Origin: a phage
Reading direction: 5' to 3' (one strand)
DNA length: 64,000 nucleotides
Assembly: GCA_025677605.1 (NCBI GenBank)
Contig: GCA_025677605.1_4110.1
In this document: positions 1 to 64,000 of the stretch, piece after piece
Position numbering within the stretch: the stretch's first letter is position 1
Layout of the letters: every line of letters starts with the position of its first letter
Notes under the pieces: generated by a model
The model's input: only the letters and a program-made list of their open reading frames with translations
Told to the model about the DNA's origin: nothing
Databases searched by the model: none
Program-made: the position numbers and the translations under genes

Positions 1-205
1 TATTCATAAAGGATTGGTGTTTTATTTCCTATATATTCCGATGATTTTTTGATAGCATATCCTAAGATTTTTATCGATGTGTGTTTATTTGAAATTTCAT
101 TTGTATAAAATTTCGGTGTTTTAATATTATGAGTGTTGTAAATTACATTTATATTTTCAGCCAACATATAATTGAATGTACGACCGCCGCGTATAATTTG
201 CATAT
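1..205 (-). CDS. hypothetical protein, N-terminal part only (ORF runs off window start)
   Basis: ATG (rc) at 203-205 after GGGAGA RBS and TGaTATAAT -10; open to position 1. Confidence 0.4.
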
Positions 206-360
206 TAAGTCTCCCTGATAATTGTAATTATTATATCACACATATATTTTTTATCCCATCTATGAACACATTCACACGCGACTAAGCATTAATAGCCTTT
301 ACTTTGATAATAATATAATAACAGTCCGAAACTATTTCATACGTTATAGTGTACTGGTTA

Positions 361-391
361 AAATAAAAAACGATGCATTTTTAAAATGCAC
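361..391 (-). terminator. intrinsic terminator (palindrome GCATTTTTAAAATGC + U-run on minus strand)
   Basis: perfect palindrome 375-389 flanked by A-run on plus strand, just downstream of the 438..647 stop. Confidence 0.45.
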
Positions 392-437
392 CGATTATTT
401 TCTGACTAATAGTTTTAGTACTGAATCATTTAATTCA

Positions 438-647
438 TTAATCATTACTTACTGCAATGATAATCTGCGTATCCGCGTAGTCCTGCCAGACTTCACCGCC
501 AGCCTTTGCCCTGGTTAGTCGTGCTGTCATCTGCTTAACAGTCTTAGGCTTTAGTGGAACCTGTTGCAGTACTGTACGCATAGCATCATCGATGTTATCG
601 TGTACGCCTGCAATAGTACCTAGAACGCTGTATACTGTATAGATCAT
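438..647 (-). CDS. hypothetical protein (69 aa)
   Basis: track ORF; AGGAG RBS upstream of ATG. Confidence 0.6.
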   Translation of the reverse strand: MIYTVYSVLGTIAGVHDNIDDAMRTVLQQVPLKPKTVKQMTARLTRAKAGGEVWQDYADTQIIIAVSND

Positions 648-715
648 GTGTATGTACTCCTGATATAGTTAAGGCCGCTACAAGGCGGCCTATGATGTTT
701 GGTGATGTGTAATGC

Positions 716-1117
716 TTACAGTCCTAAGATTGTGCGTGCTTCGTTACGCTCCTTAGTCTGCTGCATGATGTAAGCGAGCAAGTCCTTACTAATGTATCCC
801 GTGTCCATAGCTTCACGGATGGATACATCATAAGCACCGAACCCCGTGCGAACGATACGCACATCATTCAGGTTAGTGTTATAGATACCGCCGAGATCAA
901 CGGCTTCAAATACTGCATCAACAGTATATTCATTGTTACCATCATTGAAGTTTTCCAGTTCAATCGTATTGTTAGTTGCCCAACGTTTACAGCTTCCAAT
1001 GATGCGGCAATATTCAGGGTGCATGTGACCATTGTTTACAGCATACTCCATGCCAGCTTTACCAAAAGTCCGAGCCAGTACTAAAACGTCAGCGTAGGAA
1101 GTGATTGAGAAAGTCAT
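716..1117 (-). CDS. hypothetical protein (133 aa)
   Basis: track ORF 716..1174 trimmed to internal ATG at 1115-1117 after AAGGAG; upstream codons are the 5' UTR hairpin. Confidence 0.6.
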   Translation of the reverse strand: MTFSITSYADVLVLARTFGKAGMEYAVNNGHMHPEYCRIIGSCKRWATNNTIELENFNDGNNEYTVDAVFEAVDLGGIYNTNLNDVRIVRTGFGAYDVSIREAMDTGYISKDLLAYIMQQTKERNEARTILGL

Positions 1118-1207
1118 GGTAGTACTCCTTAAGTTAGGAGGGAGAACCATTTCCCCCCTCTCTATGTAAAACATTATACACTTTACTAAGTACTATGCAA
1201 GTACTTT

Positions 1208-1540
1208 TTACATTTTAATACCTGGATTCAGGTAGCGGTGAGATCCATATTCTGGATCGGTTTCGGTCCAGTACTGTAAATCGATAGTACCTTTAGCGTT
1301 AATCTTGTCTACCAGCTTATTCATCTTAGCGTATACTACGTCCGCATCGATGCGTTTAAAGCCAGTAGCTTTAGTGTAGTAGTAGTGATTTGCTTCACTA
1401 TCATTGAGGATATACCGAGCACCGTTTGCAGTTTGTGCGATAATGATTGAGTATTCTACTTCCCGATCCAGCCCGTCAATGAATACAGATGAAACATTGG
1501 TACGGATGAAAGCGTTTACGATAGCGATTGAAGTACTCAT
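1208..1540 (-). CDS. hypothetical protein (110 aa)
   Basis: track ORF; GGAGAT RBS; early promoters upstream. Confidence 0.6.
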   Translation of the reverse strand: MSTSIAIVNAFIRTNVSSVFIDGLDREVEYSIIIAQTANGARYILNDSEANHYYYTKATGFKRIDADVVYAKMNKLVDKINAKGTIDLQYWTETDPEYGSHRYLNPGIKM

Positions 1541-1727
1541 TTTGAATCTCCTAACTTTGTGGACCGTCGCACCATTGCCGCCCTACGAGATACATTATTG
1601 CAGTACTGCTATACTTTGTCAATAGTTTTTTATTAATAGTTTTCACTCCACCAGCAGATAGTTACTCACCGTTATTAACTATATATTTTAGATACACCTA
1701 TGCACCCGGTGGGCTAGTTTTTGTCTA

Positions 1728-1775
1728 TGCGTATATAATAGCAAAGGGACTGACCGGAGTCAATCCCTTTTTTTA
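1728..1775 (-). promoter_or_regulatory. terminator-promoter module (early-block variant)
   Basis: AGGGACTGACCGGAGTCAATCCCT stem + T7; same 90-bp module at 4803-4847, 8094-8138, 10845-10886. Confidence 0.55.
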
Positions 1776-1785
1776 TTCTTTTTTG

Positions 1786-1986
1786 TTAGATGATCTTCCA
1801 ATCTTCCACGATCATTGTAAGATACCGAACCATCGATTCGAGTGATTCGAATTCACGATAATCTGTCGCCCCACCAGCGGTACAAGTACAGCCGATTAAG
1901 CCGGATTGTAGTTCCTGGATCTTTACGTCGATCAGGTTAGCTTTAGCATCTTTCAGTACTTCAACCAGGGCGATAGCGATAGACAT
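1786..1986 (-). CDS. hypothetical protein (66 aa)
   Basis: track ORF; promoter + UTR hairpin at 1990-2050. Confidence 0.6.
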   Translation of the reverse strand: MSIAIALVEVLKDAKANLIDVKIQELQSGLIGCTCTAGGATDYREFESLESMVRYLTMIVEDWKII

Positions 1987-2075
1987 AATGTTTTACTCCA
2001 AACTATTGGCGGGAGAACTATTCCCCCGCTCTATGTAAAACATTATACACTATATGATAGTACTGTCAAATAGTT

Positions 2076-2333
2076 TTATGAGATATCCTCGATATAGTCG
2101 GCCCATTTCATTTTTTCAGTACTGTCAAGTGCAATCGGATTGTTAGGATCAAACCATTCACCATTACCGCAATACATCCCCACGGCAACGGTTTTATATC
2201 CATCCTGGGCCGTATTCCATGCAAGGCCACGATAGATACGGCCTTTAACTGGTTGCAGTACTGGTAACGTTTTATGGTCTTCTACGTAGGCCATAGCTTG
2301 AGGATTTACCCGATATTGTGTGAATTGTTCCAT
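2076..2333 (-). CDS. hypothetical protein (85 aa)
   Basis: track ORF 2076..2384 trimmed to ATG at 2331-2333 (MEQFTQY); upstream codons lie in UTR hairpin. Confidence 0.55.
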   Translation of the reverse strand: MEQFTQYRVNPQAMAYVEDHKTLPVLQPVKGRIYRGLAWNTAQDGYKTVAVGMYCGNGEWFDPNNPIALDSTEKMKWADYIEDIS

Positions 2334-2415
2334 GATGTTTCCCCTTTTAATATTGGGGGAGGATATCTCCCCTATGCAAAACATTATACACTATCAGTTA
2401 GTACTGTCAATACTA

Positions 2416-2682
2416 TCAATTAAATTTAGGATGTATTTCAATGTAGTCACAATAAGGAAAATATTCAATATAACGCGTAGTGATTGGATGTAACGGATCG
2501 GACCATACACCGTCACCCTCATAGCGTGCTATTGGGCCTTTTAAGTACTTTTGTTGTTTCCTTGACCAGTATATGGATTGATAGACTACACCAACGGCAG
2601 GAACAACGAGCGGGAGCATAGAGTGATCTAATACAACGGATTGATAATTTTTATTATAGCGATATGTTGTTTTCTTTTTCAT
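2416..2682 (-). CDS. hypothetical protein (88 aa)
   Basis: track ORF; promoter + hairpin at 2690-2740. Confidence 0.55.
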   Translation of the reverse strand: MKKKTTYRYNKNYQSVVLDHSMLPLVVPAVGVVYQSIYWSRKQQKYLKGPIARYEGDGVWSDPLHPITTRYIEYFPYCDYIEIHPKFN

Positions 2683-2734
2683 TGTTAACCTATTATAGAA
2701 ATTATTAAGGGGATATTATCATCCCCTTTTATTG

Positions 2735-2959
2735 TTATACTAGATTATTTAATCCTCTTATGGTTGATGCTTTTTCTTCTTTCTCCCATTGGCGGTAATA
2801 CTTCCATGCTTCGTGATAGGTGGCGATCAGTTTATCTTTCTCTTCCTGGGGGCTATTCAGGAATGTATCCCGATAATCAGTACTATAGATTACATCGAAT
2901 GGTTTTTTCTCAAAGGCCAGGTCTGCAACTACTGATTCAAGTACTTCGTATGTGGTCAT
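2735..2959 (-). CDS. hypothetical protein (74 aa)
   Basis: track ORF; AAAGGTG RBS. Confidence 0.6.
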   Translation of the reverse strand: MTTYEVLESVVADLAFEKKPFDVIYSTDYRDTFLNSPQEEKDKLIATYHEAWKYYRQWEKEEKASTIRGLNNLV

Positions 2960-3026
2960 GATATTACACCTTTTAGTGGGGGAGGATATCTCCCCCTATG
3001 CAAAACATTATACTTTGTTTTACTTA

Positions 3027-3290
3027 CTATGCAAGTACTTTTTTCATATAAAGGTTATATTCTACACCGCCGTAACCTTCTACGATGATATGTTTTGCGT
3101 TATCACGTTTGCACATAGTGAAACCGTTGTTGATGTGTTCTGCATTTTCCAGGGATACATCACCGATAGCGGCACATACAGCACTTATAACAGTATTCCG
3201 CAAAGTACTGGTATCGTTAGCGGTCATAGTAGTTTGCAGTACTACGTTGTCGTATACGTGTGCATTGATAGTGATTTCGATAGTGTTCAT
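3027..3290 (-). CDS. hypothetical protein (87 aa)
   Basis: track ORF; AGGAGAT RBS. Confidence 0.6.
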   Translation of the reverse strand: MNTIEITINAHVYDNVVLQTTMTANDTSTLRNTVISAVCAAIGDVSLENAEHINNGFTMCKRDNAKHIIVEGYGGVEYNLYMKKVLA

Positions 3291-3376
3291 GGTGTATCTC
3301 CTGGACTTGAGGGGAAACCATTTCCCCTCTCGATATAAAACATTATACGTTAATCTAACTACAATGCAAGTACTTT

Positions 3377-3568
3377 TTAAATTTTATTTCCGATATAGTC
3401 CGGCCTATTCTTTTCAGTCATACGCTTTGCTAATGTTTGTATATGGCTTATCGCGTTTAAGGTGTCTTCCTCCAGGGATGAATCAACATAATCAGGATCA
3501 TTCTTAACCTTGCAATGATTATGATAGCGTAGTACTGCAAGTACTTTTTTAACTTCTTCAACTGTCAT
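3377..3568 (-). CDS. hypothetical protein (63 aa)
   Basis: track ORF; start overlaps stop of 3565..3837 by 4 nt (translational coupling). Confidence 0.55.
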   Translation of the reverse strand: MTVEEVKKVLAVLRYHNHCKVKNDPDYVDSSLEEDTLNAISHIQTLAKRMTEKNRPDYIGNKI

Positions 3569-3837
3569 AATAAGTATTCCACTTCGTTAGCTTTCAGGTT
3601 AGTATCAATCATTAGTGGATTTTTGTAGTCCACAAAACGTTTAGTTTTCTCGATAGCGAAGCCCATATAATCCATCTTGCTTACAGTGCATTCATTCTTA
3701 AAAACTTCTTTCGCTGCATTGATGGCTGATTCCATTGATAACCGACCATCTAAGTTAATATTTCCAAATGATCCACCAGCAGAAGTAGGATTACCGTTCA
3801 TATCTTTAATGATCATAGTAGCGGAGTAGCTAGACAT
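3565..3837 (-). CDS. hypothetical protein (90 aa)
   Basis: track ORF; promoter 3888-3920 and hairpin 3860-3878 upstream. Confidence 0.6.
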   Translation of the reverse strand: MSSYSATMIIKDMNGNPTSAGGSFGNINLDGRLSMESAINAAKEVFKNECTVSKMDYMGFAIEKTKRFVDYKNPLMIDTNLKANEVEYLL

Positions 3838-3859
3838 AATTTTGTTTCCTTTTATTGGT

Positions 3860-3878
3860 GGGGAGAACTATTCTCCCC
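3860..3878 (-). promoter_or_regulatory. 5' UTR stem-loop GGGGAGAAC-tat-TCTCCCC (example of more than 30 copies)
   Basis: inverted repeat lying between the -10 element and the RBS. Confidence 0.6.
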
Positions 3879-3887
3879 TTGATGTAA

Positions 3888-3920
3888 ACTATTATACAGT
3901 ACTGATATACTTTGTCAAGT
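3888..3920 (-). promoter_or_regulatory. sigma70-type early promoter (TTGACA, 16 bp, TATAAT; T5/T4-early-like)
   Basis: rc of 3913-3918 is TTGACA and of 3891-3896 is TATAAT. Confidence 0.65.
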
Positions 3921-3924
3921 ACTT

Positions 3925-4329
3925 TTATTCGCCCATATAGATTAGATTATCATCGCCCACATAGGGATCGCAAACGTTGATTTCTTCGCAGTACTTAGTG
4001 AATACATCGTCATAGTGACCGATATCACGATCCCAAAAGCCAGTACCGTGACCTTCGCGAGTAAGAAAGAGATCATGACCTGCATGATTATAAGTATAAT
4101 CAGGATTATGGTGTTTTTGTACTGCTTCCATTTCATTACTAAACTTTTCAAGGAAACGAGAACATGCAATCACCGCCGCTTGATGGGCTTGCTCTGATAA
4201 TTCGTAATCTTCCAGGTAGTCGCCGTTCTCATTGTGTACAGTACTGAATTGCATAGCTTCAATGTAACCAGCGACCATAGCAGCATGATTTTTATCGTTG
4301 GCGATGTTCCGGGCTTGATTAGTAGTCAT
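3925..4329 (-). CDS. hypothetical protein (134 aa)
   Basis: track ORF; promoter 4378-4410 and hairpin 4349-4367 upstream. Confidence 0.6.
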   Translation of the reverse strand: MTTNQARNIANDKNHAAMVAGYIEAMQFSTVHNENGDYLEDYELSEQAHQAAVIACSRFLEKFSNEMEAVQKHHNPDYTYNHAGHDLFLTREGHGTGFWDRDIGHYDDVFTKYCEEINVCDPYVGDDNLIYMGE

Positions 4330-4377
4330 GATTTTATTCCTTTGTGCTGGGGAGAACTATTCTCCCCTTGATGAAAA

Positions 4378-4410
4378 CTATTATACAGTACTAAGATACT
4401 TTGTCAATAC
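4378..4410 (-). promoter_or_regulatory. sigma70-type early promoter
   Basis: rc TTGACA at 4402-4407, 16 bp spacer, TATAAT at 4380-4385. Confidence 0.65.
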
Positions 4411-4632
4411 TTAATTACGTTTAAAATGATATGTGCCTTTATCATCCTGTACGCCCCATACTGATTTACCATCAACACCAGTGAAGCCGGATTGTAATTC
4501 AATATGGAAACCATTATTATCAACTACAAAAACTTTTTTATTTTCATCCCGATAACATTGATATTCTGAATCAACATTAAAGGCCGCATCATTCAGAAGA
4601 TTGGAAGCGTAAATGCAAGTCATTGTAGTCAT
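4411..4632 (-). CDS. hypothetical protein (73 aa)
   Basis: track ORF 4411..4707 trimmed to ATG at 4630-4632 (MTTMTCIY) after AAGGA. Confidence 0.55.
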   Translation of the reverse strand: MTTMTCIYASNLLNDAAFNVDSEYQCYRDENKKVFVVDNNGFHIELQSGFTGVDGKSVWGVQDDKGTYHFKRN

Positions 4633-4854
4633 GATTTTATTCCTTATTACCAGGGAGAACCGTTCCCCCCTCTCGATATAAAACATTATACTTGATTCTA
4701 AGTACAATGCAAGTACTTTTTAAAAATAGTTTTCAGTACTGACAATACTTATATTATAGATACACTTATGCACCCTATGGGTCAGTGAGTTATCTCTCAA
4801 TGACTATATAATAGCAAAGGGACTGACTGGAGTCAATCCCTTTTTTAATCTTTT

Positions 4855-5439
4855 TTATCGTGTTATAGTTACGGCTTTTACGTCGCGTTGTTTATAGTAC
4901 TGATTCCAGATATTGCGGGTTAAACCGTAATCAAGTACTTTAATCAGGCCATTGCGATCTTGGCCTATGTTCTGCTTTCTGATATCTCTTATCGTTAGTG
5001 TTGATAAGGTATCATCAACGTGTTGTAGTGCATCAGCGAAATGGTGTTGGCGTTCAATAGTGTTACGTTTGACATTGTACTTTAATTCATTGCAAGCGTT
5101 AACGTGCTTTACACTGCCTTTGCTTGCAGTACTCAAACGATCCATAACAATAAACATATTATCAGGATCGCTTAAATGCATATGCACCTTAGCAAAGTAC
5201 TGTTTAAGGTGAGGGCGGTCATAATCTAAAAAATTCCATACCTTACATTCTGTTTCATTTTGTTCTACGCCAGCGTCACAATTAGCGACCTTAATCACTA
5301 ACCGATCATTTAAAGCGAATACGATACGGGATGATCCGGCCCCGATGATCTCCAGACCAGCCAACCGACAAGCTGTAAGGATCTCTTTGTTAGTTTCCAT
5401 TTCTGCCAGTGTACGGATGAATTTAGTATAATTACGCAT
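4855..5439 (-). CDS. putative small protein kinase-like protein (194 aa)
   Basis: Gly-rich loop IIGAGSSRIVF, lysine in VIKVA, catalytic-loop-like IRDIRKQN, DYG in place of DFG; by eye only. Confidence 0.4.
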   Translation of the reverse strand: MRNYTKFIRTLAEMETNKEILTACRLAGLEIIGAGSSRIVFALNDRLVIKVANCDAGVEQNETECKVWNFLDYDRPHLKQYFAKVHMHLSDPDNMFIVMDRLSTASKGSVKHVNACNELKYNVKRNTIERQHHFADALQHVDDTLSTLTIRDIRKQNIGQDRNGLIKVLDYGLTRNIWNQYYKQRDVKAVTITR

Positions 5440-5508
5440 TGCATTTACTCTTTAAGATAGCAGGGAGGTATTCCCTGCCTTGATGTGACTATTATATGTT
5501 AGTACTAA

Positions 5509-5736
5509 TTAGATTGCAACAGTTTTATTTGCAATTACAGAATGAATTGCGGTTTTACCTGATTTAGTACTGAATACATTAGCACGACCATTTTCAATAG
5601 TGATGCGGTATTCACCTTTACTATCAATGAGGTTGATAAATTCAGGAGTACTAAACCGAGTTACTTTAAAAGTCAGTACATTGAGTAGGTCCACCAGCGT
5701 AGTAGTTTCTTTGATGCGTTCTAAGATATTAATCAT
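5509..5736 (-). CDS. hypothetical protein (75 aa)
   Basis: track ORF. Confidence 0.55.
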   Translation of the reverse strand: MINILERIKETTTLVDLLNVLTFKVTRFSTPEFINLIDSKGEYRITIENGRANVFSTKSGKTAIHSVIANKTVAI

Positions 5737-5794
5737 TTTGTTTCTCCCCGTGTTGGTATAGATACATAGTACTAAAACAATTGAGTACTGTCAA

Positions 5795-6013
5795 TTAGAT
5801 AATTGCATATTTCTTTAAAGATAATGCGTCTTGTGTTGGCTGATACTCGATACCGTTACCGTTATCTACTTTAACTAATAAACCTTTGTCAATTAGTTTT
5901 TTAATAGTCCGTTGGCCTTGTTGAAAATTGGTAAAATGTGAATCATTACGAAAGGTATAACCGTGCTTAACTGCTTCATCAATAGTTTTCTTTTCGATTT
6001 TAGATAATTTCAT
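5795..6013 (-). CDS. hypothetical protein (72 aa)
   Basis: track ORF 5795..6070 trimmed to ATG at 6011-6013; upstream 58 bp duplicates the 5737-5795 promoter region. Confidence 0.5.
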   Translation of the reverse strand: MKLSKIEKKTIDEAVKHGYTFRNDSHFTNFQQGQRTIKKLIDKGLLVKVDNGNGIEYQPTQDALSLKKYAII

Positions 6014-6066
6014 TTTGTTTCTCCCGTGTTGGTATAGATACATAGTACTAAAACAATTGAGTACTG

Positions 6067-6321
6067 TCAACGTGATATTAGTTTTATTTTCTTATTATAT
6101 TGTTGGTGTTCATATAGGTTTATCTTTCCTGTATTCTCGATTACTATTCTGTTGTTGGTGTCCACGTCGATTACACGCAGTTTGCCGTTGCTTAACTTCC
6201 TGGGCAATAGATTACCATTAATAAACTCATTAGCAAGCTGTACGGCCTTTGTGATGATTCTCTGTGGTGCTTTATAGTGTACCCGCAAGATATTATCTTT
6301 TGATAGTTGAACCTTAATCAT
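6067..6321 (-). CDS. hypothetical protein (84 aa)
   Basis: track ORF. Confidence 0.55.
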   Translation of the reverse strand: MIKVQLSKDNILRVHYKAPQRIITKAVQLANEFINGNLLPRKLSNGKLRVIDVDTNNRIVIENTGKINLYEHQQYNKKIKLISR

Positions 6322-6383
6322 TTTAGTTTATCCTATAAAAAAGGCGGGAACTGATCCCGCCGTGTTGTTAGTACTGCAAGTTA

Positions 6384-6788
6384 TTAGATAACCTGGCGGC
6401 GTTTACTGTATACGGTAACACGGTTTCCCTTACGGTCATGACGGATCTCTCGTTTGTTGCGAATCAGTTCACTTGGACGCTTCAGGTTTACCAGGTGATC
6501 CGCGTGAGTCCATGCATTCGAATTTACCTGTACTTTAATATCAGAACCAGCGATAAATTCATCTTGAGCGTTAAGTACTGCTGACAGTTCATCAGCTTTC
6601 TTCTGTTCTGCTGCTGTCAGTACTGGCTCCGGTGAATTCACAATATCAGAGATTTCTTTGAACTGTACGGCCCAGCGTTGACCTTTCGGTGCGGTCGTGC
6701 CCATGTCTTTAAATGCTGCTCCTTCCTCGCGTGCAACAATACGGGCAGCTTCACGGGTAGCGTAGAATTTAGTAATCATGGTATACAT
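6384..6788 (-). CDS. hypothetical protein (134 aa), paralog of 18198..18464
   Basis: shares ATRE.AR..G.AFKDMG and C-terminal HDRKGNRVTVYS with 18198..18464. Confidence 0.6.
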   Translation of the reverse strand: MYTMITKFYATREAARIVAREEGAAFKDMGTTAPKGQRWAVQFKEISDIVNSPEPVLTAAEQKKADELSAVLNAQDEFIAGSDIKVQVNSNAWTHADHLVNLKRPSELIRNKREIRHDRKGNRVTVYSKRRQVI

Positions 6789-6874
6789 CCTATTAGTTAA
6801 GTTAGTACTACAAGTTAGAGTCTATTATAAAGTACTATCTGGGCAATGTCAAATAGTACTTTAAATGGATTCTA

Positions 6875-7198
6875 TTACATATCTTTCTTACGTTTTACAT
6901 CGTTGTAGCGAACTGTGATTTCTTTGTTGATCTCTTTCTCAATGTGGTGAATAACTTTTTCTTTCGGGTTGAAACCTATAACCGTTTCTTTAATGATCTC
7001 CAAGCCCGTGTATTCGCCTTGTGTACCGTAACCGTAAGTAAAGGTTTCATGTCCCAGGTCTTCCCAGCGGTCGCCAATCAACGCAGACACGTAGCAAGAG
7101 TGGTAAGTATTGCCGTGTGAATCAGTCCACCGATTAACTTTAATGTCAAAGGATGTTACAATTTTCAGTTCTACTTTCTGGGTAAGGATCATAGCCAT
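6875..7198 (-). CDS. hypothetical protein (107 aa), paralog of 12672..13016
   Basis: shares GNTY, YGYG and C-terminal DVKRKKD with 12672..13016. Confidence 0.6.
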   Translation of the reverse strand: MAMILTQKVELKIVTSFDIKVNRWTDSHGNTYHSCYVSALIGDRWEDLGHETFTYGYGTQGEYTGLEIIKETVIGFNPKEKVIHHIEKEINKEITVRYNDVKRKKDM

Positions 7199-7286
7199 TT
7201 TTATTTCTCTCTTTTAGTTAGGAGGGGAACCGTTTCCCCTCACTCGATGTAAACTATTATACAGTACTAAGATACTTTGTCAATAC

Positions 7287-7469
7287 TTATTTTTTGGAAA
7301 GTTTACGCATTAATTCTACGCTTTCTTGTGAACGTTTTGCTACCTGGCAATCTGCATGGGCAGTAAACATTTTTGTATAGTCTGACGCTTTGCCACCGAA
7401 CCGAGCGGCACGTTCACGGGCACTTGGAACTAATACAATTTCTTTCTTACAGATAGTGCACTTAGCCAT
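7287..7469 (-). CDS. hypothetical small Cys-containing protein (60 aa)
   Basis: track ORF; CxxC near N-terminus; 5' region near-identical to that of 6875..7198. Confidence 0.55.
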   Translation of the reverse strand: MAKCTICKKEIVLVPSARERAARFGGKASDYTKMFTAHADCQVAKRSQESVELMRKLSKK

Positions 7470-7556
7470 TTTTATTTCTCTCTTTTAGTTAGGAGGGGAA
7501 CCATTCCCCTCACTTGATGTAAACTATTATACAGTACTAAGATACTTTGTCAATAC

Positions 7557-7832
7557 TTAAGTATTGTAAATGTCGTGAATAGTGATAAAGTTTTTACGAC
7601 CGTAAACCTGTAAATCAGTATCAATGTAGTGCTTATCAAGTACATCCTCGACGCTTAACGCGGTGTCGTGAATATCTTCATAGAATTGAGGATCTACAAT
7701 CTTGCTTAAGTCATCCGGCGTTAACTTATCGTTAAGCCATTGAACCGCCTGGATATCTGCTTCACGTTTCCAGTCTTGCAGGTTAGTAGTCAGTACTTGC
7801 TCGATTTCGTTAGCTGTCAGTAGAATCCGCAT
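7557..7832 (-). CDS. hypothetical protein (91 aa)
   Basis: track ORF; tandem promoters and conserved leader element upstream. Confidence 0.6.
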   Translation of the reverse strand: MRILLTANEIEQVLTTNLQDWKREADIQAVQWLNDKLTPDDLSKIVDPQFYEDIHDTALSVEDVLDKHYIDTDLQVYGRKNFITIHDIYNT

Positions 7833-7909
7833 TTTATGTTTCCTTATCAGTAGTTGATGTAAGTATTATACTCGTTTACTTTCTATTGTCAAACTATTTT
7901 ATCAGGGGA

Positions 7910-7972
7910 GTTTTTCGTATGTCTTACTCCTGGACTACTTAACGGGGTTACTTGTTTCATTCCCCGTCCTGA
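7910..7972 (-). repeat. conserved leader/small-RNA-like element, copy A
   Basis: near-identical to 17947-18021 and related to 14888-14948; lies between two tandem promoters. Confidence 0.5.
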
Positions 7973-8147
7973 TGTAAAACATTATACTTGATTCTAAGTA
8001 CAATGCAAGTACTTTTTTAAAAATAGTTTTCAGTACTAGCCACCAGCAAACAATAGATACATTTATGCACCCGGTGGGCTAGTTTTTGTCTATGCATATA
8101 TAATAGCAAAGGGACTGACCGGAGTCAATCCCTTTTTTCAATTTATT

Positions 8148-8297
8148 TTATGCCTCGCGAGGGTTGCGATATGTGATAGCGTTCGGGTACATTTGTTTTA
8201 AGTTATTCCACGCCTGGTTAACACTGTATCCGCTGGACCGTATCAGTTGATGCATACCTTTACCCAAAAACGTAACTTCGAAAATGTATTCTTTCAT
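8148..8297 (-). CDS. hypothetical small protein (49 aa)
   Basis: hand-translated; AAGGGGG RBS; ATG overlaps stop of 8294..8467. Confidence 0.4.
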   Translation of the reverse strand: MKEYIFEVTFLGKGMHQLIRSSGYSVNQAWNNLKQMYPNAITYRNPREA

Positions 8298-8467
8298 GCT
8301 ACGGCCCCCTTGTCGGCTTTACCTTTACGCCAGGACGTTACTAATTGTTCGCGTTGCCATAAGTCGAGTGATACAAAAAGTTTTGCGGTATCACCCTTCG
8401 GATATTCGCCAGTAGTACCCATCCGATAAAACAAATCTTTCAGTACTGACAATTCTACATGGATCAT
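8294..8467 (-). CDS. hypothetical small protein (57 aa)
   Basis: hand-translated; AGGAG RBS 8 nt upstream of ATG. Confidence 0.45.
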   Translation of the reverse strand: MIHVELSVLKDLFYRMGTTGEYPKGDTAKLFVSLDLWQREQLVTSWRKGKADKGAVA

Positions 8468-8645
8468 TTTAGATAACTCCTGCTTTGCTTAAGTAAACTA
8501 ATACGGCCTGTACTGCCATAATGATTGCAATTACTACTATGAACGGATTCATGTGCATAACTGTTACCCTTATATGGTGGGGAGAAAACTTCTCCCCTTG
8601 ATGTAATTAATTATACAGTACTGTGATACTTTGTCAAATACTTTT

Positions 8646-8858
8646 TTAATCTTTCAGCCAATGATCTTGGATGAATTTTTCACCGAAGCCTTGCTGCATG
8701 GATTGTAACAGGCGTTCACGGTGTGCGGCGGCAAACTGCTCAGTACTATGCGTTACACCTGGTTGATATCTGGATTCACCATTGGGGGCGATGTATTGTA
8801 CATCCCACGGTTTAGCGTTAGTATCAGACCATTTACGAACGATTAGTTGACCTTGCAT
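8646..8858 (-). CDS. hypothetical protein (70 aa)
   Basis: track ORF 8646..8888 trimmed to ATG at 8856-8858 (MQGQLIV) after GAGGAAAG. Confidence 0.55.
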   Translation of the reverse strand: MQGQLIVRKWSDTNAKPWDVQYIAPNGESRYQPGVTHSTEQFAAAHRERLLQSMQQGFGEKFIQDHWLKD

Positions 8859-8944
8859 TTTTCTTTCCTCAGTACTGGGGAGAATCATTTCTCCCCTTCA
8901 TGTAACTTATTATACAGTACTATAATCTATTGTCTAGTACTTTT

Positions 8945-9133
8945 TTAAAGTTTATGTATCAGTTCTTTATCTAAGCGATAGCGTACATTATTAATAGTAA
9001 CGGCATTGTTTTTAATGCTACGCTGTACAGGTCCACCAGCAATAACAAACGTTGCCTTATTACCCCGAACAATGATAGCACTTCCTGGATTGCCGTATTC
9101 ATCTTGTACTAAAATACTTGATAAGTTTTCCAT
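8945..9133 (-). CDS. hypothetical protein (62 aa)
   Basis: track ORF; second ATG has better RBS spacing. Confidence 0.5.
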   Translation of the reverse strand: MENLSSILVQDEYGNPGSAIIVRGNKATFVIAGGPVQRSIKNNAVTINNVRYRLDKELIHKL

Positions 9134-9293
9134 TTTCATTTCCTCTTAGTAGGGGAAGATGTTTCCCCTTCATGTAAAACATTATACACTATCTTTCAGT
9201 ACTGTCAATTACTTTTTAGTACTTATTTAAACGCTCTCAATCGCATTCTAACGAGCTAATCTATTTTGTAGTACTATCGGATAGGTATATACT

Positions 9294-9323
9294 AAAAAGC
9301 CCACCAGCGTTAACCAGTGGGCT
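9294..9323 (-). terminator. intrinsic terminator (AGCCCACCAG..CTGGTGGGCT + U-run)
   Basis: inverted repeat with A-run on plus strand, directly after the 9320..9463 stop. Confidence 0.55.
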
Positions 9324-9463
9324 ATAATCTTACATCTTGCGGATAATCTTAACAGTATCTTTCACCGATTTACCGTCTTGCTGGCATTGTTCGATCATTG
9401 CGTATTGTTCTGCGGTCAGATCTTCGCCAGTTTTTGCCAGTACTGCTTCGATGAATGAATCCA
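9320..9463 (-). CDS. hypothetical small protein (47 aa)
   Basis: hand-translated; RBS AAGAGAGAAA; terminator follows. Confidence 0.45.
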
Positions 9464-9572
9464 GTGCGATCATTTTGTTTCTCTCTTAGGTTAAGTTAAC
9501 TACTGTTTATAAAACTTATTATACAGTACTATCAAACTATGTCAATATCTTTAATAGTACTGGTAATATATT

Positions 9573-9752
9573 TTAGCGGTAGTCGTCGTATGCTTTATTC
9601 ACCTGGCGAATGTAACTTTCAAAGGCTTCGTCTACCGTTTCATACTCCCGAACATAATCACCATAGGAAACTACATACATCCCTTTTTGATCTTCAAACG
9701 TCATGATGATAGAATCCAGGCCGATGATTTCAGTTTTTGCGATGATAGCCAT
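9573..9752 (-). CDS. hypothetical protein (59 aa)
   Basis: track ORF 9573..9815 trimmed to ATG at 9750-9752 (MAIIAKT); upstream codons read through promoter. Confidence 0.5.
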   Translation of the reverse strand: MAIIAKTEIIGLDSIIMTFEDQKGMYVVSYGDYVREYETVDEAFESYIRQVNKAYDDYR

Positions 9753-9834
9753 TTTTAATTCCTTAGTAGTGTAGTTGATAAAATCTATTATGCCAGTACT
9801 ATCAATCTTTGTCAATAGTACTGTGATAATATTT

Positions 9835-10047
9835 TTAATCGATAATGGTTAATGTAAAGTTATAATCACCGCATCGATATAGCACGTTATTCCCAAATGT
9901 TCCAACCAATCGCACATCACACAAAACGCCAGTTTTTTCTTTTACTTCCTTGATACTTGTAACTCCTGTAATATCTTTATTAAAGTATTCATGGTCTGAA
10001 AATAAAACTTGTTTTGCATTTTTCAATTTCGACCGGATATTAGCCAT
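9835..10047 (-). CDS. hypothetical protein (70 aa)
   Basis: track ORF; promoter + hairpin upstream. Confidence 0.6.
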   Translation of the reverse strand: MANIRSKLKNAKQVLFSDHEYFNKDITGVTSIKEVKEKTGVLCDVRLVGTFGNNVLYRCGDYNFTLTIID

Positions 10048-10142
10048 TTTGTTTTCTCTCTCTGTTAGTGGGGAGAACTATTCTCCCCTTGATGTAAACT
10101 ATTATACAGTACTATAATCTATTGTCAAACTATTTTTTAATA

Positions 10143-10484
10143 TTATTCGAAATCTTCTGGACCGGACTGATAATCATCTTCACCGTATGCACTTTCTAAC
10201 TTCTCGCCAGTGCAATCATCAGTTAGTGAGTCATCCTCATAGTTCACGTCTACGCCCGTGATGTAAAACTGGCTATCGTATGGATCATTGAAATTAATTT
10301 TCTGAATGTTTACAATAACTGTATTGATGCCCAGGACACCGCCATCAGCCGTTACAAAGTACTGATAGTTTTCACATCCACCACTATTGAAACCGTAATT
10401 GATTTCGGCCCGACCATCATTTAAACGCAGTGCCTGAGCGATGAATTCGTTTTCAAAGTTAGATTGAGCAATTGCAATAGTCAT
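10143..10484 (-). CDS. hypothetical acidic protein (113 aa)
   Basis: track ORF; promoter + hairpin upstream. Confidence 0.6.
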   Translation of the reverse strand: MTIAIAQSNFENEFIAQALRLNDGRAEINYGFNSGGCENYQYFVTADGGVLGINTVIVNIQKINFNDPYDSQFYITGVDVNYEDDSLTDDCTGEKLESAYGEDDYQSGPEDFE

Positions 10485-10583
10485 GATTCGTTTCCTTATT
10501 ACCAGGGGAAACGGTTTCCCCTTGCTATGTAAAACATTATACTTGATTCTAAGTACAATGCAAGTACTTTTTGCAAAATACTT

Positions 10584-10766
10584 TTAATCCCTTTGATACT
10601 CACATAACGCCATATCATACGCAATTGACGCTGATTTGAAATCATCGTGTCGCTCAATCTCTTTCATGTCAACATAGATGATCCATAGGTTTACGTCTTC
10701 CTGGCGTATGATAACGGCAGGTTTACCGATGATATGTGATGCCGCTAGTTCGATTGGATTAAACAT
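10584..10766 (-). CDS. hypothetical protein (60 aa)
   Basis: track ORF. Confidence 0.55.
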   Translation of the reverse strand: MFNPIELAASHIIGKPAVIIRQEDVNLWIIYVDMKEIERHDDFKSASIAYDMALCEYQRD

Positions 10767-10885
10767 TGTAGTACTCCTTATTAGATTGATATATTTTATT
10801 TACACTTCCGCACCCTGTGGGCTAGTGAGCTATCTCTCAATGAATATATAATAGCAAAATGGCTGACCGAAGTCAACCACTTTTT

Positions 10886-11023
10886 TCATTTATTTTTAGC
10901 TTTTAGAATCGCCGCTTTTCGCGTCATGCCTTGCTTGATGTACTCCTTTACTTTCGCTTTACGTGCTTTCGCTTTATCTGCTTTCGTTTTAGGAGTACTG
11001 TAAATTAAACCGTTAGGATTCAT
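10886..11023 (-). CDS. hypothetical small basic protein (45 aa)
   Basis: hand-translated; weak RBS. Confidence 0.3.
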   Translation of the reverse strand: MNPNGLIYSTPKTKADKAKARKAKVKEYIKQGMTRKAAILKAKNK

Positions 11024-11109
11024 TTAAATCACCATAAAGAATAGATAGGTTACTAACAATGCCGCGATCAATGCACCGATCACCGCCGAACTGTAATAAG
11101 CCAATGATT

Positions 11110-11262
11110 TCATTTTTTAGCCTGGAAGTAATGTTTAATTTGTGCGGCGGTCAATGCACAATTACGCAGGAAGTTTTCTGTATAACTGCGACGAGTACTG
11201 AAAGAAAATTGACCTTTGCCGTTGCCGATAGTAACATCAAACCGAGCATTATATTGTTTCAT
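11110..11262 (-). CDS. hypothetical small protein (50 aa)
   Basis: hand-translated; AGGAGAA RBS 6 nt upstream. Confidence 0.45.
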   Translation of the reverse strand: MKQYNARFDVTIGNGKGQFSFSTRRSYTENFLRNCALTAAQIKHYFQAKK

Positions 11263-11346
11263 TTTGATTCTCCTAGTATCAGGGGAGAACCATTTCCCCC
11301 CCCTCTATGTAAAACATTATACAGTACTAAAAACTAATTGCAAGTA

Positions 11347-11493
11347 CTATTTTTTAGATTTACGCAAACTTTCTACCATCTCAGGAGTAAGGCCCGGCGG
11401 GTAGGAAACCACTTCATCAACGAAACGTAAAGGGAATACCCCAGCGAAAGGTGAACATGCTTTCTTAGTATTACTCTTTTTTGATGCTTTCAT
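11347..11493 (-). CDS. hypothetical small protein (48 aa)
   Basis: hand-translated; promoter + hairpin at 11500-11580. Confidence 0.4.
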   Translation of the reverse strand: MKASKKSNTKKACSPFAGVFPLRFVDEVVSYPPGLTPEMVESLRKSKK

Positions 11494-11575
11494 TTCATAT
11501 TCCTTAATTAGTGGGAAGTACTATTTCTCCCCTTCATGTAAAACATTATACAGTACTAAAAACTAATTGCAAGTA

Positions 11576-11818
11576 TTATTTTAAACTTTGTGCGACTAAT
11601 TTCGCACGGTCAATCATATACTGCCATTTTTTGATCTCTTCTGGTAGAAAACGATATTCACCAATAACAATAGTGATACACTTTTCAGCCTGGTCAATGT
11701 ATGTAGTGTCAATCTCGACTTGAACGGGTACACGTTCGCCGTAATCAGTGCCAGGGATAATACAATCATTATCATAAGTAACAGTAGTAGCAGTGTCTTT
11801 GATTAAAATTGTTTCCAT
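11576..11818 (-). CDS. hypothetical protein (80 aa)
   Basis: track ORF. Confidence 0.6.
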   Translation of the reverse strand: METILIKDTATTVTYDNDCIIPGTDYGERVPVQVEIDTTYIDQAEKCITIVIGEYRFLPEEIKKWQYMIDRAKLVAQSLK

Positions 11819-11888
11819 TATACTTTCCTCGTTAGGTGTAAGGGGAAAAAGTTTCCCCTCTATGTAAACAATTATACAGTACTGAAAA

Positions 11889-12098
11889 CTAATTGCAAGT
11901 ATTATTTTCTAAAAAATGATTGTATGCTGCATCAACCACTCTTTCGATAACATACGCCAACGGCACGTATCCAACTACATGACTACAATAGAAAGGACTA
12001 CGATTAGAATCATCGTATGCAAATACTTTACCAGGTACGGCATCAATCACATACATATTAACCTTTAAGATGTCGATCTTATCCTGTACAGTAAGCAT
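11889..12098 (-). CDS. hypothetical protein (69 aa)
   Basis: track ORF 11889..12125 begins at a TTG; first ATG at 12096-12098 used. Confidence 0.5.
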   Translation of the reverse strand: MLTVQDKIDILKVNMYVIDAVPGKVFAYDDSNRSPFYCSHVVGYVPLAYVIERVVDAAYNHFLENNTCN

Positions 12099-12099
12099 A

Positions 12100-12270
12100 T
12101 TACGCCGCCTTATCAGTACTAGCAACCGGACGGATACGGGCCATCGCCTGGGCTTGTTCTACGCTGTATTGTTCGTATAGTCTGCATTCTTCCGGTGTAG
12201 GAATAGCATCAATACGTTTCATTGGTTTAATGATGCTTTCAACTTCATTCAGTACTTGATTAACGTTCAT
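12100..12270 (-). CDS. hypothetical small protein (56 aa)
   Basis: hand-translated; GAGGATAA RBS; stop abuts next ATG. Confidence 0.45.
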   Translation of the reverse strand: MNVNQVLNEVESIIKPMKRIDAIPTPEECRLYEQYSVEQAQAMARIRPVASTDKAA

Positions 12271-12321
12271 GGTATTATCCTCAATATTAGCGGCCTAAAT
12301 CAACCGCTAACGATGTTTTGA

Positions 12322-12591
12322 TTAATAGGTGTATGGTTGACGCTCAAACAATGAATAGACGTTATACGCCCCGCTAATGGGCTTCGCTGGCAAATCAATT
12401 TTATATTGTTCACGCTTAAAGATAATAAAACGGCAATTGTTTTTTACATCAAAATTGATTGAACGTTCCAGGAGTTTTCCATCGTGTACAAATACAAGAT
12501 AACCGCTTGGTACTTGTTTTGTAGTACTGGTTGCAACCATAGACCGACGAACATGCGTACCTGCATCGATTAAAGTACTGATATTTTTCAT
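12322..12591 (-). CDS. hypothetical protein (89 aa)
   Basis: track ORF. Confidence 0.55.
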   Translation of the reverse strand: MKNISTLIDAGTHVRRSMVATSTTKQVPSGYLVFVHDGKLLERSINFDVKNNCRFIIFKREQYKIDLPAKPISGAYNVYSLFERQPYTY

Positions 12592-12671
12592 TATACTATC
12601 CTCTTAAGTTAATTTAATTTCTTTCCCCTATGCAGACACTATATCAAAGTATCTGCATAAAGTAAAGCTAA

Positions 12672-13016
12672 TTAAAGATCTTTTTTGCGTTTAACATCAG
12701 TTACCGAACTGTAAACAGTGATATTATTGTCACGGCAAAAACGGGAAAGATAAGAACCGCGTAAAAACTCTTTACCTTCCATATCAATAACCTTGCTAAA
12801 TTCATCCATTGCTACGGTGTCAAAGTGATCCCCGTATCCATATTGGAACGGCACGTTTACTACTTCAATAAAATTACCATCAATTTCTACGTCTACACTT
12901 AAAGAGAAATAAGTGTTACCATATGAAGCCTGGAACCAACGCCGAGCGGCAATATGTACAACTTCAACAGAAGACAGGTTGATATTTTGTGCTGTGATAG
13001 TGTTGATGTTAGCCAT
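12672..13016 (-). CDS. hypothetical protein (114 aa), paralog of 6875..7198
   Basis: track ORF; shared motifs with 6875..7198. Confidence 0.6.
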   Translation of the reverse strand: MANINTITAQNINLSSVEVVHIAARRWFQASYGNTYFSLSVDVEIDGNFIEVVNVPFQYGYGDHFDTVAMDEFSKVIDMEGKEFLRGSYLSRFCRDNNITVYSSVTDVKRKKDL

Positions 13017-13096
13017 TTTTAGTTTCCTCAGTTGTTTTGATAAAATCTATTATGCCAGTACTATCAATCTATGTCAATAGTACTGTGATAATAATT

Positions 13097-13309
13097 TTAC
13101 TTACTTTCTTTCGATGCTTTATGTTGTGCAACTGCCATTACTACATCAGCACGAACAAAGTTTTTAACCGTGTCAGTGTAATAATTGATTGCATCGTCTA
13201 TATCTGCGAACGTCCGATACATACCGCACCAAGATACTTTATAACCTGCTTTCACTTGTTCCAGCTTAACCAGTGATTTGTTTACTTTGATTTTAGTAAT
13301 GATAGCCAT
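13097..13309 (-). CDS. hypothetical protein (70 aa)
   Basis: track ORF; promoter variant TTGACA-17-CATAAT upstream (three copies of this promoter region). Confidence 0.6.
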   Translation of the reverse strand: MAIITKIKVNKSLVKLEQVKAGYKVSWCGMYRTFADIDDAINYYTDTVKNFVRADVVMAVAQHKASKESK

Positions 13310-13391
13310 TTTTTGTTTCCTCTTAGTTGTCTTGATAAAATCTATTATGCCAGTACTATCAAACTATGTCAATAGTACTGTGATAATATTT

Positions 13392-13535
13392 TTACTTACT
13401 TTTTGCTTTCTTTGCTGCTTCCACCTGGTCGGCCCACTCTTTACCCCATACTTGAGCATTATAGTGATACTGACAAAGAGCAACGCCCCGCTTCAAACCA
13501 GTAATAGATTTTTTACCACATTGACAAGTTTTCAT
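13392..13535 (-). CDS. hypothetical small Cys-containing protein (47 aa)
   Basis: hand-translated MKTCQCGKK...; promoter + hairpin upstream. Confidence 0.45.
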   Translation of the reverse strand: MKTCQCGKKSITGLKRGVALCQYHYNAQVWGKEWADQVEAAKKAKSK

Positions 13536-13622
13536 TTTAGTTTCCTCTTAGTGGGGAGAACCATTTTCTCCCCTTGATGTAATGTATTATACTTTATCTG
13601 ATTTACTTTGCAAGTACTTTTT

Positions 13623-13850
13623 TTAATTTAATTCATCCAGGCAAAGGATACGCTCAACGCCCAAATCAGTTAAACTAATAGACGGCACTTGATAGGTTTC
13701 AACGTATTCTACACTCGCCCACTGACCGAACTCATTCACCGCCCAGGTATTCATTGCAAAATGTAATTCCGCACCTTTCTTATTAGTAATTACAGCAACA
13801 GTAGAAGAATTGCCAGTAGTACCAGATACGCGAGTGATTACGATAGCCAT
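13623..13850 (-). CDS. hypothetical protein (75 aa)
   Basis: track ORF. Confidence 0.6.
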   Translation of the reverse strand: MAIVITRVSGTTGNSSTVAVITNKKGAELHFAMNTWAVNEFGQWASVEYVETYQVPSISLTDLGVERILCLDELN

Positions 13851-13920
13851 TGTTTTGATTCCTATTCAGTAGTTGATGTATGTATTATCGCAGTACTTAA
13901 AACTATTGTCAAACTATTTT

Positions 13921-14073
13921 TTAAAGTTTATCAATGATTGATGCCGTTTCATTGATAGTCTTGCCGTGTTTTGCACACGCGATAACTGCTTTAAATTCCT
14001 TTGATGACCAATCTTTTTTACTGCATACTGACATTACTTGTAAAGTGAAACAATCCAGTTCATAAGTATTCAT
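13921..14073 (-). CDS. hypothetical small protein (50 aa)
   Basis: hand-translated; TGAGGATAT RBS. Confidence 0.4.
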   Translation of the reverse strand: MNTYELDCFTLQVMSVCSKKDWSSKEFKAVIACAKHGKTINETASIIDKL

Positions 14074-14177
14074 CTTTATATCCTCAGTTAGTTAAGGTGT
14101 CTCGCCTTGATGAAATTAATTATACGCTAATCTCTTAATCGTGCAAGTACTTTTTATTAGTTTTTGCAAAATACTTT

Positions 14178-14269
14178 AAACGCCCGCAATCGCATTCTAA
14201 CGACCTTAACGCCACCAGCTAGGGCGATGCATCAGATAATCAGTTTAATGCGTTAGAATCGATTCTAGG
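14178..14269. repeat. conserved motif AAACGCCCGCAATCGCATTCTAACG with inverted partner CGTTAGAATCGATTCTAGG
   Basis: motif also at 9229-9253 and 19431-19456, each just distal to a terminator. Confidence 0.45.
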
Positions 14270-14300
14270 CGGTGCTGGGGGCATGGTAAACGATAAACAC

Positions 14301-14327
14301 AAAAAAGCCCACTGTTTAAGGTGGGCT
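14301..14327 (-). terminator. intrinsic terminator (AGCCCAC..GTGGGCT + U-run)
   Basis: inverted repeat with A6 on plus strand, after the 14349 stop; same design at 15031-15058. Confidence 0.55.
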
Positions 14328-14348
14328 AGTGATTCAGTACTTTAATTG

Positions 14349-14831
14349 TTATGCTTCAACTTTGCGATGAGCTTCGATCCATTCCTCGCGAGTCAATCCG
14401 CTTTCTTTGATAGCATCCAGTACTACGGCAATGCAGTTACCGCGTACTGGTACAGTGTATTCCTCGCCATTATCCAGAACTACCGGCACGCGTTCCTGAA
14501 TCCATTTTTTAGCTTTTACTTCTGGCTTGTCTTCCCCGTATTTCGCTGCCAGGGCTTTACGTGCCATTTCGGTTACTACTTCCAGATCAAGCCCAGCGAC
14601 GGCGGCGTTAATATCTTCAATCGTTTTCTGCAATTCAGCTTCGCGTGCTGCCTTCTCAGCTTCAAGTGCCGCCGCTTTATTAGCTTGTAGTTCTTTCGCT
14701 TCGCTGTACGCAATGTTAAAATTGTTGCGTACTGCTTTCATGGTATCGCTATCCAGTTCAGCCAGGATCTCAGCCGCTACGTTAGTTTCATTTGCTACCA
14801 GTGCTTTGATGAATGATTTTACATTAGCCAT
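14349..14831 (-). CDS. hypothetical Ala/Glu-rich protein (160 aa)
   Basis: track ORF 14349..14846 trimmed to ATG at 14829-14831 after TGAGGAAT. Confidence 0.6.
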   Translation of the reverse strand: MANVKSFIKALVANETNVAAEILAELDSDTMKAVRNNFNIAYSEAKELQANKAAALEAEKAAREAELQKTIEDINAAVAGLDLEVVTEMARKALAAKYGEDKPEVKAKKWIQERVPVVLDNGEEYTVPVRGNCIAVVLDAIKESGLTREEWIEAHRKVEA

Positions 14832-14887
14832 TATATAATTCCTCAATTAAAGTTTAGTTTACGTTTATTAGTGTATCAAAGTTTTCT

Positions 14888-14948
14888 TGACGTGTCCAGT
14901 TTTTCGTTCGACTTACTGGCGGTCTACTTAGTGTTCCCCGTCTTGATG
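14888..14948 (-). repeat. conserved leader element, degenerate copy C
   Basis: related to 7910-7972 and 17947-18021. Confidence 0.4.
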
Positions 14949-15030
14949 TAATACATTCTACGCTTTTCTTCGGTAATGTCAACTACTTTTTTAAAACTAT
15001 TTTCAAAGTATCTCAGTACTACACCACTAC

Positions 15031-15058
15031 AAAAAAAGCCCACTGTTTAAGGTGGGCT
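15031..15058 (-). terminator. intrinsic terminator (AGCCCAC..GTGGGCT + U-run)
   Basis: same inverted repeat as 14301-14327, downstream of 15076..15375. Confidence 0.55.
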
Positions 15059-15075
15059 ATTGATTCAGTACTAGA

Positions 15076-15375
15076 TTATAAACAGTTAATTACTCCTGTG
15101 TGCGTTACTTTCTCAGTATCCATAACCGTGACCGAACCGCGTTTTTTCTTCGCATCATAATAAATTGTTGTGCTACCTTTCGCATCTTCTTCATGGAACG
15201 GGCCATTTTTAAATGCTTCTGGCTGTAATTCCAGATCCTTTAAAACAATCTCGCCAGTACTTTCATCGGTCATTGCTACGGTGCACTGAATGAATTTATC
15301 ACCAGGTACATCTAACGACGCATTAACAGCGAAAGAGGAAACAGATAAAGCCAGGGCGATGATTGCTACTTTCAT
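15076..15375 (-). CDS. putative secreted protein (99 aa)
   Basis: N-terminal signal-peptide-like MKVAIIALALSVSSFAVNA. Confidence 0.6.
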   Translation of the reverse strand: MKVAIIALALSVSSFAVNASLDVPGDKFIQCTVAMTDESTGEIVLKDLELQPEAFKNGPFHEEDAKGSTTIYYDAKKKRGSVTVMDTEKVTHTGVINCL

Positions 15376-15460
15376 TTGATTATCCTTAGTTACCAGGGGA
15401 ACCGTTCCCCCCCTTGCTATGTAAAATATTATACAGTACTAAAAACTAATTGCAAGTACT

Positions 15461-15697
15461 TTATGATTTTTTATAAAACATTTCGGCAGTGATATTTTTA
15501 CCCGTTGGTTGTACTTTATCCAGGATTTTTTGATGCCCGGACCGTCCAAATGAATATGATCCGTAAACCGTAAACCAGTAGTTACCCTCAGTGTTTACAT
15601 GTACAGCACAATAGGGAACGCCCCGCGATTCATCACTAGTAAAGTGTGCTACCGTTCCCGTTACATTCGAAGACGTTGATTTGATTTGTTCGACCAT
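15461..15697 (-). CDS. hypothetical protein (78 aa)
   Basis: track ORF. Confidence 0.6.
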   Translation of the reverse strand: MVEQIKSTSSNVTGTVAHFTSDESRGVPYCAVHVNTEGNYWFTVYGSYSFGRSGHQKILDKVQPTGKNITAEMFYKKS

Positions 15698-15805
15698 TTT
15701 CTTATTCCTTAGTTACCAGGGGAACCGCTCCCCCTATGCAAAACATTATACGCGTTTAAAAACTATTAGCAAGTATTTTAATAAAAAGTATTTGAAAAAT
15801 AGTTC

Positions 15806-15934
15806 TTGACAACTGCATCCAATACTGGCATAATTACTACATAAAGACAAAACAGTCTCTAACCCACCGGGTGCATAGATCCGTCTATTAAATGATTCAG
15901 TACTGAAAAAAGAAAGGGGATCAATTGATCCCCT
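15806..15934 (+). ncRNA. candidate small plus-strand transcript (promoter TTGACA-17-CATAAT, conserved CTAACCCACCGGGTGCATAG element, hairpin at 15915-15934)
   Basis: plus-strand promoter in an otherwise minus-strand block; no ORF; ends at a hairpin + T-rich stretch. Confidence 0.3.
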
Positions 15935-15939
15935 CGTTG

Positions 15940-16161
15940 TTATTTTGTAAGGTATAAACAGAAGTCACCTTTATTTGCTACGCCGCCAGTGTAACGCGAT
16001 GAATAGTTAGAAACGTCCTGGACTTCTGCTATTACCAGTGTATCATCATTCAATTCGTCGCAGAAGCAAACGGCTGGATCTTTTACGCCGATATTGTCGG
16101 CATGTTCCCGCATAGATTTAACCAGTGCTTCAAGTTGGGAAAGGGTAGTAATGTTAGCCAT
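15940..16161 (-). CDS. hypothetical protein (73 aa)
   Basis: track ORF 15940..16191 trimmed to ATG at 16159-16161 (MANITTL). Confidence 0.55.
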   Translation of the reverse strand: MANITTLSQLEALVKSMREHADNIGVKDPAVCFCDELNDDTLVIAEVQDVSNYSSRYTGGVANKGDFCLYLTK

Positions 16162-16246
16162 TTTATTTTCCTCATTACCAGGGAGAACCATTTCTCCCCT
16201 CTATGTAAACCATTATACAGTACTAAAAACTAATTGCAAGTACTTT

Positions 16247-16450
16247 TTAATTTAATTGCTTAAAAACATACTCAAAGACACGACGCACATCATTGATCAT
16301 CGCCTGGCGGTTAGCAGGTAACGCATCAGGATCGCCACTATCCCAGGCATTGATAAAACTCCCCAAATCATGATAGATTTTATTCTGTAAGCCGATTAAC
16401 TGCAATTCTTTTTCTTCAAGCTCTTTGATACGTTCAATTAAATCACTCAT
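16247..16450 (-). CDS. hypothetical protein (67 aa)
   Basis: track ORF 16247..16486 trimmed to ATG at 16448-16450 (MSDLIERI). Confidence 0.55.
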   Translation of the reverse strand: MSDLIERIKELEEKELQLIGLQNKIYHDLGSFINAWDSGDPDALPANRQAMINDVRRVFEYVFKQLN

Positions 16451-16467
16451 TATATAATCCTTAGTAC

Positions 16468-16752
16468 TTAACTGTAAGATCCGCAACGGTCGCAGTAGTG
16501 CCCGTCCTCGTCATCGTCAACGAATTGACCGACGAAATGATCTACTTTCGCTTTCAGGTTATTATAATCGTTTTCTACTTCCTTTAAACGCTTCTGGTAG
16601 TATTCCAGTGCTTTAAGATATGCCGCATCAGCAGTTTTCTCCTGCATAGCTAAATTCATGCCACGCGTTTCATCGTACAGCCAAAAACCATCGGTGCACT
16701 GGCTAATAGATAATGACTTGCTTAGTACTGTATAGTTAATTACTTTGCTCAT
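16468..16752 (-). CDS. hypothetical protein (94 aa), C-terminal CDRC motif
   Basis: track ORF. Confidence 0.6.
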   Translation of the reverse strand: MSKVINYTVLSKSLSISQCTDGFWLYDETRGMNLAMQEKTADAAYLKALEYYQKRLKEVENDYNNLKAKVDHFVGQFVDDDEDGHYCDRCGSYS

Positions 16753-16837
16753 TAGATAATCCTCAGTAAAGGCGGGAACTATTCCCCGCCTCGATATAAA
16801 GTATTATACGTTAATCTAACTACAATGCAAGTACTTT

Positions 16838-17110
16838 TTAGTTTTTTAATTCTTTTACTGCATCAGGTGCGACAGAACCATCAATGTATTGAACATCGTT
16901 TTCAACTTCACGGGCGGCATCATTCAGCAGATCAAAATTAAATTCCATTTCTTCCAGATCATCAAAATCAGGCTCATAACCATTAATTGTTGAATAAGTC
17001 CAAGTACCTTTTTCATAAGTCACGACACTTACATCAGGGAAGAAATCTTGCACATGATCCATTGCATCCCGAACCAGTTGATGTGCAGTTGTGATATTTA
17101 AAGTTTTCAT
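16838..17110 (-). CDS. hypothetical acidic protein (90 aa)
   Basis: track ORF. Confidence 0.6.
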   Translation of the reverse strand: MKTLNITTAHQLVRDAMDHVQDFFPDVSVVTYEKGTWTYSTINGYEPDFDDLEEMEFNFDLLNDAAREVENDVQYIDGSVAPDAVKELKN

Positions 17111-17203
17111 TTTGTTACCCTTTTAGTGTGAGCGGGGAACCACTCCCCGCCTCGATATAAAGTATTATACGCTTTTAAACTTAGTATGCAAGTACTTTTT
17201 AAA

Positions 17204-17878
17204 TTAATATTCGATTGATTCTACTACGCCATCAATAACATTGAATTGATATTCGTTACCCTCAATCAGTGCCGTAATGTTTTCAGTAGTGAATTGATCC
17301 TCATATGCATTCTCTAAATCACGGTACAACTTGCGGGATAATTCACGAATAGTTTCAGTGAGTAGTTCCTCAAGCTCATTAACTAACGCTTCTTGTTTTG
17401 CGGTTAAATCAGTGTAAGCCGATTCAATGTACCCGCTTACAGTGTTTTCATGCGAGTAGTTGGAGTGAGAACGCTTTACACTCATTGCCAAATCATCTTC
17501 ATTCAGCAGGTGACGGATTGAGCGATACTTAGTTAATGCTCTAACCTTGCGTAAAAACTTCTCAGCGTCAACGTGGTCAGTACTAATTGATGCACCGTCA
17601 CCCTGCGACCAAAAACCACTGAATTGTATTTCAGCGTCATTAATGCCATATTCCGGTAGTACTGTTTCTTTATAGTATTCAATTTCACTTTCAGAAAAAT
17701 AATCGTCGTTTAAGTTTTTTTCACGTTCCCGAACCAGTTCGATAGCTGACGTTTGTTGTTCTGCGTTCAATTCAGAAAAATCCATAACGAAAGTAGTATT
17801 AGTGACAGTTTTCGCTTTGCAACCCTCATTCAATTCAGAAAAATCCATAACGAAAGTAGTAGTAGTGATAGTTTTCAT
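17204..17878 (-). CDS. hypothetical acidic protein (224 aa) with N-terminal tandem repeat
   Basis: two direct copies of TTTFVMDFSELN encoded by a duplicated segment of about 57 bp at 17770-17880. Confidence 0.6.
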   Translation of the reverse strand: MKTITTTTFVMDFSELNEGCKAKTVTNTTFVMDFSELNAEQQTSAIELVREREKNLNDDYFSESEIEYYKETVLPEYGINDAEIQFSGFWSQGDGASISTDHVDAEKFLRKVRALTKYRSIRHLLNEDDLAMSVKRSHSNYSHENTVSGYIESAYTDLTAKQEALVNELEELLTETIRELSRKLYRDLENAYEDQFTTENITALIEGNEYQFNVIDGVVESIEY

Positions 17879-17946
17879 TTTGTAACTCTCATTCAGTAGT
17901 TGATGTAAGTATTATACGCTTTTAAAAACAATTGTCAAACTATTTT

Positions 17947-18021
17947 ATCAGGGGAGTTTTTCGTGTGCCTTACTCCTGGGCTACTTAACGGGGAGTTACT
18001 TATTTCGTTCCCCGTCCTGAT
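17947..18021 (-). repeat. conserved leader/small-RNA-like element, copy B
   Basis: near-identical to 7910-7972. Confidence 0.5.
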
Positions 18022-18197
18022 GTAAAACATTATACGCCTTTAAACATAGTTTGCAAGTACTTTTTATCAAATAGTTTTCAGTACTGGCATTGTACTTAAT
18101 CACTTTACTATAGATACACTTCCGCACCCTATGGGCTATCGCCTTGTGTCCGGCTTGTAAGTATTATCTCACTAAGCCGGATAATGGTCAAGTACTT

Positions 18198-18464
18198 TTA
18201 TTCAAGTACTGCAATCTTTTTAGTACTGTACACGGTAACACGGTTTCCCTTGCGGTCGTGCTTTATTTCTACCACTCGACGCGATACACTATCAGGACTT
18301 TTTAACGCCGCTAACCAGTACTGAATTGATCGGGCTGTACTTTGCTTTACTACGGCCCAACGTTTACCCCTGGCTGATTGTACGCCCATATCTTTAAACG
18401 TTGCACCGTCAACCTTTGCCGCTTGCCGAGCTTGTTCACGCGTCGCAAAGTATATAATATTCAT
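18198..18464 (-). CDS. hypothetical protein (88 aa), paralog of 6384..6788
   Basis: track ORF 18198..18518 trimmed to ATG at 18462-18464 (MNIIYFATRE). Confidence 0.55.
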   Translation of the reverse strand: MNIIYFATREQARQAAKVDGATFKDMGVQSARGKRWAVVKQSTARSIQYWLAALKSPDSVSRRVVEIKHDRKGNRVTVYSTKKIAVLE

Positions 18465-18546
18465 GCTGTTACCCCTATCGTTGTTGTATAAAAGAAATCT
18501 ATTATAAAGTACTATCACCGTGCAATAGTACTTTTAATCTATTCTC

Positions 18547-18786
18547 TTACATGCCAACCATTGCAGCACGGATCGCAGTAGTGCTATACTTGAATCCGTC
18601 CGGTGTTTTATCTTGTCCAGTCTGTTCTAAAAATAGCATCATATGACGGGCCGCATCATTTCGATTAGTGTTAGCGGCAATAAAGTCCAGGGCCAACCGG
18701 TATAATGATTCATCGTTATTAATCCAAAGGCTTACATTCCATTGAGTTTTGTTTTTGTGACCTAAGAACATTTTTGATTTAGCCAT
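18547..18786 (-). CDS. hypothetical protein (79 aa)
   Basis: track ORF. Confidence 0.6.
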   Translation of the reverse strand: MAKSKMFLGHKNKTQWNVSLWINNDESLYRLALDFIAANTNRNDAARHMMLFLEQTGQDKTPDGFKYSTTAIRAAMVGM

Positions 18787-18879
18787 TTTTAAATCCTCTT
18801 AATTATAGTGGGGAACTATTCCCCACCGGATAGAAAGTATTATACATTAATCTAATTACTTTGCAAGTACTTTTTTAAC

Positions 18880-19242
18880 TTATTCGTAAATCTTGCCACT
18901 GTCAGCCCATACCAGGAAACGAGGCATATTATCCCATGCATCTTGTTTTAAGTTTAAGCCGTGCAATACTTCGGTACTTTCCATCCCAGGCACTGGTTTA
19001 CTATACACCGCAAATAGTTCGCCCATGTACTGATAAGCCATCGTTAAATCACTGGCAATCATCTTGTGGATCATCGCATCAAGCATCACAGTAGCGGCGT
19101 ATTGTTCACGCTTAAGCGGCAACATTGCAATCAATTCCCGATAAGCTGATATATGAATCTTTACAGTCTCAGCCGGAAGATCTTTCATCTCTTCGCGAAA
19201 GTTAACCAGGTTAGCAATGATTTTAGTGATTTGAGTCGCCAT
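18880..19242 (-). CDS. hypothetical protein (120 aa)
   Basis: track ORF. Confidence 0.6.
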   Translation of the reverse strand: MATQITKIIANLVNFREEMKDLPAETVKIHISAYRELIAMLPLKREQYAATVMLDAMIHKMIASDLTMAYQYMGELFAVYSKPVPGMESTEVLHGLNLKQDAWDNMPRFLVWADSGKIYE

Positions 19243-19534
19243 CGTTTTAATTCCTATTAAAGTGAGTTAGGAGCGTTTCCCCCGTCTCGATGTAAAACAT
19301 TATACGCCCTTAAACATAGTATGCAAGTACTTTCTACAAATACTTTTAAAATAGTTTTCTTTCTATATAGGAGTACTATCATTCAGTACTGAATCAATCC
19401 AGTGGTACAATTATTCAGTACTATACCCTTAAAACGGCCTCAATCGCGTTCTAACGCATTAATACACCTAAGCTATACATTTGCACCACTCCCAACAATC
19501 CAGGGCTTTACGGGCCGTTTAAACACCAGTACTG

Positions 19535-20044
19535 TTAAGAGTACTTTTTAAAATATTTTATTATTGTTTCCTTTGTAACTCCAAATTTTCTACCCAATGC
19601 AGTAGCACCATAAACGCGATCCCCTGGCTTATAATGTGTTATAATGTATTGTGTATCGTCGGCGGTCAAACGTGCCTTATCGTTATCATATCCCGTTAAA
19701 CGTGGTTTAACTAATCCAGAATCAAACGCATGTTTAACATTTTCGCTATTGGTTGCCCATTCCAACGCGGTGTAATGATTGTTCGCCTTTCCCTTTAAAT
19801 GATTAACTTGAACTATCTTATAGTGAGTTTTTGCAGCCCATGCGATTTGTTCCGCAGTAGGCGGTGATAGATAGTTATTAGCAACCAATCTATGAACAAA
19901 ATGATCCCCATCGTTTAACGATACTCTTTGATAACCTTTTTCGGTTATACGTGGTTTAAGATTGGTTGTAGTGCCAATCTTTCTAACATCCCCATACTCG
20001 CTAACTTCATATAAATTATTTTCTTTTAGTACCTTCCATTGCAT
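19535..20044 (-). CDS. HNH homing endonuclease (NUMOD4-like N-terminus, 169 aa)
   Basis: YEVSEYGDVRK N-terminal motif and GYQRVSL...HRLVA HNH-type core. Confidence 0.6.
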   Translation of the reverse strand: MQWKVLKENNLYEVSEYGDVRKIGTTTNLKPRITEKGYQRVSLNDGDHFVHRLVANNYLSPPTAEQIAWAAKTHYKIVQVNHLKGKANNHYTALEWATNSENVKHAFDSGLVKPRLTGYDNDKARLTADDTQYIITHYKPGDRVYGATALGRKFGVTKETIIKYFKKYS

Positions 20045-20584
20045 ACACGATCCCCTGATGTAACATTTATTTGATACTATTATATCATAAAAATATGTTC
20101 CATCTCATAAAATAGTACTTGCATTCTGTACGGCATAGCGTATAATTACTACATAAGCCGGAAACAAGGCACTAACCCACAGGGTGCCGAGATCCGCCCA
20201 AAATTCATATAATTTAAAAAGGATACACTCCCGCACCCTAGCAGGTCAAAGCACTTTCTCAGTACTGAATCATAGTACCATAGTACGCCCCAGGATGGCA
20301 AGCAAATTAATTAAAACTTTTTACACTTAGGCTATTGCTTTTATAATTCAGTACTGCTATAATTATTTCATCAAGTCGAGAAAGACTCTAGCCCACCGGG
20401 TGCATAGTTACGCCCAAAATTCAGTACTAGATTATTTTTAAAAATATTCATCCAGGCGGTTGACATACCCCGCTAAAACTGGGATAATGTTTCCAGATTC
20501 AGAAAAATCTAACTCCAGATACTGCGGGGAAACCATCCCCACGCGGTAGGGGAACTATTGGAAAAAACAAAATAAAAATTTTGA

Positions 20585-20765
20585 TTTAGCCGTCTATACA
20601 TCCAGACGTGTAACCATCTAGCCATCTAGCCGTCCAAACGTCTAGCAGTACAGCCATCTAGAAATCTAGCCATCTAGAAATCTAGCCATCCAGCCGTCTA
20701 GAGGGATAGCCATCTTTACTTCCAGACTTCTGGAGGGCTAGACATCTCTACGTCCAAAATCCACC
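20585..20765. repeat. iteron-like direct repeats (core ATCTAGCC / AGCCGTCTA) plus palindrome TCCAGACTTCTGGA
   Basis: at least 8 CTAG-containing repeat units inside the 1.7 kb ORF-free region. Confidence 0.6.
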
Positions 20766-21776
20766 CAGGGTTACTACGCCCAAAATCCGTCAGTACTATA
20801 CCATAGATCTATCTTTAAGAAGGGAGTATTCAGTACTGCCATCATAGTCCTCACTATGTTACCCTAGGAGGATGAAGACTATCATGTAGTACTGAATACT
20901 TTTAAGGGGAATATCATCACATTGCGTGATGCATTATATATTAGATTAATATCAGTACTGCTACCATTCTGTTAATAACAGTACTGTTTATATTACGAAA
21001 AAAGAGGTTGTCAAAGATGAACCACTGCATAGGAGGATTCAATCTCTTCTGTACTGTCTCACGACAGGAGGGTTAAGGCTCTGAATTGTTTGCGGCAATT
21101 CATCACTCTATGTAGAACATTATACAGTACTGAATCATAATGTCAATAGATTTCTTCCATTATTCAGTACTGAAAACATATCTTCTGTATCTCTTCAAAA
21201 CTCATTATATCCCACTAATCCTATATGTCCCAATGTAAATTTCAACTTTCGAAGATCCAACTTTTATTTCATAGGTACTCCAAAATTTTTACGATCCAGA
21301 TTTACGATGGAGTACTAACCAACTTTTTGCTGGAGCCTCAAGGGGTATTCGGAATTTTCCCCAATGGGTATTCGGGATTTTTGACGAAGGGTAAATTGAA
21401 CTTTTTTGAATAGGTGATTGGGAGTTTTCAGTACTGGTCATTCCGTGATTACTTTTGATTGGAAATGATTTGTTTTGCAATTGTTCAGTACTGTAAAATT
21501 ATGTAAATTTTGGGCGACTTCATTTGCCTACTTAGTGGGATATCAGTACTGAATCATTCCTGCACTCTAGTACTCAATACTCTTCACTACAATGATTATA
21601 AATGATTACTTAAATGTTTATATATGATTACTTATGACTACCTATGATTACGGGGTTTAGCCTGGGGAGAATCCTAGTGATCGCATTTGTCCAGGCTGAA
21701 TTTTAACATATGCAACATATGTTAAAGCCTGTATAATGCTTGCACTACGGAGCTTCCCCTAGCTATATGTGTTTAA

Positions 21777-21974
21777 TTACTTCCTATATATAAGCATTAA
21801 GATATAGTAGTACTGATTGTACTGTACATTCTCTAGAACAGGAGAAGGGTCTATTGCTATATTAGTACATTTATTAAATTCATATCGAGTCATTGGTAGA
21901 GGGATTAGAGCGTTAATCCATACTTGTTCATTCTCTTTGAGTTTACTTATATAGAATTCTTTATGGTCATTCAT
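21777..21974 (-). CDS. small paralog family A member (65 aa; MNDHKEFY...LIYRK)
   Basis: track ORF trimmed to family-consistent ATG; N-terminal K[ED][FY]Y and C-terminal Y..L.LI[YF] shared with array. Confidence 0.55.
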   Translation of the reverse strand: MNDHKEFYISKLKENEQVWINALIPLPMTRYEFNKCTNIAIDPSPVLENVQYNQYYYILMLIYRK

Positions 21975-21975
21975 A

Positions 21976-22167
21976 TTAGTGTCTGTATATAAGTAATAGT
22001 AAGAATACGTACTGCACCTGTTCATCTTTAGTATTGAGTACTGTACGTATTGCGTCCTTAAACAAGAATATAGAACTTGGGTCATGGGAATTTAAAGGGA
22101 TTACGGGGACGGCATCTTTGTAGTTCTCTTTAACAAATTGTTTATAGTATTCTTTATAATTATCCAT
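21976..22167 (-). CDS. small paralog family A member (63 aa)
   Basis: MDNYKEYY...LIYRH. Confidence 0.6.
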   Translation of the reverse strand: MDNYKEYYKQFVKENYKDAVPVIPLNSHDPSSIFLFKDAIRTVLNTKDEQVQYVFLLLLIYRH

Positions 22168-22360
22168 AGATATATACTAGCAACATTAGGTTAGAGTATA
22201 GTGCTTTAGTGTCATCTTGTTCTAGAGCTTCAATTGAGTTCGTTGTAGCTTTCCTAAAGCCCATTTTTGCGTATGCACTTTTTGGATTAACGGGGGCGGC
22301 GGCTTCGCACCAGATTCTTTCGGTGCTTGATAGTTTACTCATATAGAATTCTTTATACAT
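22160..22360 (-). CDS. small paralog family A member (66 aa)
   Basis: MYKEFY...LVYIYG; 8-nt overlap with neighbour. Confidence 0.6.
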   Translation of the reverse strand: MYKEFYMSKLSSTERIWCEAAAPVNPKSAYAKMGFRKATTNSIEALEQDDTKALYSNLMLLVYIYG

Positions 22361-22361
22361 A

Positions 22362-22544
22362 TTAGTACCTGAATATTAGCATTGTTATGTAGTACAGCAT
22401 ATATGGATTGTCATCGTATATTAGGGTGTACTTAGTACATTGTTGGAACATTATCTTTGCGTGATCTTTTATTCCTATTGGTTCTGTTGGTACAAGGTGT
22501 TGGAGATGCATTGGGAGATGATCTTTATAAAATTCTTTATACAT
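22362..22544 (-). CDS. small paralog family A member (60 aa)
   Basis: MYKEFY...LIFRY. Confidence 0.6.
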   Translation of the reverse strand: MYKEFYKDHLPMHLQHLVPTEPIGIKDHAKIMFQQCTKYTLIYDDNPYMLYYITMLIFRY

Positions 22545-22552
22545 ATTAGTCC

Positions 22553-22741
22553 TTAGTACTGGAACGCGAGATACAGAGTGTGGTACAGTTGCACTTGAGA
22601 ATTGTTTTCATTAAGTACTTGTTCAGTACATGTGCGGAAGTAATCAGCTTCGTATATACAGTTAATATCGCGAGGTTCATCTTCTAATAGATTGCCTTGT
22701 AGAAACTTTGGTAGTTCTTTTATGTAGTATTCTTTATGCAT
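22553..22741 (-). CDS. small paralog family A member (62 aa)
   Basis: MHKEYY...LAFQY. Confidence 0.6.
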   Translation of the reverse strand: MHKEYYIKELPKFLQGNLLEDEPRDINCIYEADYFRTCTEQVLNENNSQVQLYHTLYLAFQY

Positions 22742-22750
22742 ATGATTTCC

Positions 22751-22939
22751 TTAGTACACGAATGCGAGGTACAGGGTGTGGTACAGTACTCGATGATAGC
22801 TATCATAATCTTGTATACATGCTTTAGTGCACATAGTAAAGTACTTTTTATCGTTTTGTGCATTGATACCGCGAGGTTTATCTAATAGATTAGTTATGAG
22901 GTACATTGGGAAATATTTTGTGTAGTATTCTTTGTGCAT
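22751..22939 (-). CDS. small paralog family A member (62 aa)
   Basis: MHKEYY...LAFVY. Confidence 0.6.
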   Translation of the reverse strand: MHKEYYTKYFPMYLITNLLDKPRGINAQNDKKYFTMCTKACIQDYDSYHRVLYHTLYLAFVY

Positions 22940-22940
22940 A

Positions 22941-23123
22941 TTAGTACCTGTATATAAGTGTTAGTACATTGTACAAGTTATAGATATCATCTTCATTTAT
23001 TGCAGATTCTGTTTGATATCGGTAGAATATAGTTTGGCTTTTATCTTTGAAATCTACAGGTTTTTGGGGAATAAGTTTTTGGAGATCTATTGTAAGTTTA
23101 CTTACGTAGTATTCTTTATACAT
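22941..23123 (-). CDS. small paralog family A member (60 aa)
   Basis: track ORF 22941..23186 trimmed to MYKEYY start; ends LIYRY. Confidence 0.55.
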   Translation of the reverse strand: MYKEYYVSKLTIDLQKLIPQKPVDFKDKSQTIFYRYQTESAINEDDIYNLYNVLTLIYRY

Positions 23124-23787
23124 AGTTTGTAATATAAGTAATGAGGTGATGAATTTTCTTATCAGTACTGATAAGTTCCTGTACATGTTTTGTTAGTTTG
23201 TACGCGTTTTTGTACAGTACAGGATTATCGATTACAGTACTGTACATGAATAGATCTTCTTCCTGTAGTTCTTTGTGTTCTAGTTCTTTGAGGAATTCTA
23301 CAATTGATTTAGTTTCTTCTGTACGTTGCTGTTGGAAGAAATGCATGTTATCGTGTATTTCTTCTGAACCCATACTGTATATGCCACCCATTTGGAATTG
23401 TGCTGTATTGACATCGTGGGAGGTGTTACAATTCCCGAAGAAGTATGTATTCCCGAAGTATAGCATTAAAGTGCACGGGGTATTATCCAACTGCATATGG
23501 ATGATGAAGGATGCGTTCTTTAGTACCTTCATGCTCGTATTAGTACTCAATACTTTTAAATCAGTATTATAGATATTCATATAATGAACAGCTATATTAT
23601 TTTTCTTCATGTACAATTCAAGGTTCTTTGATACGTTAACTCCATTTGTACTGGTTTTTTTACTTTTCTTTAGGTTCTTTAGTACATTAGGGTGATAAGT
23701 ATATGCATTAGTGGTAGATTCAGCCTGGATTGATTGCAGGTACTTGAAGTGCTGTAGGTATCGTTTACTTTGTGGATTGAGTTTCAT
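23116..23787 (-). CDS. hypothetical protein (223 aa) embedded in the small-paralog array
   Basis: track ORF; AAGGAG RBS; not a family member. Confidence 0.6.
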   Translation of the reverse strand: MKLNPQSKRYLQHFKYLQSIQAESTTNAYTYHPNVLKNLKKSKKTSTNGVNVSKNLELYMKKNNIAVHYMNIYNTDLKVLSTNTSMKVLKNASFIIHMQLDNTPCTLMLYFGNTYFFGNCNTSHDVNTAQFQMGGIYSMGSEEIHDNMHFFQQQRTEETKSIVEFLKELEHKELQEEDLFMYSTVIDNPVLYKNAYKLTKHVQELISTDKKIHHLITYITNYV

Positions 23788-23815
23788 TTTAGTCTCCTTA
23801 AATTGCTTATACTGC

Positions 23816-23995
23816 TTATACTGTTACAAGCGAGATTATTTCTCTGTATGGGTTATTTTTTGTCAGGACGTGATGAATGCAGCTATTGAGATTAATAGTT
23901 TTAGTACTTTTTGTTCCTATGTTGTAGTACTTCACGAAGGTGTCGTACATGAAACGATCCTTAGTACTGAGATTATCGGTGTAGTACTCTAGCAT
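23816..23995 (-). CDS. small paralog family B member (59 aa; MLEYY...)
   Basis: hand-translated; below track length cut-off. Confidence 0.45.
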   Translation of the reverse strand: MLEYYTDNLSTKDRFMYDTFVKYYNIGTKSTKTINLNSCIHHVLTKNNPYREIISLVTV

Positions 23996-24005
23996 AGTTT
24001 ATTCC

Positions 24006-24185
24006 TTATATAGAGATTAGTTTCAGTACTTCTCTGTACGTGTACTTTTCGTTTTGTGCTTCTACTGTACATGATAGCAGGTATCGTTTTTTATCTCTTT
24101 TGTTCCCGACTGTGTAGTACCTTTGGAATTGATTATAGATGTATCTATCTTTGTTCTGGAGTTTATAGATATAGAATTCTTGCAT
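24006..24185 (-). CDS. small paralog family B member (59 aa; MQEFY...EVLKLISI)
   Basis: hand-translated. Confidence 0.45.
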   Translation of the reverse strand: MQEFYIYKLQNKDRYIYNQFQRYYTVGNKRDKKRYLLSCTVEAQNEKYTYREVLKLISI

Positions 24186-24193
24186 AGTGTACC

Positions 24194-24373
24194 TTAGATA
24201 GAAATTAGTTTCAGTACTTCATTATATGTGAACATTTCGTCCTGTGCCAATTTAGTACAATTCAGGAGTAATTTTCTTTGTTTTCTTTGCGAACTACAAT
24301 GATAGCTCATTGAGAAGTAATTGAAGCCGTATCTATCTTCTGGGTAAATTACGCTTAGGTAGTATTCTAGCAT
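24194..24373 (-). CDS. small paralog family B member (59 aa; MLEYY...EVLKLISI)
   Basis: hand-translated. Confidence 0.45.
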   Translation of the reverse strand: MLEYYLSVIYPEDRYGFNYFSMSYHCSSQRKQRKLLLNCTKLAQDEMFTYNEVLKLISI

Positions 24374-24381
24374 TGTATTCT

Positions 24382-24567
24382 CTACATTTCAATAAGTTTA
24401 AGTACTGCTCTGTACGTGTACTTAGTTGTTAGTACTTCTTTTATAGCAGTACAGAAGTAATGTTGTTTGTCTCTTATACTGCCGCGTTTGTAGTACCATA
24501 CATGGGAGTTGTGGCTGTACTTGTCTCTGTCGGATAGTTGTTGGTAATAGTAGCTTATATGATTCAT
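24382..24567 (-). CDS. small paralog family B member (61 aa)
   Basis: track ORF; ends AVLKLIEM. Confidence 0.55.
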   Translation of the reverse strand: MNHISYYYQQLSDRDKYSHNSHVWYYKRGSIRDKQHYFCTAIKEVLTTKYTYRAVLKLIEM

Positions 24568-24776
24568 TGTAATGTAATTAGCCTTACTATATTAAAGTAC
24601 TCGGTCCCTGTTGCACCTTGTAGAATATTACGCACGACATGTTTGTGGTGCAGGATGATTGCTGAAGGTGCGGTTCTTTTAAGTTTTTTAAAAGTACTGA
24701 ATTCTTGTTTAAGTATGAACTGTACATCTTTAGGGAGAATATCTATGTAGTACTGATGAATGTTTGTAATTTTCAT
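24564..24776 (-). CDS. small paralog array member (70 aa)
   Basis: track ORF; 4-nt overlap with neighbour. Confidence 0.55.
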   Translation of the reverse strand: MKITNIHQYYIDILPKDVQFILKQEFSTFKKLKRTAPSAIILHHKHVVRNILQGATGTEYFNIVRLITLQ

Positions 24777-24787
24777 ATAGTACCTTT

Positions 24788-24979
24788 TTAGAACTTAAAG
24801 ATGAGGTACATGATAGATAGGTACTTAGTTGAAGTAAATGGTTGTTCTATTGCATAACGTGTCTCCAACCTGAAATCGTAATTATAAAAGGGACTATTCT
24901 TTCTCATAGGTTCTTGAGGGAATGAGTCCCTGTATTGTTCGTGTAGTTTACTACAGTAGAAATCTTTATGATTATTCAT
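24788..24979 (-). CDS. small paralog family A member (63 aa)
   Basis: MNNHKDFY...LIFKF. Confidence 0.6.
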   Translation of the reverse strand: MNNHKDFYCSKLHEQYRDSFPQEPMRKNSPFYNYDFRLETRYAIEQPFTSTKYLSIMYLIFKF

Positions 24980-25181
24980 AGAAGTATATTAGTCCGATTA
25001 AACTTGAGTACTGCATATTTTTGTTATTGCATTCAATAGCTTCTAGAGTACTACGTATACAATTATTAAAGCAATTCCTTGTGTTGGGTGTGTCTATACT
25101 TACAGGTGGTACACTCCTTAGAAACATTTGTTCTTCGTTGCTGAGGTATTTGGTGTAGAATTCTTTATGTTCAGTATTCAT
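24972..25181 (-). CDS. small paralog family A member (69 aa)
   Basis: MNTEHKEFY...LIYFYE. Confidence 0.6.
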   Translation of the reverse strand: MNTEHKEFYTKYLSNEEQMFLRSVPPVSIDTPNTRNCFNNCIRSTLEAIECNNKNMQYSSLIGLIYFYE

Positions 25182-25182
25182 A

Positions 25183-25383
25183 TTAGTACTCCAATAGTAG
25201 TGTTAAGATGAAATAGTACTGCATACTTTCGTTACCTTCTATTGCATTCCAGATGAGGTTATTCCTGTTTGAGTTCAGGAGTCCTGGTATGCGTTTAGCA
25301 TTTTTCAGTACTGTTTTTTGGTTCTTCATTGCATCTTGTAGCCCAGGGTGCAATGCATTGATGTAGTACGGGTTAATGTTCAT
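25183..25383 (-). CDS. small paralog array member (66 aa)
   Basis: MNINPYY...LLLEY. Confidence 0.55.
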   Translation of the reverse strand: MNINPYYINALHPGLQDAMKNQKTVLKNAKRIPGLLNSNRNNLIWNAIEGNESMQYYFILTLLLEY

Positions 25384-25607
25384 ATAGCCACTAGTACTAA
25401 GATGTTTAAAAATTGTTTACGGGTATCCCCTAATAGTGTATTGTGTACAATGCTCACAGTAAGGGTATTCAGTGCACTACCAAGCATAAGGTTACACCCT
25501 GTGCTCTTATGATTTTTTAGTTCAATTAGCCACGATTGGTCAGAGAGAACCTTTGCGTACTCTAGTTCATTTAGTTCATTGATGTAGTACTTTAGAGCAT
25601 ATGGCAT
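25380..25607 (-). CDS. small paralog array member (75 aa), first gene of leftward operon
   Basis: AAGGAG RBS; promoter TTGACA-17-TACTAT immediately upstream. Confidence 0.55.
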   Translation of the reverse strand: MPYALKYYINELNELEYAKVLSDQSWLIELKNHKSTGCNLMLGSALNTLTVSIVHNTLLGDTRKQFLNILVLVAI

Positions 25608-25709
25608 GTACGATTCTCCTTAGATTTCTCATATAGTACATCAGTACTGAAAGGGTGTCAAGGGTTTTCTTTTTTGATTAAATATAGTATAATGAATAAA
25701 GGAGGAATT
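25608..25709. promoter_or_regulatory. divergent promoter region between the two paralog arrays
   Basis: minus-strand TTGACA-17-TACTAT and plus-strand ATATAGTATAAT + AAAGGAGGA. Confidence 0.55.
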
Positions 25710-26606
25710 ATGTTACCTTTTGTTAGAATGTTTAAGTACGGGAATGTAGGTCCATTACCTGGCCCAAATGGTGGAGTACGAACACCATTTACTACAACAC
25801 CCGTACCTTCAGCACGAAATAACTTTGGTTATACGTATGATGCGGAAAGTAATATTGCTTATATATTTGGTGGTATACAGAATGCGGTGCAGACGGATAA
25901 TCAGTTATGGAGTTTTAATTTAACTACAAGAACGTGGTCACAATTAGCCAATGCACCTGTATCTACATTTGGTAGTGCGTTATGTGCTTATCAGGGAAAA
26001 ATATATTTGTTTGGTGGTTCAGGTAATAGTAGTAATAATTTTTATGTATATAATATAAGTACAAATACATGGATTCTGAACACTAACAGTATTGGGAAGC
26101 CTAGTCAACTGGCGTATAGTAAGATGATTACTGCTGGGGATAAGATATATTTGTGGGGTTCGCCTACTAATAATTCGTTATACAGTTATACTCCAAGTAC
26201 TAATACATGGTCATCATTAGGTACAAGTGATGGAACAAATAACAATGGAGGTGGTGATATGTGTACGGATGGTACTTACATATATATTACTGGTCAAGGT
26301 ACTAGTACTGCACAAAAATATCATATACAAAGTGCGGTGTGGTCTAACATAGCACCAGTTGGTGGTAATAACCCTAGTAAAATATGTTACAGTACATATG
26401 ATAAAAATATATATGCAGTGTCGTATGGTGCATTAAATTTATTGAGATACGATGCAGAAGAAGACATATGGATTCCCTTAGCGGTTAATACTACTTTGAG
26501 TAGTAGTACTGGTGCGTTATTTGGTTCTAAGAATAGTGCTGAGATATTTTATGTACTTGGTTTTGACAATGGCACTCGTGTTAATACGCAGTATGTTTTT
26601 AAATAA
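25710..26606 (+). CDS. MLPFVRM-leader beta-propeller paralog 1 (298 aa; Kelch-like GG/Y/W repeats)
   Basis: start set at ATG after AAAGGAGGA; repeated IYLFGG / IYLWGS blades. Confidence 0.6.
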   Translation: MLPFVRMFKYGNVGPLPGPNGGVRTPFTTTPVPSARNNFGYTYDAESNIAYIFGGIQNAVQTDNQLWSFNLTTRTWSQLANAPVSTFGSALCAYQGKIYLFGGSGNSSNNFYVYNISTNTWILNTNSIGKPSQLAYSKMITAGDKIYLWGSPTNNSLYSYTPSTNTWSSLGTSDGTNNNGGGDMCTDGTYIYITGQGTSTAQKYHIQSAVWSNIAPVGGNNPSKICYSTYDKNIYAVSYGALNLLRYDAEEDIWIPLAVNTTLSSSTGALFGSKNSAEIFYVLGFDNGTRVNTQYVFK

Positions 26607-26618
26607 TTTGGAGGAATT

Positions 26619-27761
26619 ATGTTACCTTTTGTTAGAATGTTAGAGTACGGGAATATTGCACCAGAACCAAAACCTCTATTTAAAAATAGATTACAAGCAA
26701 ATTATAATACTCGTTTTTATTTGCATGTTAATGGTGACTTGTACTGGTATGGTTCATCTTCATTTGGACAAGGTGGTAATGGTTCATTACAATCATCCAC
26801 CGTATGGACCCGTGTGAATAATAATATTGAACGTTACTGGGGTGGTGTTCTTGGTTCCATTGCCATTAAGAATGATGGAACTATTTGGTTCACAGGTGCT
26901 AGTATAGTAATGCCACAAATCGGAACAAATACAAATGGGGTTTGGATTGATGTAACCCAGTACTTCACTGATTTTGGTGTCAGTGCTGATGATATTGATG
27001 GTATTGCTGTTGGGCAGAATTTGCGTGTATTTTTAAAAAATGGAAAATGGTTCTACTGTGGTGCTGGCGAAGGTGGTGTATTTGGTAACGCGTCAACAGC
27101 TAATGTCACATCGTTCAGATACAGCACTATAGAAAATGTTAAAAGTTATGGCTGTTCTTTGCTCAGTACTGGGTTAGTACTTGATGATGGCTCCTATTGG
27201 TATGCAGGAAATACTGTTGCTCCTGGTAGTACAAAAACATCAAATATATTAAGTTTTACAAAAGACAATACGATCACCAATGCTATACAAGCTGTAAATA
27301 CATACCGTACTTCATATATATTTCTTAATGATGGTTCAGTGAAGGTTGCTTCACCAAATGCATATGGTCAAGCTGGTGTAGGTACAGTATCAGCAGTACC
27401 AATGAGTACATTAATTCCCAATTTATCATTCCAAGGTGAAATAGAGTTGGTGGGTGGTTTATCCAACAACGAAGGGAATGGATGTGTTGTTAAAAATAAT
27501 AATAAGTTATATACTTGTGGTCGAAATACCTATGGTGCATGTGGTGTTAATCAAACATCCGAAAATATACTAACTTTCACCGAAATGGTTCTTGATGCAT
27601 TAGAAGGAAGACGAATTTCAGGCTTCGTAATTGATAATTTCTATTCAATGATAATTGATGAAAATAACAATTTGTATATGAGTGGTTTACCTGAACTTGG
27701 AAATGTTCCAGCCGTTAGAGTACCAACCAGAGTTCCTGATTCACTTCTACCGTGGAAATAA
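26619..27761 (+). CDS. MLPFVRM-leader beta-propeller paralog 2 (380 aa; RCC1-like repeats)
   Basis: GxNxYGQ/AxG repeats; no cassette before it, probably co-transcribed with paralog 1. Confidence 0.6.
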   Translation: MLPFVRMLEYGNIAPEPKPLFKNRLQANYNTRFYLHVNGDLYWYGSSSFGQGGNGSLQSSTVWTRVNNNIERYWGGVLGSIAIKNDGTIWFTGASIVMPQIGTNTNGVWIDVTQYFTDFGVSADDIDGIAVGQNLRVFLKNGKWFYCGAGEGGVFGNASTANVTSFRYSTIENVKSYGCSLLSTGLVLDDGSYWYAGNTVAPGSTKTSNILSFTKDNTITNAIQAVNTYRTSYIFLNDGSVKVASPNAYGQAGVGTVSAVPMSTLIPNLSFQGEIELVGGLSNNEGNGCVVKNNNKLYTCGRNTYGACGVNQTSENILTFTEMVLDALEGRRISGFVIDNFYSMIIDENNNLYMSGLPELGNVPAVRVPTRVPDSLLPWK

Positions 27762-27768
27762 TATAATA

Positions 27769-27833
27769 GCCAGTACTCTGTACTGGCTTTTCTTATTTGT
27801 ATTAAATATAGTATAATGAATAAAGGAGGAATT
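27769..27833 (+). promoter_or_regulatory. terminator-promoter-SD cassette
   Basis: hairpin GCCAGTACTCTGTACTGGC + T-run, then ATATAGTATAAT and AAAGGAGGA. Confidence 0.6.
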
Positions 27834-38417: not shown

Positions 38418-38969
38418 TTATCCACCAGAACTCGTGTGAGCGGCACTTCTGGCTACCGAAGACCCAAACCCATTGCGGGTGATTGTGGTCGTTGTAGGAG
38501 GTTTTGGAGCTAATGCGGAACTTGATACAGTACGTGTTGTACCTTTTGCAGTACTGCTACCGTAGGAGTTACCACCAGCATCATAGTAGTTCCCTTTAGA
38601 GTTGTATAGTGGTTGACTAGCAAACCCATTACCACTACTATGGAACCCGCTCATGATTGGAATCCAAAAGAATCCCGAACTATGTTGTTGACATTGATTA
38701 CCAAAATCGCTTGAGCAATCACTCTGTGAACTATATTTTGGTGCTACCTTTTCCGATTCAGTGAGTGCTTTCTTATAATCATCATCACATTGTACAGGAT
38801 TACTTCCTGACTTTTTACATTGGTCTGCGTTCTGATATACAGAAATATCTTCAGAGCGTTCACATCCAGTCATAATAAAAGTACTACTAAGTGCCAAGGC
38901 AATCGCTCCGTACTTAATAGTTTTTACTTTACGAAATCGTTCACGAATGACATTAGAACTTCGTTTCAT
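38418..38969 (-). CDS. putative lipoprotein (183 aa)
   Basis: signal peptide with lipobox IMTGC; Gly/Ser-rich C-terminus; last gene of operon. Confidence 0.6.
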   Translation of the reverse strand: MKRSSNVIRERFRKVKTIKYGAIALALSSTFIMTGCERSEDISVYQNADQCKKSGSNPVQCDDDYKKALTESEKVAPKYSSQSDCSSDFGNQCQQHSSGFFWIPIMSGFHSSGNGFASQPLYNSKGNYYDAGGNSYGSSTAKGTTRTVSSSALAPKPPTTTTITRNGFGSSVARSAAHTSSGG

Positions 38970-39352
38970 TATTTGTCAATCCCCATTCGTTTTGAACGCA
39001 TATCTACGTGAATTGATTCCAGCTTCTTAACACCACGATATAGCCAATAGAACGCAGTAATAATAAGAGCACCACACGGAATCAGCACACTAAAGAATGT
39101 TACGAATCCATAGAACGTTGCCCCATCATCACCATTCATGCCACCAAATATTACTTCAATAACAACAGAAGCTACGGCGAACATATAATATGTCATACCC
39201 ATAACAACTGCTATTTGTCCAGCACTACTTTGTTCAGCACGACGAACCCAATTGAATACTGGATTAATACAGAAGTAGTATAGAAGTAACCAGACTGAAC
39301 CTAAAGCGAATACTGCAATTTCAAAAATACAAAAGTAATCACGGTAAGTCAT
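38969..39352 (-). CDS. small polytopic membrane protein, paralog family member (127 aa)
   Basis: three hydrophobic segments; 1-nt overlaps with neighbours. Confidence 0.6.
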   Translation of the reverse strand: MTYRDYFCIFEIAVFALGSVWLLLYYFCINPVFNWVRRAEQSSAGQIAVVMGMTYYMFAVASVVIEVIFGGMNGDDGATFYGFVTFFSVLIPCGALIITAFYWLYRGVKKLESIHVDMRSKRMGIDK

Positions 39353-39705
39353 TATTTCATCCTCTCACCTAAACGTTTGTGTAGTTTACATAATTTGTCA
39401 AAAATGGTTAACGACATACATACAGTAAATCCAATACAAGCTAGTGTTAGACACATTAAATCTGCCACCATACCAGCTACAAGCAATGCACGAGCTTCAA
39501 GTAATAACCCAAATAGCATTGCAAAATAACCGAAATAGTATGCAACTGAAAAGAGTGTTATAGCATTACCAATATAGTACACAATATTATCATACCAAGT
39601 ACTGAATGGTTTCATGTGAAAGAATTTCATCACAAGTAGTACAGATAACATAAAGAATACCAGTGTACATAACATGAATATAACTTGACCAGCAGGAGAA
39701 AACAT
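39352..39705 (-). CDS. small polytopic membrane protein, paralog family member (117 aa)
   Basis: hydrophobic; FFHMKPF loop motif; basic C-terminus. Confidence 0.6.
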   Translation of the reverse strand: MFSPAGQVIFMLCTLVFFMLSVLLVMKFFHMKPFSTWYDNIVYYIGNAITLFSVAYYFGYFAMLFGLLLEARALLVAGMVADLMCLTLACIGFTVCMSLTIFDKLCKLHKRLGERMK

Positions 39706-39707
39706 AA

Positions 39708-40091
39708 TTAACCTCGTTTCTTACGTTTAATGTTATTGTGAATTTCATAAAAGAAAGGAACAATAGCAGTACAGATTAAATTATACATAAGAATAATCAT
39801 GAACAATAACCCGAATATTGAAGAAAACACTAATCCAATAATGCACAGTACTGGTTCACCAATTGAAGTGATTCCAATCCCGAATACGTATACAATCCAT
39901 GTGAAGATAGTGGTTACTAAGCAAATGATATATCCAACATGGAAGAAGCACTTAGATTCGTAGTCGGATTCAATATCCTCATACACATCTTCGACGAACT
40001 TTACACAAAAGAACTTTCCAATGTATATTAATGCACCTATTGTTAGACATGCACTTAGGATATTAAGAATAACATATATTGTTGTGTACAT
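39708..40091 (-). CDS. small polytopic membrane protein, paralog family member (127 aa)
   Basis: hydrophobic; KFFCVKF loop; basic C-terminus KRKKRG. Confidence 0.6.
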   Translation of the reverse strand: MYTTIYVILNILSACLTIGALIYIGKFFCVKFVEDVYEDIESDYESKCFFHVGYIICLVTTIFTWIVYVFGIGITSIGEPVLCIIGLVFSSIFGLLFMIILMYNLICTAIVPFFYEIHNNIKRKKRG

Positions 40092-40411
40092 TATACCCTC
40101 TTATCTTTTTGTTTACGATGGAAATTTGATACCAAAGAACATAACTTTCCAATATAACTACAGAATGCTGCGAATACACACAGGACTGCAAATAATGTAC
40201 ACAATGACATTTCCAAATCATTATCAGGTGGATTGAATATAAGCAGTACTACCCATAATGTACTAAGCAATGTAAAAGCTACATTACCAGCCCATGCATT
40301 TTTACACTGCTTTGCATAGAAGTCAAATGGTTTTAGTGCAAAGAGAAAACCAATCCAGCAAACCCAAAAGTAGAATGCACTTACTGTGAAAAGAATCAAT
40401 TCAATCTTCAT
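40091..40411 (-). CDS. small polytopic membrane protein, paralog family member (106 aa)
   Basis: hydrophobic; basic C-terminus. Confidence 0.6.
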   Translation of the reverse strand: MKIELILFTVSAFYFWVCWIGFLFALKPFDFYAKQCKNAWAGNVAFTLLSTLWVVLLIFNPPDNDLEMSLCTLFAVLCVFAAFCSYIGKLCSLVSNFHRKQKDKRV

Positions 40412-40412
40412 A

Positions 40413-40748
40413 TTATTTCCTGTGATCTGGGATAGAGTTTCGTAGTTTAACTACAAATGGATACAAAAGCACACCAATGTAAACAATAGTCGATATCCAG
40501 TAAAAACCCAAGGAAATGATTTCACCATTAGAACGTTTACCAGTACTGATAATTCCGTAATGGATGAATGGCATCACTGACGATGACCAAAACCAGCAGT
40601 GAAGTTTAAAACTCATCAGATGATTATCGATGAATTCACTGATTGGACGTTTAAAGAACCACATCAAGAAATAAAACCCAGCGGAAATGATGTAGTAAAT
40701 TGTACTTACTTTCAAGTACCACGGTAGTAAACTGATAAAGTACTCCAT
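40413..40748 (-). CDS. small polytopic membrane protein, paralog family member (111 aa)
   Basis: track ORF 40413..40850 trimmed to ATG at 40746-40748 (1-nt overlap with upstream stop); WFFKRPI loop. Confidence 0.55.
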   Translation of the reverse strand: MEYFISLLPWYLKVSTIYYIISAGFYFLMWFFKRPISEFIDNHLMSFKLHCWFWSSSVMPFIHYGIISTGKRSNGEIISLGFYWISTIVYIGVLLYPFVVKLRNSIPDHRK

Positions 40749-41101
40749 TATGCCTCCGGTATTTTGTTGCGTGCAAATAACATTTTTTTCCACACAATAT
40801 TCGATAGAATTACAATTAGTGTTGGAATACATATCATAACAAAGGTACATAGCATAAAGTTAAGATTATCACCGTGACCTAATCCTATGACTGTAAGAAC
40901 TGCACCCATAGTATACGTGATTGAGGTTGCAATTACAACACTTTCATAGTACTCTGAATTATTAATCTTGTAGTAAATTGGACGTTTGAAATACCATCCA
41001 ATGAAGTTTAGAACCATCAAAAACGGATATAAGATAATGAGTACATAGTTCAGTGTACTAGCAATATCACTGGTTGTCAACCATTTAATAACCTCTTGCA
41101 T
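40748..41101 (-). CDS. small polytopic membrane protein, paralog family member (117 aa)
   Basis: track ORF 40748..41206 trimmed to ATG at 41099-41101; WYFKRPI loop. Confidence 0.55.
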   Translation of the reverse strand: MQEVIKWLTTSDIASTLNYVLIILYPFLMVLNFIGWYFKRPIYYKINNSEYYESVVIATSITYTMGAVLTVIGLGHGDNLNFMLCTFVMICIPTLIVILSNIVWKKMLFARNKIPEA

Positions 41102-41433
41102 TAGAAATCTCCCACTATACGTTTCCTGTACAAATACAGACCATACACACCCATCATTACAAGCCACATAATAGTAGTTCCGAATACAATGTATTGTGTA
41201 ATACACGGAAGGTGTGGTTCAAACAAATATATCAAGTGCACTAGAATTCCCAGTACTATTCCTACACCCTGGACGATTGTATACAATATCATATAGTCTG
41301 GGTACAATTTCTCAAGAAGACGACCTTTCTTAAAGAACCACAAGATTCCGATGAGAGCGTGGTAGTATACGAATAGACACATGTATACTAATGTAATTTT
41401 AATCATAACCTCAGTTGAAAATAAATTAATCAT
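41101..41433 (-). CDS. small polytopic membrane protein, paralog family member (110 aa)
   Basis: WFFKKGR loop; basic C-terminus. Confidence 0.6.
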   Translation of the reverse strand: MINLFSTEVMIKITLVYMCLFVYYHALIGILWFFKKGRLLEKLYPDYMILYTIVQGVGIVLGILVHLIYLFEPHLPCITQYIVFGTTIMWLVMMGVYGLYLYRKRIVGDF

Positions 41434-41443
41434 ATGTTCCTCG

Positions 41444-41662
41444 TTAAGTGAACTTAATCATAGTTGATAGTAATACCATGTATACGGATACTACGCTAAT
41501 TAAAACAATAATTTTTAATCCAAGAGATGCTTCTTGAGGATTATACTCCTTTTCAGTATCAATATCAAGTGTATGAAACCATCTATAAACTTTAACTAAA
41601 ACGACAATCATGTTAATACATGCATATAATAACATGACCTTATCGATGTTATATGTTATCAA
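41444..41662 (-). CDS. small membrane protein (72 aa)
   Basis: two hydrophobic segments. Confidence 0.55.
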   Translation of the reverse strand: MITYNIDKVMLLYACINMIVVLVKVYRWFHTLDIDTEKEYNPQEASLGLKIIVLISVVSVYMVLLSTMIKFT

Positions 41663-42436
41663 TTAATTTTTCTCCAGGAACATATTTTCAGCCATTGATT
41701 CCCAGTCGTATGGGAATTTATTGTAAAGACCAGCGATCAGTACTGGCATACGCAGTGAAGGACTACGCAGACGGTCTTCATTGCTCAGCATCCAGTTCAG
41801 GATTGCTTTACAACCATTTTTGTTAACACCATTGTTTTCAAGGATGTTAGTTTTGTTCATGATGTTCTCAATGTGAATCATCACTTCTTCGTTGGTGAAC
41901 AGTTGCAGGTCAACAAAGATACTACGAGTGATCAGTGCATCAATGTGTGGTGCTAAACTGCTTTTACCTTTAGCAATCTGTGACAGGTTTTTGTTAGTCA
42001 GGAAGATTACTTTACCACGGAATTCAAACTGCTTAGGGATACCCTGCTGTTCCAGGTACTTAGCAGAAGTAGCGTAAGATACTACACGCTTCTCAGAAGT
42101 ATCCAATACAGCTTTAAGCAAATCAATATTCGTCTCATCAGAGAAGATATCAACATCATCAAGTAACAGTACTGAAGCAGCGTGACGTGAACGATACAGT
42201 GCTTCGTACAGACCAACAGTAGTTACTTTGCCACTGATTTTCTTGTAGTCGATTTCAAAGTTGTCATCAGCTTTCTGCAACCGTTGGTCAACGTTGAAAG
42301 TTTTACCAACACCACCCTTGCCAGAAACGATCAGAGAGTTGATAGAGTTAGTTTGTGTATCAAGAAGACATTCCAGTGCTGCCATCATGGAGTTGAAGTT
42401 CTTTTCGATTTGGATTGCTTTCTCTGTACGGTTCAT
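41663..42436 (-). CDS. P-loop NTPase with ParA/MinD-type deviant Walker A (257 aa)
   Basis: SGKGGVGKT Walker A; hydrophobic stretch + DD (LLLDDVD) as Walker B; first gene of operon. Confidence 0.55.
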   Translation of the reverse strand: MNRTEKAIQIEKNFNSMMAALECLLDTQTNSINSLIVSGKGGVGKTFNVDQRLQKADDNFEIDYKKISGKVTTVGLYEALYRSRHAASVLLLDDVDIFSDETNIDLLKAVLDTSEKRVVSYATSAKYLEQQGIPKQFEFRGKVIFLTNKNLSQIAKGKSSLAPHIDALITRSIFVDLQLFTNEEVMIHIENIMNKTNILENNGVNKNGCKAILNWMLSNEDRLRSPSLRMPVLIAGLYNKFPYDWESMAENMFLEKN

Positions 42437-42464
42437 TTCGTTACCCTCTGTAGTTGATGATATG

Positions 42465-42500
42465 ATTATAGCAAAAAGGGCTGACCGAAGTCAACCTTTT
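42465..42500 (-). promoter_or_regulatory. terminator-promoter fusion module (stem GGGUUGAC-UUCG-GUCAGCCC, U-run, TATAAT)
   Basis: -35-like TTGACT lies inside the terminator stem; TATAAT 18 bp downstream on minus strand. Confidence 0.6.
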
Positions 42501-42504
42501 TGTT

Positions 42505-43632
42505 TTATACAATCACTTCACCAAAAATACCATTGATATCACGTTCAATGATGTATTCTCCTTCATGTTCAGCTAAGAATTTTTTAATGGCTTCATTAAC
42601 TTTAGGACGATGGATATTATTGAATGTTTCTGTGCAACCATCTCCCTTTTCATAATAACCTTTATTATATAGTTTACCACATAACGCAATTGTATGTATT
42701 ATTATTTCCAATTCTCTAGCAAGTTTCCCACCCACATTCTTATGAAATAAAATGGAAATTTCATTACTCCAAAAATTATCTACTTTATATATTTTTTTAT
42801 AAGATAAGTTTTGTGGACTTAATCTTGCTTTAATAGTTTTGTTTGTAATACCAGCTTTATCCGATTTTTTTGCATAATCATTGTGAATATAAAATCTTCC
42901 AGGCTTGGAAGTTTTAAATCCTTTTACTGCACACGTGGGACAACCAGAACCAGACAGATGTGAATTTGGTGTTTGTTGAAATTCACCATGTTCTTTGCAT
43001 ATTATAATAGAGGTTACTTGGTTGTTAATGTAGTCATATAAAGAATAATCATACTTATTTCCGTGTATAAGATGTGATTTTTTTATAAATTCACCTAAAG
43101 TTTGTTTCGTGCATTCTTGACAACCAATTTTACCAGTAGCTAAGTCAGTAATTGTGGGTTTTTTTATATCACCACAATCATTACATACTACTTCAATTTT
43201 AGTTCTACTAGGAAGTGTAGAGTTAAACGAAGTTATTCCACTATAAGTAAATTTATCATAACCATATTTTTTGTTGATGACACTAATATGATTAAGGCTG
43301 TAATATGGAATATTAATAATATTGTAAAAAATCTTCCCATTAAATCCCTGCCTAATAAAATTCGTGCAGGTGGCTCCAATAACTAACATACCATCGTTAT
43401 TCACTACAAGTTTGGTTTTTGATTTAGATATATAATCTTGTGATCTATTGATATAGAATCCAAGAACTCTTGGATCATTTATTTCACCCATAATACTAAT
43501 AGGATCTTGAGCAATGTTGGATTTTTTTACAAAATTTATATCTTCGGCTTTCATCCACTCAAAAAGCATTCCATGCTCTTCATAAAAATAAACTTTTTCA
43601 CCATCTTCATTAAAATAGTACTGTTCAAACAT
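42505..43632 (-). CDS. zinc-ribbon protein with T5orf172/GIY-YIG-like C-terminal region (375 aa)
   Basis: two CxxC...CxxC pairs; GRFYIH...KAGITN...KARL resembles T5orf172 motif; by eye only. Confidence 0.4.
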   Translation of the reverse strand: MFEQYYFNEDGEKVYFYEEHGMLFEWMKAEDINFVKKSNIAQDPISIMGEINDPRVLGFYINRSQDYISKSKTKLVVNNDGMLVIGATCTNFIRQGFNGKIFYNIINIPYYSLNHISVINKKYGYDKFTYSGITSFNSTLPSRTKIEVVCNDCGDIKKPTITDLATGKIGCQECTKQTLGEFIKKSHLIHGNKYDYSLYDYINNQVTSIIICKEHGEFQQTPNSHLSGSGCPTCAVKGFKTSKPGRFYIHNDYAKKSDKAGITNKTIKARLSPQNLSYKKIYKVDNFWSNEISILFHKNVGGKLARELEIIIHTIALCGKLYNKGYYEKGDGCTETFNNIHRPKVNEAIKKFLAEHEGEYIIERDINGIFGEVIV

Positions 43633-43861
43633 TACTTAAAACTCCTTTCCAGTACTGAACCCGCCCAGCACCATGAATCTTAGCTTGAATCTTATCTTTT
43701 TCGACAAGACCTTCTTTGAAATCAATGGAAGTATTATCGCTCTTAATTACATCTAAGTCAAGTACTTCTTGCGTAGTTAATGATGTATTATCTGCGATTT
43801 GTTGTAGAGTAATTACATCAGTACCGAAGAATTCTGCTAAACGTATAAAAGATAGTTTCAT
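43625..43861 (-). CDS. hypothetical protein (78 aa)
   Basis: track ORF; 8-nt overlap with downstream gene. Confidence 0.6.
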   Translation of the reverse strand: MKLSFIRLAEFFGTDVITLQQIADNTSLTTQEVLDLDVIKSDNTSIDFKEGLVEKDKIQAKIHGAGRVQYWKGVLSNV

Positions 43862-43887
43862 GTATTACCTCTTGAGTTGATGAAATG

Positions 43888-43920
43888 ATTATAGCAAAAA
43901 GGGCTGACCGAAGTCAACCC
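43888..43920 (-). promoter_or_regulatory. terminator-promoter fusion module
   Basis: GGGCTGACCGAAGTCAACCC stem with A5 on plus strand and rc TATAAT at 43888-43893. Confidence 0.6.
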
Positions 43921-43926
43921 CTTATA

Positions 43927-44154
43927 TCATTTATTGTTGTATTCATACCAACACAGTTTAATATTATATACCAAATCCTCATAATCACTACATTGCACTA
44001 TCCATGAATATTTTTCGTCAAATGTATATTTGGGTGAATTAATCATCCATCTTATAGATGCTTTTGTTTTATCAGGATTAAATTTATACGTTTCGCGTGA
44101 CTTGTATGAATCAAGCTTCGCAATCGCATATTTTTTGAATTCTTCATCATTCAT
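43927..44154 (-). CDS. hypothetical protein (75 aa)
   Basis: track ORF; ATGA overlap with denV stop. Confidence 0.6.
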
Positions 44155-44588
44155 TGTATCATATCAACATAATATATAGGTAGCTCAACATCAGTAAACT
44201 TATACCACTTAGGCTTCATTTGAAGCTTCTCAATCAAACGCTCACGCGATGTTTTAATCTCTGACTCAGATGGTACGTAATCATTACAAAACTCAGCAGG
44301 GAACCCACTGATATCGTTTACTTCAGTGTTTTGAATCTTCATACCACGACGCAAACATTCGTTGACAATATCGATATGACGCTTCTGTAAGTACAGTAAC
44401 TTGTCGTAAAAGAATGTTACATGACCTGAACCTAACAGATAAGTACTGTTAATTTTGAAATCACGTACACGCTTACGTGCTTGAACATGTTTTTGTACAG
44501 CACCAAACACACGTGGAAGTTCACGATATTCAGCCATCAGATGTTGGTCAGCAAGTTCTTTAACGTGTACTAAGTTAATGCGTGTCAT
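44151..44588 (-). CDS. denV: pyrimidine dimer DNA glycosylase / endonuclease V (145 aa)
   Basis: N-terminus [44 protein letters not shown] and WYK match T4 endonuclease V as recalled. Confidence 0.8.
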
Positions 44589-44616
44589 GTATTCATCCTC
44601 TCGTTTCGATGAAATG

Positions 44617-44652
44617 ATTATAGCAAAAAGGGCTGACTGAAGTCAATCCTTT
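44617..44652 (-). promoter_or_regulatory. terminator-promoter fusion module
   Basis: AGGGCTGACTGAAGTCAATCCT stem; rc TATAAT at 44617-44622. Confidence 0.6.
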
Positions 44653-44676
44653 TCTTTATTATACAATGCGTACATA

Positions 44677-45048
44677 TTAATCTCCATAATCAAGTTTAAC
44701 TAACTTACCATTCAAATATCCAAAGTTTTCTGGCTTCGCATCTGAATAGAAGAAGTCAGTACTCAACTCTGAATTCGATGCTAACGTACACAACTCCACC
44801 CAAAACAAACCCCTATGTTGTACTGGCTTACAACGTTTCTGTACTGTTATTAAGCCAGTTCGCGATGACCACAGAGTAGGACATATTCCACTGTCACTAC
44901 GCTTGGAGTACTGCATCCACGAACGTTCATTGAGGTTAGCTATCATCCCCGTTAAGAATAACTTCCAGCTTTTGAAGGTTGGAATCTTGATAGCATAATC
45001 CCCGATAAGGATAACAGTTCGGGTTGCACCTTTCAAATCTATATTCAT
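44677..45048 (-). CDS. hypothetical protein (123 aa)
   Basis: track ORF. Confidence 0.6.
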   Translation of the reverse strand: MNIDLKGATRTVILIGDYAIKIPTFKSWKLFLTGMIANLNERSWMQYSKRSDSGICPTLWSSRTGLITVQKRCKPVQHRGLFWVELCTLASNSELSTDFFYSDAKPENFGYLNGKLVKLDYGD

Positions 45049-45057
45049 ATTTTTTAA

Positions 45058-45309
45058 TTAGAAGAACACAAACCAAGTCCAGAATAAATTCCACACTACA
45101 AATAAAGACATAGTGGTTTTATGTACAATATCAGCAGTACTGGTCCATCCTCCACCGTGTCCTATTCCATTTATGAATAGAACTAAGAACAAGATACCAT
45201 TTACTACAATAGTACATACTAAGTACACAAACACATTCCATGCAAGTTCAGGGGATACTAAAGTAAATGGTAAAACAATTAGTAGTATTAGAACTAATAA
45301 AATTTTCAT
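45058..45309 (-). CDS. small membrane protein (83 aa)
   Basis: hydrophobic throughout. Confidence 0.6.
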   Translation of the reverse strand: MKILLVLILLIVLPFTLVSPELAWNVFVYLVCTIVVNGILFLVLFINGIGHGGGWTSTADIVHKTTMSLFVVWNLFWTWFVFF

Positions 45310-45348
45310 TTATCGCCTCACTTAATTAACGTGACATATCACGTAATA

Positions 45349-45525
45349 TTAGTACGAATCAGATTCCCAGTACTCGATTGCTTCTTTCAGCAATTCGTTA
45401 GCACGTTGTTTTGCAACACGAGCGGGTAACTGATATGTGTACATTAACTGACGCTTTACTTCATTTAATGAACACTGTTCATGATATAGGGCATCCATCA
45501 GTCGATTGCGAGTACGTAGTTTCAT
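45349..45525 (-). CDS. hypothetical small protein (58 aa)
   Basis: hand-translated; AAGGATAA RBS. Confidence 0.45.
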   Translation of the reverse strand: MKLRTRNRLMDALYHEQCSLNEVKRQLMYTYQLPARVAKQRANELLKEAIEYWESDSY

Positions 45526-45536
45526 ATAAGTTATCC

Positions 45537-46091
45537 TTATTTCAAAGAATCATAATAAGCAGTGTCAAAGATTGGAGTCATAATAACATAGTCAATACGG
45601 TCAATGTAAGTTGAACTCCACATTTCAGGTTTATCATATAAATGACGTTCACGTTCATTTATAATAGTTAATACTTCTTCCAATTTACTACGTGAAGCCA
45701 TCAAAGTATCACGGGAGCCATAAGTGAAGTACTCAGTCCATTGATATTCATATGCAGTATAGATAGATTGAATAGTTCCATCTTTGAAATGAGCTAAGGC
45801 ATAACCTTTCTCTACAAAGTTATCAGGTGGAAGAACTTCATCTAGATTAGTTTTCAATGCTTCTGCTAACTTTTCTTTAATTTCAGTTAACGTGCACACT
45901 GAACGAATGTTCTTCAGGTTTGATACTTGAAAATCACTGTACTTCCCAAAGAAAAAGACACGCCAATCTTTAGGTTCATTATCAGATACGGTAGCATCAG
46001 GATGATGGGCGAGTAAACGAAGAAGGCCAGCTTTGTGACCGTTAATGTAGATTTCATGGATGTGGTTGGCAGTTTTCTTAAAAGTAATCAT
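45537..46091 (-). CDS. hypothetical protein (184 aa)
   Basis: track ORF; early-type promoter + hairpin at 46100-46170. Confidence 0.6.
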   Translation of the reverse strand: MITFKKTANHIHEIYINGHKAGLLRLLAHHPDATVSDNEPKDWRVFFFGKYSDFQVSNLKNIRSVCTLTEIKEKLAEALKTNLDEVLPPDNFVEKGYALAHFKDGTIQSIYTAYEYQWTEYFTYGSRDTLMASRSKLEEVLTIINERERHLYDKPEMWSSTYIDRIDYVIMTPIFDTAYYDSLK

Positions 46092-46176
46092 GGTAGTTCC
46101 TCGATTGAAGGGATGAGAAGTTCATCCCCTTGATAAACATTATACAGTACTAGTTGAGTTTGTCAAATACTTTTCA

Positions 46177-46527
46177 TCAACGCTCTGGTAATTTGTCTCG
46201 GAGTTTCTCAAGTTTCATAATCAAAGAGAAGAGTCCCCACGCGAAAAACCAAACTACAGTCCCAAAAACAACAAAGAATGTTGTTAGTGTGCACATCATT
46301 CCACCAGTACTTTGGATACCAGTTAGCAGTACTTCACCCACTGCCATAGTTAAGAATACAAATGCGAAGAAGTGAATTGGTGCATCATCCCAATAGCGTT
46401 TGTAGAATGTATTGTATCGGAAGAATAATAAAATATACCCAAGCATATAGTACATCCATCCTAGTCCTGATACGATAAACGATACCAGGTTTAATTCATA
46501 CATATAATCATTCATTATCAGGTTCAT
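46177..46527 (-). CDS. small membrane protein (about 116 aa; start uncertain)
   Basis: hydrophobic; track ORF begins at GTG; first ATG at 46525-46527. Confidence 0.5.
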   Translation of the reverse strand: MNLIMNDYMYELNLVSFIVSGLGWMYYMLGYILLFFRYNTFYKRYWDDAPIHFFAFVFLTMAVGEVLLTGIQSTGGMMCTLTTFFVVFGTVVWFFAWGLFSLIMKLEKLRDKLPER

Positions 46528-46768
46528 CACAGTTCATAAGAGCGTTACGGGCAATCCTTGCGGATTGTGCCAGGGACAATACACTCTCCAGTGTAGCAAC
46601 ACTGTAAGAGTTAGAACCAATGGTAATCAGAAGAGATTGTGAATTATCAACGTCAATGTAACCAACTTCAACGCGTTGTGGAGGACCATCGTTCAGTACA
46701 TAGTTAGTGTCATGTTCAACACGAGCAAGACGGATTTGTGTAAACATTTTCAATTCAGGGTTTTGCAT
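46508..46768 (-). CDS. hypothetical protein (86 aa)
   Basis: track ORF; GGAGAT RBS. Confidence 0.6.
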   Translation of the reverse strand: MQNPELKMFTQIRLARVEHDTNYVLNDGPPQRVEVGYIDVDNSQSLLITIGSNSYSVATLESVLSLAQSARIARNALMNCDEPDNE

Positions 46769-46781
46769 TAGATATCTCCAG

Positions 46782-47057
46782 TTATAAAAGTTCTAAGAAT
46801 AATTTATTACATGCATCTTTATGTTTCAAATAATATAGATAATAAAGATTCGGTTCACCGTTCTTCGATGAAAGATCAAAGTAATTTAAATTTCGAACAT
46901 GAACCATAAAGCAAATTAATTCTTTTGCACCAACCTCCCCATACTTCACGATAAGTTCATCTAAGTGGATGTAACTTTTCGAGTCTTTCAGTTCTTCAAT
47001 ATCACTTAAAATTTCTTCATAACGCATTGAGCCAACTAAACGTTCGTATGTGTTCAT
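46782..47057 (-). CDS. hypothetical protein (91 aa)
   Basis: track ORF. Confidence 0.6.
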   Translation of the reverse strand: MNTYERLVGSMRYEEILSDIEELKDSKSYIHLDELIVKYGEVGAKELICFMVHVRNLNYFDLSSKNGEPNLYYLYYLKHKDACNKLFLELL

Positions 47058-47084
47058 AGAGTTTCTCCTTTAGGTTATGTGAGT

Positions 47085-47122
47085 ATTATAGCAAAAAAGG
47101 CTGACCGAAGTCAACCTCTTTT
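47085..47122 (-). promoter_or_regulatory. terminator-promoter fusion module
   Basis: AGGCTGACCGAAGTCAACCT stem flanked by A6 and T6; rc TATAAT at 47085-47090. Confidence 0.6.
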
Positions 47123-47125
47123 TTA

Positions 47126-48676
47126 TCATTTACCGTACTTATGCATGATATCCTTTTCCCAATCAGTTACGTTACCATTTTCGTAATCCTGGAAAGAGTT
47201 ATCAAGTGTGTTCAATGCGTACTCGTATGCTTCCGGTGAATCGATATCAACATCGTCTGCACCATTCACTAGGTCGGTCCATGCCTTTTGTAATTTACGG
47301 GCATTGTTATCAACCTTATGTTTAATCCAACTAATATTGCTGTTAATGCTCTTAGGATCTGCACCAGCTTTCTTACCAATTTCAGCAATCCACATCATTA
47401 GCTTTTGTAGTTCATGAATTGACTTATCAGTCATTTCACGATCTTTAGCCAATTCAGCGTCCATTTCTGAAGTGTTTGCTTCACCATTAGAACCAACATT
47501 AATACCATTTTTAGCAAGAAGTTTACCTAGTTCAAAGAATGCTGCTTCTGCTGGGAAATCATATCCTTTGTCTTGGTAGTTGTTCCATGCACTATCAAAC
47601 TCATCTACAAAACTATTTGCATATTGTGGATTATCGACTAATGCTTTGTACACAGCCATAGCATGTTCAAAACCTTCTTTGTCTGAACCAAATTCTTGCA
47701 TATCAGGACGATGAATGTAACCATCCATATCAACTGTATCCGGTAAATCACCATAGTCTGGTTCAGCGTTCTTCTGGTCAACAGCACCTTCTTCATCTTT
47801 GCGAAGGAGATATCCATCAGGAGTTACTTTCTCACCGTGTTCAGCTTCATACTTCTTCATTGCACCGAATACTGCATTCATTGCAGTAATGAAGCGAGAT
47901 TTCTCACCAGGTTTATATGATTCTAATGCTTTCTTCAACGCATCTGCTGCAAGTTTAATCTTTTCATCTTTACCTTCAAGACGATTTTGTAACTTAGCTT
48001 GTACATTCTTAACTTGTTGTGCATTAGTCTTATCTTCTGCACCAATTTTTCCAAATGTAGAAACGATTGAGTCAAGATTTGCTACTTCTTGTGCAGGTTC
48101 ATCAAACTCAATATCATCATCAGCCTGTGGCTTACCTTCAAGTGCACGCATGATAGTACTGAATACTTCAGTTGGTTCAGTACTGGTATTCCCTTTCATA
48201 CTATCAAGAACAGCTTGTGCTTTATCCTTGAGTTGTTCTTTAGGAACCGCTTGAAGTGCTTTTACGATACCTTGAATTAGTTGTGGTTTGTTAGCAAAGA
48301 TCTTCCCAAGTTTATCACTTAGTTCTTTTACCGGATTAGCCGCTTTAGGCTGTGCAGGTGCTTCAGGTGCTGCTTTAGGTTGTTCTTGTGCTTTATCCAG
48401 AGCAGCAAGTTGTTGCTTCTGCTGCGGATTTAAAAGACCAAGACTATTGAAGTACTTCAATTTTTCATGCTGGGACATGTTTGAAGTATCAAGACCCTGT
48501 GATGCAACTGTGTTTGCTTTCCCCGCTTCTCCCGTTCCTTGGTTGCGAGAGCCACGGGAACCTTGACCTGCGTCATGACTTGATTGGCGACGATTTTTTT
48601 CAGCCCATTTCTCCGAATGTCCAGAAAGTGTTGCCCCACTTTTTGATTTAAAATTATCTGGCATTTTTTTCTCCAT
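47126..48676 (-). CDS. hypothetical large hydrophilic protein (516 aa), low-complexity Lys/Gln/Ala-rich N-terminus
   Basis: track ORF; GGAG RBS before second ATG. Confidence 0.65.
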   Translation of the reverse strand: MEKKMPDNFKSKSGATLSGHSEKWAEKNRRQSSHDAGQGSRGSRNQGTGEAGKANTVASQGLDTSNMSQHEKLKYFNSLGLLNPQQKQQLAALDKAQEQPKAAPEAPAQPKAANPVKELSDKLGKIFANKPQLIQGIVKALQAVPKEQLKDKAQAVLDSMKGNTSTEPTEVFSTIMRALEGKPQADDDIEFDEPAQEVANLDSIVSTFGKIGAEDKTNAQQVKNVQAKLQNRLEGKDEKIKLAADALKKALESYKPGEKSRFITAMNAVFGAMKKYEAEHGEKVTPDGYLLRKDEEGAVDQKNAEPDYGDLPDTVDMDGYIHRPDMQEFGSDKEGFEHAMAVYKALVDNPQYANSFVDEFDSAWNNYQDKGYDFPAEAAFFELGKLLAKNGINVGSNGEANTSEMDAELAKDREMTDKSIHELQKLMMWIAEIGKKAGADPKSINSNISWIKHKVDNNARKLQKAWTDLVNGADDVDIDSPEAYEYALNTLDNSFQDYENGNVTDWEKDIMHKYGK

Positions 48677-48707
48677 AGATTATTAAATGTTACCTCTATG
48701 TCATATT

Positions 48708-48748
48708 TATAGAATAGCAAAAAGGGTCAACAAAAGTCAACCCTTTTT
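48708..48748 (-). promoter_or_regulatory. terminator-promoter fusion module (variant stem)
   Basis: GGGTCAACAAAAGTCAACCC with flanking A/T runs. Confidence 0.5.
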
Positions 48749-48975
48749 TAATATGAAGTATTGTTCAAGAATGTAACTTTTGCACACGATATCTCAAATG
48801 ACATATAACGTGTCATATCTCGAAATTCATTTTCTATGCATTGTAACAGTACTTCAACTTCATTTTCACCAATGTAATACTCATCTCTGACGAATATCTC
48901 ACTGGTGTATTTCTCACTACTAATACTTTTCTCTCTTACTTTAAGTAGGTATTCAATTTTATACCTTTTCATCAC
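48748..48975 (-). CDS. hypothetical protein (75 aa)
   Basis: track ORF. Confidence 0.55.
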   Translation of the reverse strand: MMKRYKIEYLLKVREKSISSEKYTSEIFVRDEYYIGENEVEVLLQCIENEFRDMTRYMSFEISCAKVTFLNNTSY

Positions 48976-49403
48976 AACTCCGATGAGAATATAAATCCTT
49001 TCATATCCTCTTTAGTTAGGGAAAGTTCTGGAATGTACTTTAAAATAATGCACTTAGGTTTAGCTAATGCAGCTTGCAGTACTGAATCAACTAAAGGACG
49101 CAGTACATCTGCACTGTAGTTCTTATTCTCAATGTTGAATATCTTATTCTTCACATCTGCACCTGGTAGCTTATTGATCCCTTCAAAGATCTTATGCATT
49201 ACATCTTCTTCAGTACTGCTATATGCCCATGCAGGTAATGGTAGGCACTCAATTACCTGACCGAGTTCATCCATAACTGCAATACTGCGAACACAGGCAG
49301 AACTCATGAACAAACGTCCACGAACAAAGGTATCAGTTTCCAGATTAACAAATGCAAAGATATCAATTTCATTAAGTTCAGTACTATTAACGTTAACCCA
49401 CAT
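48972..49403 (-). CDS. hypothetical protein (143 aa)
   Basis: track ORF; 4-nt overlap. Confidence 0.6.
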   Translation of the reverse strand: MWVNVNSTELNEIDIFAFVNLETDTFVRGRLFMSSACVRSIAVMDELGQVIECLPLPAWAYSSTEEDVMHKIFEGINKLPGADVKNKIFNIENKNYSADVLRPLVDSVLQAALAKPKCIILKYIPELSLTKEDMKGFIFSSEL

Positions 49404-49414
49404 ATTTTTTCCTG

Positions 49415-49993
49415 TTATAGATCACGGACAATATTCATCAAACAAGTCTTAGGTTTGATACATTTGAAGAAGTACACCATCGTCTTATATTGTTTAATTA
49501 TATCATCCAAATTTGGCGTTAGCAAGCTTTCTTGAAAATATTCTTCTTCGCTCAAGTTTGGGAGGTCTTTCACGTCACAATTCAACTCAATAATATTAGA
49601 ACTTGTGGTGTACTCATCGATAGTTTTAAGTTGAACAATCTCCCACTCAAATATACCAGCACTCAATGTACCGATAATACGAATACGTTCCGGCTTATCA
49701 GATGCATCTCTGCAATAGATACGTATAAACCCAGTACCGTATCGTCTGTAATCATCTATCGTAATGTCCAGACCATCGTATACGAAGGATACTGAAATAA
49801 TATTTTCAGTTGGATGTGCATCTTTCCCTGTACTATTGTTAGTACTTATATATCTAATATCAATCTTGTTAGATACTATCTTTCTACTCAGGGCAGAAAG
49901 TTTATTGTGTGCTTTGATAAAACCTAAGCATATATCATTGAACCTTCCACTTTTATTCTTCTTTGATACTTTAAACTTACCTTTACGGTTCAT
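49415..49993 (-). CDS. hypothetical protein (192 aa)
   Basis: track ORF. Confidence 0.6.
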   Translation of the reverse strand: MNRKGKFKVSKKNKSGRFNDICLGFIKAHNKLSALSRKIVSNKIDIRYISTNNSTGKDAHPTENIISVSFVYDGLDITIDDYRRYGTGFIRIYCRDASDKPERIRIIGTLSAGIFEWEIVQLKTIDEYTTSSNIIELNCDVKDLPNLSEEEYFQESLLTPNLDDIIKQYKTMVYFFKCIKPKTCLMNIVRDL

Positions 49994-50038
49994 AAGTCAC
50001 CATTATACAAAAGGGCTGACTTATGCCAACCCCGTAGT

Positions 50039-50263
50039 TTAATATCTTTTTACTTCACATGGTACATCTGGTTTGTACAAAATGATTATATCATTCACAA
50101 GGAAAATCACTGTTCCTCTATCATTGTGTATTGCCATCTTAACCGACTTACCCTGATATGTCTCTGTGTAGCCACCGCTAACGTTTGTACACTTCACAAA
50201 GTACTTGATTCTGGCTTGTACTATTGTGCTCACAAACATTAATGCCACCAGCATGTATTTCAT
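50039..50263 (-). CDS. putative small secreted protein (74 aa)
   Basis: signal-peptide-like MKYMLVALMFVSTIVQA. Confidence 0.55.
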   Translation of the reverse strand: MKYMLVALMFVSTIVQARIKYFVKCTNVSGGYTETYQGKSVKMAIHNDRGTVIFLVNDIIILYKPDVPCEVKRY

Positions 50264-50284
50264 TTACTCGTGTCCATCAGACTA

Positions 50285-50548
50285 TTAGAATTGAATAGCA
50301 ATACCTTTAGATGTAATTTCAAACGTACAGTTGTAGCGAGCCGCCATATCAATGTACATATGTTCAGAATACCACGGAACGTTGATATCTGGTTGATTAT
50401 CATATACCAGGCAGTCATTGTCACCAATGTGCTCGACTTTAAATGGGACACCCATTTCAGTTAAAAACAACTCAGCACCTGGTGTGCGACGAAGGAACTC
50501 CACATCATCACGCAGACGAAAACCATGATAGTTCAATTTCAGTTTCAT
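50285..50548 (-). CDS. hypothetical protein (87 aa)
   Basis: track ORF. Confidence 0.55.
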   Translation of the reverse strand: MKLKLNYHGFRLRDDVEFLRRTPGAELFLTEMGVPFKVEHIGDNDCLVYDNQPDINVPWYSEHMYIDMAARYNCTFEITSKGIAIQF

Positions 50549-50905
50549 TTAATCCCCTATTGAATAGTTGTTCATTTGTGCAATTAAGTTCATTATAACA
50601 CAAATAACGTACAAGTCGAACTTTATTTTGTTGTGATTAATTACACTATTATCAGGTACATACCCAACACACTCAACTGTGTATTCAAGGAATGATAGTT
50701 CAGAATCATCTGAATCTATATCTGCCTTAATGAAGTACTTTAAATGTGGATGTGTATTAGTGTATGAACTTAAAATCTGTTGGAACTTATTTCGTAGTTC
50801 ACGAGTTAACTTTATGTAATCTTCATCGTCACGTTGGTCGAAATACGGATCTTGTGGTATTTCATAACTCAAGTACTTTGCAAATCGTGTTGATGTTTTA
50901 TCCAT
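50549..50905 (-). CDS. hypothetical protein (118 aa)
   Basis: track ORF 50549..50938 trimmed to ATG at 50903-50905 (8-nt overlap with upstream stop). Confidence 0.55.
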   Translation of the reverse strand: MDKTSTRFAKYLSYEIPQDPYFDQRDDEDYIKLTRELRNKFQQILSSYTNTHPHLKYFIKADIDSDDSELSFLEYTVECVGYVPDNSVINHNKIKFDLYVICVIMNLIAQMNNYSIGD

Positions 50906-51338
50906 ATGCCATCTCTTCCTTATTAAATCTTGTAGCACGAAATTCTTCTTTAGCTTCCTTTACTGACATAATACGAAGTAGTTTTGCACTACCACAATAG
51001 TACTGAACTTGGTTATGTCCAATGTCCACATGGTTATCTGGAACTTCATACACAAAAACAGAAAACCCTGAACAATGAAGTTTACCTAAGTCCATTGTAA
51101 AGAATCTGAACAGGTCGTTTAAACTTTGGCATCCAAATGCCCAGCCACGCTTTATAGAATAAATTCCATCGTCGGTGGGTTCTGGTTGAAATTGCGTGGG
51201 TGTAGTCATACGCAGACGGTCGAATCCATTGGCAGTACTGTATCGTGATGAATATCGTGCGAATGGACCTACCGTTTTGGCTGGTTCCAGATTTGGTTCA
51301 ATATAGCTGAATTTCAGTTCAAAACGATATACAATCAT
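50898..51338 (-). CDS. hypothetical protein (146 aa)
   Basis: track ORF begins at GTG; first ATG at 51336-51338. Confidence 0.55.
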   Translation of the reverse strand: MIVYRFELKFSYIEPNLEPAKTVGPFARYSSRYSTANGFDRLRMTTPTQFQPEPTDDGIYSIKRGWAFGCQSLNDLFRFFTMDLGKLHCSGFSVFVYEVPDNHVDIGHNQVQYYCGSAKLLRIMSVKEAKEEFRATRFNKEEMAYG

Positions 51339-51369
51339 GATGTGCACCTATTCAATTAATATGGAATAA

Positions 51370-51408
51370 GTATAACAAAAAAGGCTGACGTTAGTCAACC
51401 TTTTTTAA
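51370..51408 (-). promoter_or_regulatory. terminator-promoter fusion module
   Basis: AAGGCTGACGTTAGTCAACCTT stem flanked by A/T runs. Confidence 0.55.
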
Positions 51409-51762
51409 TCAATCATCATATGTACACTCACCTCCAAAATCAGCCTCCTTATCTCCAATACGTTTAAGTACGAGTTTGACTTCTTGTGTTCCGTCTTCAC
51501 CCTCTATCATATTCACTTGAAGGTAGGCTCTATAATCAGTGTCACCTGTTTTTGCATATTCAGTGAAACTGATATCACCAACAGTATGGTCTTTAACGTA
51601 TGTATATTCAGTACCATCGATGTAAATGATATCAAGGTCATCTGAATCCCCTTGGAATATGTGTTGTTCAGAATTCTCTTTACAAAGCAATCCGGCTAAG
51701 GGTGCAGCATAAGAGACACCACACATAATAATACACATAAAAAATAATATAACTTTCATCAT
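51409..51762 (-). CDS. putative secreted protein (117 aa)
   Basis: signal-peptide-like MMKVILFFMCIIMCGVSYA. Confidence 0.6.
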   Translation of the reverse strand: MMKVILFFMCIIMCGVSYAAPLAGLLCKENSEQHIFQGDSDDLDIIYIDGTEYTYVKDHTVGDISFTEYAKTGDTDYRAYLQVNMIEGEDGTQEVKLVLKRIGDKEADFGGECTYDD

Positions 51763-52133
51763 TTTTTCCTCTGCATATCTCTGTTCAATACCATTTCACG
51801 ATACATATTATACAACACATCAATCTTATAAACAATATACCACAAACAACAAATACTTGCCATACCTGCGGTCATAGAAACATTACTATTAGATACAAAT
51901 CCCAATTGTTCCAAAATGATCATCATAAAATACAATGTATTGGTAATAATAGATGAATTCCATGCTGGTGAATCCACATCAAAATGCATTGTTATTTTTA
52001 AAATGATTCCATCTGATTGTTTTAAAATGTAATACCATATACCATAGATTGACCCCATCATAAAAGTTACAAAACAAATACCAAAAATGATTTGTGGAAG
52101 TACTAATGAGAACCCAATGATACTATTGAACAT
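51759..52133 (-). CDS. membrane protein (124 aa)
   Basis: several hydrophobic segments. Confidence 0.6.
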   Translation of the reverse strand: MFNSIIGFSLVLPQIIFGICFVTFMMGSIYGIWYYILKQSDGIILKITMHFDVDSPAWNSSIITNTLYFMMIILEQLGFVSNSNVSMTAGMASICCLWYIVYKIDVLYNMYREMVLNRDMQRKK

Positions 52134-52147
52134 AGATTTACCTTAAA

Positions 52148-52513
52148 TTATATTTGACAATGTAAATGAAGTTTATCAAGATCCAGACTTCTTTTATTGG
52201 AATGATCACGGTAAACCACTACATATATATCCCCTGTATTATTTTCAGGATCAACTATCAGTATGACATTAGCAATTATACCAGAATCAGTTCTAAATGT
52301 CGATACCTTTTTGTTGCCAATTTTACTTTCACTAACAAAACGATAATTTTCACCATCTATTAGTATATCAGTACCATTATATGGATCACTGGAAAACGTA
52401 TGCCACTGTCCATCATTTCCTATGCAATCGAACCACGCAACGTCCTCGTTAGCTTCAACTGGCATAACATTAAGTGCCATTATCATGGCTATTATAATTG
52501 TAAGCTTTCCCAT
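52148..52513 (-). CDS. putative secreted protein (121 aa)
   Basis: signal-peptide-like MGKLTIIIAMIMALNVMPVEA; loosely resembles 51409..51762. Confidence 0.6.
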   Translation of the reverse strand: MGKLTIIIAMIMALNVMPVEANEDVAWFDCIGNDGQWHTFSSDPYNGTDILIDGENYRFVSESKIGNKKVSTFRTDSGIIANVILIVDPENNTGDIYVVVYRDHSNKRSLDLDKLHLHCQI

Positions 52514-52604
52514 ATTAACCTCAAAATAATAAAAAAATACTTGCGTACTTAACTAGTACACAAGTATTTAATACTATTCTGTATTTTATATGAGTACTTG
52601 GTTA

Positions 52605-52937
52605 TTACTTATCAGATTTTGATTTAAACTTCACTTTAAGTAAGAAAATCCAATCAGAAACCAAACCACTAAACAAACATTGAATAAACCATACAATAGC
52701 TACTAAATTTTCAACAACGGAAATCCATGCAAGTACAGTAGATAGTGGTAATAAAAAGCCCAATAGCCACACAACAGCATACACACATACTAAAACATAA
52801 AAGATCCCAACTACTGGACTATCCAGATTGAATAGTTTACGTAGGTCATTTTTAACTTCTTCATCTTTCTGGAATGCTTCAAAAAGTAATACAAAAAGAA
52901 GAACAAAACAAGGGATAGAAAGAATAAATGATAACAT
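52605..52937 (-). CDS. membrane protein (110 aa)
   Basis: hydrophobic segments. Confidence 0.6.
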   Translation of the reverse strand: MLSFILSIPCFVLLFVLLFEAFQKDEEVKNDLRKLFNLDSPVVGIFYVLVCVYAVVWLLGFLLPLSTVLAWISVVENLVAIVWFIQCLFSGLVSDWIFLLKVKFKSKSDK

Positions 52938-52957
52938 TAGTAGTTCCTCATATTAAT

Positions 52958-53218
52958 TTAACGGAGTTGGCTGTCTTTACTTCCACGTCTATTATAACGC
53001 TCTTGATATACCTTGTCAACCTTTGATTGACACTGAACACATCGTTTTACACCCTTCAGTACTAACCTCCGCTTCTCTGGTATCTCACAGTCACAGTCGA
53101 TGCAGTACTCTTCAGACTCACCACTATACAGATTTGAGCGAGCAAAGTCAATAGCATTATCAATAGTTGCTTGTATCGTTTCTTGGTGGTTATCTGGTGA
53201 ACCAAACCCTACTGCCAT
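52958..53218 (-). CDS. TraR/DksA-family C4 zinc-finger protein (86 aa)
   Basis: CIDC-x18-CVQC near C-terminus, typical of TraR/DksA C4 fingers. Confidence 0.55.
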   Translation of the reverse strand: MAVGFGSPDNHQETIQATIDNAIDFARSNLYSGESEEYCIDCDCEIPEKRRLVLKGVKRCVQCQSKVDKVYQERYNRRGSKDSQLR

Positions 53219-53250
53219 AATATCCCCCTTAGTAGAAGGATATTATAGGT

Positions 53251-53493
53251 CTAACCTTCAAGTTTGTCAAGTACTTCTTTTTCTTGGAACAACATTAGGA
53301 ATGAAATATATAGTAGTATATGACTCACAATCATCATCCAATCAGTAGACCAATAAAGAGTCAGACTTACCAATACCCATGCAGTATTCAAGAGAAATAC
53401 TTTTACAGCATCATAAAATTTACCCCATACTAAAGTTAAAATAGTTGGAGAAAAGTTAACTAATAAAATCAGTACAACGTATAAAATTAACAT
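53251..53493 (-). CDS. small membrane protein (80 aa)
   Basis: track ORF 53251..53535 trimmed to ATG at 53491-53493 (1-nt overlap). Confidence 0.55.
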   Translation of the reverse strand: MLILYVVLILLVNFSPTILTLVWGKFYDAVKVFLLNTAWVLVSLTLYWSTDWMMIVSHILLYISFLMLFQEKEVLDKLEG

Positions 53494-54158
53494 TATAGTG
53501 TTTCCTTTTTCTTTACTGGGATTAGTTCGTAACAATAAACAACATCAATACCTTCTTCATCATACAAGTACTCATGCTTTTTCTTATGAGTACCAATGTA
53601 TGTGCCGTGCTTATGCCAACGCCACCCACCATGTTCAGGTTGATCTTCCTTGTACACTGGATGAAATCCAATAACAACTTCCATTTCAGATGTAAGAACA
53701 TTCTTATGTTTCTTAAGGATCTGCTGTAAGTTGTCAGCTACACCGTAAGGGGAATTACAATGTGTTGACAATGGGAATGGTCTACCACTTGGCAATAATT
53801 CACTCTCATATGAAGCACTACACATAGCAAGAAAATCATCAGAATTATAGAACTCACCATTGTTCGTATTAATATATTGCAGACTTTTAATAACTTCATA
53901 GTCTGTCATAAAGTTAATGACTTTATCTATACCATAACCCGCTAATATACCAGGTGTAGGCGTCTGCACAGCACAAAATAAACGATTACTATCTTCTTCC
54001 GTTAGATTAGCCTTTTCCCAGAATGGATGCTTTCTGTCAAAACGACTTTCGTATAAAGTTCCTTTGATACCATCGCTATCGTATGGAACTTTCTCAAGAT
54101 ACATACCACGACTTTGTACCATATCATCACTAATAATGTAACTTAAATTGGCGAGCAT
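53493..54158 (-). CDS. hypothetical protein (221 aa)
   Basis: track ORF. Confidence 0.6.
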   Translation of the reverse strand: MLANLSYIISDDMVQSRGMYLEKVPYDSDGIKGTLYESRFDRKHPFWEKANLTEEDSNRLFCAVQTPTPGILAGYGIDKVINFMTDYEVIKSLQYINTNNGEFYNSDDFLAMCSASYESELLPSGRPFPLSTHCNSPYGVADNLQQILKKHKNVLTSEMEVVIGFHPVYKEDQPEHGGWRWHKHGTYIGTHKKKHEYLYDEEGIDVVYCYELIPVKKKETL

Positions 54159-54222
54159 ACGTATTCCTCAGTTAATTCATAATACAGATATAATACTCGC
54201 TTTTTACATGCGTGTCAAGTTT

Positions 54223-54435
54223 TTAAAGCGTAGGCCACACTTTAAATTGTAGTTGCTGATACTGTACATCTACTGTTTCTTTCTTATCAAAGGATTCAGA
54301 TACTTTAATCTCTGCTTCGTACTCACCTTCTGCATGTACGACAAATTTAAATTCTTCAACATGTGAGAAACGCATACCACGATCACCATCAAAACGGAAA
54401 ACCTGCACTGTACCTTCTACTAGATATAAATTCAT
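54223..54435 (-). CDS. hypothetical protein (70 aa)
   Basis: track ORF. Confidence 0.55.
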   Translation of the reverse strand: MNLYLVEGTVQVFRFDGDRGMRFSHVEEFKFVVHAEGEYEAEIKVSESFDKKETVDVQYQQLQFKVWPTL

Positions 54436-54656
54436 TCTTCATCATCCTCGTCTAAAAGTTTAATAGATTTAATTGTTTCAATATAACGTTGTGTCTTTGT
54501 TGTATTGAACTTTGTCAGGTCATTTAACAGTAAAGAGAGAACATGGGCTTCATCGCGACCCCTAACATATATCGTGCGTTCACTCATGACCTTTTCATAG
54601 CCACGAATGTTATCAAATTCAGATATACCCACGTATTCAATCACGTATCTGTTCAT
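54432..54656 (-). CDS. hypothetical protein (74 aa)
   Basis: track ORF; 4-nt overlaps on both sides. Confidence 0.55.
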   Translation of the reverse strand: MNRYVIEYVGISEFDNIRGYEKVMSERTIYVRGRDEAHVLSLLLNDLTKFNTTKTQRYIETIKSIKLLDEDDEE

Positions 54657-55159
54657 TTATCATCCGCTTGTATGTCAAAGGCTTTACAGAAATTACCTAC
54701 TCTTTTACCAGGAACTGACATGTATATGTTATATGGCAATTCACATACCTTATTGGAAATTGCCAGTACTTTAGGAATATCAGGATCGTGTAGTTCAAAG
54801 TTGTATAGCAATGAACTTTGAAATACACCCTCTTCAGTACTGTAATCTACAATGAACAGTTCGTGTGATGATGGTATATCATATTCTACAATGTTTTTGT
54901 GATTCGGTCTATTATGAAAGTGAATTTCATATGTATCACGCACCGTTGGTTTAGATAGATAAACCGCAGATTCAAAAAGATCACCAATACCGAATGTAAC
55001 ATCACACAGCTTATCACCGTTTGTATCATACAAATAGAACATTGTACTATCAAATACTTTATCAGATACAATATTCATAGTATTGTACGTACCATTGTAG
55101 CTCTCATTGAAGTTGATAAACTCTATGAACTTTACAAACTTATCAGTACTAAGATTCAC
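54653..55159 (-). CDS. hypothetical protein (168 aa)
   Basis: track ORF. Confidence 0.6.
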   Translation of the reverse strand: MNLSTDKFVKFIEFINFNESYNGTYNTMNIVSDKVFDSTMFYLYDTNGDKLCDVTFGIGDLFESAVYLSKPTVRDTYEIHFHNRPNHKNIVEYDIPSSHELFIVDYSTEEGVFQSSLLYNFELHDPDIPKVLAISNKVCELPYNIYMSVPGKRVGNFCKAFDIQADDK

Positions 55160-55359
55160 TACTTCACCTCAATGACCTTAAGGTTAACAAAGTCACCTTT
55201 GACCTTCATACATTTGTATTCGGTACGAGTTTCTTCACCAGCATCACGAGGCCAGTGTGTCGCAGAATAACACTGCTCAGGTGTTTTATATACACCGTCA
55301 CCGAATGTACGTGTGATTTCACCATTTGTTAGTACTACGGCTAGATATAAAGTAAACAT
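55159..55359 (-). CDS. hypothetical protein (66 aa)
   Basis: track ORF. Confidence 0.55.
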   Translation of the reverse strand: MFTLYLAVVLTNGEITRTFGDGVYKTPEQCYSATHWPRDAGEETRTEYKCMKVKGDFVNLKVIEVK

Positions 55360-55516
55360 GTGTATTCCTCAAAAAAACTTATTAATGATAACTGCAAACA
55401 GTCCCAGTACTGCAATTATTACAGATACCCACATTACTGCGTTCACAGTGCCAGTGAGTTCTTTATCAAACTCTCGGCACTTCTTGCGGTACTCTTCCCA
55501 TTCTTTATTGTTCACC

Positions 55517-55726
55517 TTATGCTCCCAATAAATCCGTTGCTTTCTTGAGAACAACGTCAATTGTTTCCAGTACTGCACCTTTGTGTTCAATTGATACAAT
55601 ATTATTATAAGTATCAAGGTCCAAGTATTCCATGTATTCAGTTTTGAATACACGAACATCAGTACTAGTGATTTTAATATCACAACCTTTATTCCAAATA
55701 ACCTGCATCATTTCATTGGTAGTCAT
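55517..55726 (-). CDS. hypothetical protein (69 aa)
   Basis: track ORF; 1-nt overlap with upstream lipoprotein gene. Confidence 0.55.
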   Translation of the reverse strand: MTTNEMMQVIWNKGCDIKITSTDVRVFKTEYMEYLDLDTYNNIVSIEHKGAVLETIDVVLKKATDLLGA

Positions 55727-56001
55727 TATTCAACCTTATCATAAACAAGTTTGTGTGTGCTTAGTACTTTGTTGAGGTGTCCTGGACAATCATATACATA
55801 CAGACGCTCCTGACGTTTTTCCCAACCCCCACAAATACGTCCTGCTTGTGTACATATTTCATATTCGTTAATAAAAGACTTACCTGTGAATGTACAATCC
55901 TGACGAACTAAGTCTTTTGCACTGAACCTGCCGTCATCATTACATGCTGTAAGAAACATTGTACAGAATACAACAAACACCGTCAAGAGTTTTTTAATCA
56001 T
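55726..56001 (-). CDS. putative lipoprotein (91 aa)
   Basis: signal peptide with lipobox FLTAC. Confidence 0.6.
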   Translation of the reverse strand: MIKKLLTVFVVFCTMFLTACNDDGRFSAKDLVRQDCTFTGKSFINEYEICTQAGRICGGWEKRQERLYVYDCPGHLNKVLSTHKLVYDKVE

Positions 56002-56366
56002 TTAACATCTCCCCAACGGCAACCCTTCATATGATTCAAATTCACCTCAACTATTTCATGTGTGTCAGTGCACAATATCGACAGTTTTTTTGTAAAATCA
56101 CCTGGTGAACTTTCATATTTCACACAATATCCTTCGATACGGAGAACCGAATGAGTCCATGATTCCCACTCAATCCAAATTTCATTTGGGTGATATACAA
56201 TATCTTCGTTTAACTTGTGATATTCATCTAGTGGAAGCTGTGTAGTGATATCAACATATTTTACATTTCGAATGAGTTTTTCAAGCTGATATTTTGCATT
56301 AGCAAGATATTCTTCATCATTCAAACGTTCCAAGATATTTGCCGAACGAGTAGTATCAAGACTCAT
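55998..56366 (-). CDS. hypothetical protein (122 aa)
   Basis: track ORF. Confidence 0.6.
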   Translation of the reverse strand: MSLDTTRSANILERLNDEEYLANAKYQLEKLIRNVKYVDITTQLPLDEYHKLNEDIVYHPNEIWIEWESWTHSVLRIEGYCVKYESSPGDFTKKLSILCTDTHEIVEVNLNHMKGCRWGDVK

Positions 56367-56368
56367 TG

Positions 56369-56614
56369 TTATTCTCCATGAACCACAGATGTATCCACGC
56401 GAACTTTACCACTCATATAAGACGTAGTAGTGTTTGCATTAGGACAGTAAACAGTGTACAAAGTTGCACCTGCACCTTCCTGTTGCATACGATAAATCTT
56501 ACACCCTGCTTCTTTGAGTTCAGTTGGTAAAACAAACTCACCAGTTCGTTCTTTTGTTGAAGCATCACATGCAGTGAGTAGGAAAGCAATTAGTACTGCT
56601 ACAATATATTTCAT
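56369..56614 (-). CDS. putative lipoprotein (81 aa)
   Basis: signal peptide with lipobox LLTAC. Confidence 0.6.
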   Translation of the reverse strand: MKYIVAVLIAFLLTACDASTKERTGEFVLPTELKEAGCKIYRMQQEGAGATLYTVYCPNANTTTSYMSGKVRVDTSVVHGE

Positions 56615-56922
56615 TAACGAACCTCCACTTCTTGAGAAAGAGCATGAGTCAGTGCATTTGAATTCGAACCATTCATTTCACGCTGACATACAAACATAAT
56701 GGCATCTTGTACTGAACCTGCGATTTCATACTCACGACCTTCTGGATCAGTTACCAGATGTTCAACGATACAACCACCACGCAGTACAGAAGCACCAGTA
56801 CTTACACTAATTCTGTAACCTAAGAAATCAAACTGCATACATGCGTCAGTAGGTTTCATCCAATAACCGCTGTTTTGATTCAAATCGATGATTACAAAAC
56901 CTTGAGTGTTAGTTTGAAACAT
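56614..56922 (-). CDS. hypothetical protein (102 aa)
   Basis: track ORF; early-type promoter + long UTR hairpin at 56940-57040. Confidence 0.6.
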   Translation of the reverse strand: MFQTNTQGFVIIDLNQNSGYWMKPTDACMQFDFLGYRISVSTGASVLRGGCIVEHLVTDPEGREYEIAGSVQDAIMFVCQREMNGSNSNALTHALSQEVEVR

Positions 56923-57040
56923 AGTTAATTCCTCATTTAATTTAAAAGGGCGGGAACGCAGTGACGAGTACGATTATGCTGTCTTTCCTTTCACTGCATT
57001 CCCTTTGATATAAACATTATACTGCTATTATTCAGTACAG

Positions 57041-57319
57041 TCAATCGATATAAGTACCTTTTTTTACTTCACAGACTTCTTCCATCCAATGTGGATTTTC
57101 GTTTTTATCAGTGAAGATTTGTTCTGCTTCTTCTTTTGTTTCAGCTAGGACAATACGATCCCCGTCATCCAAAACACGGATACGATAAACTTTCAGTTCT
57201 TGTTTCTGCTCAAGGATATTACACAGTTCACGTGCTTTTTCTTCATCGCACTCCCCTTCATTAGCATAAAACCAGATTGCTTTTTTAATAAGGTCACGTT
57301 CTTCTTTGGTAAAAGACAT
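57041..57319 (-). CDS. hypothetical acidic protein (92 aa)
   Basis: track ORF. Confidence 0.6.
   Translation of the reverse strand: MSFTKEERDLIKKAIWFYANEGECDEEKARELCNILEQKQELKVYRIRVLDDGDRIVLAETKEEAEQIFTDKNENPHWMEEVCEVKKGTYID

Positions 57320-64000: not shown

What the first reader, a model, noticed from the sequence alone, without database searches (positions are those of the whole stretch)
21777..25607. Leftward array of 16 tiny paralogous genes diverging from the propeller array
Sixteen back-to-back minus-strand genes of 58-75 aa, many with 4-8 nt start/stop overlaps, fall into two sequence subfamilies: one with N-terminal (M)xK(E/D)(F/Y)Y and C-terminal Y..L.LI(Y/F)(R/K)(Y/F), one with M(L/Q)EYY...EVLKLISI. 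A single 223-aa gene is embedded. The array is driven from the promoter hub it shares with the propeller array. Such amplification of a small protein suggests diversifying selection, for example anti-defence proteins or partners/chaperones of the variable propeller proteins.
Basis: seen in the sequence. Interest (0 to 1): 0.8.

Follow-up and report, generated by a model that had tools for sequence, protein, structure and literature searches.

The report
Tandem family of tiny phage proteins
A giant E. coli phage carries one tightly packed operon of sixteen related genes for tiny four-helix proteins with a conserved core and highly variable surfaces; the family is real, occurs only in this phage genus, has no known function, and is most likely a set of intracellular binding proteins made early in infection.

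Summary
Window 21777-25607 (minus strand) carries 16 genes of 59-75 aa plus one unrelated 223-aa gene, with junctions of -8 to +28 nt.

The window is an Asteriusvirus jumbo coliphage (PBECO4/121Q group, 96% identical to phage A4). The small proteins form one superfamily with three subfamilies, not two: A with 9 members (phrog_11711, unknown function), B with 4 and C with 3. Composition-matched controls rule out an AT-rich artefact.

AlphaFold2 gives a confident four-helix fold (pLDDT 88.7) with no structural or sequence relative. An exhaustive search of 1.84 billion proteins found only 29 representatives, all Asteriusvirus-like.

Orthologues evolve under purifying selection (dN/dS about 0.1-0.6). 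Paralogues are old (at most 58% identical), so this is not a recent amplification. The repertoire still differs between phages: 14-22 copies, and 43 orthogroups in ten genomes.

A sigma70-like promoter and RBS, conserved in 12 genomes, head the operon. The neighbouring RCC1-like propeller proteins are virion components in two published proteomes; the small proteins are not.

Best reading, by inference: early, non-structural binders with one scaffold and variable surfaces, serving host takeover or anti-defence. A role as partners of the propeller proteins is not excluded, because copy numbers co-vary.

The parts
25656..25661 (-). -35 hexamer TTGACA of the array promoter
   Evidence: Promoter scan; sequence; invariant in 12 Asteriusvirus genomes. 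An A-rich tract lies upstream.
25633..25638 (-). -10 hexamer TACTAT, 17-nt spacer. The spacer contains the palindrome CAGTACTG at 25642-25649.
   Evidence: It reads TACTAT or TACAAT in all 12 genomes.
25615..25622 (-). Shine-Dalgarno TAAGGAGA of the first gene, g17
   Evidence: the GGAGAA core is invariant in 12 genomes.
25380..25607 (-). g17, 75 aa, subfamily C. It is the first gene of the operon in every genome examined.
25183..25383 (-). g16, 66 aa, subfamily C
   Evidence: It has no orthologue of at least 60% identity in nine other genomes; it is present in A4.
24972..25181 (-). g15, 69 aa, subfamily A
   Evidence: phrog_11711.
24788..24979 (-). g14, 63 aa, subfamily A
24564..24776 (-). 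g13, 70 aa, subfamily C
24382..24567 (-). g12, 61 aa, subfamily B
24194..24373 (-). g11, 59 aa, subfamily B
   Evidence: It is specific to the window/A4 lineage at the 60% identity level.
24006..24185 (-). g10, 59 aa, subfamily B
23816..23995 (-). g09, 59 aa, subfamily B
23116..23787 (-). g08, 223 aa, embedded gene unrelated to the small family (phrog_29152, unknown function). It always lies between the B block and the distal A block.
   Evidence: The AF2 model is unusable (pLDDT 44). Synteny.
22941..23123 (-). g07, 60 aa, subfamily A
22751..22939 (-). g06, 62 aa, subfamily A
22553..22741 (-). g05, 62 aa, subfamily A. This is the protein that was modelled: four helices, pLDDT 88.7.
22362..22544 (-). 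g04, 60 aa, subfamily A
22160..22360 (-). g03, 66 aa, subfamily A
21976..22167 (-). g02, 63 aa, subfamily A
21777..21974 (-). g01, 65 aa, subfamily A, last gene of the operon
25674..25712 (+). Promoter and RBS cassette of the first propeller gene: TTGATTAAATATAGTATAATGAATAAAGGAGGAATTATG. It lies back to back with the array promoter and is repeated before five further propeller genes.

Best explanation
The locus is an Asteriusvirus-specific multigene family arranged as one operon. Sixteen translationally coupled genes encode soluble proteins of about 7 kDa with a four-helix fold. They belong to one superfamily with three subfamilies, in the transcription order C C A A C - B B B B - [223 aa] - A x7.

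The operon is read leftward from a conserved sigma70-type promoter. That promoter lies back to back with the promoter cassette of the first RCC1-like virion-protein gene.

All members keep an aromatic and aliphatic core: K-E-(F/Y)-Y, L10, P23, F35, C38-T39, I/L43, and Y..L.LI(F/Y).Y. Nearly every other position is free to vary, and net charge runs from -5 to +6.

The paralogues are old and each is kept by purifying selection. Phages differ in which cassettes they carry, probably through unequal recombination between the short conserved gene ends.

Inferred function: non-structural intracellular binders made from the start of infection by host RNA polymerase. Each paralogue would use the common scaffold to bind a different host (or phage) macromolecule, giving an accessory arsenal for host takeover or anti-defence.

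Shown: gene structure, paralogy, fold prediction, restriction to the genus, selection regime, promoter conservation, and absence from two virion protein lists.

Inferred: early timing, binder role and targets.
For: - Coding and operon structure: the ORFs tile 97.8% of the region against 3.8% in shuffles. Junctions are at most 28 nt and five overlap. Ten of the 17 genes have an SD-like sequence, and those without one overlap or abut the upstream gene.
- One superfamily: BLAST clusters, cross-hitting HMMs, hhalign P of 2e-5 to 3e-4, and z = 7-10 over shuffled controls.
- Fold: pLDDT 88.7 and pTM 0.72, four helices.
- Conserved core and hypervariable surface: helix 1 has 1.1 bits of entropy and core positions fall below about 1.5 bits. 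Helices 2-4 and the loop average 2.2-2.9 bits, and most of their non-core positions are near or above 3 bits. pI ranges from 4.7 to 10 and no member has a transmembrane segment.
- Purifying selection: dN/dS is 0.08-0.6 at dS of 0.2-0.9.
- Old paralogues with a variable repertoire: maximum within-genome identity is 58%; there are 43 orthogroups in 10 genomes, 13 near-core and 20 singletons; copy number is 14-22.
- Promoter: TTGACA-17-TAC(T/A)AT plus RBS is conserved in 12 genomes although g17 itself diverges to 70-76%.
- Early-region context: the array is co-oriented with, and directly upstream of, a 20-kb block of small genes. That block carries 15 of the window's 17 consensus promoters of the form TTGACA-N8-YAGTACTGTATAAT. 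AGTACT density in the array (7.0 per kb) matches that block (5.9) rather than the propeller or late DNA (about 3). In the related phage CBB, RpoD-like promoters in a region of short ORFs were interpreted as early host-takeover genes (PMC5259590).
- Non-structural: the phAPEC6 virion proteome lists eight RCC1-like proteins but no array protein. gp545c is a family member and is absent from the list. The JP4 virion proteome contains MLPF-type propellers and none of the family's signature peptides.
Against: - There are no expression data for any Asteriusvirus, so early timing rests on promoter resemblance alone. The array promoter is also a variant of the canonical early class: CAGTACTG is shifted by 3 nt and the -10 hexamer is TACTAT.
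- Conserved linkage to the propeller array and the co-variation of copy numbers (r = 0.84) could instead point to a propeller-related role.
- Proteins of 7 kDa are easily missed in shotgun virion proteomics.
Confidence: 0.4

Rival explanations
1. The small proteins are partners of the RCC1-like virion (propeller) proteins. They could be paralogue-specific folding or assembly chaperones, attachment matchmakers, or intracellular inhibitors for the hair-like fibre proteins. They would act in the cell and would not be packaged.
For: - The divergent adjacency is conserved in every genome examined.
- Both expansions occur only in Asteriusvirus. According to PMC7247149, GAP32 has a single RCC1-like gene, and the small family is undetectable outside the genus.
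- Copy numbers co-vary over ten genomes: r = 0.84, p = 0.002. The partial correlation controlling for genome size is r = 0.62-0.69, p = 0.04-0.07.
- Small all-helical non-virion assembly chaperones exist in T4 (gp57A; from my own knowledge).
Against: - There is no 1:1 stoichiometry: 14-22 small genes against 7-14 propellers, and E9.1 has 21 against 11 while WPEC3 has 19 against 14.
- The correlation is not corrected for phylogeny or for physical linkage. Both counts also scale with genome size.
- The two arrays use different promoter types. Each propeller gene is its own transcription unit, whereas the small genes share one sigma70-like promoter.
- Chaperones of phage fibres are usually encoded directly downstream of their client (general knowledge).
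- No PHROG chaperone family matches the small proteins.
Confidence: 0.2
2. They regulate the phage's own programme. They would be small modulators of host RNA polymerase, of the phage sigma factor or of the replication machinery, with the paralogues tuning different steps.
For: - Small helical early phage proteins that bind RNA polymerase or sigma factors are common (T4 AsiA, T7 Gp2; from my own knowledge).
- The phage encodes its own sigma-factor homologue (window 59840-60802, phrog_351).
- The operon sits next to a gene-free, promoter-rich and repeat-rich stretch.
Against: - Core regulators are normally single-copy and conserved. Here about half of the orthogroups are accessory or singleton, and surfaces are hypervariable.
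- The fold shows no helix-turn-helix and no similarity to AsiA-like proteins.
Confidence: 0.12
3. They are packaged internal proteins injected with the DNA, like the polymorphic T4 IP loci. In that case the conserved N-terminus would act as a capsid-targeting leader.
For: - The conserved N-terminal M-x-K-E-(F/Y)-Y-x-x-x-L superficially resembles the T4 capsid-targeting sequence (from my own knowledge).
- The locus is polymorphic, with a variable number of cassettes.
Against: - The proteins are absent from two virion proteomes that detected proteins as small as 4.7 kDa.
- The C-terminus is equally conserved, and the N-terminal helix is part of the confidently predicted fold.
- From my own reading of the 16 N-terminal sequences, only a few members carry a (L/I)-x-E motif near the N-terminus; this was not counted systematically.
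Confidence: 0.04
4. The array is largely dispensable evolutionary baggage: old duplicates in a hyperplastic region with little present function.
For: - Presence and absence vary between close relatives.
- A few orthologue pairs have dN/dS near 1: g01 against A4 gives 1.09, and g02 against 121Q gives 0.95.
Against: - Most orthologues have dN/dS of 0.1-0.5.
- The reading frames are intact across the ten genomes counted, apart from two partial-coverage hits (one each in slurp01 and JNE01); the frameshifted, unverified CMSTMSU record was left out.
- The promoter and RBS are conserved.
- Thirteen orthogroups are kept in 8-9 of 10 genomes.
Confidence: 0.08

Closest known systems
PHROG phrog_11711 (unknown function), with the GenBank 'hypothetical proteins' 121Q gp249-265, A4_246-261 and phAPEC6 gp545c
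   Same: The nine subfamily-A genes match phrog_11711 end to end, with E-values from 1e-7 to 1e-27. The whole array is annotated, gene by gene, as hypothetical proteins in published Asteriusvirus genomes.
   Different: The PHROG covers only subfamily A. B and C match no PHROG. None of the papers I searched or read describes the link between the three subfamilies, the fold, the operon structure or the repertoire dynamics.
Lineage-specific expansions of small proteins in jumbo phages, for example about 35 zinc-ribbon copies in Bacillus phage G (Iyer et al. 2021, PMC7824862)
   Same: Both are a many-copy family of one small domain confined to one jumbo-phage lineage, with function guessed from context.
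   Different: The fold differs: a four-helix bundle with no metal-binding motif. Here the copies form one contiguous operon and are very divergent (at most 58% identity).
Early host-takeover gene clusters of large virulent phages (the CBB early region, PMC5259590; the SPO1 host-takeover module and T4 early genes, from my own knowledge)
   Same: These are clusters of very small, phage-specific genes behind sigma70-like promoters. The proteins are non-structural and vary between relatives.
   Different: Those clusters consist mostly of unrelated genes. Here sixteen neighbours share one scaffold.
Anti-CRISPR and anti-defence loci
   Same: They encode small, fast-diverging accessory proteins with no wider homologues, clustered behind a strong early promoter.
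   Different: No aca-type HTH regulator is recognisable in the operon. There is no match to any known anti-defence protein, and paralogy among neighbours is not typical of acr loci. No inhibition has been shown.
Polymorphic internal-protein (IP) loci of T4-like phages
   Same: Both are a hyperplastic locus of small proteins with a conserved N-terminal motif and otherwise variable sequence.
   Different: IPs are abundant virion components. These proteins are absent from two virion proteomes, and both of their termini belong to the fold.
Multigene families and genomic accordions of large eukaryotic DNA viruses (ASFV MGFs, poxvirus K3L amplification; from my own knowledge)
   Same: Tandem paralogue arrays whose copy content differs between isolates and which are thought to serve host interaction.
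   Different: There are no recent near-identical copies here, so this is not an active accordion.

Membership tests
phrog_11711 | Significant full-length match to the PHROG profile | tested here: met
   Nine of the 16 small proteins (all of subfamily A) match, with a best E-value of 1.7e-27. The seven B and C members do not match, so the array as a whole is wider than this PHROG.
Single superfamily (A+B+C) | Colinear profile-profile similarity above composition-matched controls | tested here: met
   hhalign global P-values are 3.8e-5 (A-B), 2.1e-5 (A-C) and 3e-4 (B-C). Real scores of 22-29 compare with 3-5 +/- 2.4 for column-shuffled profiles, 0 of 40 reaching the real score.
Any Pfam family | Match at or near the gathering threshold | tested here: not met
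   None of the 16 members has a hit at E <= 0.01. The best stray hits are E = 0.02-0.15 and far below the cut-offs.
Operon (single transcription unit with translational coupling) | Same strand, junctions of a few nucleotides, one upstream promoter, no internal terminator | tested here: met
   Junctions are -8 to +28 nt. A conserved promoter lies at 25661-25633. No canonical early promoter lies inside the array, and no terminator-like site lies on its strand. Transcription itself was not measured.
Recent tandem amplification (genomic accordion) | Near-identical tandem copies; copy number differing between close isolates through gain or loss of the same unit | tested here: not met
   The highest within-genome paralogue identity is 58% across 10 genomes and 182 members. 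At 70% identity no orthogroup has two copies in one genome.
Family under pervasive diversifying selection | dN/dS above 1 between orthologues | tested here: not met
   Nei-Gojobori dN/dS is 0.08-0.6 for pairs with dS >= 0.2. Only low-count pairs approach 1. Site-specific tests were not run.
Anti-CRISPR / anti-defence locus | Homology to a known anti-defence protein, or an associated aca-type HTH regulator | tested here: not met
   No Pfam HTH or other domain occurs in any of the 17 proteins. There is no PDB or BFVD relative apart from the family itself. PADLOC, which holds defence proteins, gave no hit. No dedicated anti-defence library was available.
Anti-CRISPR / anti-defence locus | Demonstrated inhibition of a defence system | not testable with these tools
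   This needs plaque assays on defence-carrying hosts.
T4-type internal proteins | Presence in the virion | tested here: not met
   The phAPEC6 virion table (62 proteins, smallest 4.66 kDa) lists no array protein although gp545c is a family member. The JP4 dataset lacks the family's signature peptides. Caveat: small proteins can escape shotgun mass spectrometry.
Phage tail-fibre assembly chaperones (gp57A/gp38-like) | Sequence membership in a chaperone family | tested here: not met
   Scans of PHROGs, a library meant to cover phage protein families, returned only phrog_11711 (unknown function).
Phage tail-fibre assembly chaperones (gp57A/gp38-like) | Physical or functional dependence of the fibre or propeller proteins on the small protein | not testable with these tools
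   The only evidence is indirect co-variation of copy numbers.

The most novel reading that the evidence does not exclude
The array is a natural 'binder library'. One minimal four-helix scaffold has diversified into dozens of surface variants (at least 43 orthogroups in ten phages). Each variant would neutralise a different host defence or host factor. The phage would then carry a paralogous, cassette-exchangeable anti-defence arsenal expressed as one early operon.
Probability: 0.22. Interest if true: 0.75.

Novelty: new member of a known kind. Interest (0 to 1): 0.45.

Why it matters
Jumbo phages of the PBECO4/121Q group are being developed for therapy, yet more than 80% of their genes are uncharacterised. 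This work turns 16 anonymous 'hypothetical proteins' per genome into one defined family.

The family has a confident fold, a conserved core and hypervariable surfaces. It sits in a single operon behind a conserved promoter, and its cassette repertoire differs between isolates. That makes it a compact, testable candidate for host-range or anti-defence determinants, and a possible source of small natural binding scaffolds.

The work also clarifies the neighbouring locus. Published proteomes show the RCC1-like 'chromosome condensation' paralogues to be virion proteins, each with its own promoter and terminator cassette. This bears on the unexplained hair-like fibres of these phages.

If the small proteins turn out to be ordinary dispensable early genes, the finding is of local interest only.

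Tried and rejected
- Homology searches found nothing outside Asteriusvirus. These were Pfam, PHROGs, PADLOC, PDB sequence profiles, two word-indexed searches of 5.8 billion proteins, and one exhaustive HMMER search of 1.84 billion representatives.
- The 223-aa protein gave an unusable AF2 model (pLDDT 44), so I ran no fold search on it. It is not related to the small family (hhalign probability 0.9%).
- I rejected the compositional-artefact explanation (synonymous variation in the motifs).
- I rejected recent amplification or a genomic accordion.
- I rejected the idea that one shared promoter hub drives both arrays, because every propeller gene has its own cassette.
- No tRNA or Rfam RNA occurs in or beside the array.
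- The generic promoter and terminator scan was not enriched over shuffles. Only the position and conservation of the head promoter make it credible.
- I did not attempt an orthogroup-level co-occurrence test between small genes and propellers. Ten linked, phylogenetically related genomes cannot separate function from linkage.
- I found no paper describing this family and no Asteriusvirus transcriptome.

Full report
**Identity of the window.** Megablast of 21000-27000 against GenBank phages hits only Asteriusvirus jumbo myoviruses: 33 Escherichia and 4 Salmonella records of the PBECO4/121Q group. The best is Escherichia phage A4 at 96.4%. The same layout recurs in every genome inspected. An array of RCC1-like ('regulator of chromosome condensation') genes is transcribed one way. 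An array of tiny 'hypothetical' genes is transcribed the other way. A stretch of about 2 kb without annotated genes follows, and then more small genes.

**Observation check.** On the minus strand, 17 ORFs tile 97.8% of 21777-25607. Shuffles give 0.68 ORFs of at least 58 aa and 3.8% coverage, with a maximum of 4 ORFs. Sixteen ORFs are 59-75 aa and one is 223 aa. Junctions are 1, -8, 1, 8, 9, 1, -8, 28, 10, 8, 8, -4, 11, -8, 1 and -4 nt. Ten genes have a recognisable Shine-Dalgarno sequence, and those without one overlap or abut the upstream gene. This is the pattern of a translationally coupled operon.

**Paralogy.** All-against-all BLASTP gives three clusters:
- A: g01-g07, g14, g15
- B: g09-g12
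- C: g13, g16, g17

Profile-profile alignments are colinear from end to end, with P = 3.8e-5 (A-B), 2.1e-5 (A-C) and 3e-4 (B-C). These scores exceed column-shuffled, composition-identical controls by z = 7-10, with 0 of 40 reaching the real score. The signature residues are encoded with synonymous variation. The shared motifs are therefore homology, not AT-rich composition. The 223-aa gene is unrelated to the family.

**What the proteins look like.** AlphaFold2 on g05, using a 40-sequence family alignment, gives pLDDT 88.7 and pTM 0.72. The model has four helices at residues 3-7, 12-20, 29-44 and 48-60. In a 73-sequence subfamily-A alignment a spaced set of positions is conserved: K3, E4, Y/F5, Y6, L10, P23, F35, C38, T39, I/L43, Y/L52, Y53, L56, L58, I59, F/Y60 and Y62. 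Most other positions are near or above 3 bits of entropy, close to random. Net charge ranges from -5 to +6 and pI from 4.7 to 10. No member has a transmembrane segment. The picture is a fixed hydrophobic core carrying hypervariable surfaces.

**Relatives and distribution.**
- All nine A members match phrog_11711 (unknown function). B and C match no PHROG, and no member matches Pfam or PADLOC.
- A profile search of PDB sequences finds nothing.
- Foldseek finds nothing in the PDB, and only the family itself in BFVD.
- tblastn finds the family only in 35-36 Asteriusvirus records.
- An exhaustive HMMER search of 1.84 billion representative proteins returns 29 sequences, all 41-69 aa and all of the same type.
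- Two word-indexed searches add nothing outside the genus and no fusion to another domain.
- The 223-aa protein (phrog_29152) is likewise confined to the genus, and its model is unusable (pLDDT 44).

**Evolution.** Nei-Gojobori dN/dS between the window genes and their orthologues in six other phages is 0.08-0.6 wherever dS is at least 0.2. Only a few low-count pairs approach 1. Each gene is therefore a real gene under purifying selection.

I collected 182 members from ten genomes. No two paralogues in the same genome exceed 58% identity. At 60% identity the members form 43 orthogroups: 13 present in 8-9 genomes, 10 intermediate and 20 singletons. Four window genes (g03, g07, g11, g16) have no counterpart in the other nine genomes.

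Copy number runs from 14 to 22, always in the order C C (A) A (C) B... [about 220 aa] A.... The family is thus an old, diversified set of cassettes whose membership turns over. It is not a recent amplification, and it shows no sign of pervasive positive selection between orthologues. The conserved 12-17 nt at the gene ends are a plausible substrate for unequal recombination; this is inference.

**Expression signals.** The spacer between the two start codons is 102 bp (25608-25709). On the minus strand it holds an A-tract, then TTGACA (25661-25656), a 17-nt spacer containing CAGTACTG, then TACTAT (25638-25633). TAAGGAGA follows 8 nt before the ATG. All of these elements are conserved in 12 genomes, although g17 itself diverges to 70-76%.

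The window holds 17 near-consensus promoters of the form TTGACA-N8-YAGTACTGTATAAT, all on the minus strand. Fifteen lie in the small-gene block at 3.8-21.5 kb, just downstream of the array. The array promoter is a variant of this class. AGTACT density in the array (7.0 per kb) resembles that block (5.9) and not the propeller or late DNA (about 3). In the related phage CBB, RpoD-like promoters concentrated in a region of short ORFs were interpreted as the early host-takeover region (PMC5259590). No Asteriusvirus transcriptome exists, so early timing remains an inference.

**The neighbours.** Six of the nine propeller genes in the window, the first included, are preceded by their own copy of TTGATTAAATATAGTATAATGAATAAAGGAGGAAnTATG. 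In most of the internal copies that I printed, a hairpin and T-run precede the cassette. The G17 annotators independently placed terminators between these genes. The propeller genes are therefore separate transcription units, and the 'hub' serves the small operon and at most the first propeller gene.

Published virion proteomes list eight RCC1-like proteins in phAPEC6 (PMC7247149, Table 1) and MLPF-type propellers in JP4 (PMC12648861, supplement). Neither lists a small-array protein, although phAPEC6 gp545c belongs to the family and a 4.66-kDa protein was detected there. The small proteins are therefore most likely non-structural.

**Testing the 'partner of propellers' idea.** Over ten genomes, small-gene and propeller copy numbers correlate (Pearson r = 0.84, p = 0.002). 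Both also scale with genome size. The partial correlation is 0.62-0.69 with p = 0.04-0.07. This is not corrected for phylogeny or for the physical linkage of the two arrays, and there is no fixed ratio between the counts. The idea stays open but unproven.

The best-supported model (confidence about 0.4 for the functional part) is an early, non-structural operon of small helical binders. They share one scaffold and present different surfaces, forming an accessory host-takeover or anti-defence repertoire that differs from phage to phage.

The rivals are:
- propeller-specific helpers (about 0.2)
- regulators of the phage programme (about 0.12)
- dispensable baggage (about 0.08)
- packaged internal proteins (about 0.04)

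In kind this is a new, uncharacterised member of the known class of lineage-specific small-gene expansions in jumbo phages. Its interest is moderate, and it would rise sharply if specific targets were found.

Noticed in passing
whole window, e.g. 25642-25649, 21125-21132, 3897-3904: The palindrome CAGTACTG occurs 56 times in 64 kb against 0.7 expected. AGTACT occurs 273 times against 21.6 expected. CAGTACTGA with at most one mismatch occurs 215 times against 15 in shuffles. The motif lies in coding and non-coding DNA alike. Density is highest in the early-type regions (6-9 per kb) and about 3 per kb elsewhere. The cause is unknown; it could be a promoter element, a protein-binding site or a modification site.
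   Followed up: partly
minus strand: 3891-3918, 4380-4407, 7256-7283, 7526-7553, 8610-8637, 9518-9545, 10101-10128, 11871-11898, 21119-21146, 46139-46166, 57365-57392 and others: There are 17 copies of a near-consensus promoter, TTGACA-N8-(C/T)AGTACTGTATAAT, against 0.01 expected. All are on the minus strand. Several are followed by a leader hairpin GGGGAGAA...TTCTCCCC. This is probably the phage's early promoter class.
   Followed up: partly
window 20050-21776: This gene-free stretch is left unannotated in most of the related records examined, and carries only a few short ORF calls in the others. It holds about 20 tandem copies of an 8-nt unit (ATCTAGCC type) at 20584-20743. It also holds roughly a dozen CAGTACTG palindromes, two strong promoter-like sites, and a 42-nt repeat (20166-20207 and 20382-20423). 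No tRNA or Rfam family is present. It may be an origin or iteron region, or it may encode unannotated small RNAs.
   Followed up: partly
window 25674-38387 (+): Nine RCC1-like propeller genes lie here. Five of them, and a tenth frame upstream of the 29118 ORF, begin with a near-identical N-terminus (MLPFVRMxxYGN). Six are preceded by a duplicated terminator, promoter and RBS cassette. Published proteomes (phAPEC6, JP4) show such proteins in virions. The 'DNA condensation' annotation is therefore doubtful, and they may be the hair-like fibres of these phages.
   Followed up: partly
window 38969-41433 (-): A second tandem block flanks the far end of the propeller array. It has seven back-to-back or overlapping genes for hydrophobic proteins of 106-152 aa that look like multi-pass membrane proteins. 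BLASTP detects no similarity among them. Equivalent runs of 5-9 genes occur in PBECO4, JNE01, E9.1 and G17.
   Followed up: no
L012 (JNE01) 7333-7542 (+): A 69-aa ORF at the far end of JNE01's propeller array gives a partial subfamily-A-like HMM hit. It may be a stray family member outside the main array.
   Followed up: no
window 59840-60802 (-), 57962-58774 (-), 42505-43632 (-): These are a phage-encoded sigma-factor homologue (phrog_351) and two HNH-type endonuclease genes. The sigma factor may read the -35-less promoter cassette of the propeller genes.
   Followed up: no
window 21690-21730 (-), just downstream of g01: A perfect 10-bp AT-rich inverted repeat (TTAACATATG ttg CATATGTTAA) lies directly after the last array gene. 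It is not a canonical terminator, and its role is unknown.
   Followed up: no

Follow-up and report, generated by a model that had tools for sequence, protein, structure and literature searches.

A T4 NrdC.10-type ATPase gene followed by a replaceable cassette of small membrane proteins and a YgiB-like lipoprotein in an Asteriusvirus-type jumbo phage

Do ten tightly packed phage genes for an ATPase, a series of small membrane proteins and a lipoprotein specify one membrane assembly, or do they represent a set of accessory genes? An earlier note on the 64,000-nucleotide stretch of phage DNA analyzed here (the window) had interpreted positions 38418-42436 as an operon for a ParA/MinD-like ATPase, eight paralogous proteins with three transmembrane (TM) helices and a lipoprotein that together could form a single assembly.

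Layout and expression signals of the operon

All ten open reading frames were confirmed on the minus strand at 38418-42436, as the earlier note had placed them. From the ATPase to the lipoprotein, the junction spacings are 0, +10, -1, -1, +1, -1, +2, -1 and -1 nt, and the description of the genes as having 0-1 nt overlaps was nearly right, because the spacings range from -1 to +2 nt except for one 10-nt gap at the m1/m2 junction. Shine-Dalgarno-like sequences (GAGG, GGAG or AGGA) precede all ten starts, and the gene order is the same in phages with DNA too diverged to align.

The ten genes make up one transcription unit, predicted to be early, in a RaK2-like (Asteriusvirus-type) jumbo phage of E. 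coli. The unit is bounded upstream by a PeSL-like cassette at 42465-42496 (minus strand), identified by a promoter scan and a terminator scan, in which a sigma-70 promoter is embedded in a terminator hairpin (GGTTGACTTCGGTCAGCC, then a T-run, then TGCTATAAT). The promoter, TTGACT-N18-TATAAT with a TG extension (extended -10), lies upstream of the ATPase gene, with the -35 element at 42494-42489 and the -10 element at 42470-42465, and scored 11/12. Nine such promoter-hairpin cassettes were found in the window, all on the minus strand, as compared to 0 expected, and no further copy was found between the ATPase promoter and the terminator after the lipoprotein gene. The operon lacks the T4-type late octamer TATAAATA. 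Host RNA polymerase would transcribe it from a near-consensus sigma-70 promoter, the sequence of which suggests early timing. At the other end, the hairpin AAAAAGCCCAC-ATCAA-GTGGGCTTTTT at 38389-38415, which the terminator scan picked up on the minus strand, is an intrinsic terminator that is bidirectional, as previously proposed, because a T-run can be read directly on both strands; it is common to the operon and to a convergent RCC1-like gene (35397-38387, plus strand).

An AAA+ ATPase related to T4 NrdC.10

The first gene of the operon (41663-42436, minus strand) encodes a protein of 257 aa that contains the sequence SGKGGVGKT, which had been taken as the deviant Walker A motif of a ParA/MinD-like protein. 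This identification is not supported. The "signature" lysine of the KGG motif is not conserved among 31 homologs, of which six have K and 15 have A at this position. Structure prediction, proposed earlier as a check, yielded an AF2 model of high confidence (pLDDT 93) with an AAA+ fold; its best 50 matches in the PDB are almost all AAA+ proteins (CbbQ, DnaA, RuvB, dynein, NSF, RFC, ClpX, ORC), and ParA/MinD proteins were not among the 50 listed. The likeness to the deviant-Walker-A ATPases is that the protein happens to read GKGGVGKT, whereas it has the helical lid, the Walker B motif (hhhhDD) and the sensor and arginine-finger motifs of AAA+ proteins.

Both sequence and predicted fold identify the protein as a classical AAA+ ATPase homologous to T4 NrdC.10 (phrog_1250, E 1e-99, with a match that begins at profile position 78 of 327). 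The identity to T4 NrdC.10 is about 40% across the entire AAA+ module, and that to RaK2 ORF307 (annotated nrdC.10) is 53%; the annotators of RaK2 and GAP32 had already named their orthologs nrdC.10-like. T4 NrdC.10 differs in having 322 aa, with an N-terminal extension of ~65 aa that the operon ATPase lacks, and in being followed by genes (nrdC.9-nrdC.7) outside the three-TM family. Residues G42, G44, K45, D93, D94, N148, R171 and R229 are invariant among the homologs. Since the Walker A and B motifs, the sensor-1 asparagine N148 and the two arginines R171 and R229 are kept, as they are in T4 NrdC.10, the ATPase is predicted to oligomerize and probably hydrolyzes ATP. The homology does not equate it with a well-characterized enzyme of unrelated role, an outcome that the earlier note had set against its proposal, because T4 NrdC.10 is uncharacterized.

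The small membrane proteins and the lipoprotein

The eight membrane proteins were not all detectably related. The gene for m1 (41444-41662, minus strand, 72 aa), which is also annotated in phage A4, begins with TTG immediately behind the ATPase stop codon, with GGAG upstream. The protein has two TM helices, seen as a pair of hydrophobic peaks, but not the basic tail. Neither hhalign nor the HMM connected it to the others, and with no detectable relatives it is not counted as an eighth family member. The remaining seven, m2-m8, are encoded by consecutive genes on the minus strand and form a three-TM family with two subfamilies, A (m2-m5) and B (m6-m8), each statistically supported in profile alignments. 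The hhalign probabilities within subfamilies were 95%, 89%, 67% and 43%, whereas reversed controls averaged 0.6%; links between A and B were only weak. When hydropathy was scanned with a stricter cut-off, six of the seven proteins showed three TM peaks, the exception being m4, in which a weakly hydrophobic TM2 rich in aromatic residues was missed.

In subfamily A, m2 (41101-41433, 110 aa, WFFKKG loop, phrog_19454) is weakly linked, with hhalign probabilities to the m3 group of 25% with enlarged groups and 71% with smaller groups, and has orthologs in UE-S1, WPEC5 and RaK2. By hhalign and topology, m3 (40748-41101, 117 aa, WYFKRP loop) groups with m4 (95%), m5 (67%) and the GAP32 group (64%), and m5 (40091-40411, 106 aa) with m3, P0074 (36%) and L016d (47%). 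The m4 protein (40413-40748, 111 aa, WFFKRP loop) matches phrog_27396 (E 9e-45) and is 63-65% identical to its orthologs in UE-S1 and WPEC5. In subfamily B, m6 (39708-40091, 127 aa; phrog_26405, phrog_27618), with an acidic loop predicted to be cytoplasmic and a KRKKRG tail, is linked to m8 (89%) and m7 (43%), and m7 (39352-39705, 117 aa), which has an ortholog in WPEC5, is linked to P0074 (92%). The best-conserved paralog is m8 (38969-39352, 127 aa; MTYRDYF..YYFCINP..EVIFGG..DG..IHxxIxxKRMG), with genes of this type in 45 phage records; A4 carries a copy of 100% identity, and none of the other 44 reaches 40%. F27 and H115 are invariant across subfamily B.

A probable ninth, dispersed member of 116-117 aa (46177-46530, minus strand) is located in a separate upstream transcription unit. 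It has an LFFRYN loop and a KLRDKLPER tail, was matched at E 5e-8 by a family HMM built without it, and aligned to the m3 group with an hhalign probability of 37%; comparable upstream copies occur at three other loci (L026, L032, L033). Four other open reading frames in the remaining ~60 kb of the window reached three TM peaks at the stricter cut-off, none of which was matched by the family HMM; the run of seven consecutive members is thus not a chance occurrence. Similarity of the family to Pfam families, Imm and SieB among them, was not found.

The layout that the earlier note had recognized, with TM1, a loop, TM2-TM3 and a basic tail, is common to m2-m8, and the loop motif given as (W/K)FFK(R/K)P exists in the looser form of roughly [WKY][FY]Fxx[KN]P. 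Loop 1 contains 2-5 K and R residues and the tail 3-7, as compared to 0-1 for the N-terminus and for loop 2. Three TM helices are annotated by TMHMM and Phobius in the GAP32 homologs, and the AF2 model of m8 (pLDDT 79), in which three long helices are accompanied by an interfacial one, is consistent with this topology. We infer that the proteins would insert N-out/C-in into the inner membrane, with the basic, aromatic loop after TM1 and the basic C-terminal helix (hydrophobic-x-x-hydrophobic-[H/R]-x-x-hydrophobic-x-x-[K/R][K/R]) facing the cytoplasm and the short acidic TM2-TM3 turn facing the periplasm. The Shine-Dalgarno sequence that each following gene requires may constrain part of the conserved tail, but the tail motif is retained also in copies with no overlapping gene behind.

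Class I holins have three TM helices, an N-out/C-in orientation and a charged C-terminus, and the size (about 105-125 aa), inferred topology and basic tail of the family match this general layout, known for example from lambda S105. The paralogs might thus be holin-like or antiholin-like proteins that set lysis timing or lysis inhibition, but we consider this very unlikely. The promoter is of the sigma-70 early type, the paralogs number seven to nine, neither an endolysin nor a spanin is encoded nearby, and no holin family in Pfam or PHROGs was matched. The earlier view that the operon is neither a holin-endolysin cassette nor a known transporter was correct. The endolysin of RaK2-like phages is encoded elsewhere and has its own N-terminal TM helix (PMC5259590).

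The last gene (38418-38969, minus strand, 183 aa; PF06693, E 4e-31) encodes a lipobox lipoprotein, as had been noted, of the YgiB-like (DUF1190) type, with a signal peptide, an IMTGC lipobox, four conserved cysteines and a C-terminal TTTITRNGFG; its homolog in CBB is LipoP-positive. The identity is 43% to E. coli YgiB (E 2e-52), end to end, but 26% to YjfM, and the match to PRK11653 (E 7e-45) has a score of 153.6, below the NCBIfam equivalog cut-off of 223. Shared with YgiB are the GC of the lipobox followed by E, the four cysteines and TTTxTRxGFG, whereas a Gln/Ala-rich linker of the 223-aa E. coli protein is deleted in the phage copy, which, unlike the tolC-ygiBC operon, adjoins neither a ygiC-type ligase gene nor tolC. 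The protein is a host-derived lipoprotein of the YgiB type. YgiB is a predicted outer-membrane lipoprotein encoded in the tolC operon and dependent on Cpx, and mutants have fitness defects under envelope stress (PMC11762307; bioRxiv 10.1101/2022.08.05.503015). Phage-borne YgiB-like proteins have been recorded for Moon and Merlin (PMC4319498).

Since E. coli yjfL (DUF350) is located directly upstream of yjfM (DUF1190) (PMC11237479), a weak DUF350 match of m8 (E 0.0036) could suggest that the end of the operon is a host-derived module, as in bacterial PspA/polyamine operons. This is effectively refuted. Only one of 39 family members matched DUF350, while others matched unrelated TM families at similar E-values, BLASTP of m8 against YjfL gave E 3, and the lipoprotein is YgiB-type rather than YjfM-type. 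Furthermore, DUF350 proteins have four TM helices.

Distribution, exchange and possible role of the cassette

By tblastn, 1,310 phage records contain the ATPase, among them those of T4 and T2, and most of these records have no array of three-TM genes. The three-TM family is restricted to jumbo phages of the RaK2-like type; of 1.84 billion representatives searched, only 20 clusters matched, each of 81-127 aa. The array was located directly 3' of nrdC.10 in 14 of 18 loci in which the ATPase is at least 46% identical, as compared to 0 of 67 at 37% identity or less. The adjacency holds for all 14 sampled loci with an array, including the distant contig L016, in which the downstream neighbors differ, and could reflect a functional link.

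In the sister phage UE-S1, the ATPase is 99.2% identical while its three-TM proteins are only 28-65% identical, and the nucleotide similarity ends at the ATPase stop codon. The number of paralogs ranges from 3 to 9, positional orthologs are present in RaK2, UE-S1 and WPEC5, and the paralog order is conserved across genera. The paralogs stem from old tandem duplication, and the whole array is exchanged as a block between close relatives. The lipoprotein gene is missing from UE-S1 and WPEC5, which belong to the same genus and have an unrelated 216-aa open reading frame near that position, while YgiB-like genes stand alone in the unrelated phages Merlin, 4MG, CR9 and Special G.

These patterns bear on whether the ten genes encode one membrane machine, in which the paralogs would form a hetero-oligomeric inner-membrane complex powered by a NrdC.10 AAA+ ring that docks on the cytoplasmic C-terminal helices for remodeling, translocation or extraction, with the lipoprotein as a periplasmic or outer-membrane partner. 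The constant adjacency, the TAATG overlaps that suggest translational coupling, the seven distinct paralogs kept in fixed order, the conserved tail motif with its invariant histidine in subfamily B and the complete catalytic set of the ATPase are all in line with such a machine. Against it, the ATPase is far more common than the array and is kept in T4, L014 and L020-L022, where the array is absent, nearly identical ATPases adjoin strongly diverged arrays, the paralog number varies, the lipoprotein is missing from two phages of the genus and solitary elsewhere, and a probable family member sits in another operon. We therefore regard a single assembly, as earlier suggested, as unlikely.

Extreme divergence of the arrays among phages with near-identical flanks would also fit a role in which each paralog inhibits or serves as a decoy for a different membrane-bound abortive-infection or defense effector of the host, with swaps that track host defense repertoires. 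The early promoter and the restriction of the family to phage genomes agree with anti-defense, but PADLOC and Pfam searches returned no similarity to known anti-defense or defense proteins, and the paralog order is conserved, not shuffled; we rate this explanation as no more probable than the single machine.

Our tentative best guess, held with somewhat less than even confidence, is an early, envelope-directed action in envelope takeover or superinfection exclusion, the latter of which is still a live hypothesis. The small early inner-membrane proteins Imm of T4 and gp15 of HK97 and the lipoproteins Llp of T5 and Cor act in superinfection exclusion. The cassette proteins resemble these factors and T4 Sp in being small and membrane-located, in their presumed early expression and in being encoded in a plastic genome region, but the resemblance is in possible working only; the exclusion factors have no sequence similarity to the cassette proteins and do not form a seven- to nine-fold tandem family in conserved order. 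That seven distinct paralogs have long been kept in an unchanging order is compatible with subunits of one complex no less than with independent effectors. A complex would likewise be in keeping with the tight translational coupling, but genes in these genomes are commonly packed in this way.

If the action is envelope-directed, the membrane proteins would act on the host envelope soon after infection, independently of the ATPase, and each three-TM paralog would occupy or block a different inner-membrane partner, by which competing phage genomes would be excluded or host membrane proteins neutralized. The YgiB copy would top up the Cpx-regulated envelope-stress lipoprotein once host gene expression stops. 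The layout is that of a T4-superfamily core gene, nrdC.10, followed by a replaceable accessory cassette of m1, m2-m8 and the YgiB-type lipoprotein, and the locus as a whole has the appearance of an exchangeable set of accessory genes directed at the envelope rather than of one ParA-driven machine.

Layout and transcription of the operon

The ten minus-strand ORFs of the operon (38418-42436), which encode an ATPase, eight small membrane proteins (m1 to m8 in array order) and a lipoprotein, are all present as first described, and the observation made in the earlier note was largely correct overall. The spacings at the junctions are, in gene order, 0, +10, -1, -1, +1, -1, +2, -1 and -1 nt, and a Shine-Dalgarno-like sequence precedes each start, located inside the last codons of the preceding gene. 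Directly 5' of the ATPase gene, the sequence GGTTGACTTCGGTCAGCC-CTTTTT-GCTATAAT constitutes a terminator hairpin with the -35 element TTGACT in its stem, and a promoter scan of this upstream region placed an extended -10 element 18 nt after TTGACT, with an 11/12 match. The terminator-plus-promoter cassette, AAAAAgGGTTGACTTCGGTCAGCCcTTTTTGCTATAAT, with the -35 element within the hairpin stem, is present in nine copies in the window, as compared to 0 expected, all of them on the minus strand (1748-1765, 8113-8130, 10861-10878, 42479-42496, 43902-43919, 44631-44648, 47099-47116, 51383-51400 and 59814-59831), and it recurs at several sites in many Asteriusvirus genomes. The cassette resembles the promoter-early stem-loop (PeSL) units of T4-type phages.

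At the other end, the stop codon of the lipoprotein gene is followed by a hairpin with T-runs on both strands, as identified by both a terminator scan and direct reading. Neither the cassette nor the T4 late octamer TATAAATA was found within the 4 kb of the operon. With a promoter-terminator at the 5' end, a terminator at the 3' end and no internal cassette or late octamer, the ten genes thus look like one early transcription unit that would be read by the host RNA polymerase. The late octamer is strongly depleted in the 64-kb window as a whole, with a single site (48704-48711, minus strand) as compared to 12.5 +/- 3.1 expected from shuffled sequences.

The window originates from a jumbo myovirus that is RaK2-like and falls within the genus Asteriusvirus. 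Escherichia phage A4 (355.5 kb) shares 96.5% nucleotide identity with the region, with 86% of the query covered, and comparison with phages A4 and UE-S1 places mosaic boundaries within 38418-42436. Between denV and the operon lies a 375-aa ORF (42505-43632, minus strand) with a sub-threshold match only to the DUF4379 treble-clef zinc finger; a different ORF of 565 aa occupies this position in A4, and endonuclease and DUF4379 ORFs do so in phage WPEC5. The 375-aa ORF is possibly a mobile endonuclease-type insertion. A 996-aa ORF that begins with TTG and encodes an RCC1-like beta-propeller region (35397-38387, plus strand) is convergent with the operon; it is one of the RCC1-like genes that form arrays 3' of the cassette in every RaK2-like phage examined. 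Such genes are named "DNA condensation protein" in some records, probably by misleading name transfer.

The ATPase and its NrdC.10 relatives

The ATPase is a homolog of NrdC.10, an uncharacterized T4 protein, and matches the corresponding family phrog_1250 with an E-value of 1e-99. Homologs were detected by tblastn in 1,310 phage records, with identities of about 40% to T4 and T2 and of 53% to ORF307 of phage RaK2, which is annotated as nrdC.10. The similarity to the T4 family is significant and full-length; the tblastn alignment to T4 (40.7% identity over residues 9-249) is located two genes upstream of nrdC.8, a position that fits nrdC.10.

In the earlier note, the protein was classified as ParA/MinD-like on the basis of a deviant Walker A motif, a label that proved to be wrong. 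The lysine of xKGGxxGK[ST] is not conserved, since position 40 is K in only 6 of the 31 homologs compared (A in 15, R in 4 and S in 3), and no more than 11 of the 31 have G at position 41; the motif of the homolog family is the classical GxxGxGK[ST]. Invariant in all 31 homologs are G42, G44, K45, D93, D94, N148, R171 and R229, and the protein contains the features of a AAA+ ATPase: Walker A, Walker B, a sensor-1 polar residue, an arginine finger before beta5 and a sensor-2 arginine in a C-terminal helical lid. The AlphaFold (AF2) model (pLDDT 93, pTM 0.87) has its helical lid after an alpha/beta core, and almost all of the 50 matches listed in a Foldseek search of the PDB are AAA+ proteins (CbbQ, DnaA, RuvB, dynein, NSF, RFC, ClpX, ORC and sigma-54 activators), with no ParA/MinD protein among these 50; for a SIMIBI-type fold, MinD, Soj or NifH would be expected as the closest structural relatives. 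The ParA/MinD assignment was rejected on motif conservation and fold, and we conclude that the ATPase is a classical AAA+ protein. The Pfam families AAA_16 and AAA were matched below threshold only, and a sequence search of the PDB gave no match at E < 0.7. A weak AAA match of NrdC.10 was already noted in a 2006 survey of T4-like genomes (PMC1524935).

Homologs of NrdC.10 are mislabeled in public records as "thioredoxin", "transcriptional regulator FleQ" or "clamp loader of DNA polymerase", and A4_227, the A4 counterpart of the 72-aa membrane protein m1, as "endonuclease V". Records with annotation errors include ON286972 (A4_227), OL964735 (T73t3_94), PQ471516, OY979421 and others, and corrections for the NrdC.10 homologs and A4_227 follow from this analysis.

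The small membrane proteins

The eight small proteins had been taken to be paralogs with three TM segments each, a description that holds for m2 to m8, as two subfamilies of a probable family, and fails for m1, for which hydropathy indicates two TM segments and profile comparison detected no relation to m2-m8. Three TM segments were identified by hydropathy in m2, m3 and m5-m8, and also in m4, provided that its TM2, which is weakly hydrophobic and rich in aromatic residues, is included; homologs in phage GAP32 carry the record note "3 transmembrane domains (TMHMM, Phobius)". Lys+Arg residues number 2-5 in the loop that follows TM1 and 3-7 in the C-terminal tail, as compared to 0-1 in the N-terminus and in the TM2-TM3 turn, which is acidic. 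This distribution indicates an N-out/C-in topology. In the model of m8 (pLDDT 79), TM1 is followed by a short interfacial helix and TM2, and a long TM3 runs on into the cytoplasmic tail; a fold search with this model gave no match at E < 2.

Pairwise BLAST searches among the eight proteins are almost silent, with m3-m4 alone reaching an E-value of 0.006. After adding orthologs, profile-profile comparison (hhalign; reversed-sequence controls average 0.6%) gave probabilities of 95% for m3-m4, 67% for m3-m5 and 25% for m2-m3 (71% with smaller groups), and of 89% for m6-m8, 43% for m6-m7 and 92% for m7 with sequence group P0074. Measured against the controls, these values support two subfamilies, m2-m5 and m6-m8, which probably belong to one family; the links between them are weak (36% for m5-P0074, 39% for m6 with group L016d, and 9% over 100 columns for m4-m6). 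After TM1, the members share the motif [WKY][FY]Fxx[KN]P, and their C-termini share the pattern hydrophobic-x-x-hydrophobic-[H/R]-x-x-hydrophobic-x-x-[K/R][K/R]. The terminal K-R-G is partly encoded by the ribosome-binding site of the next gene, and the C-terminal motif is also retained in copies that have no overlapping next gene. A probable further member, dispersed from the array, was identified at 46177-46530 (minus strand; family HMM, E 5e-8) in a separate upstream transcription unit, and comparable copies are located about 2 kb upstream of the ATPase in three IMG/VR loci (L026, L032, L033). Other multi-TM ORFs in the window were not matched by the family HMM, including those at 45058-45309, 52605-52937, 53251-53535 and 62834-63265 (all on the minus strand), which are small and have three or four peaks of hydrophobicity; small membrane-protein genes are abundant in this part of the genome.

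The family is restricted to phages. It has no match in Pfam, is divided among at least seven functionally unassigned PHROGs, and is present in every RaK2-like jumbo phage examined, with E. coli, Klebsiella, Salmonella, Cronobacter, Yersinia and Xanthomonas as hosts. A HMMER search of 1.84 billion representative proteins recovered only 20 clusters at E <= 1e-3, all of 81-127 aa, and the family profile, run in a word-indexed search against 5.8 billion proteins, gave only 7 matches, all from the same phages. T4 NrdC.7 was rejected as a member (hhalign, 31% to one group over 19 columns and at most 4% to the others). We found no paper that describes the array; in GAP32 and CBB, the proteins are only annotated as "membrane protein, 3 TM" and "putative lipoprotein DUF1190".

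The predicted layout of these proteins is that of a class I holin (small, three TM segments, N-out/C-in, charged C-terminal tail). A holin-like role would be at odds with the sigma-70 early-type promoter, the lack of TATAAATA sites, the number of copies and the genomic context, as the operon contains no lysis genes, the array has no endolysin or spanin linkage and no holin family was matched in Pfam or PHROGs. The family also differs in sequence from superinfection-exclusion proteins such as Imm and SieB, with no Pfam match to Imm and a single noise match to SieB (E 0.055) among 39 members. In the PADLOC defense models, two noise-level matches (E 0.01-0.02) were obtained for the ATPase and none for the other nine proteins.

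The YgiB-like lipoprotein and the distribution of the components

The lipoprotein matches PF06693 (DUF1190) with 108.9 bits (cut-off 22, E 4e-31). Its full-length alignment to E. coli YgiB has 43% identity (E 2e-52), as compared to 26% for YjfM. With 153.6 bits, it remains below the cut-off of 223 for the NCBIfam equivalog PRK11653, so that by sequence comparison it is best described as a diverged, shortened YgiB homolog and not a strict ortholog. It shares with YgiB the lipobox, four cysteines and a C-terminal TTTxTRxGFG motif; its lipobox MKRSSNVIRERFRKVKTIKYGAIALALSSTFIMTG-C aligns with LAG-C of YgiB, lipidation is predicted, and the CBB ortholog is LipoP-positive. A YgiB-like lipoprotein of unknown role was already noted by the authors of phage Moon (PMC4319498). 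In bacteria, ygiB is transcribed together with tolC and ygiC, and its product is predicted to be an outer-membrane lipoprotein (PMC11762307); YgiB depends on Cpx, and mutants suffer fitness defects under envelope stress (bioRxiv 10.1101/2022.08.05.503015). The genes are adjacent in E. coli as ygiB-ygiC and yjfM-yjfC, and no ATP-grasp or GspS-like match to a YgiC/YjfC peptide-spermidine ligase partner was found among the ten operon proteins.

Some PspA/polyamine operons pair DUF1190 with DUF350 (PMC11237479); the phage operon differs from these in that its 3-TM proteins are not DUF350. Only m8 matches DUF350 (PF03994; 1 of 39 members, E 0.0036), below threshold and in the same manner as noise matches in other members; its E-value to E. 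coli YjfL is 3, and the lipoprotein is of the YgiB type, for which reasons a yjfL-yjfM origin of m8 and the lipoprotein was rejected.

The three components are distributed independently. YgiB-like genes were detected by tblastn in 135 phage records, of which Merlin, 4MG, CR9 and Special G have the gene alone, without the 3-TM array, while UE-S1 and WPEC5, from the same genus as the window, lack it and have near its position an unrelated 216-aa ORF that is not DUF1190 and has no TM segment. The NrdC.10 gene is followed by the array in RaK2 (9 small ORFs, 8 matched by the family HMM), UE-S1 (6-7 genes), WPEC5 (7), GAP32 (6), XbC2 (7), Yen9-04 (5) and a metagenomic contig (L016), where the far flank differs, with an NrdC.11-like RlaP gene and a ligase. 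In total, 85 loci with an ATPase homolog were compared: family members are located directly downstream in 14 of the 18 loci in which the ATPase is at least 46% identical to that of the window, as compared to none of the 67 in which it is at most 37% identical, and four loci (L014, L020, L021, L022) have kept the ATPase without an array. A conserved soluble ORF of 254-260 aa (L009:4416-5180, L012:4397-5179 and L011:4131-4913) splits the array in GAP32, Yen9-04 and XbC2, after which, ahead of the DUF1190 gene, comes a protein with one TM segment and an acidic tail (L009:6669-6947, L012:6662-6943 and L011:6432-6755). The inserted ORF was rejected as a second ATPase, having neither ATPase similarity nor a Pfam family.

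The order of positional orthologs, m2, m3, m4, m5, m6, [m7], m8, is kept in UE-S1, WPEC5 and RaK2; the duplications are thus old and the copies not redundant. In relatives other than A4, alignable nucleotides are confined to the ATPase gene and the upstream intergenic element, and the similarity stops at the ATPase stop codon. The window ATPase is closer to that of UE-S1, which is 99.2% identical to it at the amino acid level, than to that of A4, whereas in UE-S1 the downstream 3-TM proteins are only 28-65% identical, and m8-type genes were found in 45 phage records, of which A4 is 100% identical and all others less than 40%. By this identity contrast, the end of similarity and the spread of m8, the array behaves as a replaceable block. 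Each m gene differs from its A4 counterpart by 0-10 nt, too few for dN/dS to be informative, as compared to 36 nt for the lipoprotein gene (pS 0.22).

The main rival interpretation is a hetero-oligomeric membrane complex served by a AAA+ ring, in favor of which are the strict adjacency of array and ATPase, the translational coupling and the fixed order of distinct paralogs. Against it, as well as against the proposal in the earlier note of a single assembly, are the much wider distribution of the ATPase, the discontinuity between 99% identity in the ATPase and 30-65% in the array, the variable copy number and the dispersed copy. We regard it as improbable that the seven to nine paralogs are non-interchangeable subunits of a phage-specific inner-membrane complex, assembled or driven by the NrdC.10 ring via the conserved cytoplasmic C-terminal helix; if true, this would be the first function for the widespread NrdC.10 family, with membrane partners that differ between phage lineages. 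The present evidence does not reveal a new kind of machine. We favor instead a reading of the unit as an early "envelope" cassette, in which the ATPase would be a core gene that merely heads the unit, the 3-TM proteins would be active in the inner membrane, where they would most plausibly occupy host membrane partners, with superinfection exclusion, host takeover or anti-defense as the effect, and the YgiB copy would supplement the host envelope-stress factor.

As a ygiB homolog occurs in 135 phage records, complementation could be used directly to probe this envelope gene of E. coli, which is poorly understood. What is new is a 3-TM family specific to phages that had not been described before and that has evolved in an unusual pattern; it has no Pfam model and is a family to name. 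A paralog order that stays fixed while alleles are replaced wholesale next to an ATPase conserved at 99% is what one would expect of a competition or host-interaction locus, for which the array is a candidate, and such a locus would bear on the jumbo phages that are under development for therapy.

Follow-up and report, generated by a model that had tools for sequence, protein, structure and literature searches.

We interpret the tightly packed small genes listed in table 1 as an early accessory array of three independent units whose protein products alter the host envelope in the phage's favour, a reading to which we assign a probability of about 0.5. Nine products of the array (three secreted proteins, two lipoproteins, and four small membrane proteins) probably target the host envelope early in infection; a role there, for instance in superinfection exclusion, is plausible. 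The window, a stretch of 64,000 nucleotides, derives from an Asteriusvirus jumbo phage of E. coli that is 98.3% identical to Escherichia phage A4. The five genes that a sequence-only reading had called secreted or lipobox-bearing are ORFs at the positions it gave, all on the minus strand, with counterparts annotated as CDSs in phage A4, and their signals are conserved in orthologues; the small membrane proteins it had described as interspersed among them are likewise present (124, 110, 80, and 48 residues). Nine of about 22 genes in the array are predicted to encode envelope-targeted proteins, cytoplasmic genes making up more than half of it, and at this locus related Asteriusviruses have additional genes for small membrane and secreted proteins.

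The window contains 28 near-consensus sigma70 promoters, where 0.59 were expected, all of them on the coding (minus) strand and six of them within or adjoining the array. These promoters would mark the region as early and driven by host RNA polymerase, and the same promoter architecture in a relative, phage CBB, has been read as an early region (PMC5259590). The block from 48972 to 55159 is highly divergent, and because cytoplasmic and exported genes are equally affected, the divergence provides no arms-race signature peculiar to the exported genes.

Table 1. Genes and regulatory elements of the array, in order of transcription (a slash marks the predicted cleavage site).
Coordinates	Strand	Feature	Details
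57016..57044	-	Sigma70-type promoter, TTGACT-N17-TATAAT	Ahead of lipoprotein operon
56614..56922	-	102-aa cytoplasmic protein	First gene of operon; phrog_26720, unknown function
56369..56614	-	81-aa lipoprotein	LTAC, Cys16, Asp at +2; 66-aa mature domain; phrog_902
55998..56366	-	122-aa cytoplasmic protein	Flanked by the lipoprotein genes, overlapping its neighbours at start and stop; phrog_22236
55726..56001	-	91-aa lipoprotein	LTAC, Cys20, then N-D-D; phrog_31263
55517..55726	-	69-aa cytoplasmic protein	Lipoprotein operon
55369..55515	-	48-aa protein	Single C-terminal TM segment; GTG start; phrog_38271
55159..55359	-	66-aa protein	Two Cys; not predicted exported
53493..54158	-	221-aa cytoplasmic protein	First gene of seven-gene module; 50% identical to Klebsiella phage K64-1 gp328
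53251..53493	-	80-aa membrane protein	Two TM; counterpart of K64-1 gp329
52958..53218	-	86-aa DksA/TraR-type C4 zinc-finger protein	Own perfect sigma70 promoter, 53270-53242
52605..52937	-	110-aa membrane protein	Three TM; perfect sigma70 promoter 53019-52991 before, hairpin 52569-52535 after
52148..52513	-	121-aa secreted protein, paralogue B	Signal ...PVEA/NE; calycin-like beta-barrel family
51759..52133	-	124-aa polytopic membrane protein	33% identical to K64-1 gp333
51409..51762	-	117-aa secreted protein, paralogue A	Signal ...VSYA/AP
51369..51407	-	Hairpin with -35 box in stem, then T-run and -10 box	Candidate terminator/promoter
50039..50263	-	74-aa probable secreted protein	MKYMLVALMFVSTIVQA/R...; weakest of five signal calls
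50002..50033	-	Second hairpin/promoter element, TTGGCA-N16-TATAAT	Closes array

Export calls were made by rule-based screening combined with conservation in orthologues. Among the 144 gene-like ORFs of the window, a PROSITE-style lipobox is matched only by the 91-residue protein (MIKKLLTVFVVFCTMFLTA/C20NDD; LTAC, then N) and the 81-residue protein (MKYIVAVLIAFLLTA/C16DAS; LTAC, then D). The rule set places Sec-type cleavage sites at GVSYA/APLAG in paralogue A, MPVEA/NEDVA in paralogue B, and TIVQA/RIKYF in the 74-residue protein, the last being marginal because its h-region is short and basic residues directly follow the predicted cleavage site. A stretch of 19 genes holds three of the window's four rule-based Sec signal peptides and five of its six signal-bearing ORFs (hypergeometric p = 1.3e-4; scan-statistic permutation p = 0.005). 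Since the rules also fire on 4 of 214 shadow ORFs (about 2%), they are not proof by themselves, and it is conservation that carries the calls: signals and cysteine pairs are kept across genera at 22-57% identity. The flagged proteins are thus very probably exported or lipid-anchored. The "cluster" of the sequence-only reading holds as a statistical concentration of signals, but it resolves into three units with separate evolutionary histories rather than one system.

The seven-gene module (54158 to 51409) is shared in synteny with Klebsiella phage K64-1; its zinc-finger protein, which phage 121Q lacks, shares 71% identity with K64-1 gp330. The two secreted proteins are related to each other (shared phrog_27330 matches; BLASTP E = 5e-5), and across three genera-level lineages each retains its signal-like N-terminus and its invariant cysteine pair, the pair being N- and C-terminal in paralogue B. 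An AF2 model of the 98 mature residues of paralogue A is an eight-stranded beta-barrel (pLDDT 87.8, pTM 0.79) with its cysteine pair on the first and last strands. The best PDB match found with Foldseek is the lipocalin-fold protein Tp0751 (5jk2; E = 8e-3, prob 1.0, TM 0.54); after it come avidins and lipocalins, as well as a T6SS immunity protein (9jdd_B, TM 0.51). The model resembles calycin-superfamily barrels (lipocalins, avidins, Treponema Tp0751, MliC/PliC) in being a secreted antiparallel barrel of about 100 residues and eight strands with a first/last-strand disulfide, but it lacks sequence-family membership and the fold E-value is no better than 8e-3. Being generic, the calycin fold is as compatible with ligand binding as with protein inhibition. 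The family is tiny, with five clusters among 1.8 billion representatives, all from phages (Asteriusvirus and RaK2-like jumbo phages). We take the module to predate the Asteriusvirus/Alcyoneusvirus split and to hold two anciently duplicated, predicted periplasmic barrels, both with a closing disulfide and both encoded just behind a predicted inner-membrane protein.

These barrels, and possibly the lipoproteins too, might inhibit peptidoglycan hydrolases, with a Spackle-like function and an MliC/PliC-like fold, and would then shield the infected cell against lysis from without or against the tail lysozymes that superinfecting phages bring. MliC and PliC have eight-stranded barrels close to this size; T4 Sp, made early, inhibits lysozyme in the periplasm; and the predicted small periplasmic barrels with a closing disulfide and early-type expression, together with the immunity protein among the fold matches, are in keeping with such a role. 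We nevertheless consider it unlikely, given that no Pfam, PHROG, or NCBIfam match to MliC/PliC, Ivy, PliG, or Spackle was obtained, that no lysozyme inhibitor appears among the top 50 Foldseek matches, and that it would leave the barrels' conserved pairing with membrane proteins unexplained. That pairing, in which each barrel gene directly follows a polytopic membrane-protein gene in an order kept in K64-1, fits another reading, in which the exported proteins have host-physiology or ligand-handling roles that have nothing to do with exclusion: the barrels might bind a lipid or small molecule, for example, or their membrane partners might modulate transport or the stress response. Lipocalin-type ligand binders and avidins being the best fold matches, and a DksA/TraR regulator lying within the same module, are also consistent with this reading, which we hold to be improbable as well in view of the missing lipocalin sequence motifs and Pfam match, the small, phage-restricted family, and the lack of metabolic genes nearby.

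The second unit of the array is a probable lone secreted protein (50039-50263) of about 57 residues once cleaved, whose orthologues keep MKY, a hydrophobic run, and V-x-A, and which has an invariant Cys25/Cys69 pair. Upstream of it, the hairpin element at 51369..51407 is the junction of a 356-bp indel relative to phage A4. Arbiol, Comeau and Krisch are said to have described in 2010 modular shuffling in the hyperplastic regions of T4-type phages. As in the PeSL (promoter-early stem-loop) cassettes of those phages, and in line with such shuffling, small early ORFs here are flanked by hairpin and early-promoter elements, which fall together with an indel and an allele remnant; unlike those cassettes, the three candidate elements that we examined belong to another phage group and have another sequence.

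The third unit, from 56922 to about 54223, is a conserved, translationally coupled operon for two small, beta-rich, disulfide-bonded lipoproteins and a tail-anchored membrane protein. Its 102-residue product is 100% identical to its 121Q counterpart, and its 66-residue product shows a weak, sub-threshold resemblance to DUF1482. The mature domain of the 81-residue lipoprotein has an invariant Cys38/Cys57 pair, and its model reaches only moderate confidence (pLDDT 75, pTM 0.49). This protein belongs to a widespread family of uncharacterised phage lipoproteins (577 phage records, 136 protein clusters), in which 115 of 119 members have a lipobox, 99 of them with two further cysteines and no more; the back-translated family motif had no match in 185,579 representative bacterial and archaeal genomes. 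The 91-residue lipoprotein has an invariant Cys36/Cys72 pair and an accessory Cys50/Cys57 pair, and its family, which keeps C20, C36, and C72, is confined to Asteriusvirus and related Salmonella and Klebsiella jumbo phages.

T5 Llp and the Cor lipoproteins effect superinfection exclusion by blocking FhuA, and the lipoproteins could, as depositors' labels on relatives imply, be outer-membrane receptor blockers of this type, which like T5 Llp with FhuA would engage the receptor of their own phage from the periplasm. Llp is an early-made exclusion protein (PMC9586334). Like Cor and Llp, the lipoproteins predicted here are small, early phage products of about 60-70 mature residues, mostly beta, with one intramolecular disulfide. 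Depositors labelled a homologue of the 81-residue protein, EcMJ_513, "Cor superinfection exclusion protein" and a fEgEco12 homologue of the 91-residue protein "lytic conversion lipoprotein"; phrog_1119, which holds Cor and Llp, is matched by the 81-residue protein (E = 0.014) and by EcMJ_513 (E = 9e-4), and a short local likeness (CKIYRMQ vs Llp CEAYYMQ) has an hhalign P of 0.038. The phrog_1119 match, however, spans residues 1-48 and takes in the generic signal peptide; beyond the signal peptide there is no similarity, pairwise BLASTP against Cor and Llp finding nothing. The cysteine pair spans 19 residues, whereas that of Cor and Llp spans about 47, no receptor-binding or tail gene adjoins the lipoprotein genes, and a Foldseek search of PDB and BFVD with the lipoprotein model retrieves neither Llp nor Cor. 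In E. coli, a lipoprotein with Asp at +2 is expected to stay in the inner membrane, which counts against an outer-membrane blocker, and in the 81-residue family the sorting residue is often Asp, Glu, or Asn, unlike in Llp and Cor. This family is found in phages that infect Vibrio, Acinetobacter, Pectobacterium, and E. coli and that cannot all use one receptor. Receptor blocking of this kind is accordingly quite unlikely.

T4 Imm and Sp are made early from single-gene accessory cassettes in variable early regions, and the proteins predicted here resemble them in being early, sigma70-driven, small, and inner-membrane or periplasmic; they differ in that the secreted proteins are modelled as all-beta. 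No window protein matches Imm_superinfect (PF14373), phrog_1586, or the Spackle family, and the genes labelled "Imm" in vB_Ec-M-J score 15.7 bits against a cutoff of 27.9 and are absent from the window. The tests for Cor/Llp, Imm, Spackle, MliC, and PADLOC were all negative or below threshold. The depositor labels Cor, lytic conversion lipoprotein, and Imm are unsupported by sequence, cysteine-pattern, gene-context, and fold tests, several of them low-powered. The exported and membrane proteins have no demonstrable kinship to known superinfection-exclusion proteins. The proposal that such proteins mediate superinfection exclusion or receptor masking retains the very probable export or anchoring and the early region, but nothing specific for exclusion or masking: similarity, cysteine topology, gene neighborhood, fold, and family membership all fail to single out either function.

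The lipoproteins and membrane proteins could also be lysis components (o-spanin/i-spanin pairs, antiholins, or lysis-inhibition factors), since the classical role of a small phage lipoprotein is that of an o-spanin, and some small proteins of the periplasm, T4 RI among them, act as antiholins. Single members of the 81-residue family weakly match Lysis_col or LysC, but these Pfam matches are sub-threshold and confined to signal peptides. The neighbours of the lipoprotein genes encode cytoplasmic proteins; beside or embedded in those genes there is none for a type-II membrane protein whose periplasmic part forms a coiled coil, and the lack of a C-terminal TM segment in both lipoproteins means that they are not unimolecular spanins. 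Instead of being proline-rich, the mature domains are folded, cysteine-paired, and beta-rich, and the promoters are early-type, which makes a lysis function very improbable. Least credible of all is that the signal-like N-termini arose by chance in AT-rich, hydrophobic-codon-rich small ORFs and direct no export, a reading that could draw on the shadow-ORF hits and the marginal signal at 50039 but conflicts with the conservation and clustering described above and with the mature domain of paralogue A, which folds confidently in the model without its signal.

For the early, envelope-directed array that we favour, we hypothesize that within minutes of infection the exported proteins would pass through Sec, the lipoproteins then being processed by Lgt/LspA, and that the exported proteins would be oxidised by DsbA and bind envelope components. 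The altered envelope would most likely block entry of secondary phages or shield the infected cell from outside attack. The finding is ordinary in kind; the protein families are new.

The reading best supported by our analyses is that the array of small minus-strand genes at 50039-56614 encodes early-expressed accessory proteins targeted to the cell envelope, components of which they would bind. The source of the window is an Asteriusvirus jumbo myophage: positions 50000-56700 match Escherichia phage A4 over their full length at 98.3% identity, and only the last 23% of this stretch can be matched at the DNA level to further phages of the genus, 121Q and PBECO4 among them. The array comprises about 22 genes that run without gaps, all annotated as 'hypothetical' in A4 and 121Q except for one zinc-finger protein. 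The sequence-only reading had assigned secreted products to three of these genes and lipoproteins to two; all five ORFs are present where it placed them, and their signals are recovered by a rule-based screen and by conservation. The screen covered the 144 gene-like ORFs of the whole window and combined a PROSITE-style lipobox test, a test of the n-, h- and c-regions with the -3/-1 rule, and Kyte–Doolittle detection of transmembrane (TM) segments. Lipoprotein precursors were recognized by a positive n-region, a hydrophobic h-region and a lipobox, [LVI][ASTVI][GAS]C, with its Cys at about position 15-35; the 91-aa and 81-aa proteins of the array, which carry the only two lipoboxes in the window, have these sequence features of Lgt/LspA substrates. 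Cleavable Sec-type signals (a tripartite signal for Sec and SPase I, small residues at -3/-1 and no further TM segment) were predicted in four ORFs, three of which belong to the array: two secreted paralogues, A and B, and a 74-aa protein whose signal is marginal, and the weakest, because of its short h-region and the basic residues after the cleavage site. The fourth, in a 99-aa ORF outside the array, is the window's only other good signal peptide.

Features of the array and of the window (a slash marks the predicted cleavage site)
Feature	Position	Strand	Detail
91-aa lipoprotein, lipobox	55726-56001	minus	MIKKLLTVFVVFCTMFLTAC (Cys20); MIKKLLTVFVVFCTMFLTA/C20-N-D-D
81-aa lipoprotein, lipobox	56369-56614	minus	MKYIVAVLIAFLLTAC (Cys16); MKYIVAVLIAFLLTA/C16-D-A-S
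Secreted paralogue A, Sec signal	51409-51762	minus	VSYA/AP, rule-based
Secreted paralogue B, Sec signal	52148-52513	minus	VEA/NE, rule-based
74-aa secreted protein, Sec signal	50039-50263	minus	VQA/RIK, rule-based, marginal
99-aa ORF, Sec signal	15076-15375	minus	MKVAIIALALSVSSFAVNA/SLDVPG
Unit 3 cytoplasmic gene	50898-51338	minus	
Unit 3 cytoplasmic gene	50549-50905	minus	
Unit 3 cytoplasmic gene	50285-50548	minus	
DksA/TraR zinc finger	52958-53218	minus	
Membrane protein	51759	minus	
Membrane protein	52605	minus	3 TM
Membrane protein	53251	minus	2 TM
48-aa membrane protein	55369-55515	minus	tail-anchored
92-aa ORF	57041-57319	minus	
HNH endonuclease homologue	57962-58774	minus	121Q gp170
Tandem paralogous ORFs	22160-25607	minus	repeat families D1-D3
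Small polytopic membrane proteins	38969-41662	minus	six genes, 2-4 TM each
Small polytopic membrane proteins	62834-63720	minus	two genes

Five of the six signal-bearing ORFs fall inside a 19-ORF stretch (hypergeometric p = 1.3e-4; scan-statistic permutation, p = 0.005). The signal-like N-terminus is kept in orthologues, including gp332 and gp334 of Klebsiella phage K64-1; both lineages of secreted paralogues retain it together with an invariant Cys pair at 20-56% identity, and relatives of the 74-aa protein (45% identity) keep MKY, the hydrophobic run, V-x-A and the Cys pair. These patterns support the predicted export signals: the five genes are real and their products probably exported. The small membrane proteins said to be interspersed among them were also recovered.

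The exported proteins had been described as a single cluster; their signals are indeed significantly clustered, but synteny, operon structure and divergence resolve the array into three units. The first consists of seven genes, from 54158 down to 51409, in the order 221-aa protein, 2-TM protein, DksA/TraR zinc finger, 3-TM protein, secreted protein, TM protein and secreted protein. The same order occurs in K64-1 (genus Alcyoneusvirus), with six of the seven genes at 31-71% identity, which indicates that the two genera separated after the module, with both of its secreted paralogues, had arisen. The zinc-finger protein has the CxxC...CxxC pattern of the DksA/TraR C4 type and matches PF01258 (31.7 bits; cutoff, 24.9) and phrog_54 (3.6e-20); its gene is missing in 121Q and is 71% identical to its K64-1 counterpart. 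The second unit, an operon separate from the first that extends from 56922 to about 54223 with overlapping starts and stops, contains both lipoprotein genes and has a promoter (TTGACT-N17-TATAAT) at 57044. In the third, the 74-aa secreted protein is encoded by the last gene, after three cytoplasmic genes, and the unit is bounded by hairpin/promoter elements at 51407-51369 and 50033-50002.

Further hairpin elements were found at 48711-48748 and, in A4, at about 4365-4400 and 4728-4766; their layout is a -35 box (GGTTGAC) in the stem followed by a T-run and then a -10 box. Two copies in A4 flank a 356-bp segment that is missing from the window and holds one 63-aa ORF and one 41-aa ORF, the latter left over from the C-terminal end of the secreted barrel gene in its 121Q-type allele. 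This difference looks like a cassette exchange or a deletion via recombination between promoter-stem-loop repeats, as described for the PeSL elements of T4-type phages, which these hairpin elements resemble. Comparison with 121Q places a sharp mosaic boundary at 55159. Identity in the block 48972-55159 is 24-63%, with a single exception at 80%, and in the block 55159-57691, which includes the lipoprotein operon, mostly 85-100%, the exception being a 122-aa gene at 55998-56366 (65%). Given that the divergence of the former block is the same for cytoplasmic as for exported genes, we attribute it to mosaic replacement and not to selection peculiar to exported proteins, and we rejected an arms-race reading of the block on this ground.

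Near-consensus sigma70 promoters (TTGAC[AT]-N16-18-TA[TC]A[AC]T) number 28 in the window, all on the minus strand, where shuffled sequences lead us to expect 0.59; six lie in or adjoin the array (51398, 53019, 53270, 57044, 57392 and 58107). Taken together with a nearby sigma-factor gene and with the related phage CBB, in which the same promoter architecture was read as a host-RNAP early region (PMC5259590), these same-strand promoters make early expression of the array a prediction that is well supported by inference from sequence and by analogy. The 28 promoters are spread over 2042-21146, 41052-47114 and 51369-62842; the first 21 kb holds 14 of them, most of which have a spacer of 16 nt. 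In A4 the 92-aa ORF at 57041-57319 bears the label 'sigma-70 family RNA polymerase sigma factor', an identity that its size makes improbable. The gene of the HNH endonuclease homologue, which lies immediately upstream of the array, contains a perfect sigma70 promoter close to its 3' end (58107-58079). Elsewhere in the window, tandem paralogous ORFs of about 59-75 aa repeat every 184-198 nt at a sign change in GC skew, and two groups of small polytopic membrane proteins have a weak sub-threshold DUF350 match as their sole match; no tRNA genes were found anywhere in the window.

Secreted paralogues A and B are distantly related (BLASTP E = 5e-5, 22% identity) and both match phrog_27330. Their family, with five representative clusters among 1.84 billion proteins, is confined to Asteriusvirus and RaK2/K64-1-like phages. 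For the mature part of paralogue A (98 residues), AlphaFold2 gave a confident model (pLDDT 87.8, pTM 0.79) that is all-beta, an eight-stranded antiparallel up-and-down barrel with the invariant Cys residues on the first and last strands. Foldseek searches of the PDB with this model returned the non-canonical lipocalin Tp0751 (5jk2) as the top match (E = 8e-3, probability 1.0, TM 0.54), followed by avidins, lipocalins and a T6SS immunity protein. The model and these matches support a prediction that the secreted paralogues are calycin-like barrels located in the periplasm, each probably with a disulfide that closes it. Three other proteins considered as family members, the vB_Ec-M-J protein EcMJ_541, the 99-aa ORF product and the 74-aa protein, have no detectable relationship to it; P0131 (1,164 aa), which the secreted protein matches six times, was disregarded as an Ig-repeat protein from a eukaryote whose E-value is inflated by repeats. 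Each barrel gene directly follows a gene for a polytopic membrane protein, an order kept in K64-1, which hints that the pairs are two-component modules; no paralogy was detected between 51759 and 52605, the membrane proteins of these pairs. Such conserved membrane-protein/periplasmic-barrel pairs could represent a new two-component envelope module.

The predicted calycin-like fold by itself points to no function. Inhibition of peptidoglycan hydrolases in the manner of Spackle or MliC is an unlikely role for the exported proteins: in searches of Pfam and NCBIfam the barrel proteins match none of the lipocalin, avidin and MliC models of Pfam, and the profiles of Spackle (phrog_1586) and Imm (PF14373), exclusion proteins of T4, match none of the exported and membrane proteins in the array or elsewhere in the window. 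A part in ligand handling or host physiology, which avidin and lipocalin matches might bring to mind, is improbable to the same degree.

The 81-aa lipoprotein belongs to phrog_902 (E = 3.6e-14) and has relatives by tblastn in 577 phage records, including Vibrio Demerecviridae, Felixounavirus, Certrevirus, Acinetobacter and jumbo phages. A profile search collected at least 136 protein clusters, none with a functional name, in a family that spans Felixounavirus, T4-like Aeh1, T5-like Vibrio phages, Vequintavirinae and several jumbo lineages; its back-translated conserved motif was absent from a set of 185,579 representative genomes of bacteria and archaea. Elsewhere among phages, the gene lies among small ORFs of early/replication regions, away from tail genes. 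A lipobox is present in 115 of 119 members, 99 of which have exactly two further Cys residues, and the mature domain, with conserved motifs LP, C-K-I-Y, V-x-C-P and G-K, is modeled with moderate confidence (pLDDT 75) as a short helix and a four- to five-stranded sheet. The only recurrent Pfam match in the family is the generic lipid-attachment motif LPAM_1 (26 members). A precomputed PF16225 tag on every relative (P0001-P0125) was held unreliable, since none of 120 family members matches this model in current Pfam at E <= 1. Position +2 is occupied by Asp (42 members), Glu (15), Asn (12), or Thr or Ser (32). Asp at +2 is a Lol-avoidance signal in E. coli, and the window's protein, which reads C-D-A, would thus probably be kept in the inner membrane; judged by this residue, members of the family do not all share one localization. 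The 91-aa family, found only in Asteriusvirus and in related jumbo phages of Salmonella and Klebsiella, has invariant Cys20, Cys36 and Cys72, one invariant and one accessory Cys pair, and an acidic stretch downstream of the lipid Cys. The two lipoproteins share the motif LY.VY.CP[GN] and might be distant paralogues, a relationship that is not statistically established (hhalign local P = 0.034; phrog_902 E = 0.13).

Depositors have named relatives of these proteins 'Cor superinfection exclusion protein' (EcMJ_513 of vB_Ec-M-J) and 'lytic conversion lipoprotein' (fEgEco12), labels that imply receptor blocking like that of HK022 Cor and T5 Llp. Cor and Llp both fall in phrog_1119 (2.4e-37 and 1.1e-19), which the 81-aa protein matches at E = 0.014 over residues 1-48 only, generic signal peptide included. 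BLASTP of the lipoproteins against Cor and Llp gave E = 0.39 or no alignment, a PDB sequence search with the lipoproteins gave no match, and hhalign of the mature domains gave a probability below 2%, a comparison of little power in that a Cor-versus-Llp control also failed. Foldseek searches of the PDB and BFVD with the 81-aa model did not retrieve Llp or Cor, only members of the 81-aa family such as the lipoproteins of Aeh1, ME3 and fHe-Yen9-03. The disulfide pattern of Cor and Llp has one Cys about 10 residues past the lipid Cys and one near the C-terminus (C28 and C76 in Cor, C26 and C73 in Llp, a span of ~47 residues), unlike C38 and C57 of the 81-aa family (19 residues); C36 and C72 of the 91-aa family (of 91) are nearer to this pattern but not terminal. 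T5 llp abuts pb5 and HK022 cor follows a J-like gene, a receptor-binding-protein-adjacent position that is characteristic of llp and cor (PMC9586334), whereas the neighbors of the lipoprotein genes in the window, A4, 121Q, Felixounavirus and Vibrio phages are small early genes. Membership of the Cor/Llp family, for which these comparisons gave no support, was set aside, and we consider Cor/Llp-like receptor blocking quite unlikely.

Other labels fared similarly. The vB_Ec-M-J genes EcMJ_535 and EcMJ_540, deposited as 'immunity to superinfection', score 15.7 bits against Pfam Imm (cutoff, 27.9) and are missing from the window. In that phage the same array ends in three extra genes (353-589, 2378-2641 and 2638-2934 of its sequence) encoding these two small multi-TM proteins and one signal-peptide protein; their absence from the window indicates that the locus varies in envelope-targeted gene content. 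For the exported proteins, PADLOC, NCBIfam and Pfam gave no substantial match. The sole result from PADLOC and NCBIfam is a low-scoring match of the TM segment in the 48-aa protein to models of CRISPR-associated Csx18 (NCBIfam, 18.9 bits with a cutoff of 50; PADLOC, 21.4 bits), which we hold to be spurious and probably due to hydrophobic-segment similarity. Lysis functions are very unlikely: a spanin reading of the lipoproteins was rejected on gene context, as the flanking genes (56614-56922, 55998-56366 and 55517-55726) have no TM segment, and both lipoproteins lack a C-terminal TM segment. Least probable of all, and by our estimate nearly negligible, is that the signals arose by chance: the same rules fire on 4 of 214 shadow ORFs and so are not decisive by themselves, but the signals and Cys patterns are conserved and the signal ORFs clustered.

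For the favored reading of early, envelope-targeted accessory proteins, we infer export, lipidation, timing and any activity from the observed genes, signals, conservation, fold class, synteny and promoter architecture. The secreted proteins and lipoproteins would be exported by Sec, the lipoproteins processed by Lgt/LspA, and the exported proteins oxidized by DsbA before binding envelope components; most probably, they would serve to exclude secondary phages or to protect the envelope of the infected cell. We offer only tentatively, as a possibility with the odds against it, that the 81-aa family is a large and unrecognized class of receptor-independent exclusion lipoproteins common to virulent Gram-negative phages. 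On that reading the family, which unlike Cor and Llp is not tied to a receptor-binding gene, would target a conserved envelope process and not a specific receptor; the process might be the passage of DNA through the periplasm or inner membrane, or hydrolysis of the cell wall.

Phages are already known to encode exported early accessory proteins; the families described here are uncharacterized and not demonstrably related to known examples. As it stands, the result is a sound but ordinary improvement in annotation. Most jumbo-phage genes have no assigned function, and exported early proteins provide a short list of candidates for remodeling of the host envelope. Should the 81-aa family turn out to act in exclusion or in protection of the envelope, genes could be annotated in hundreds of phage genomes, those of Felixounaviruses and other therapeutic candidates among them; this would also correct the 'Cor', 'Llp' and 'Imm' labels now spreading by automated annotation.
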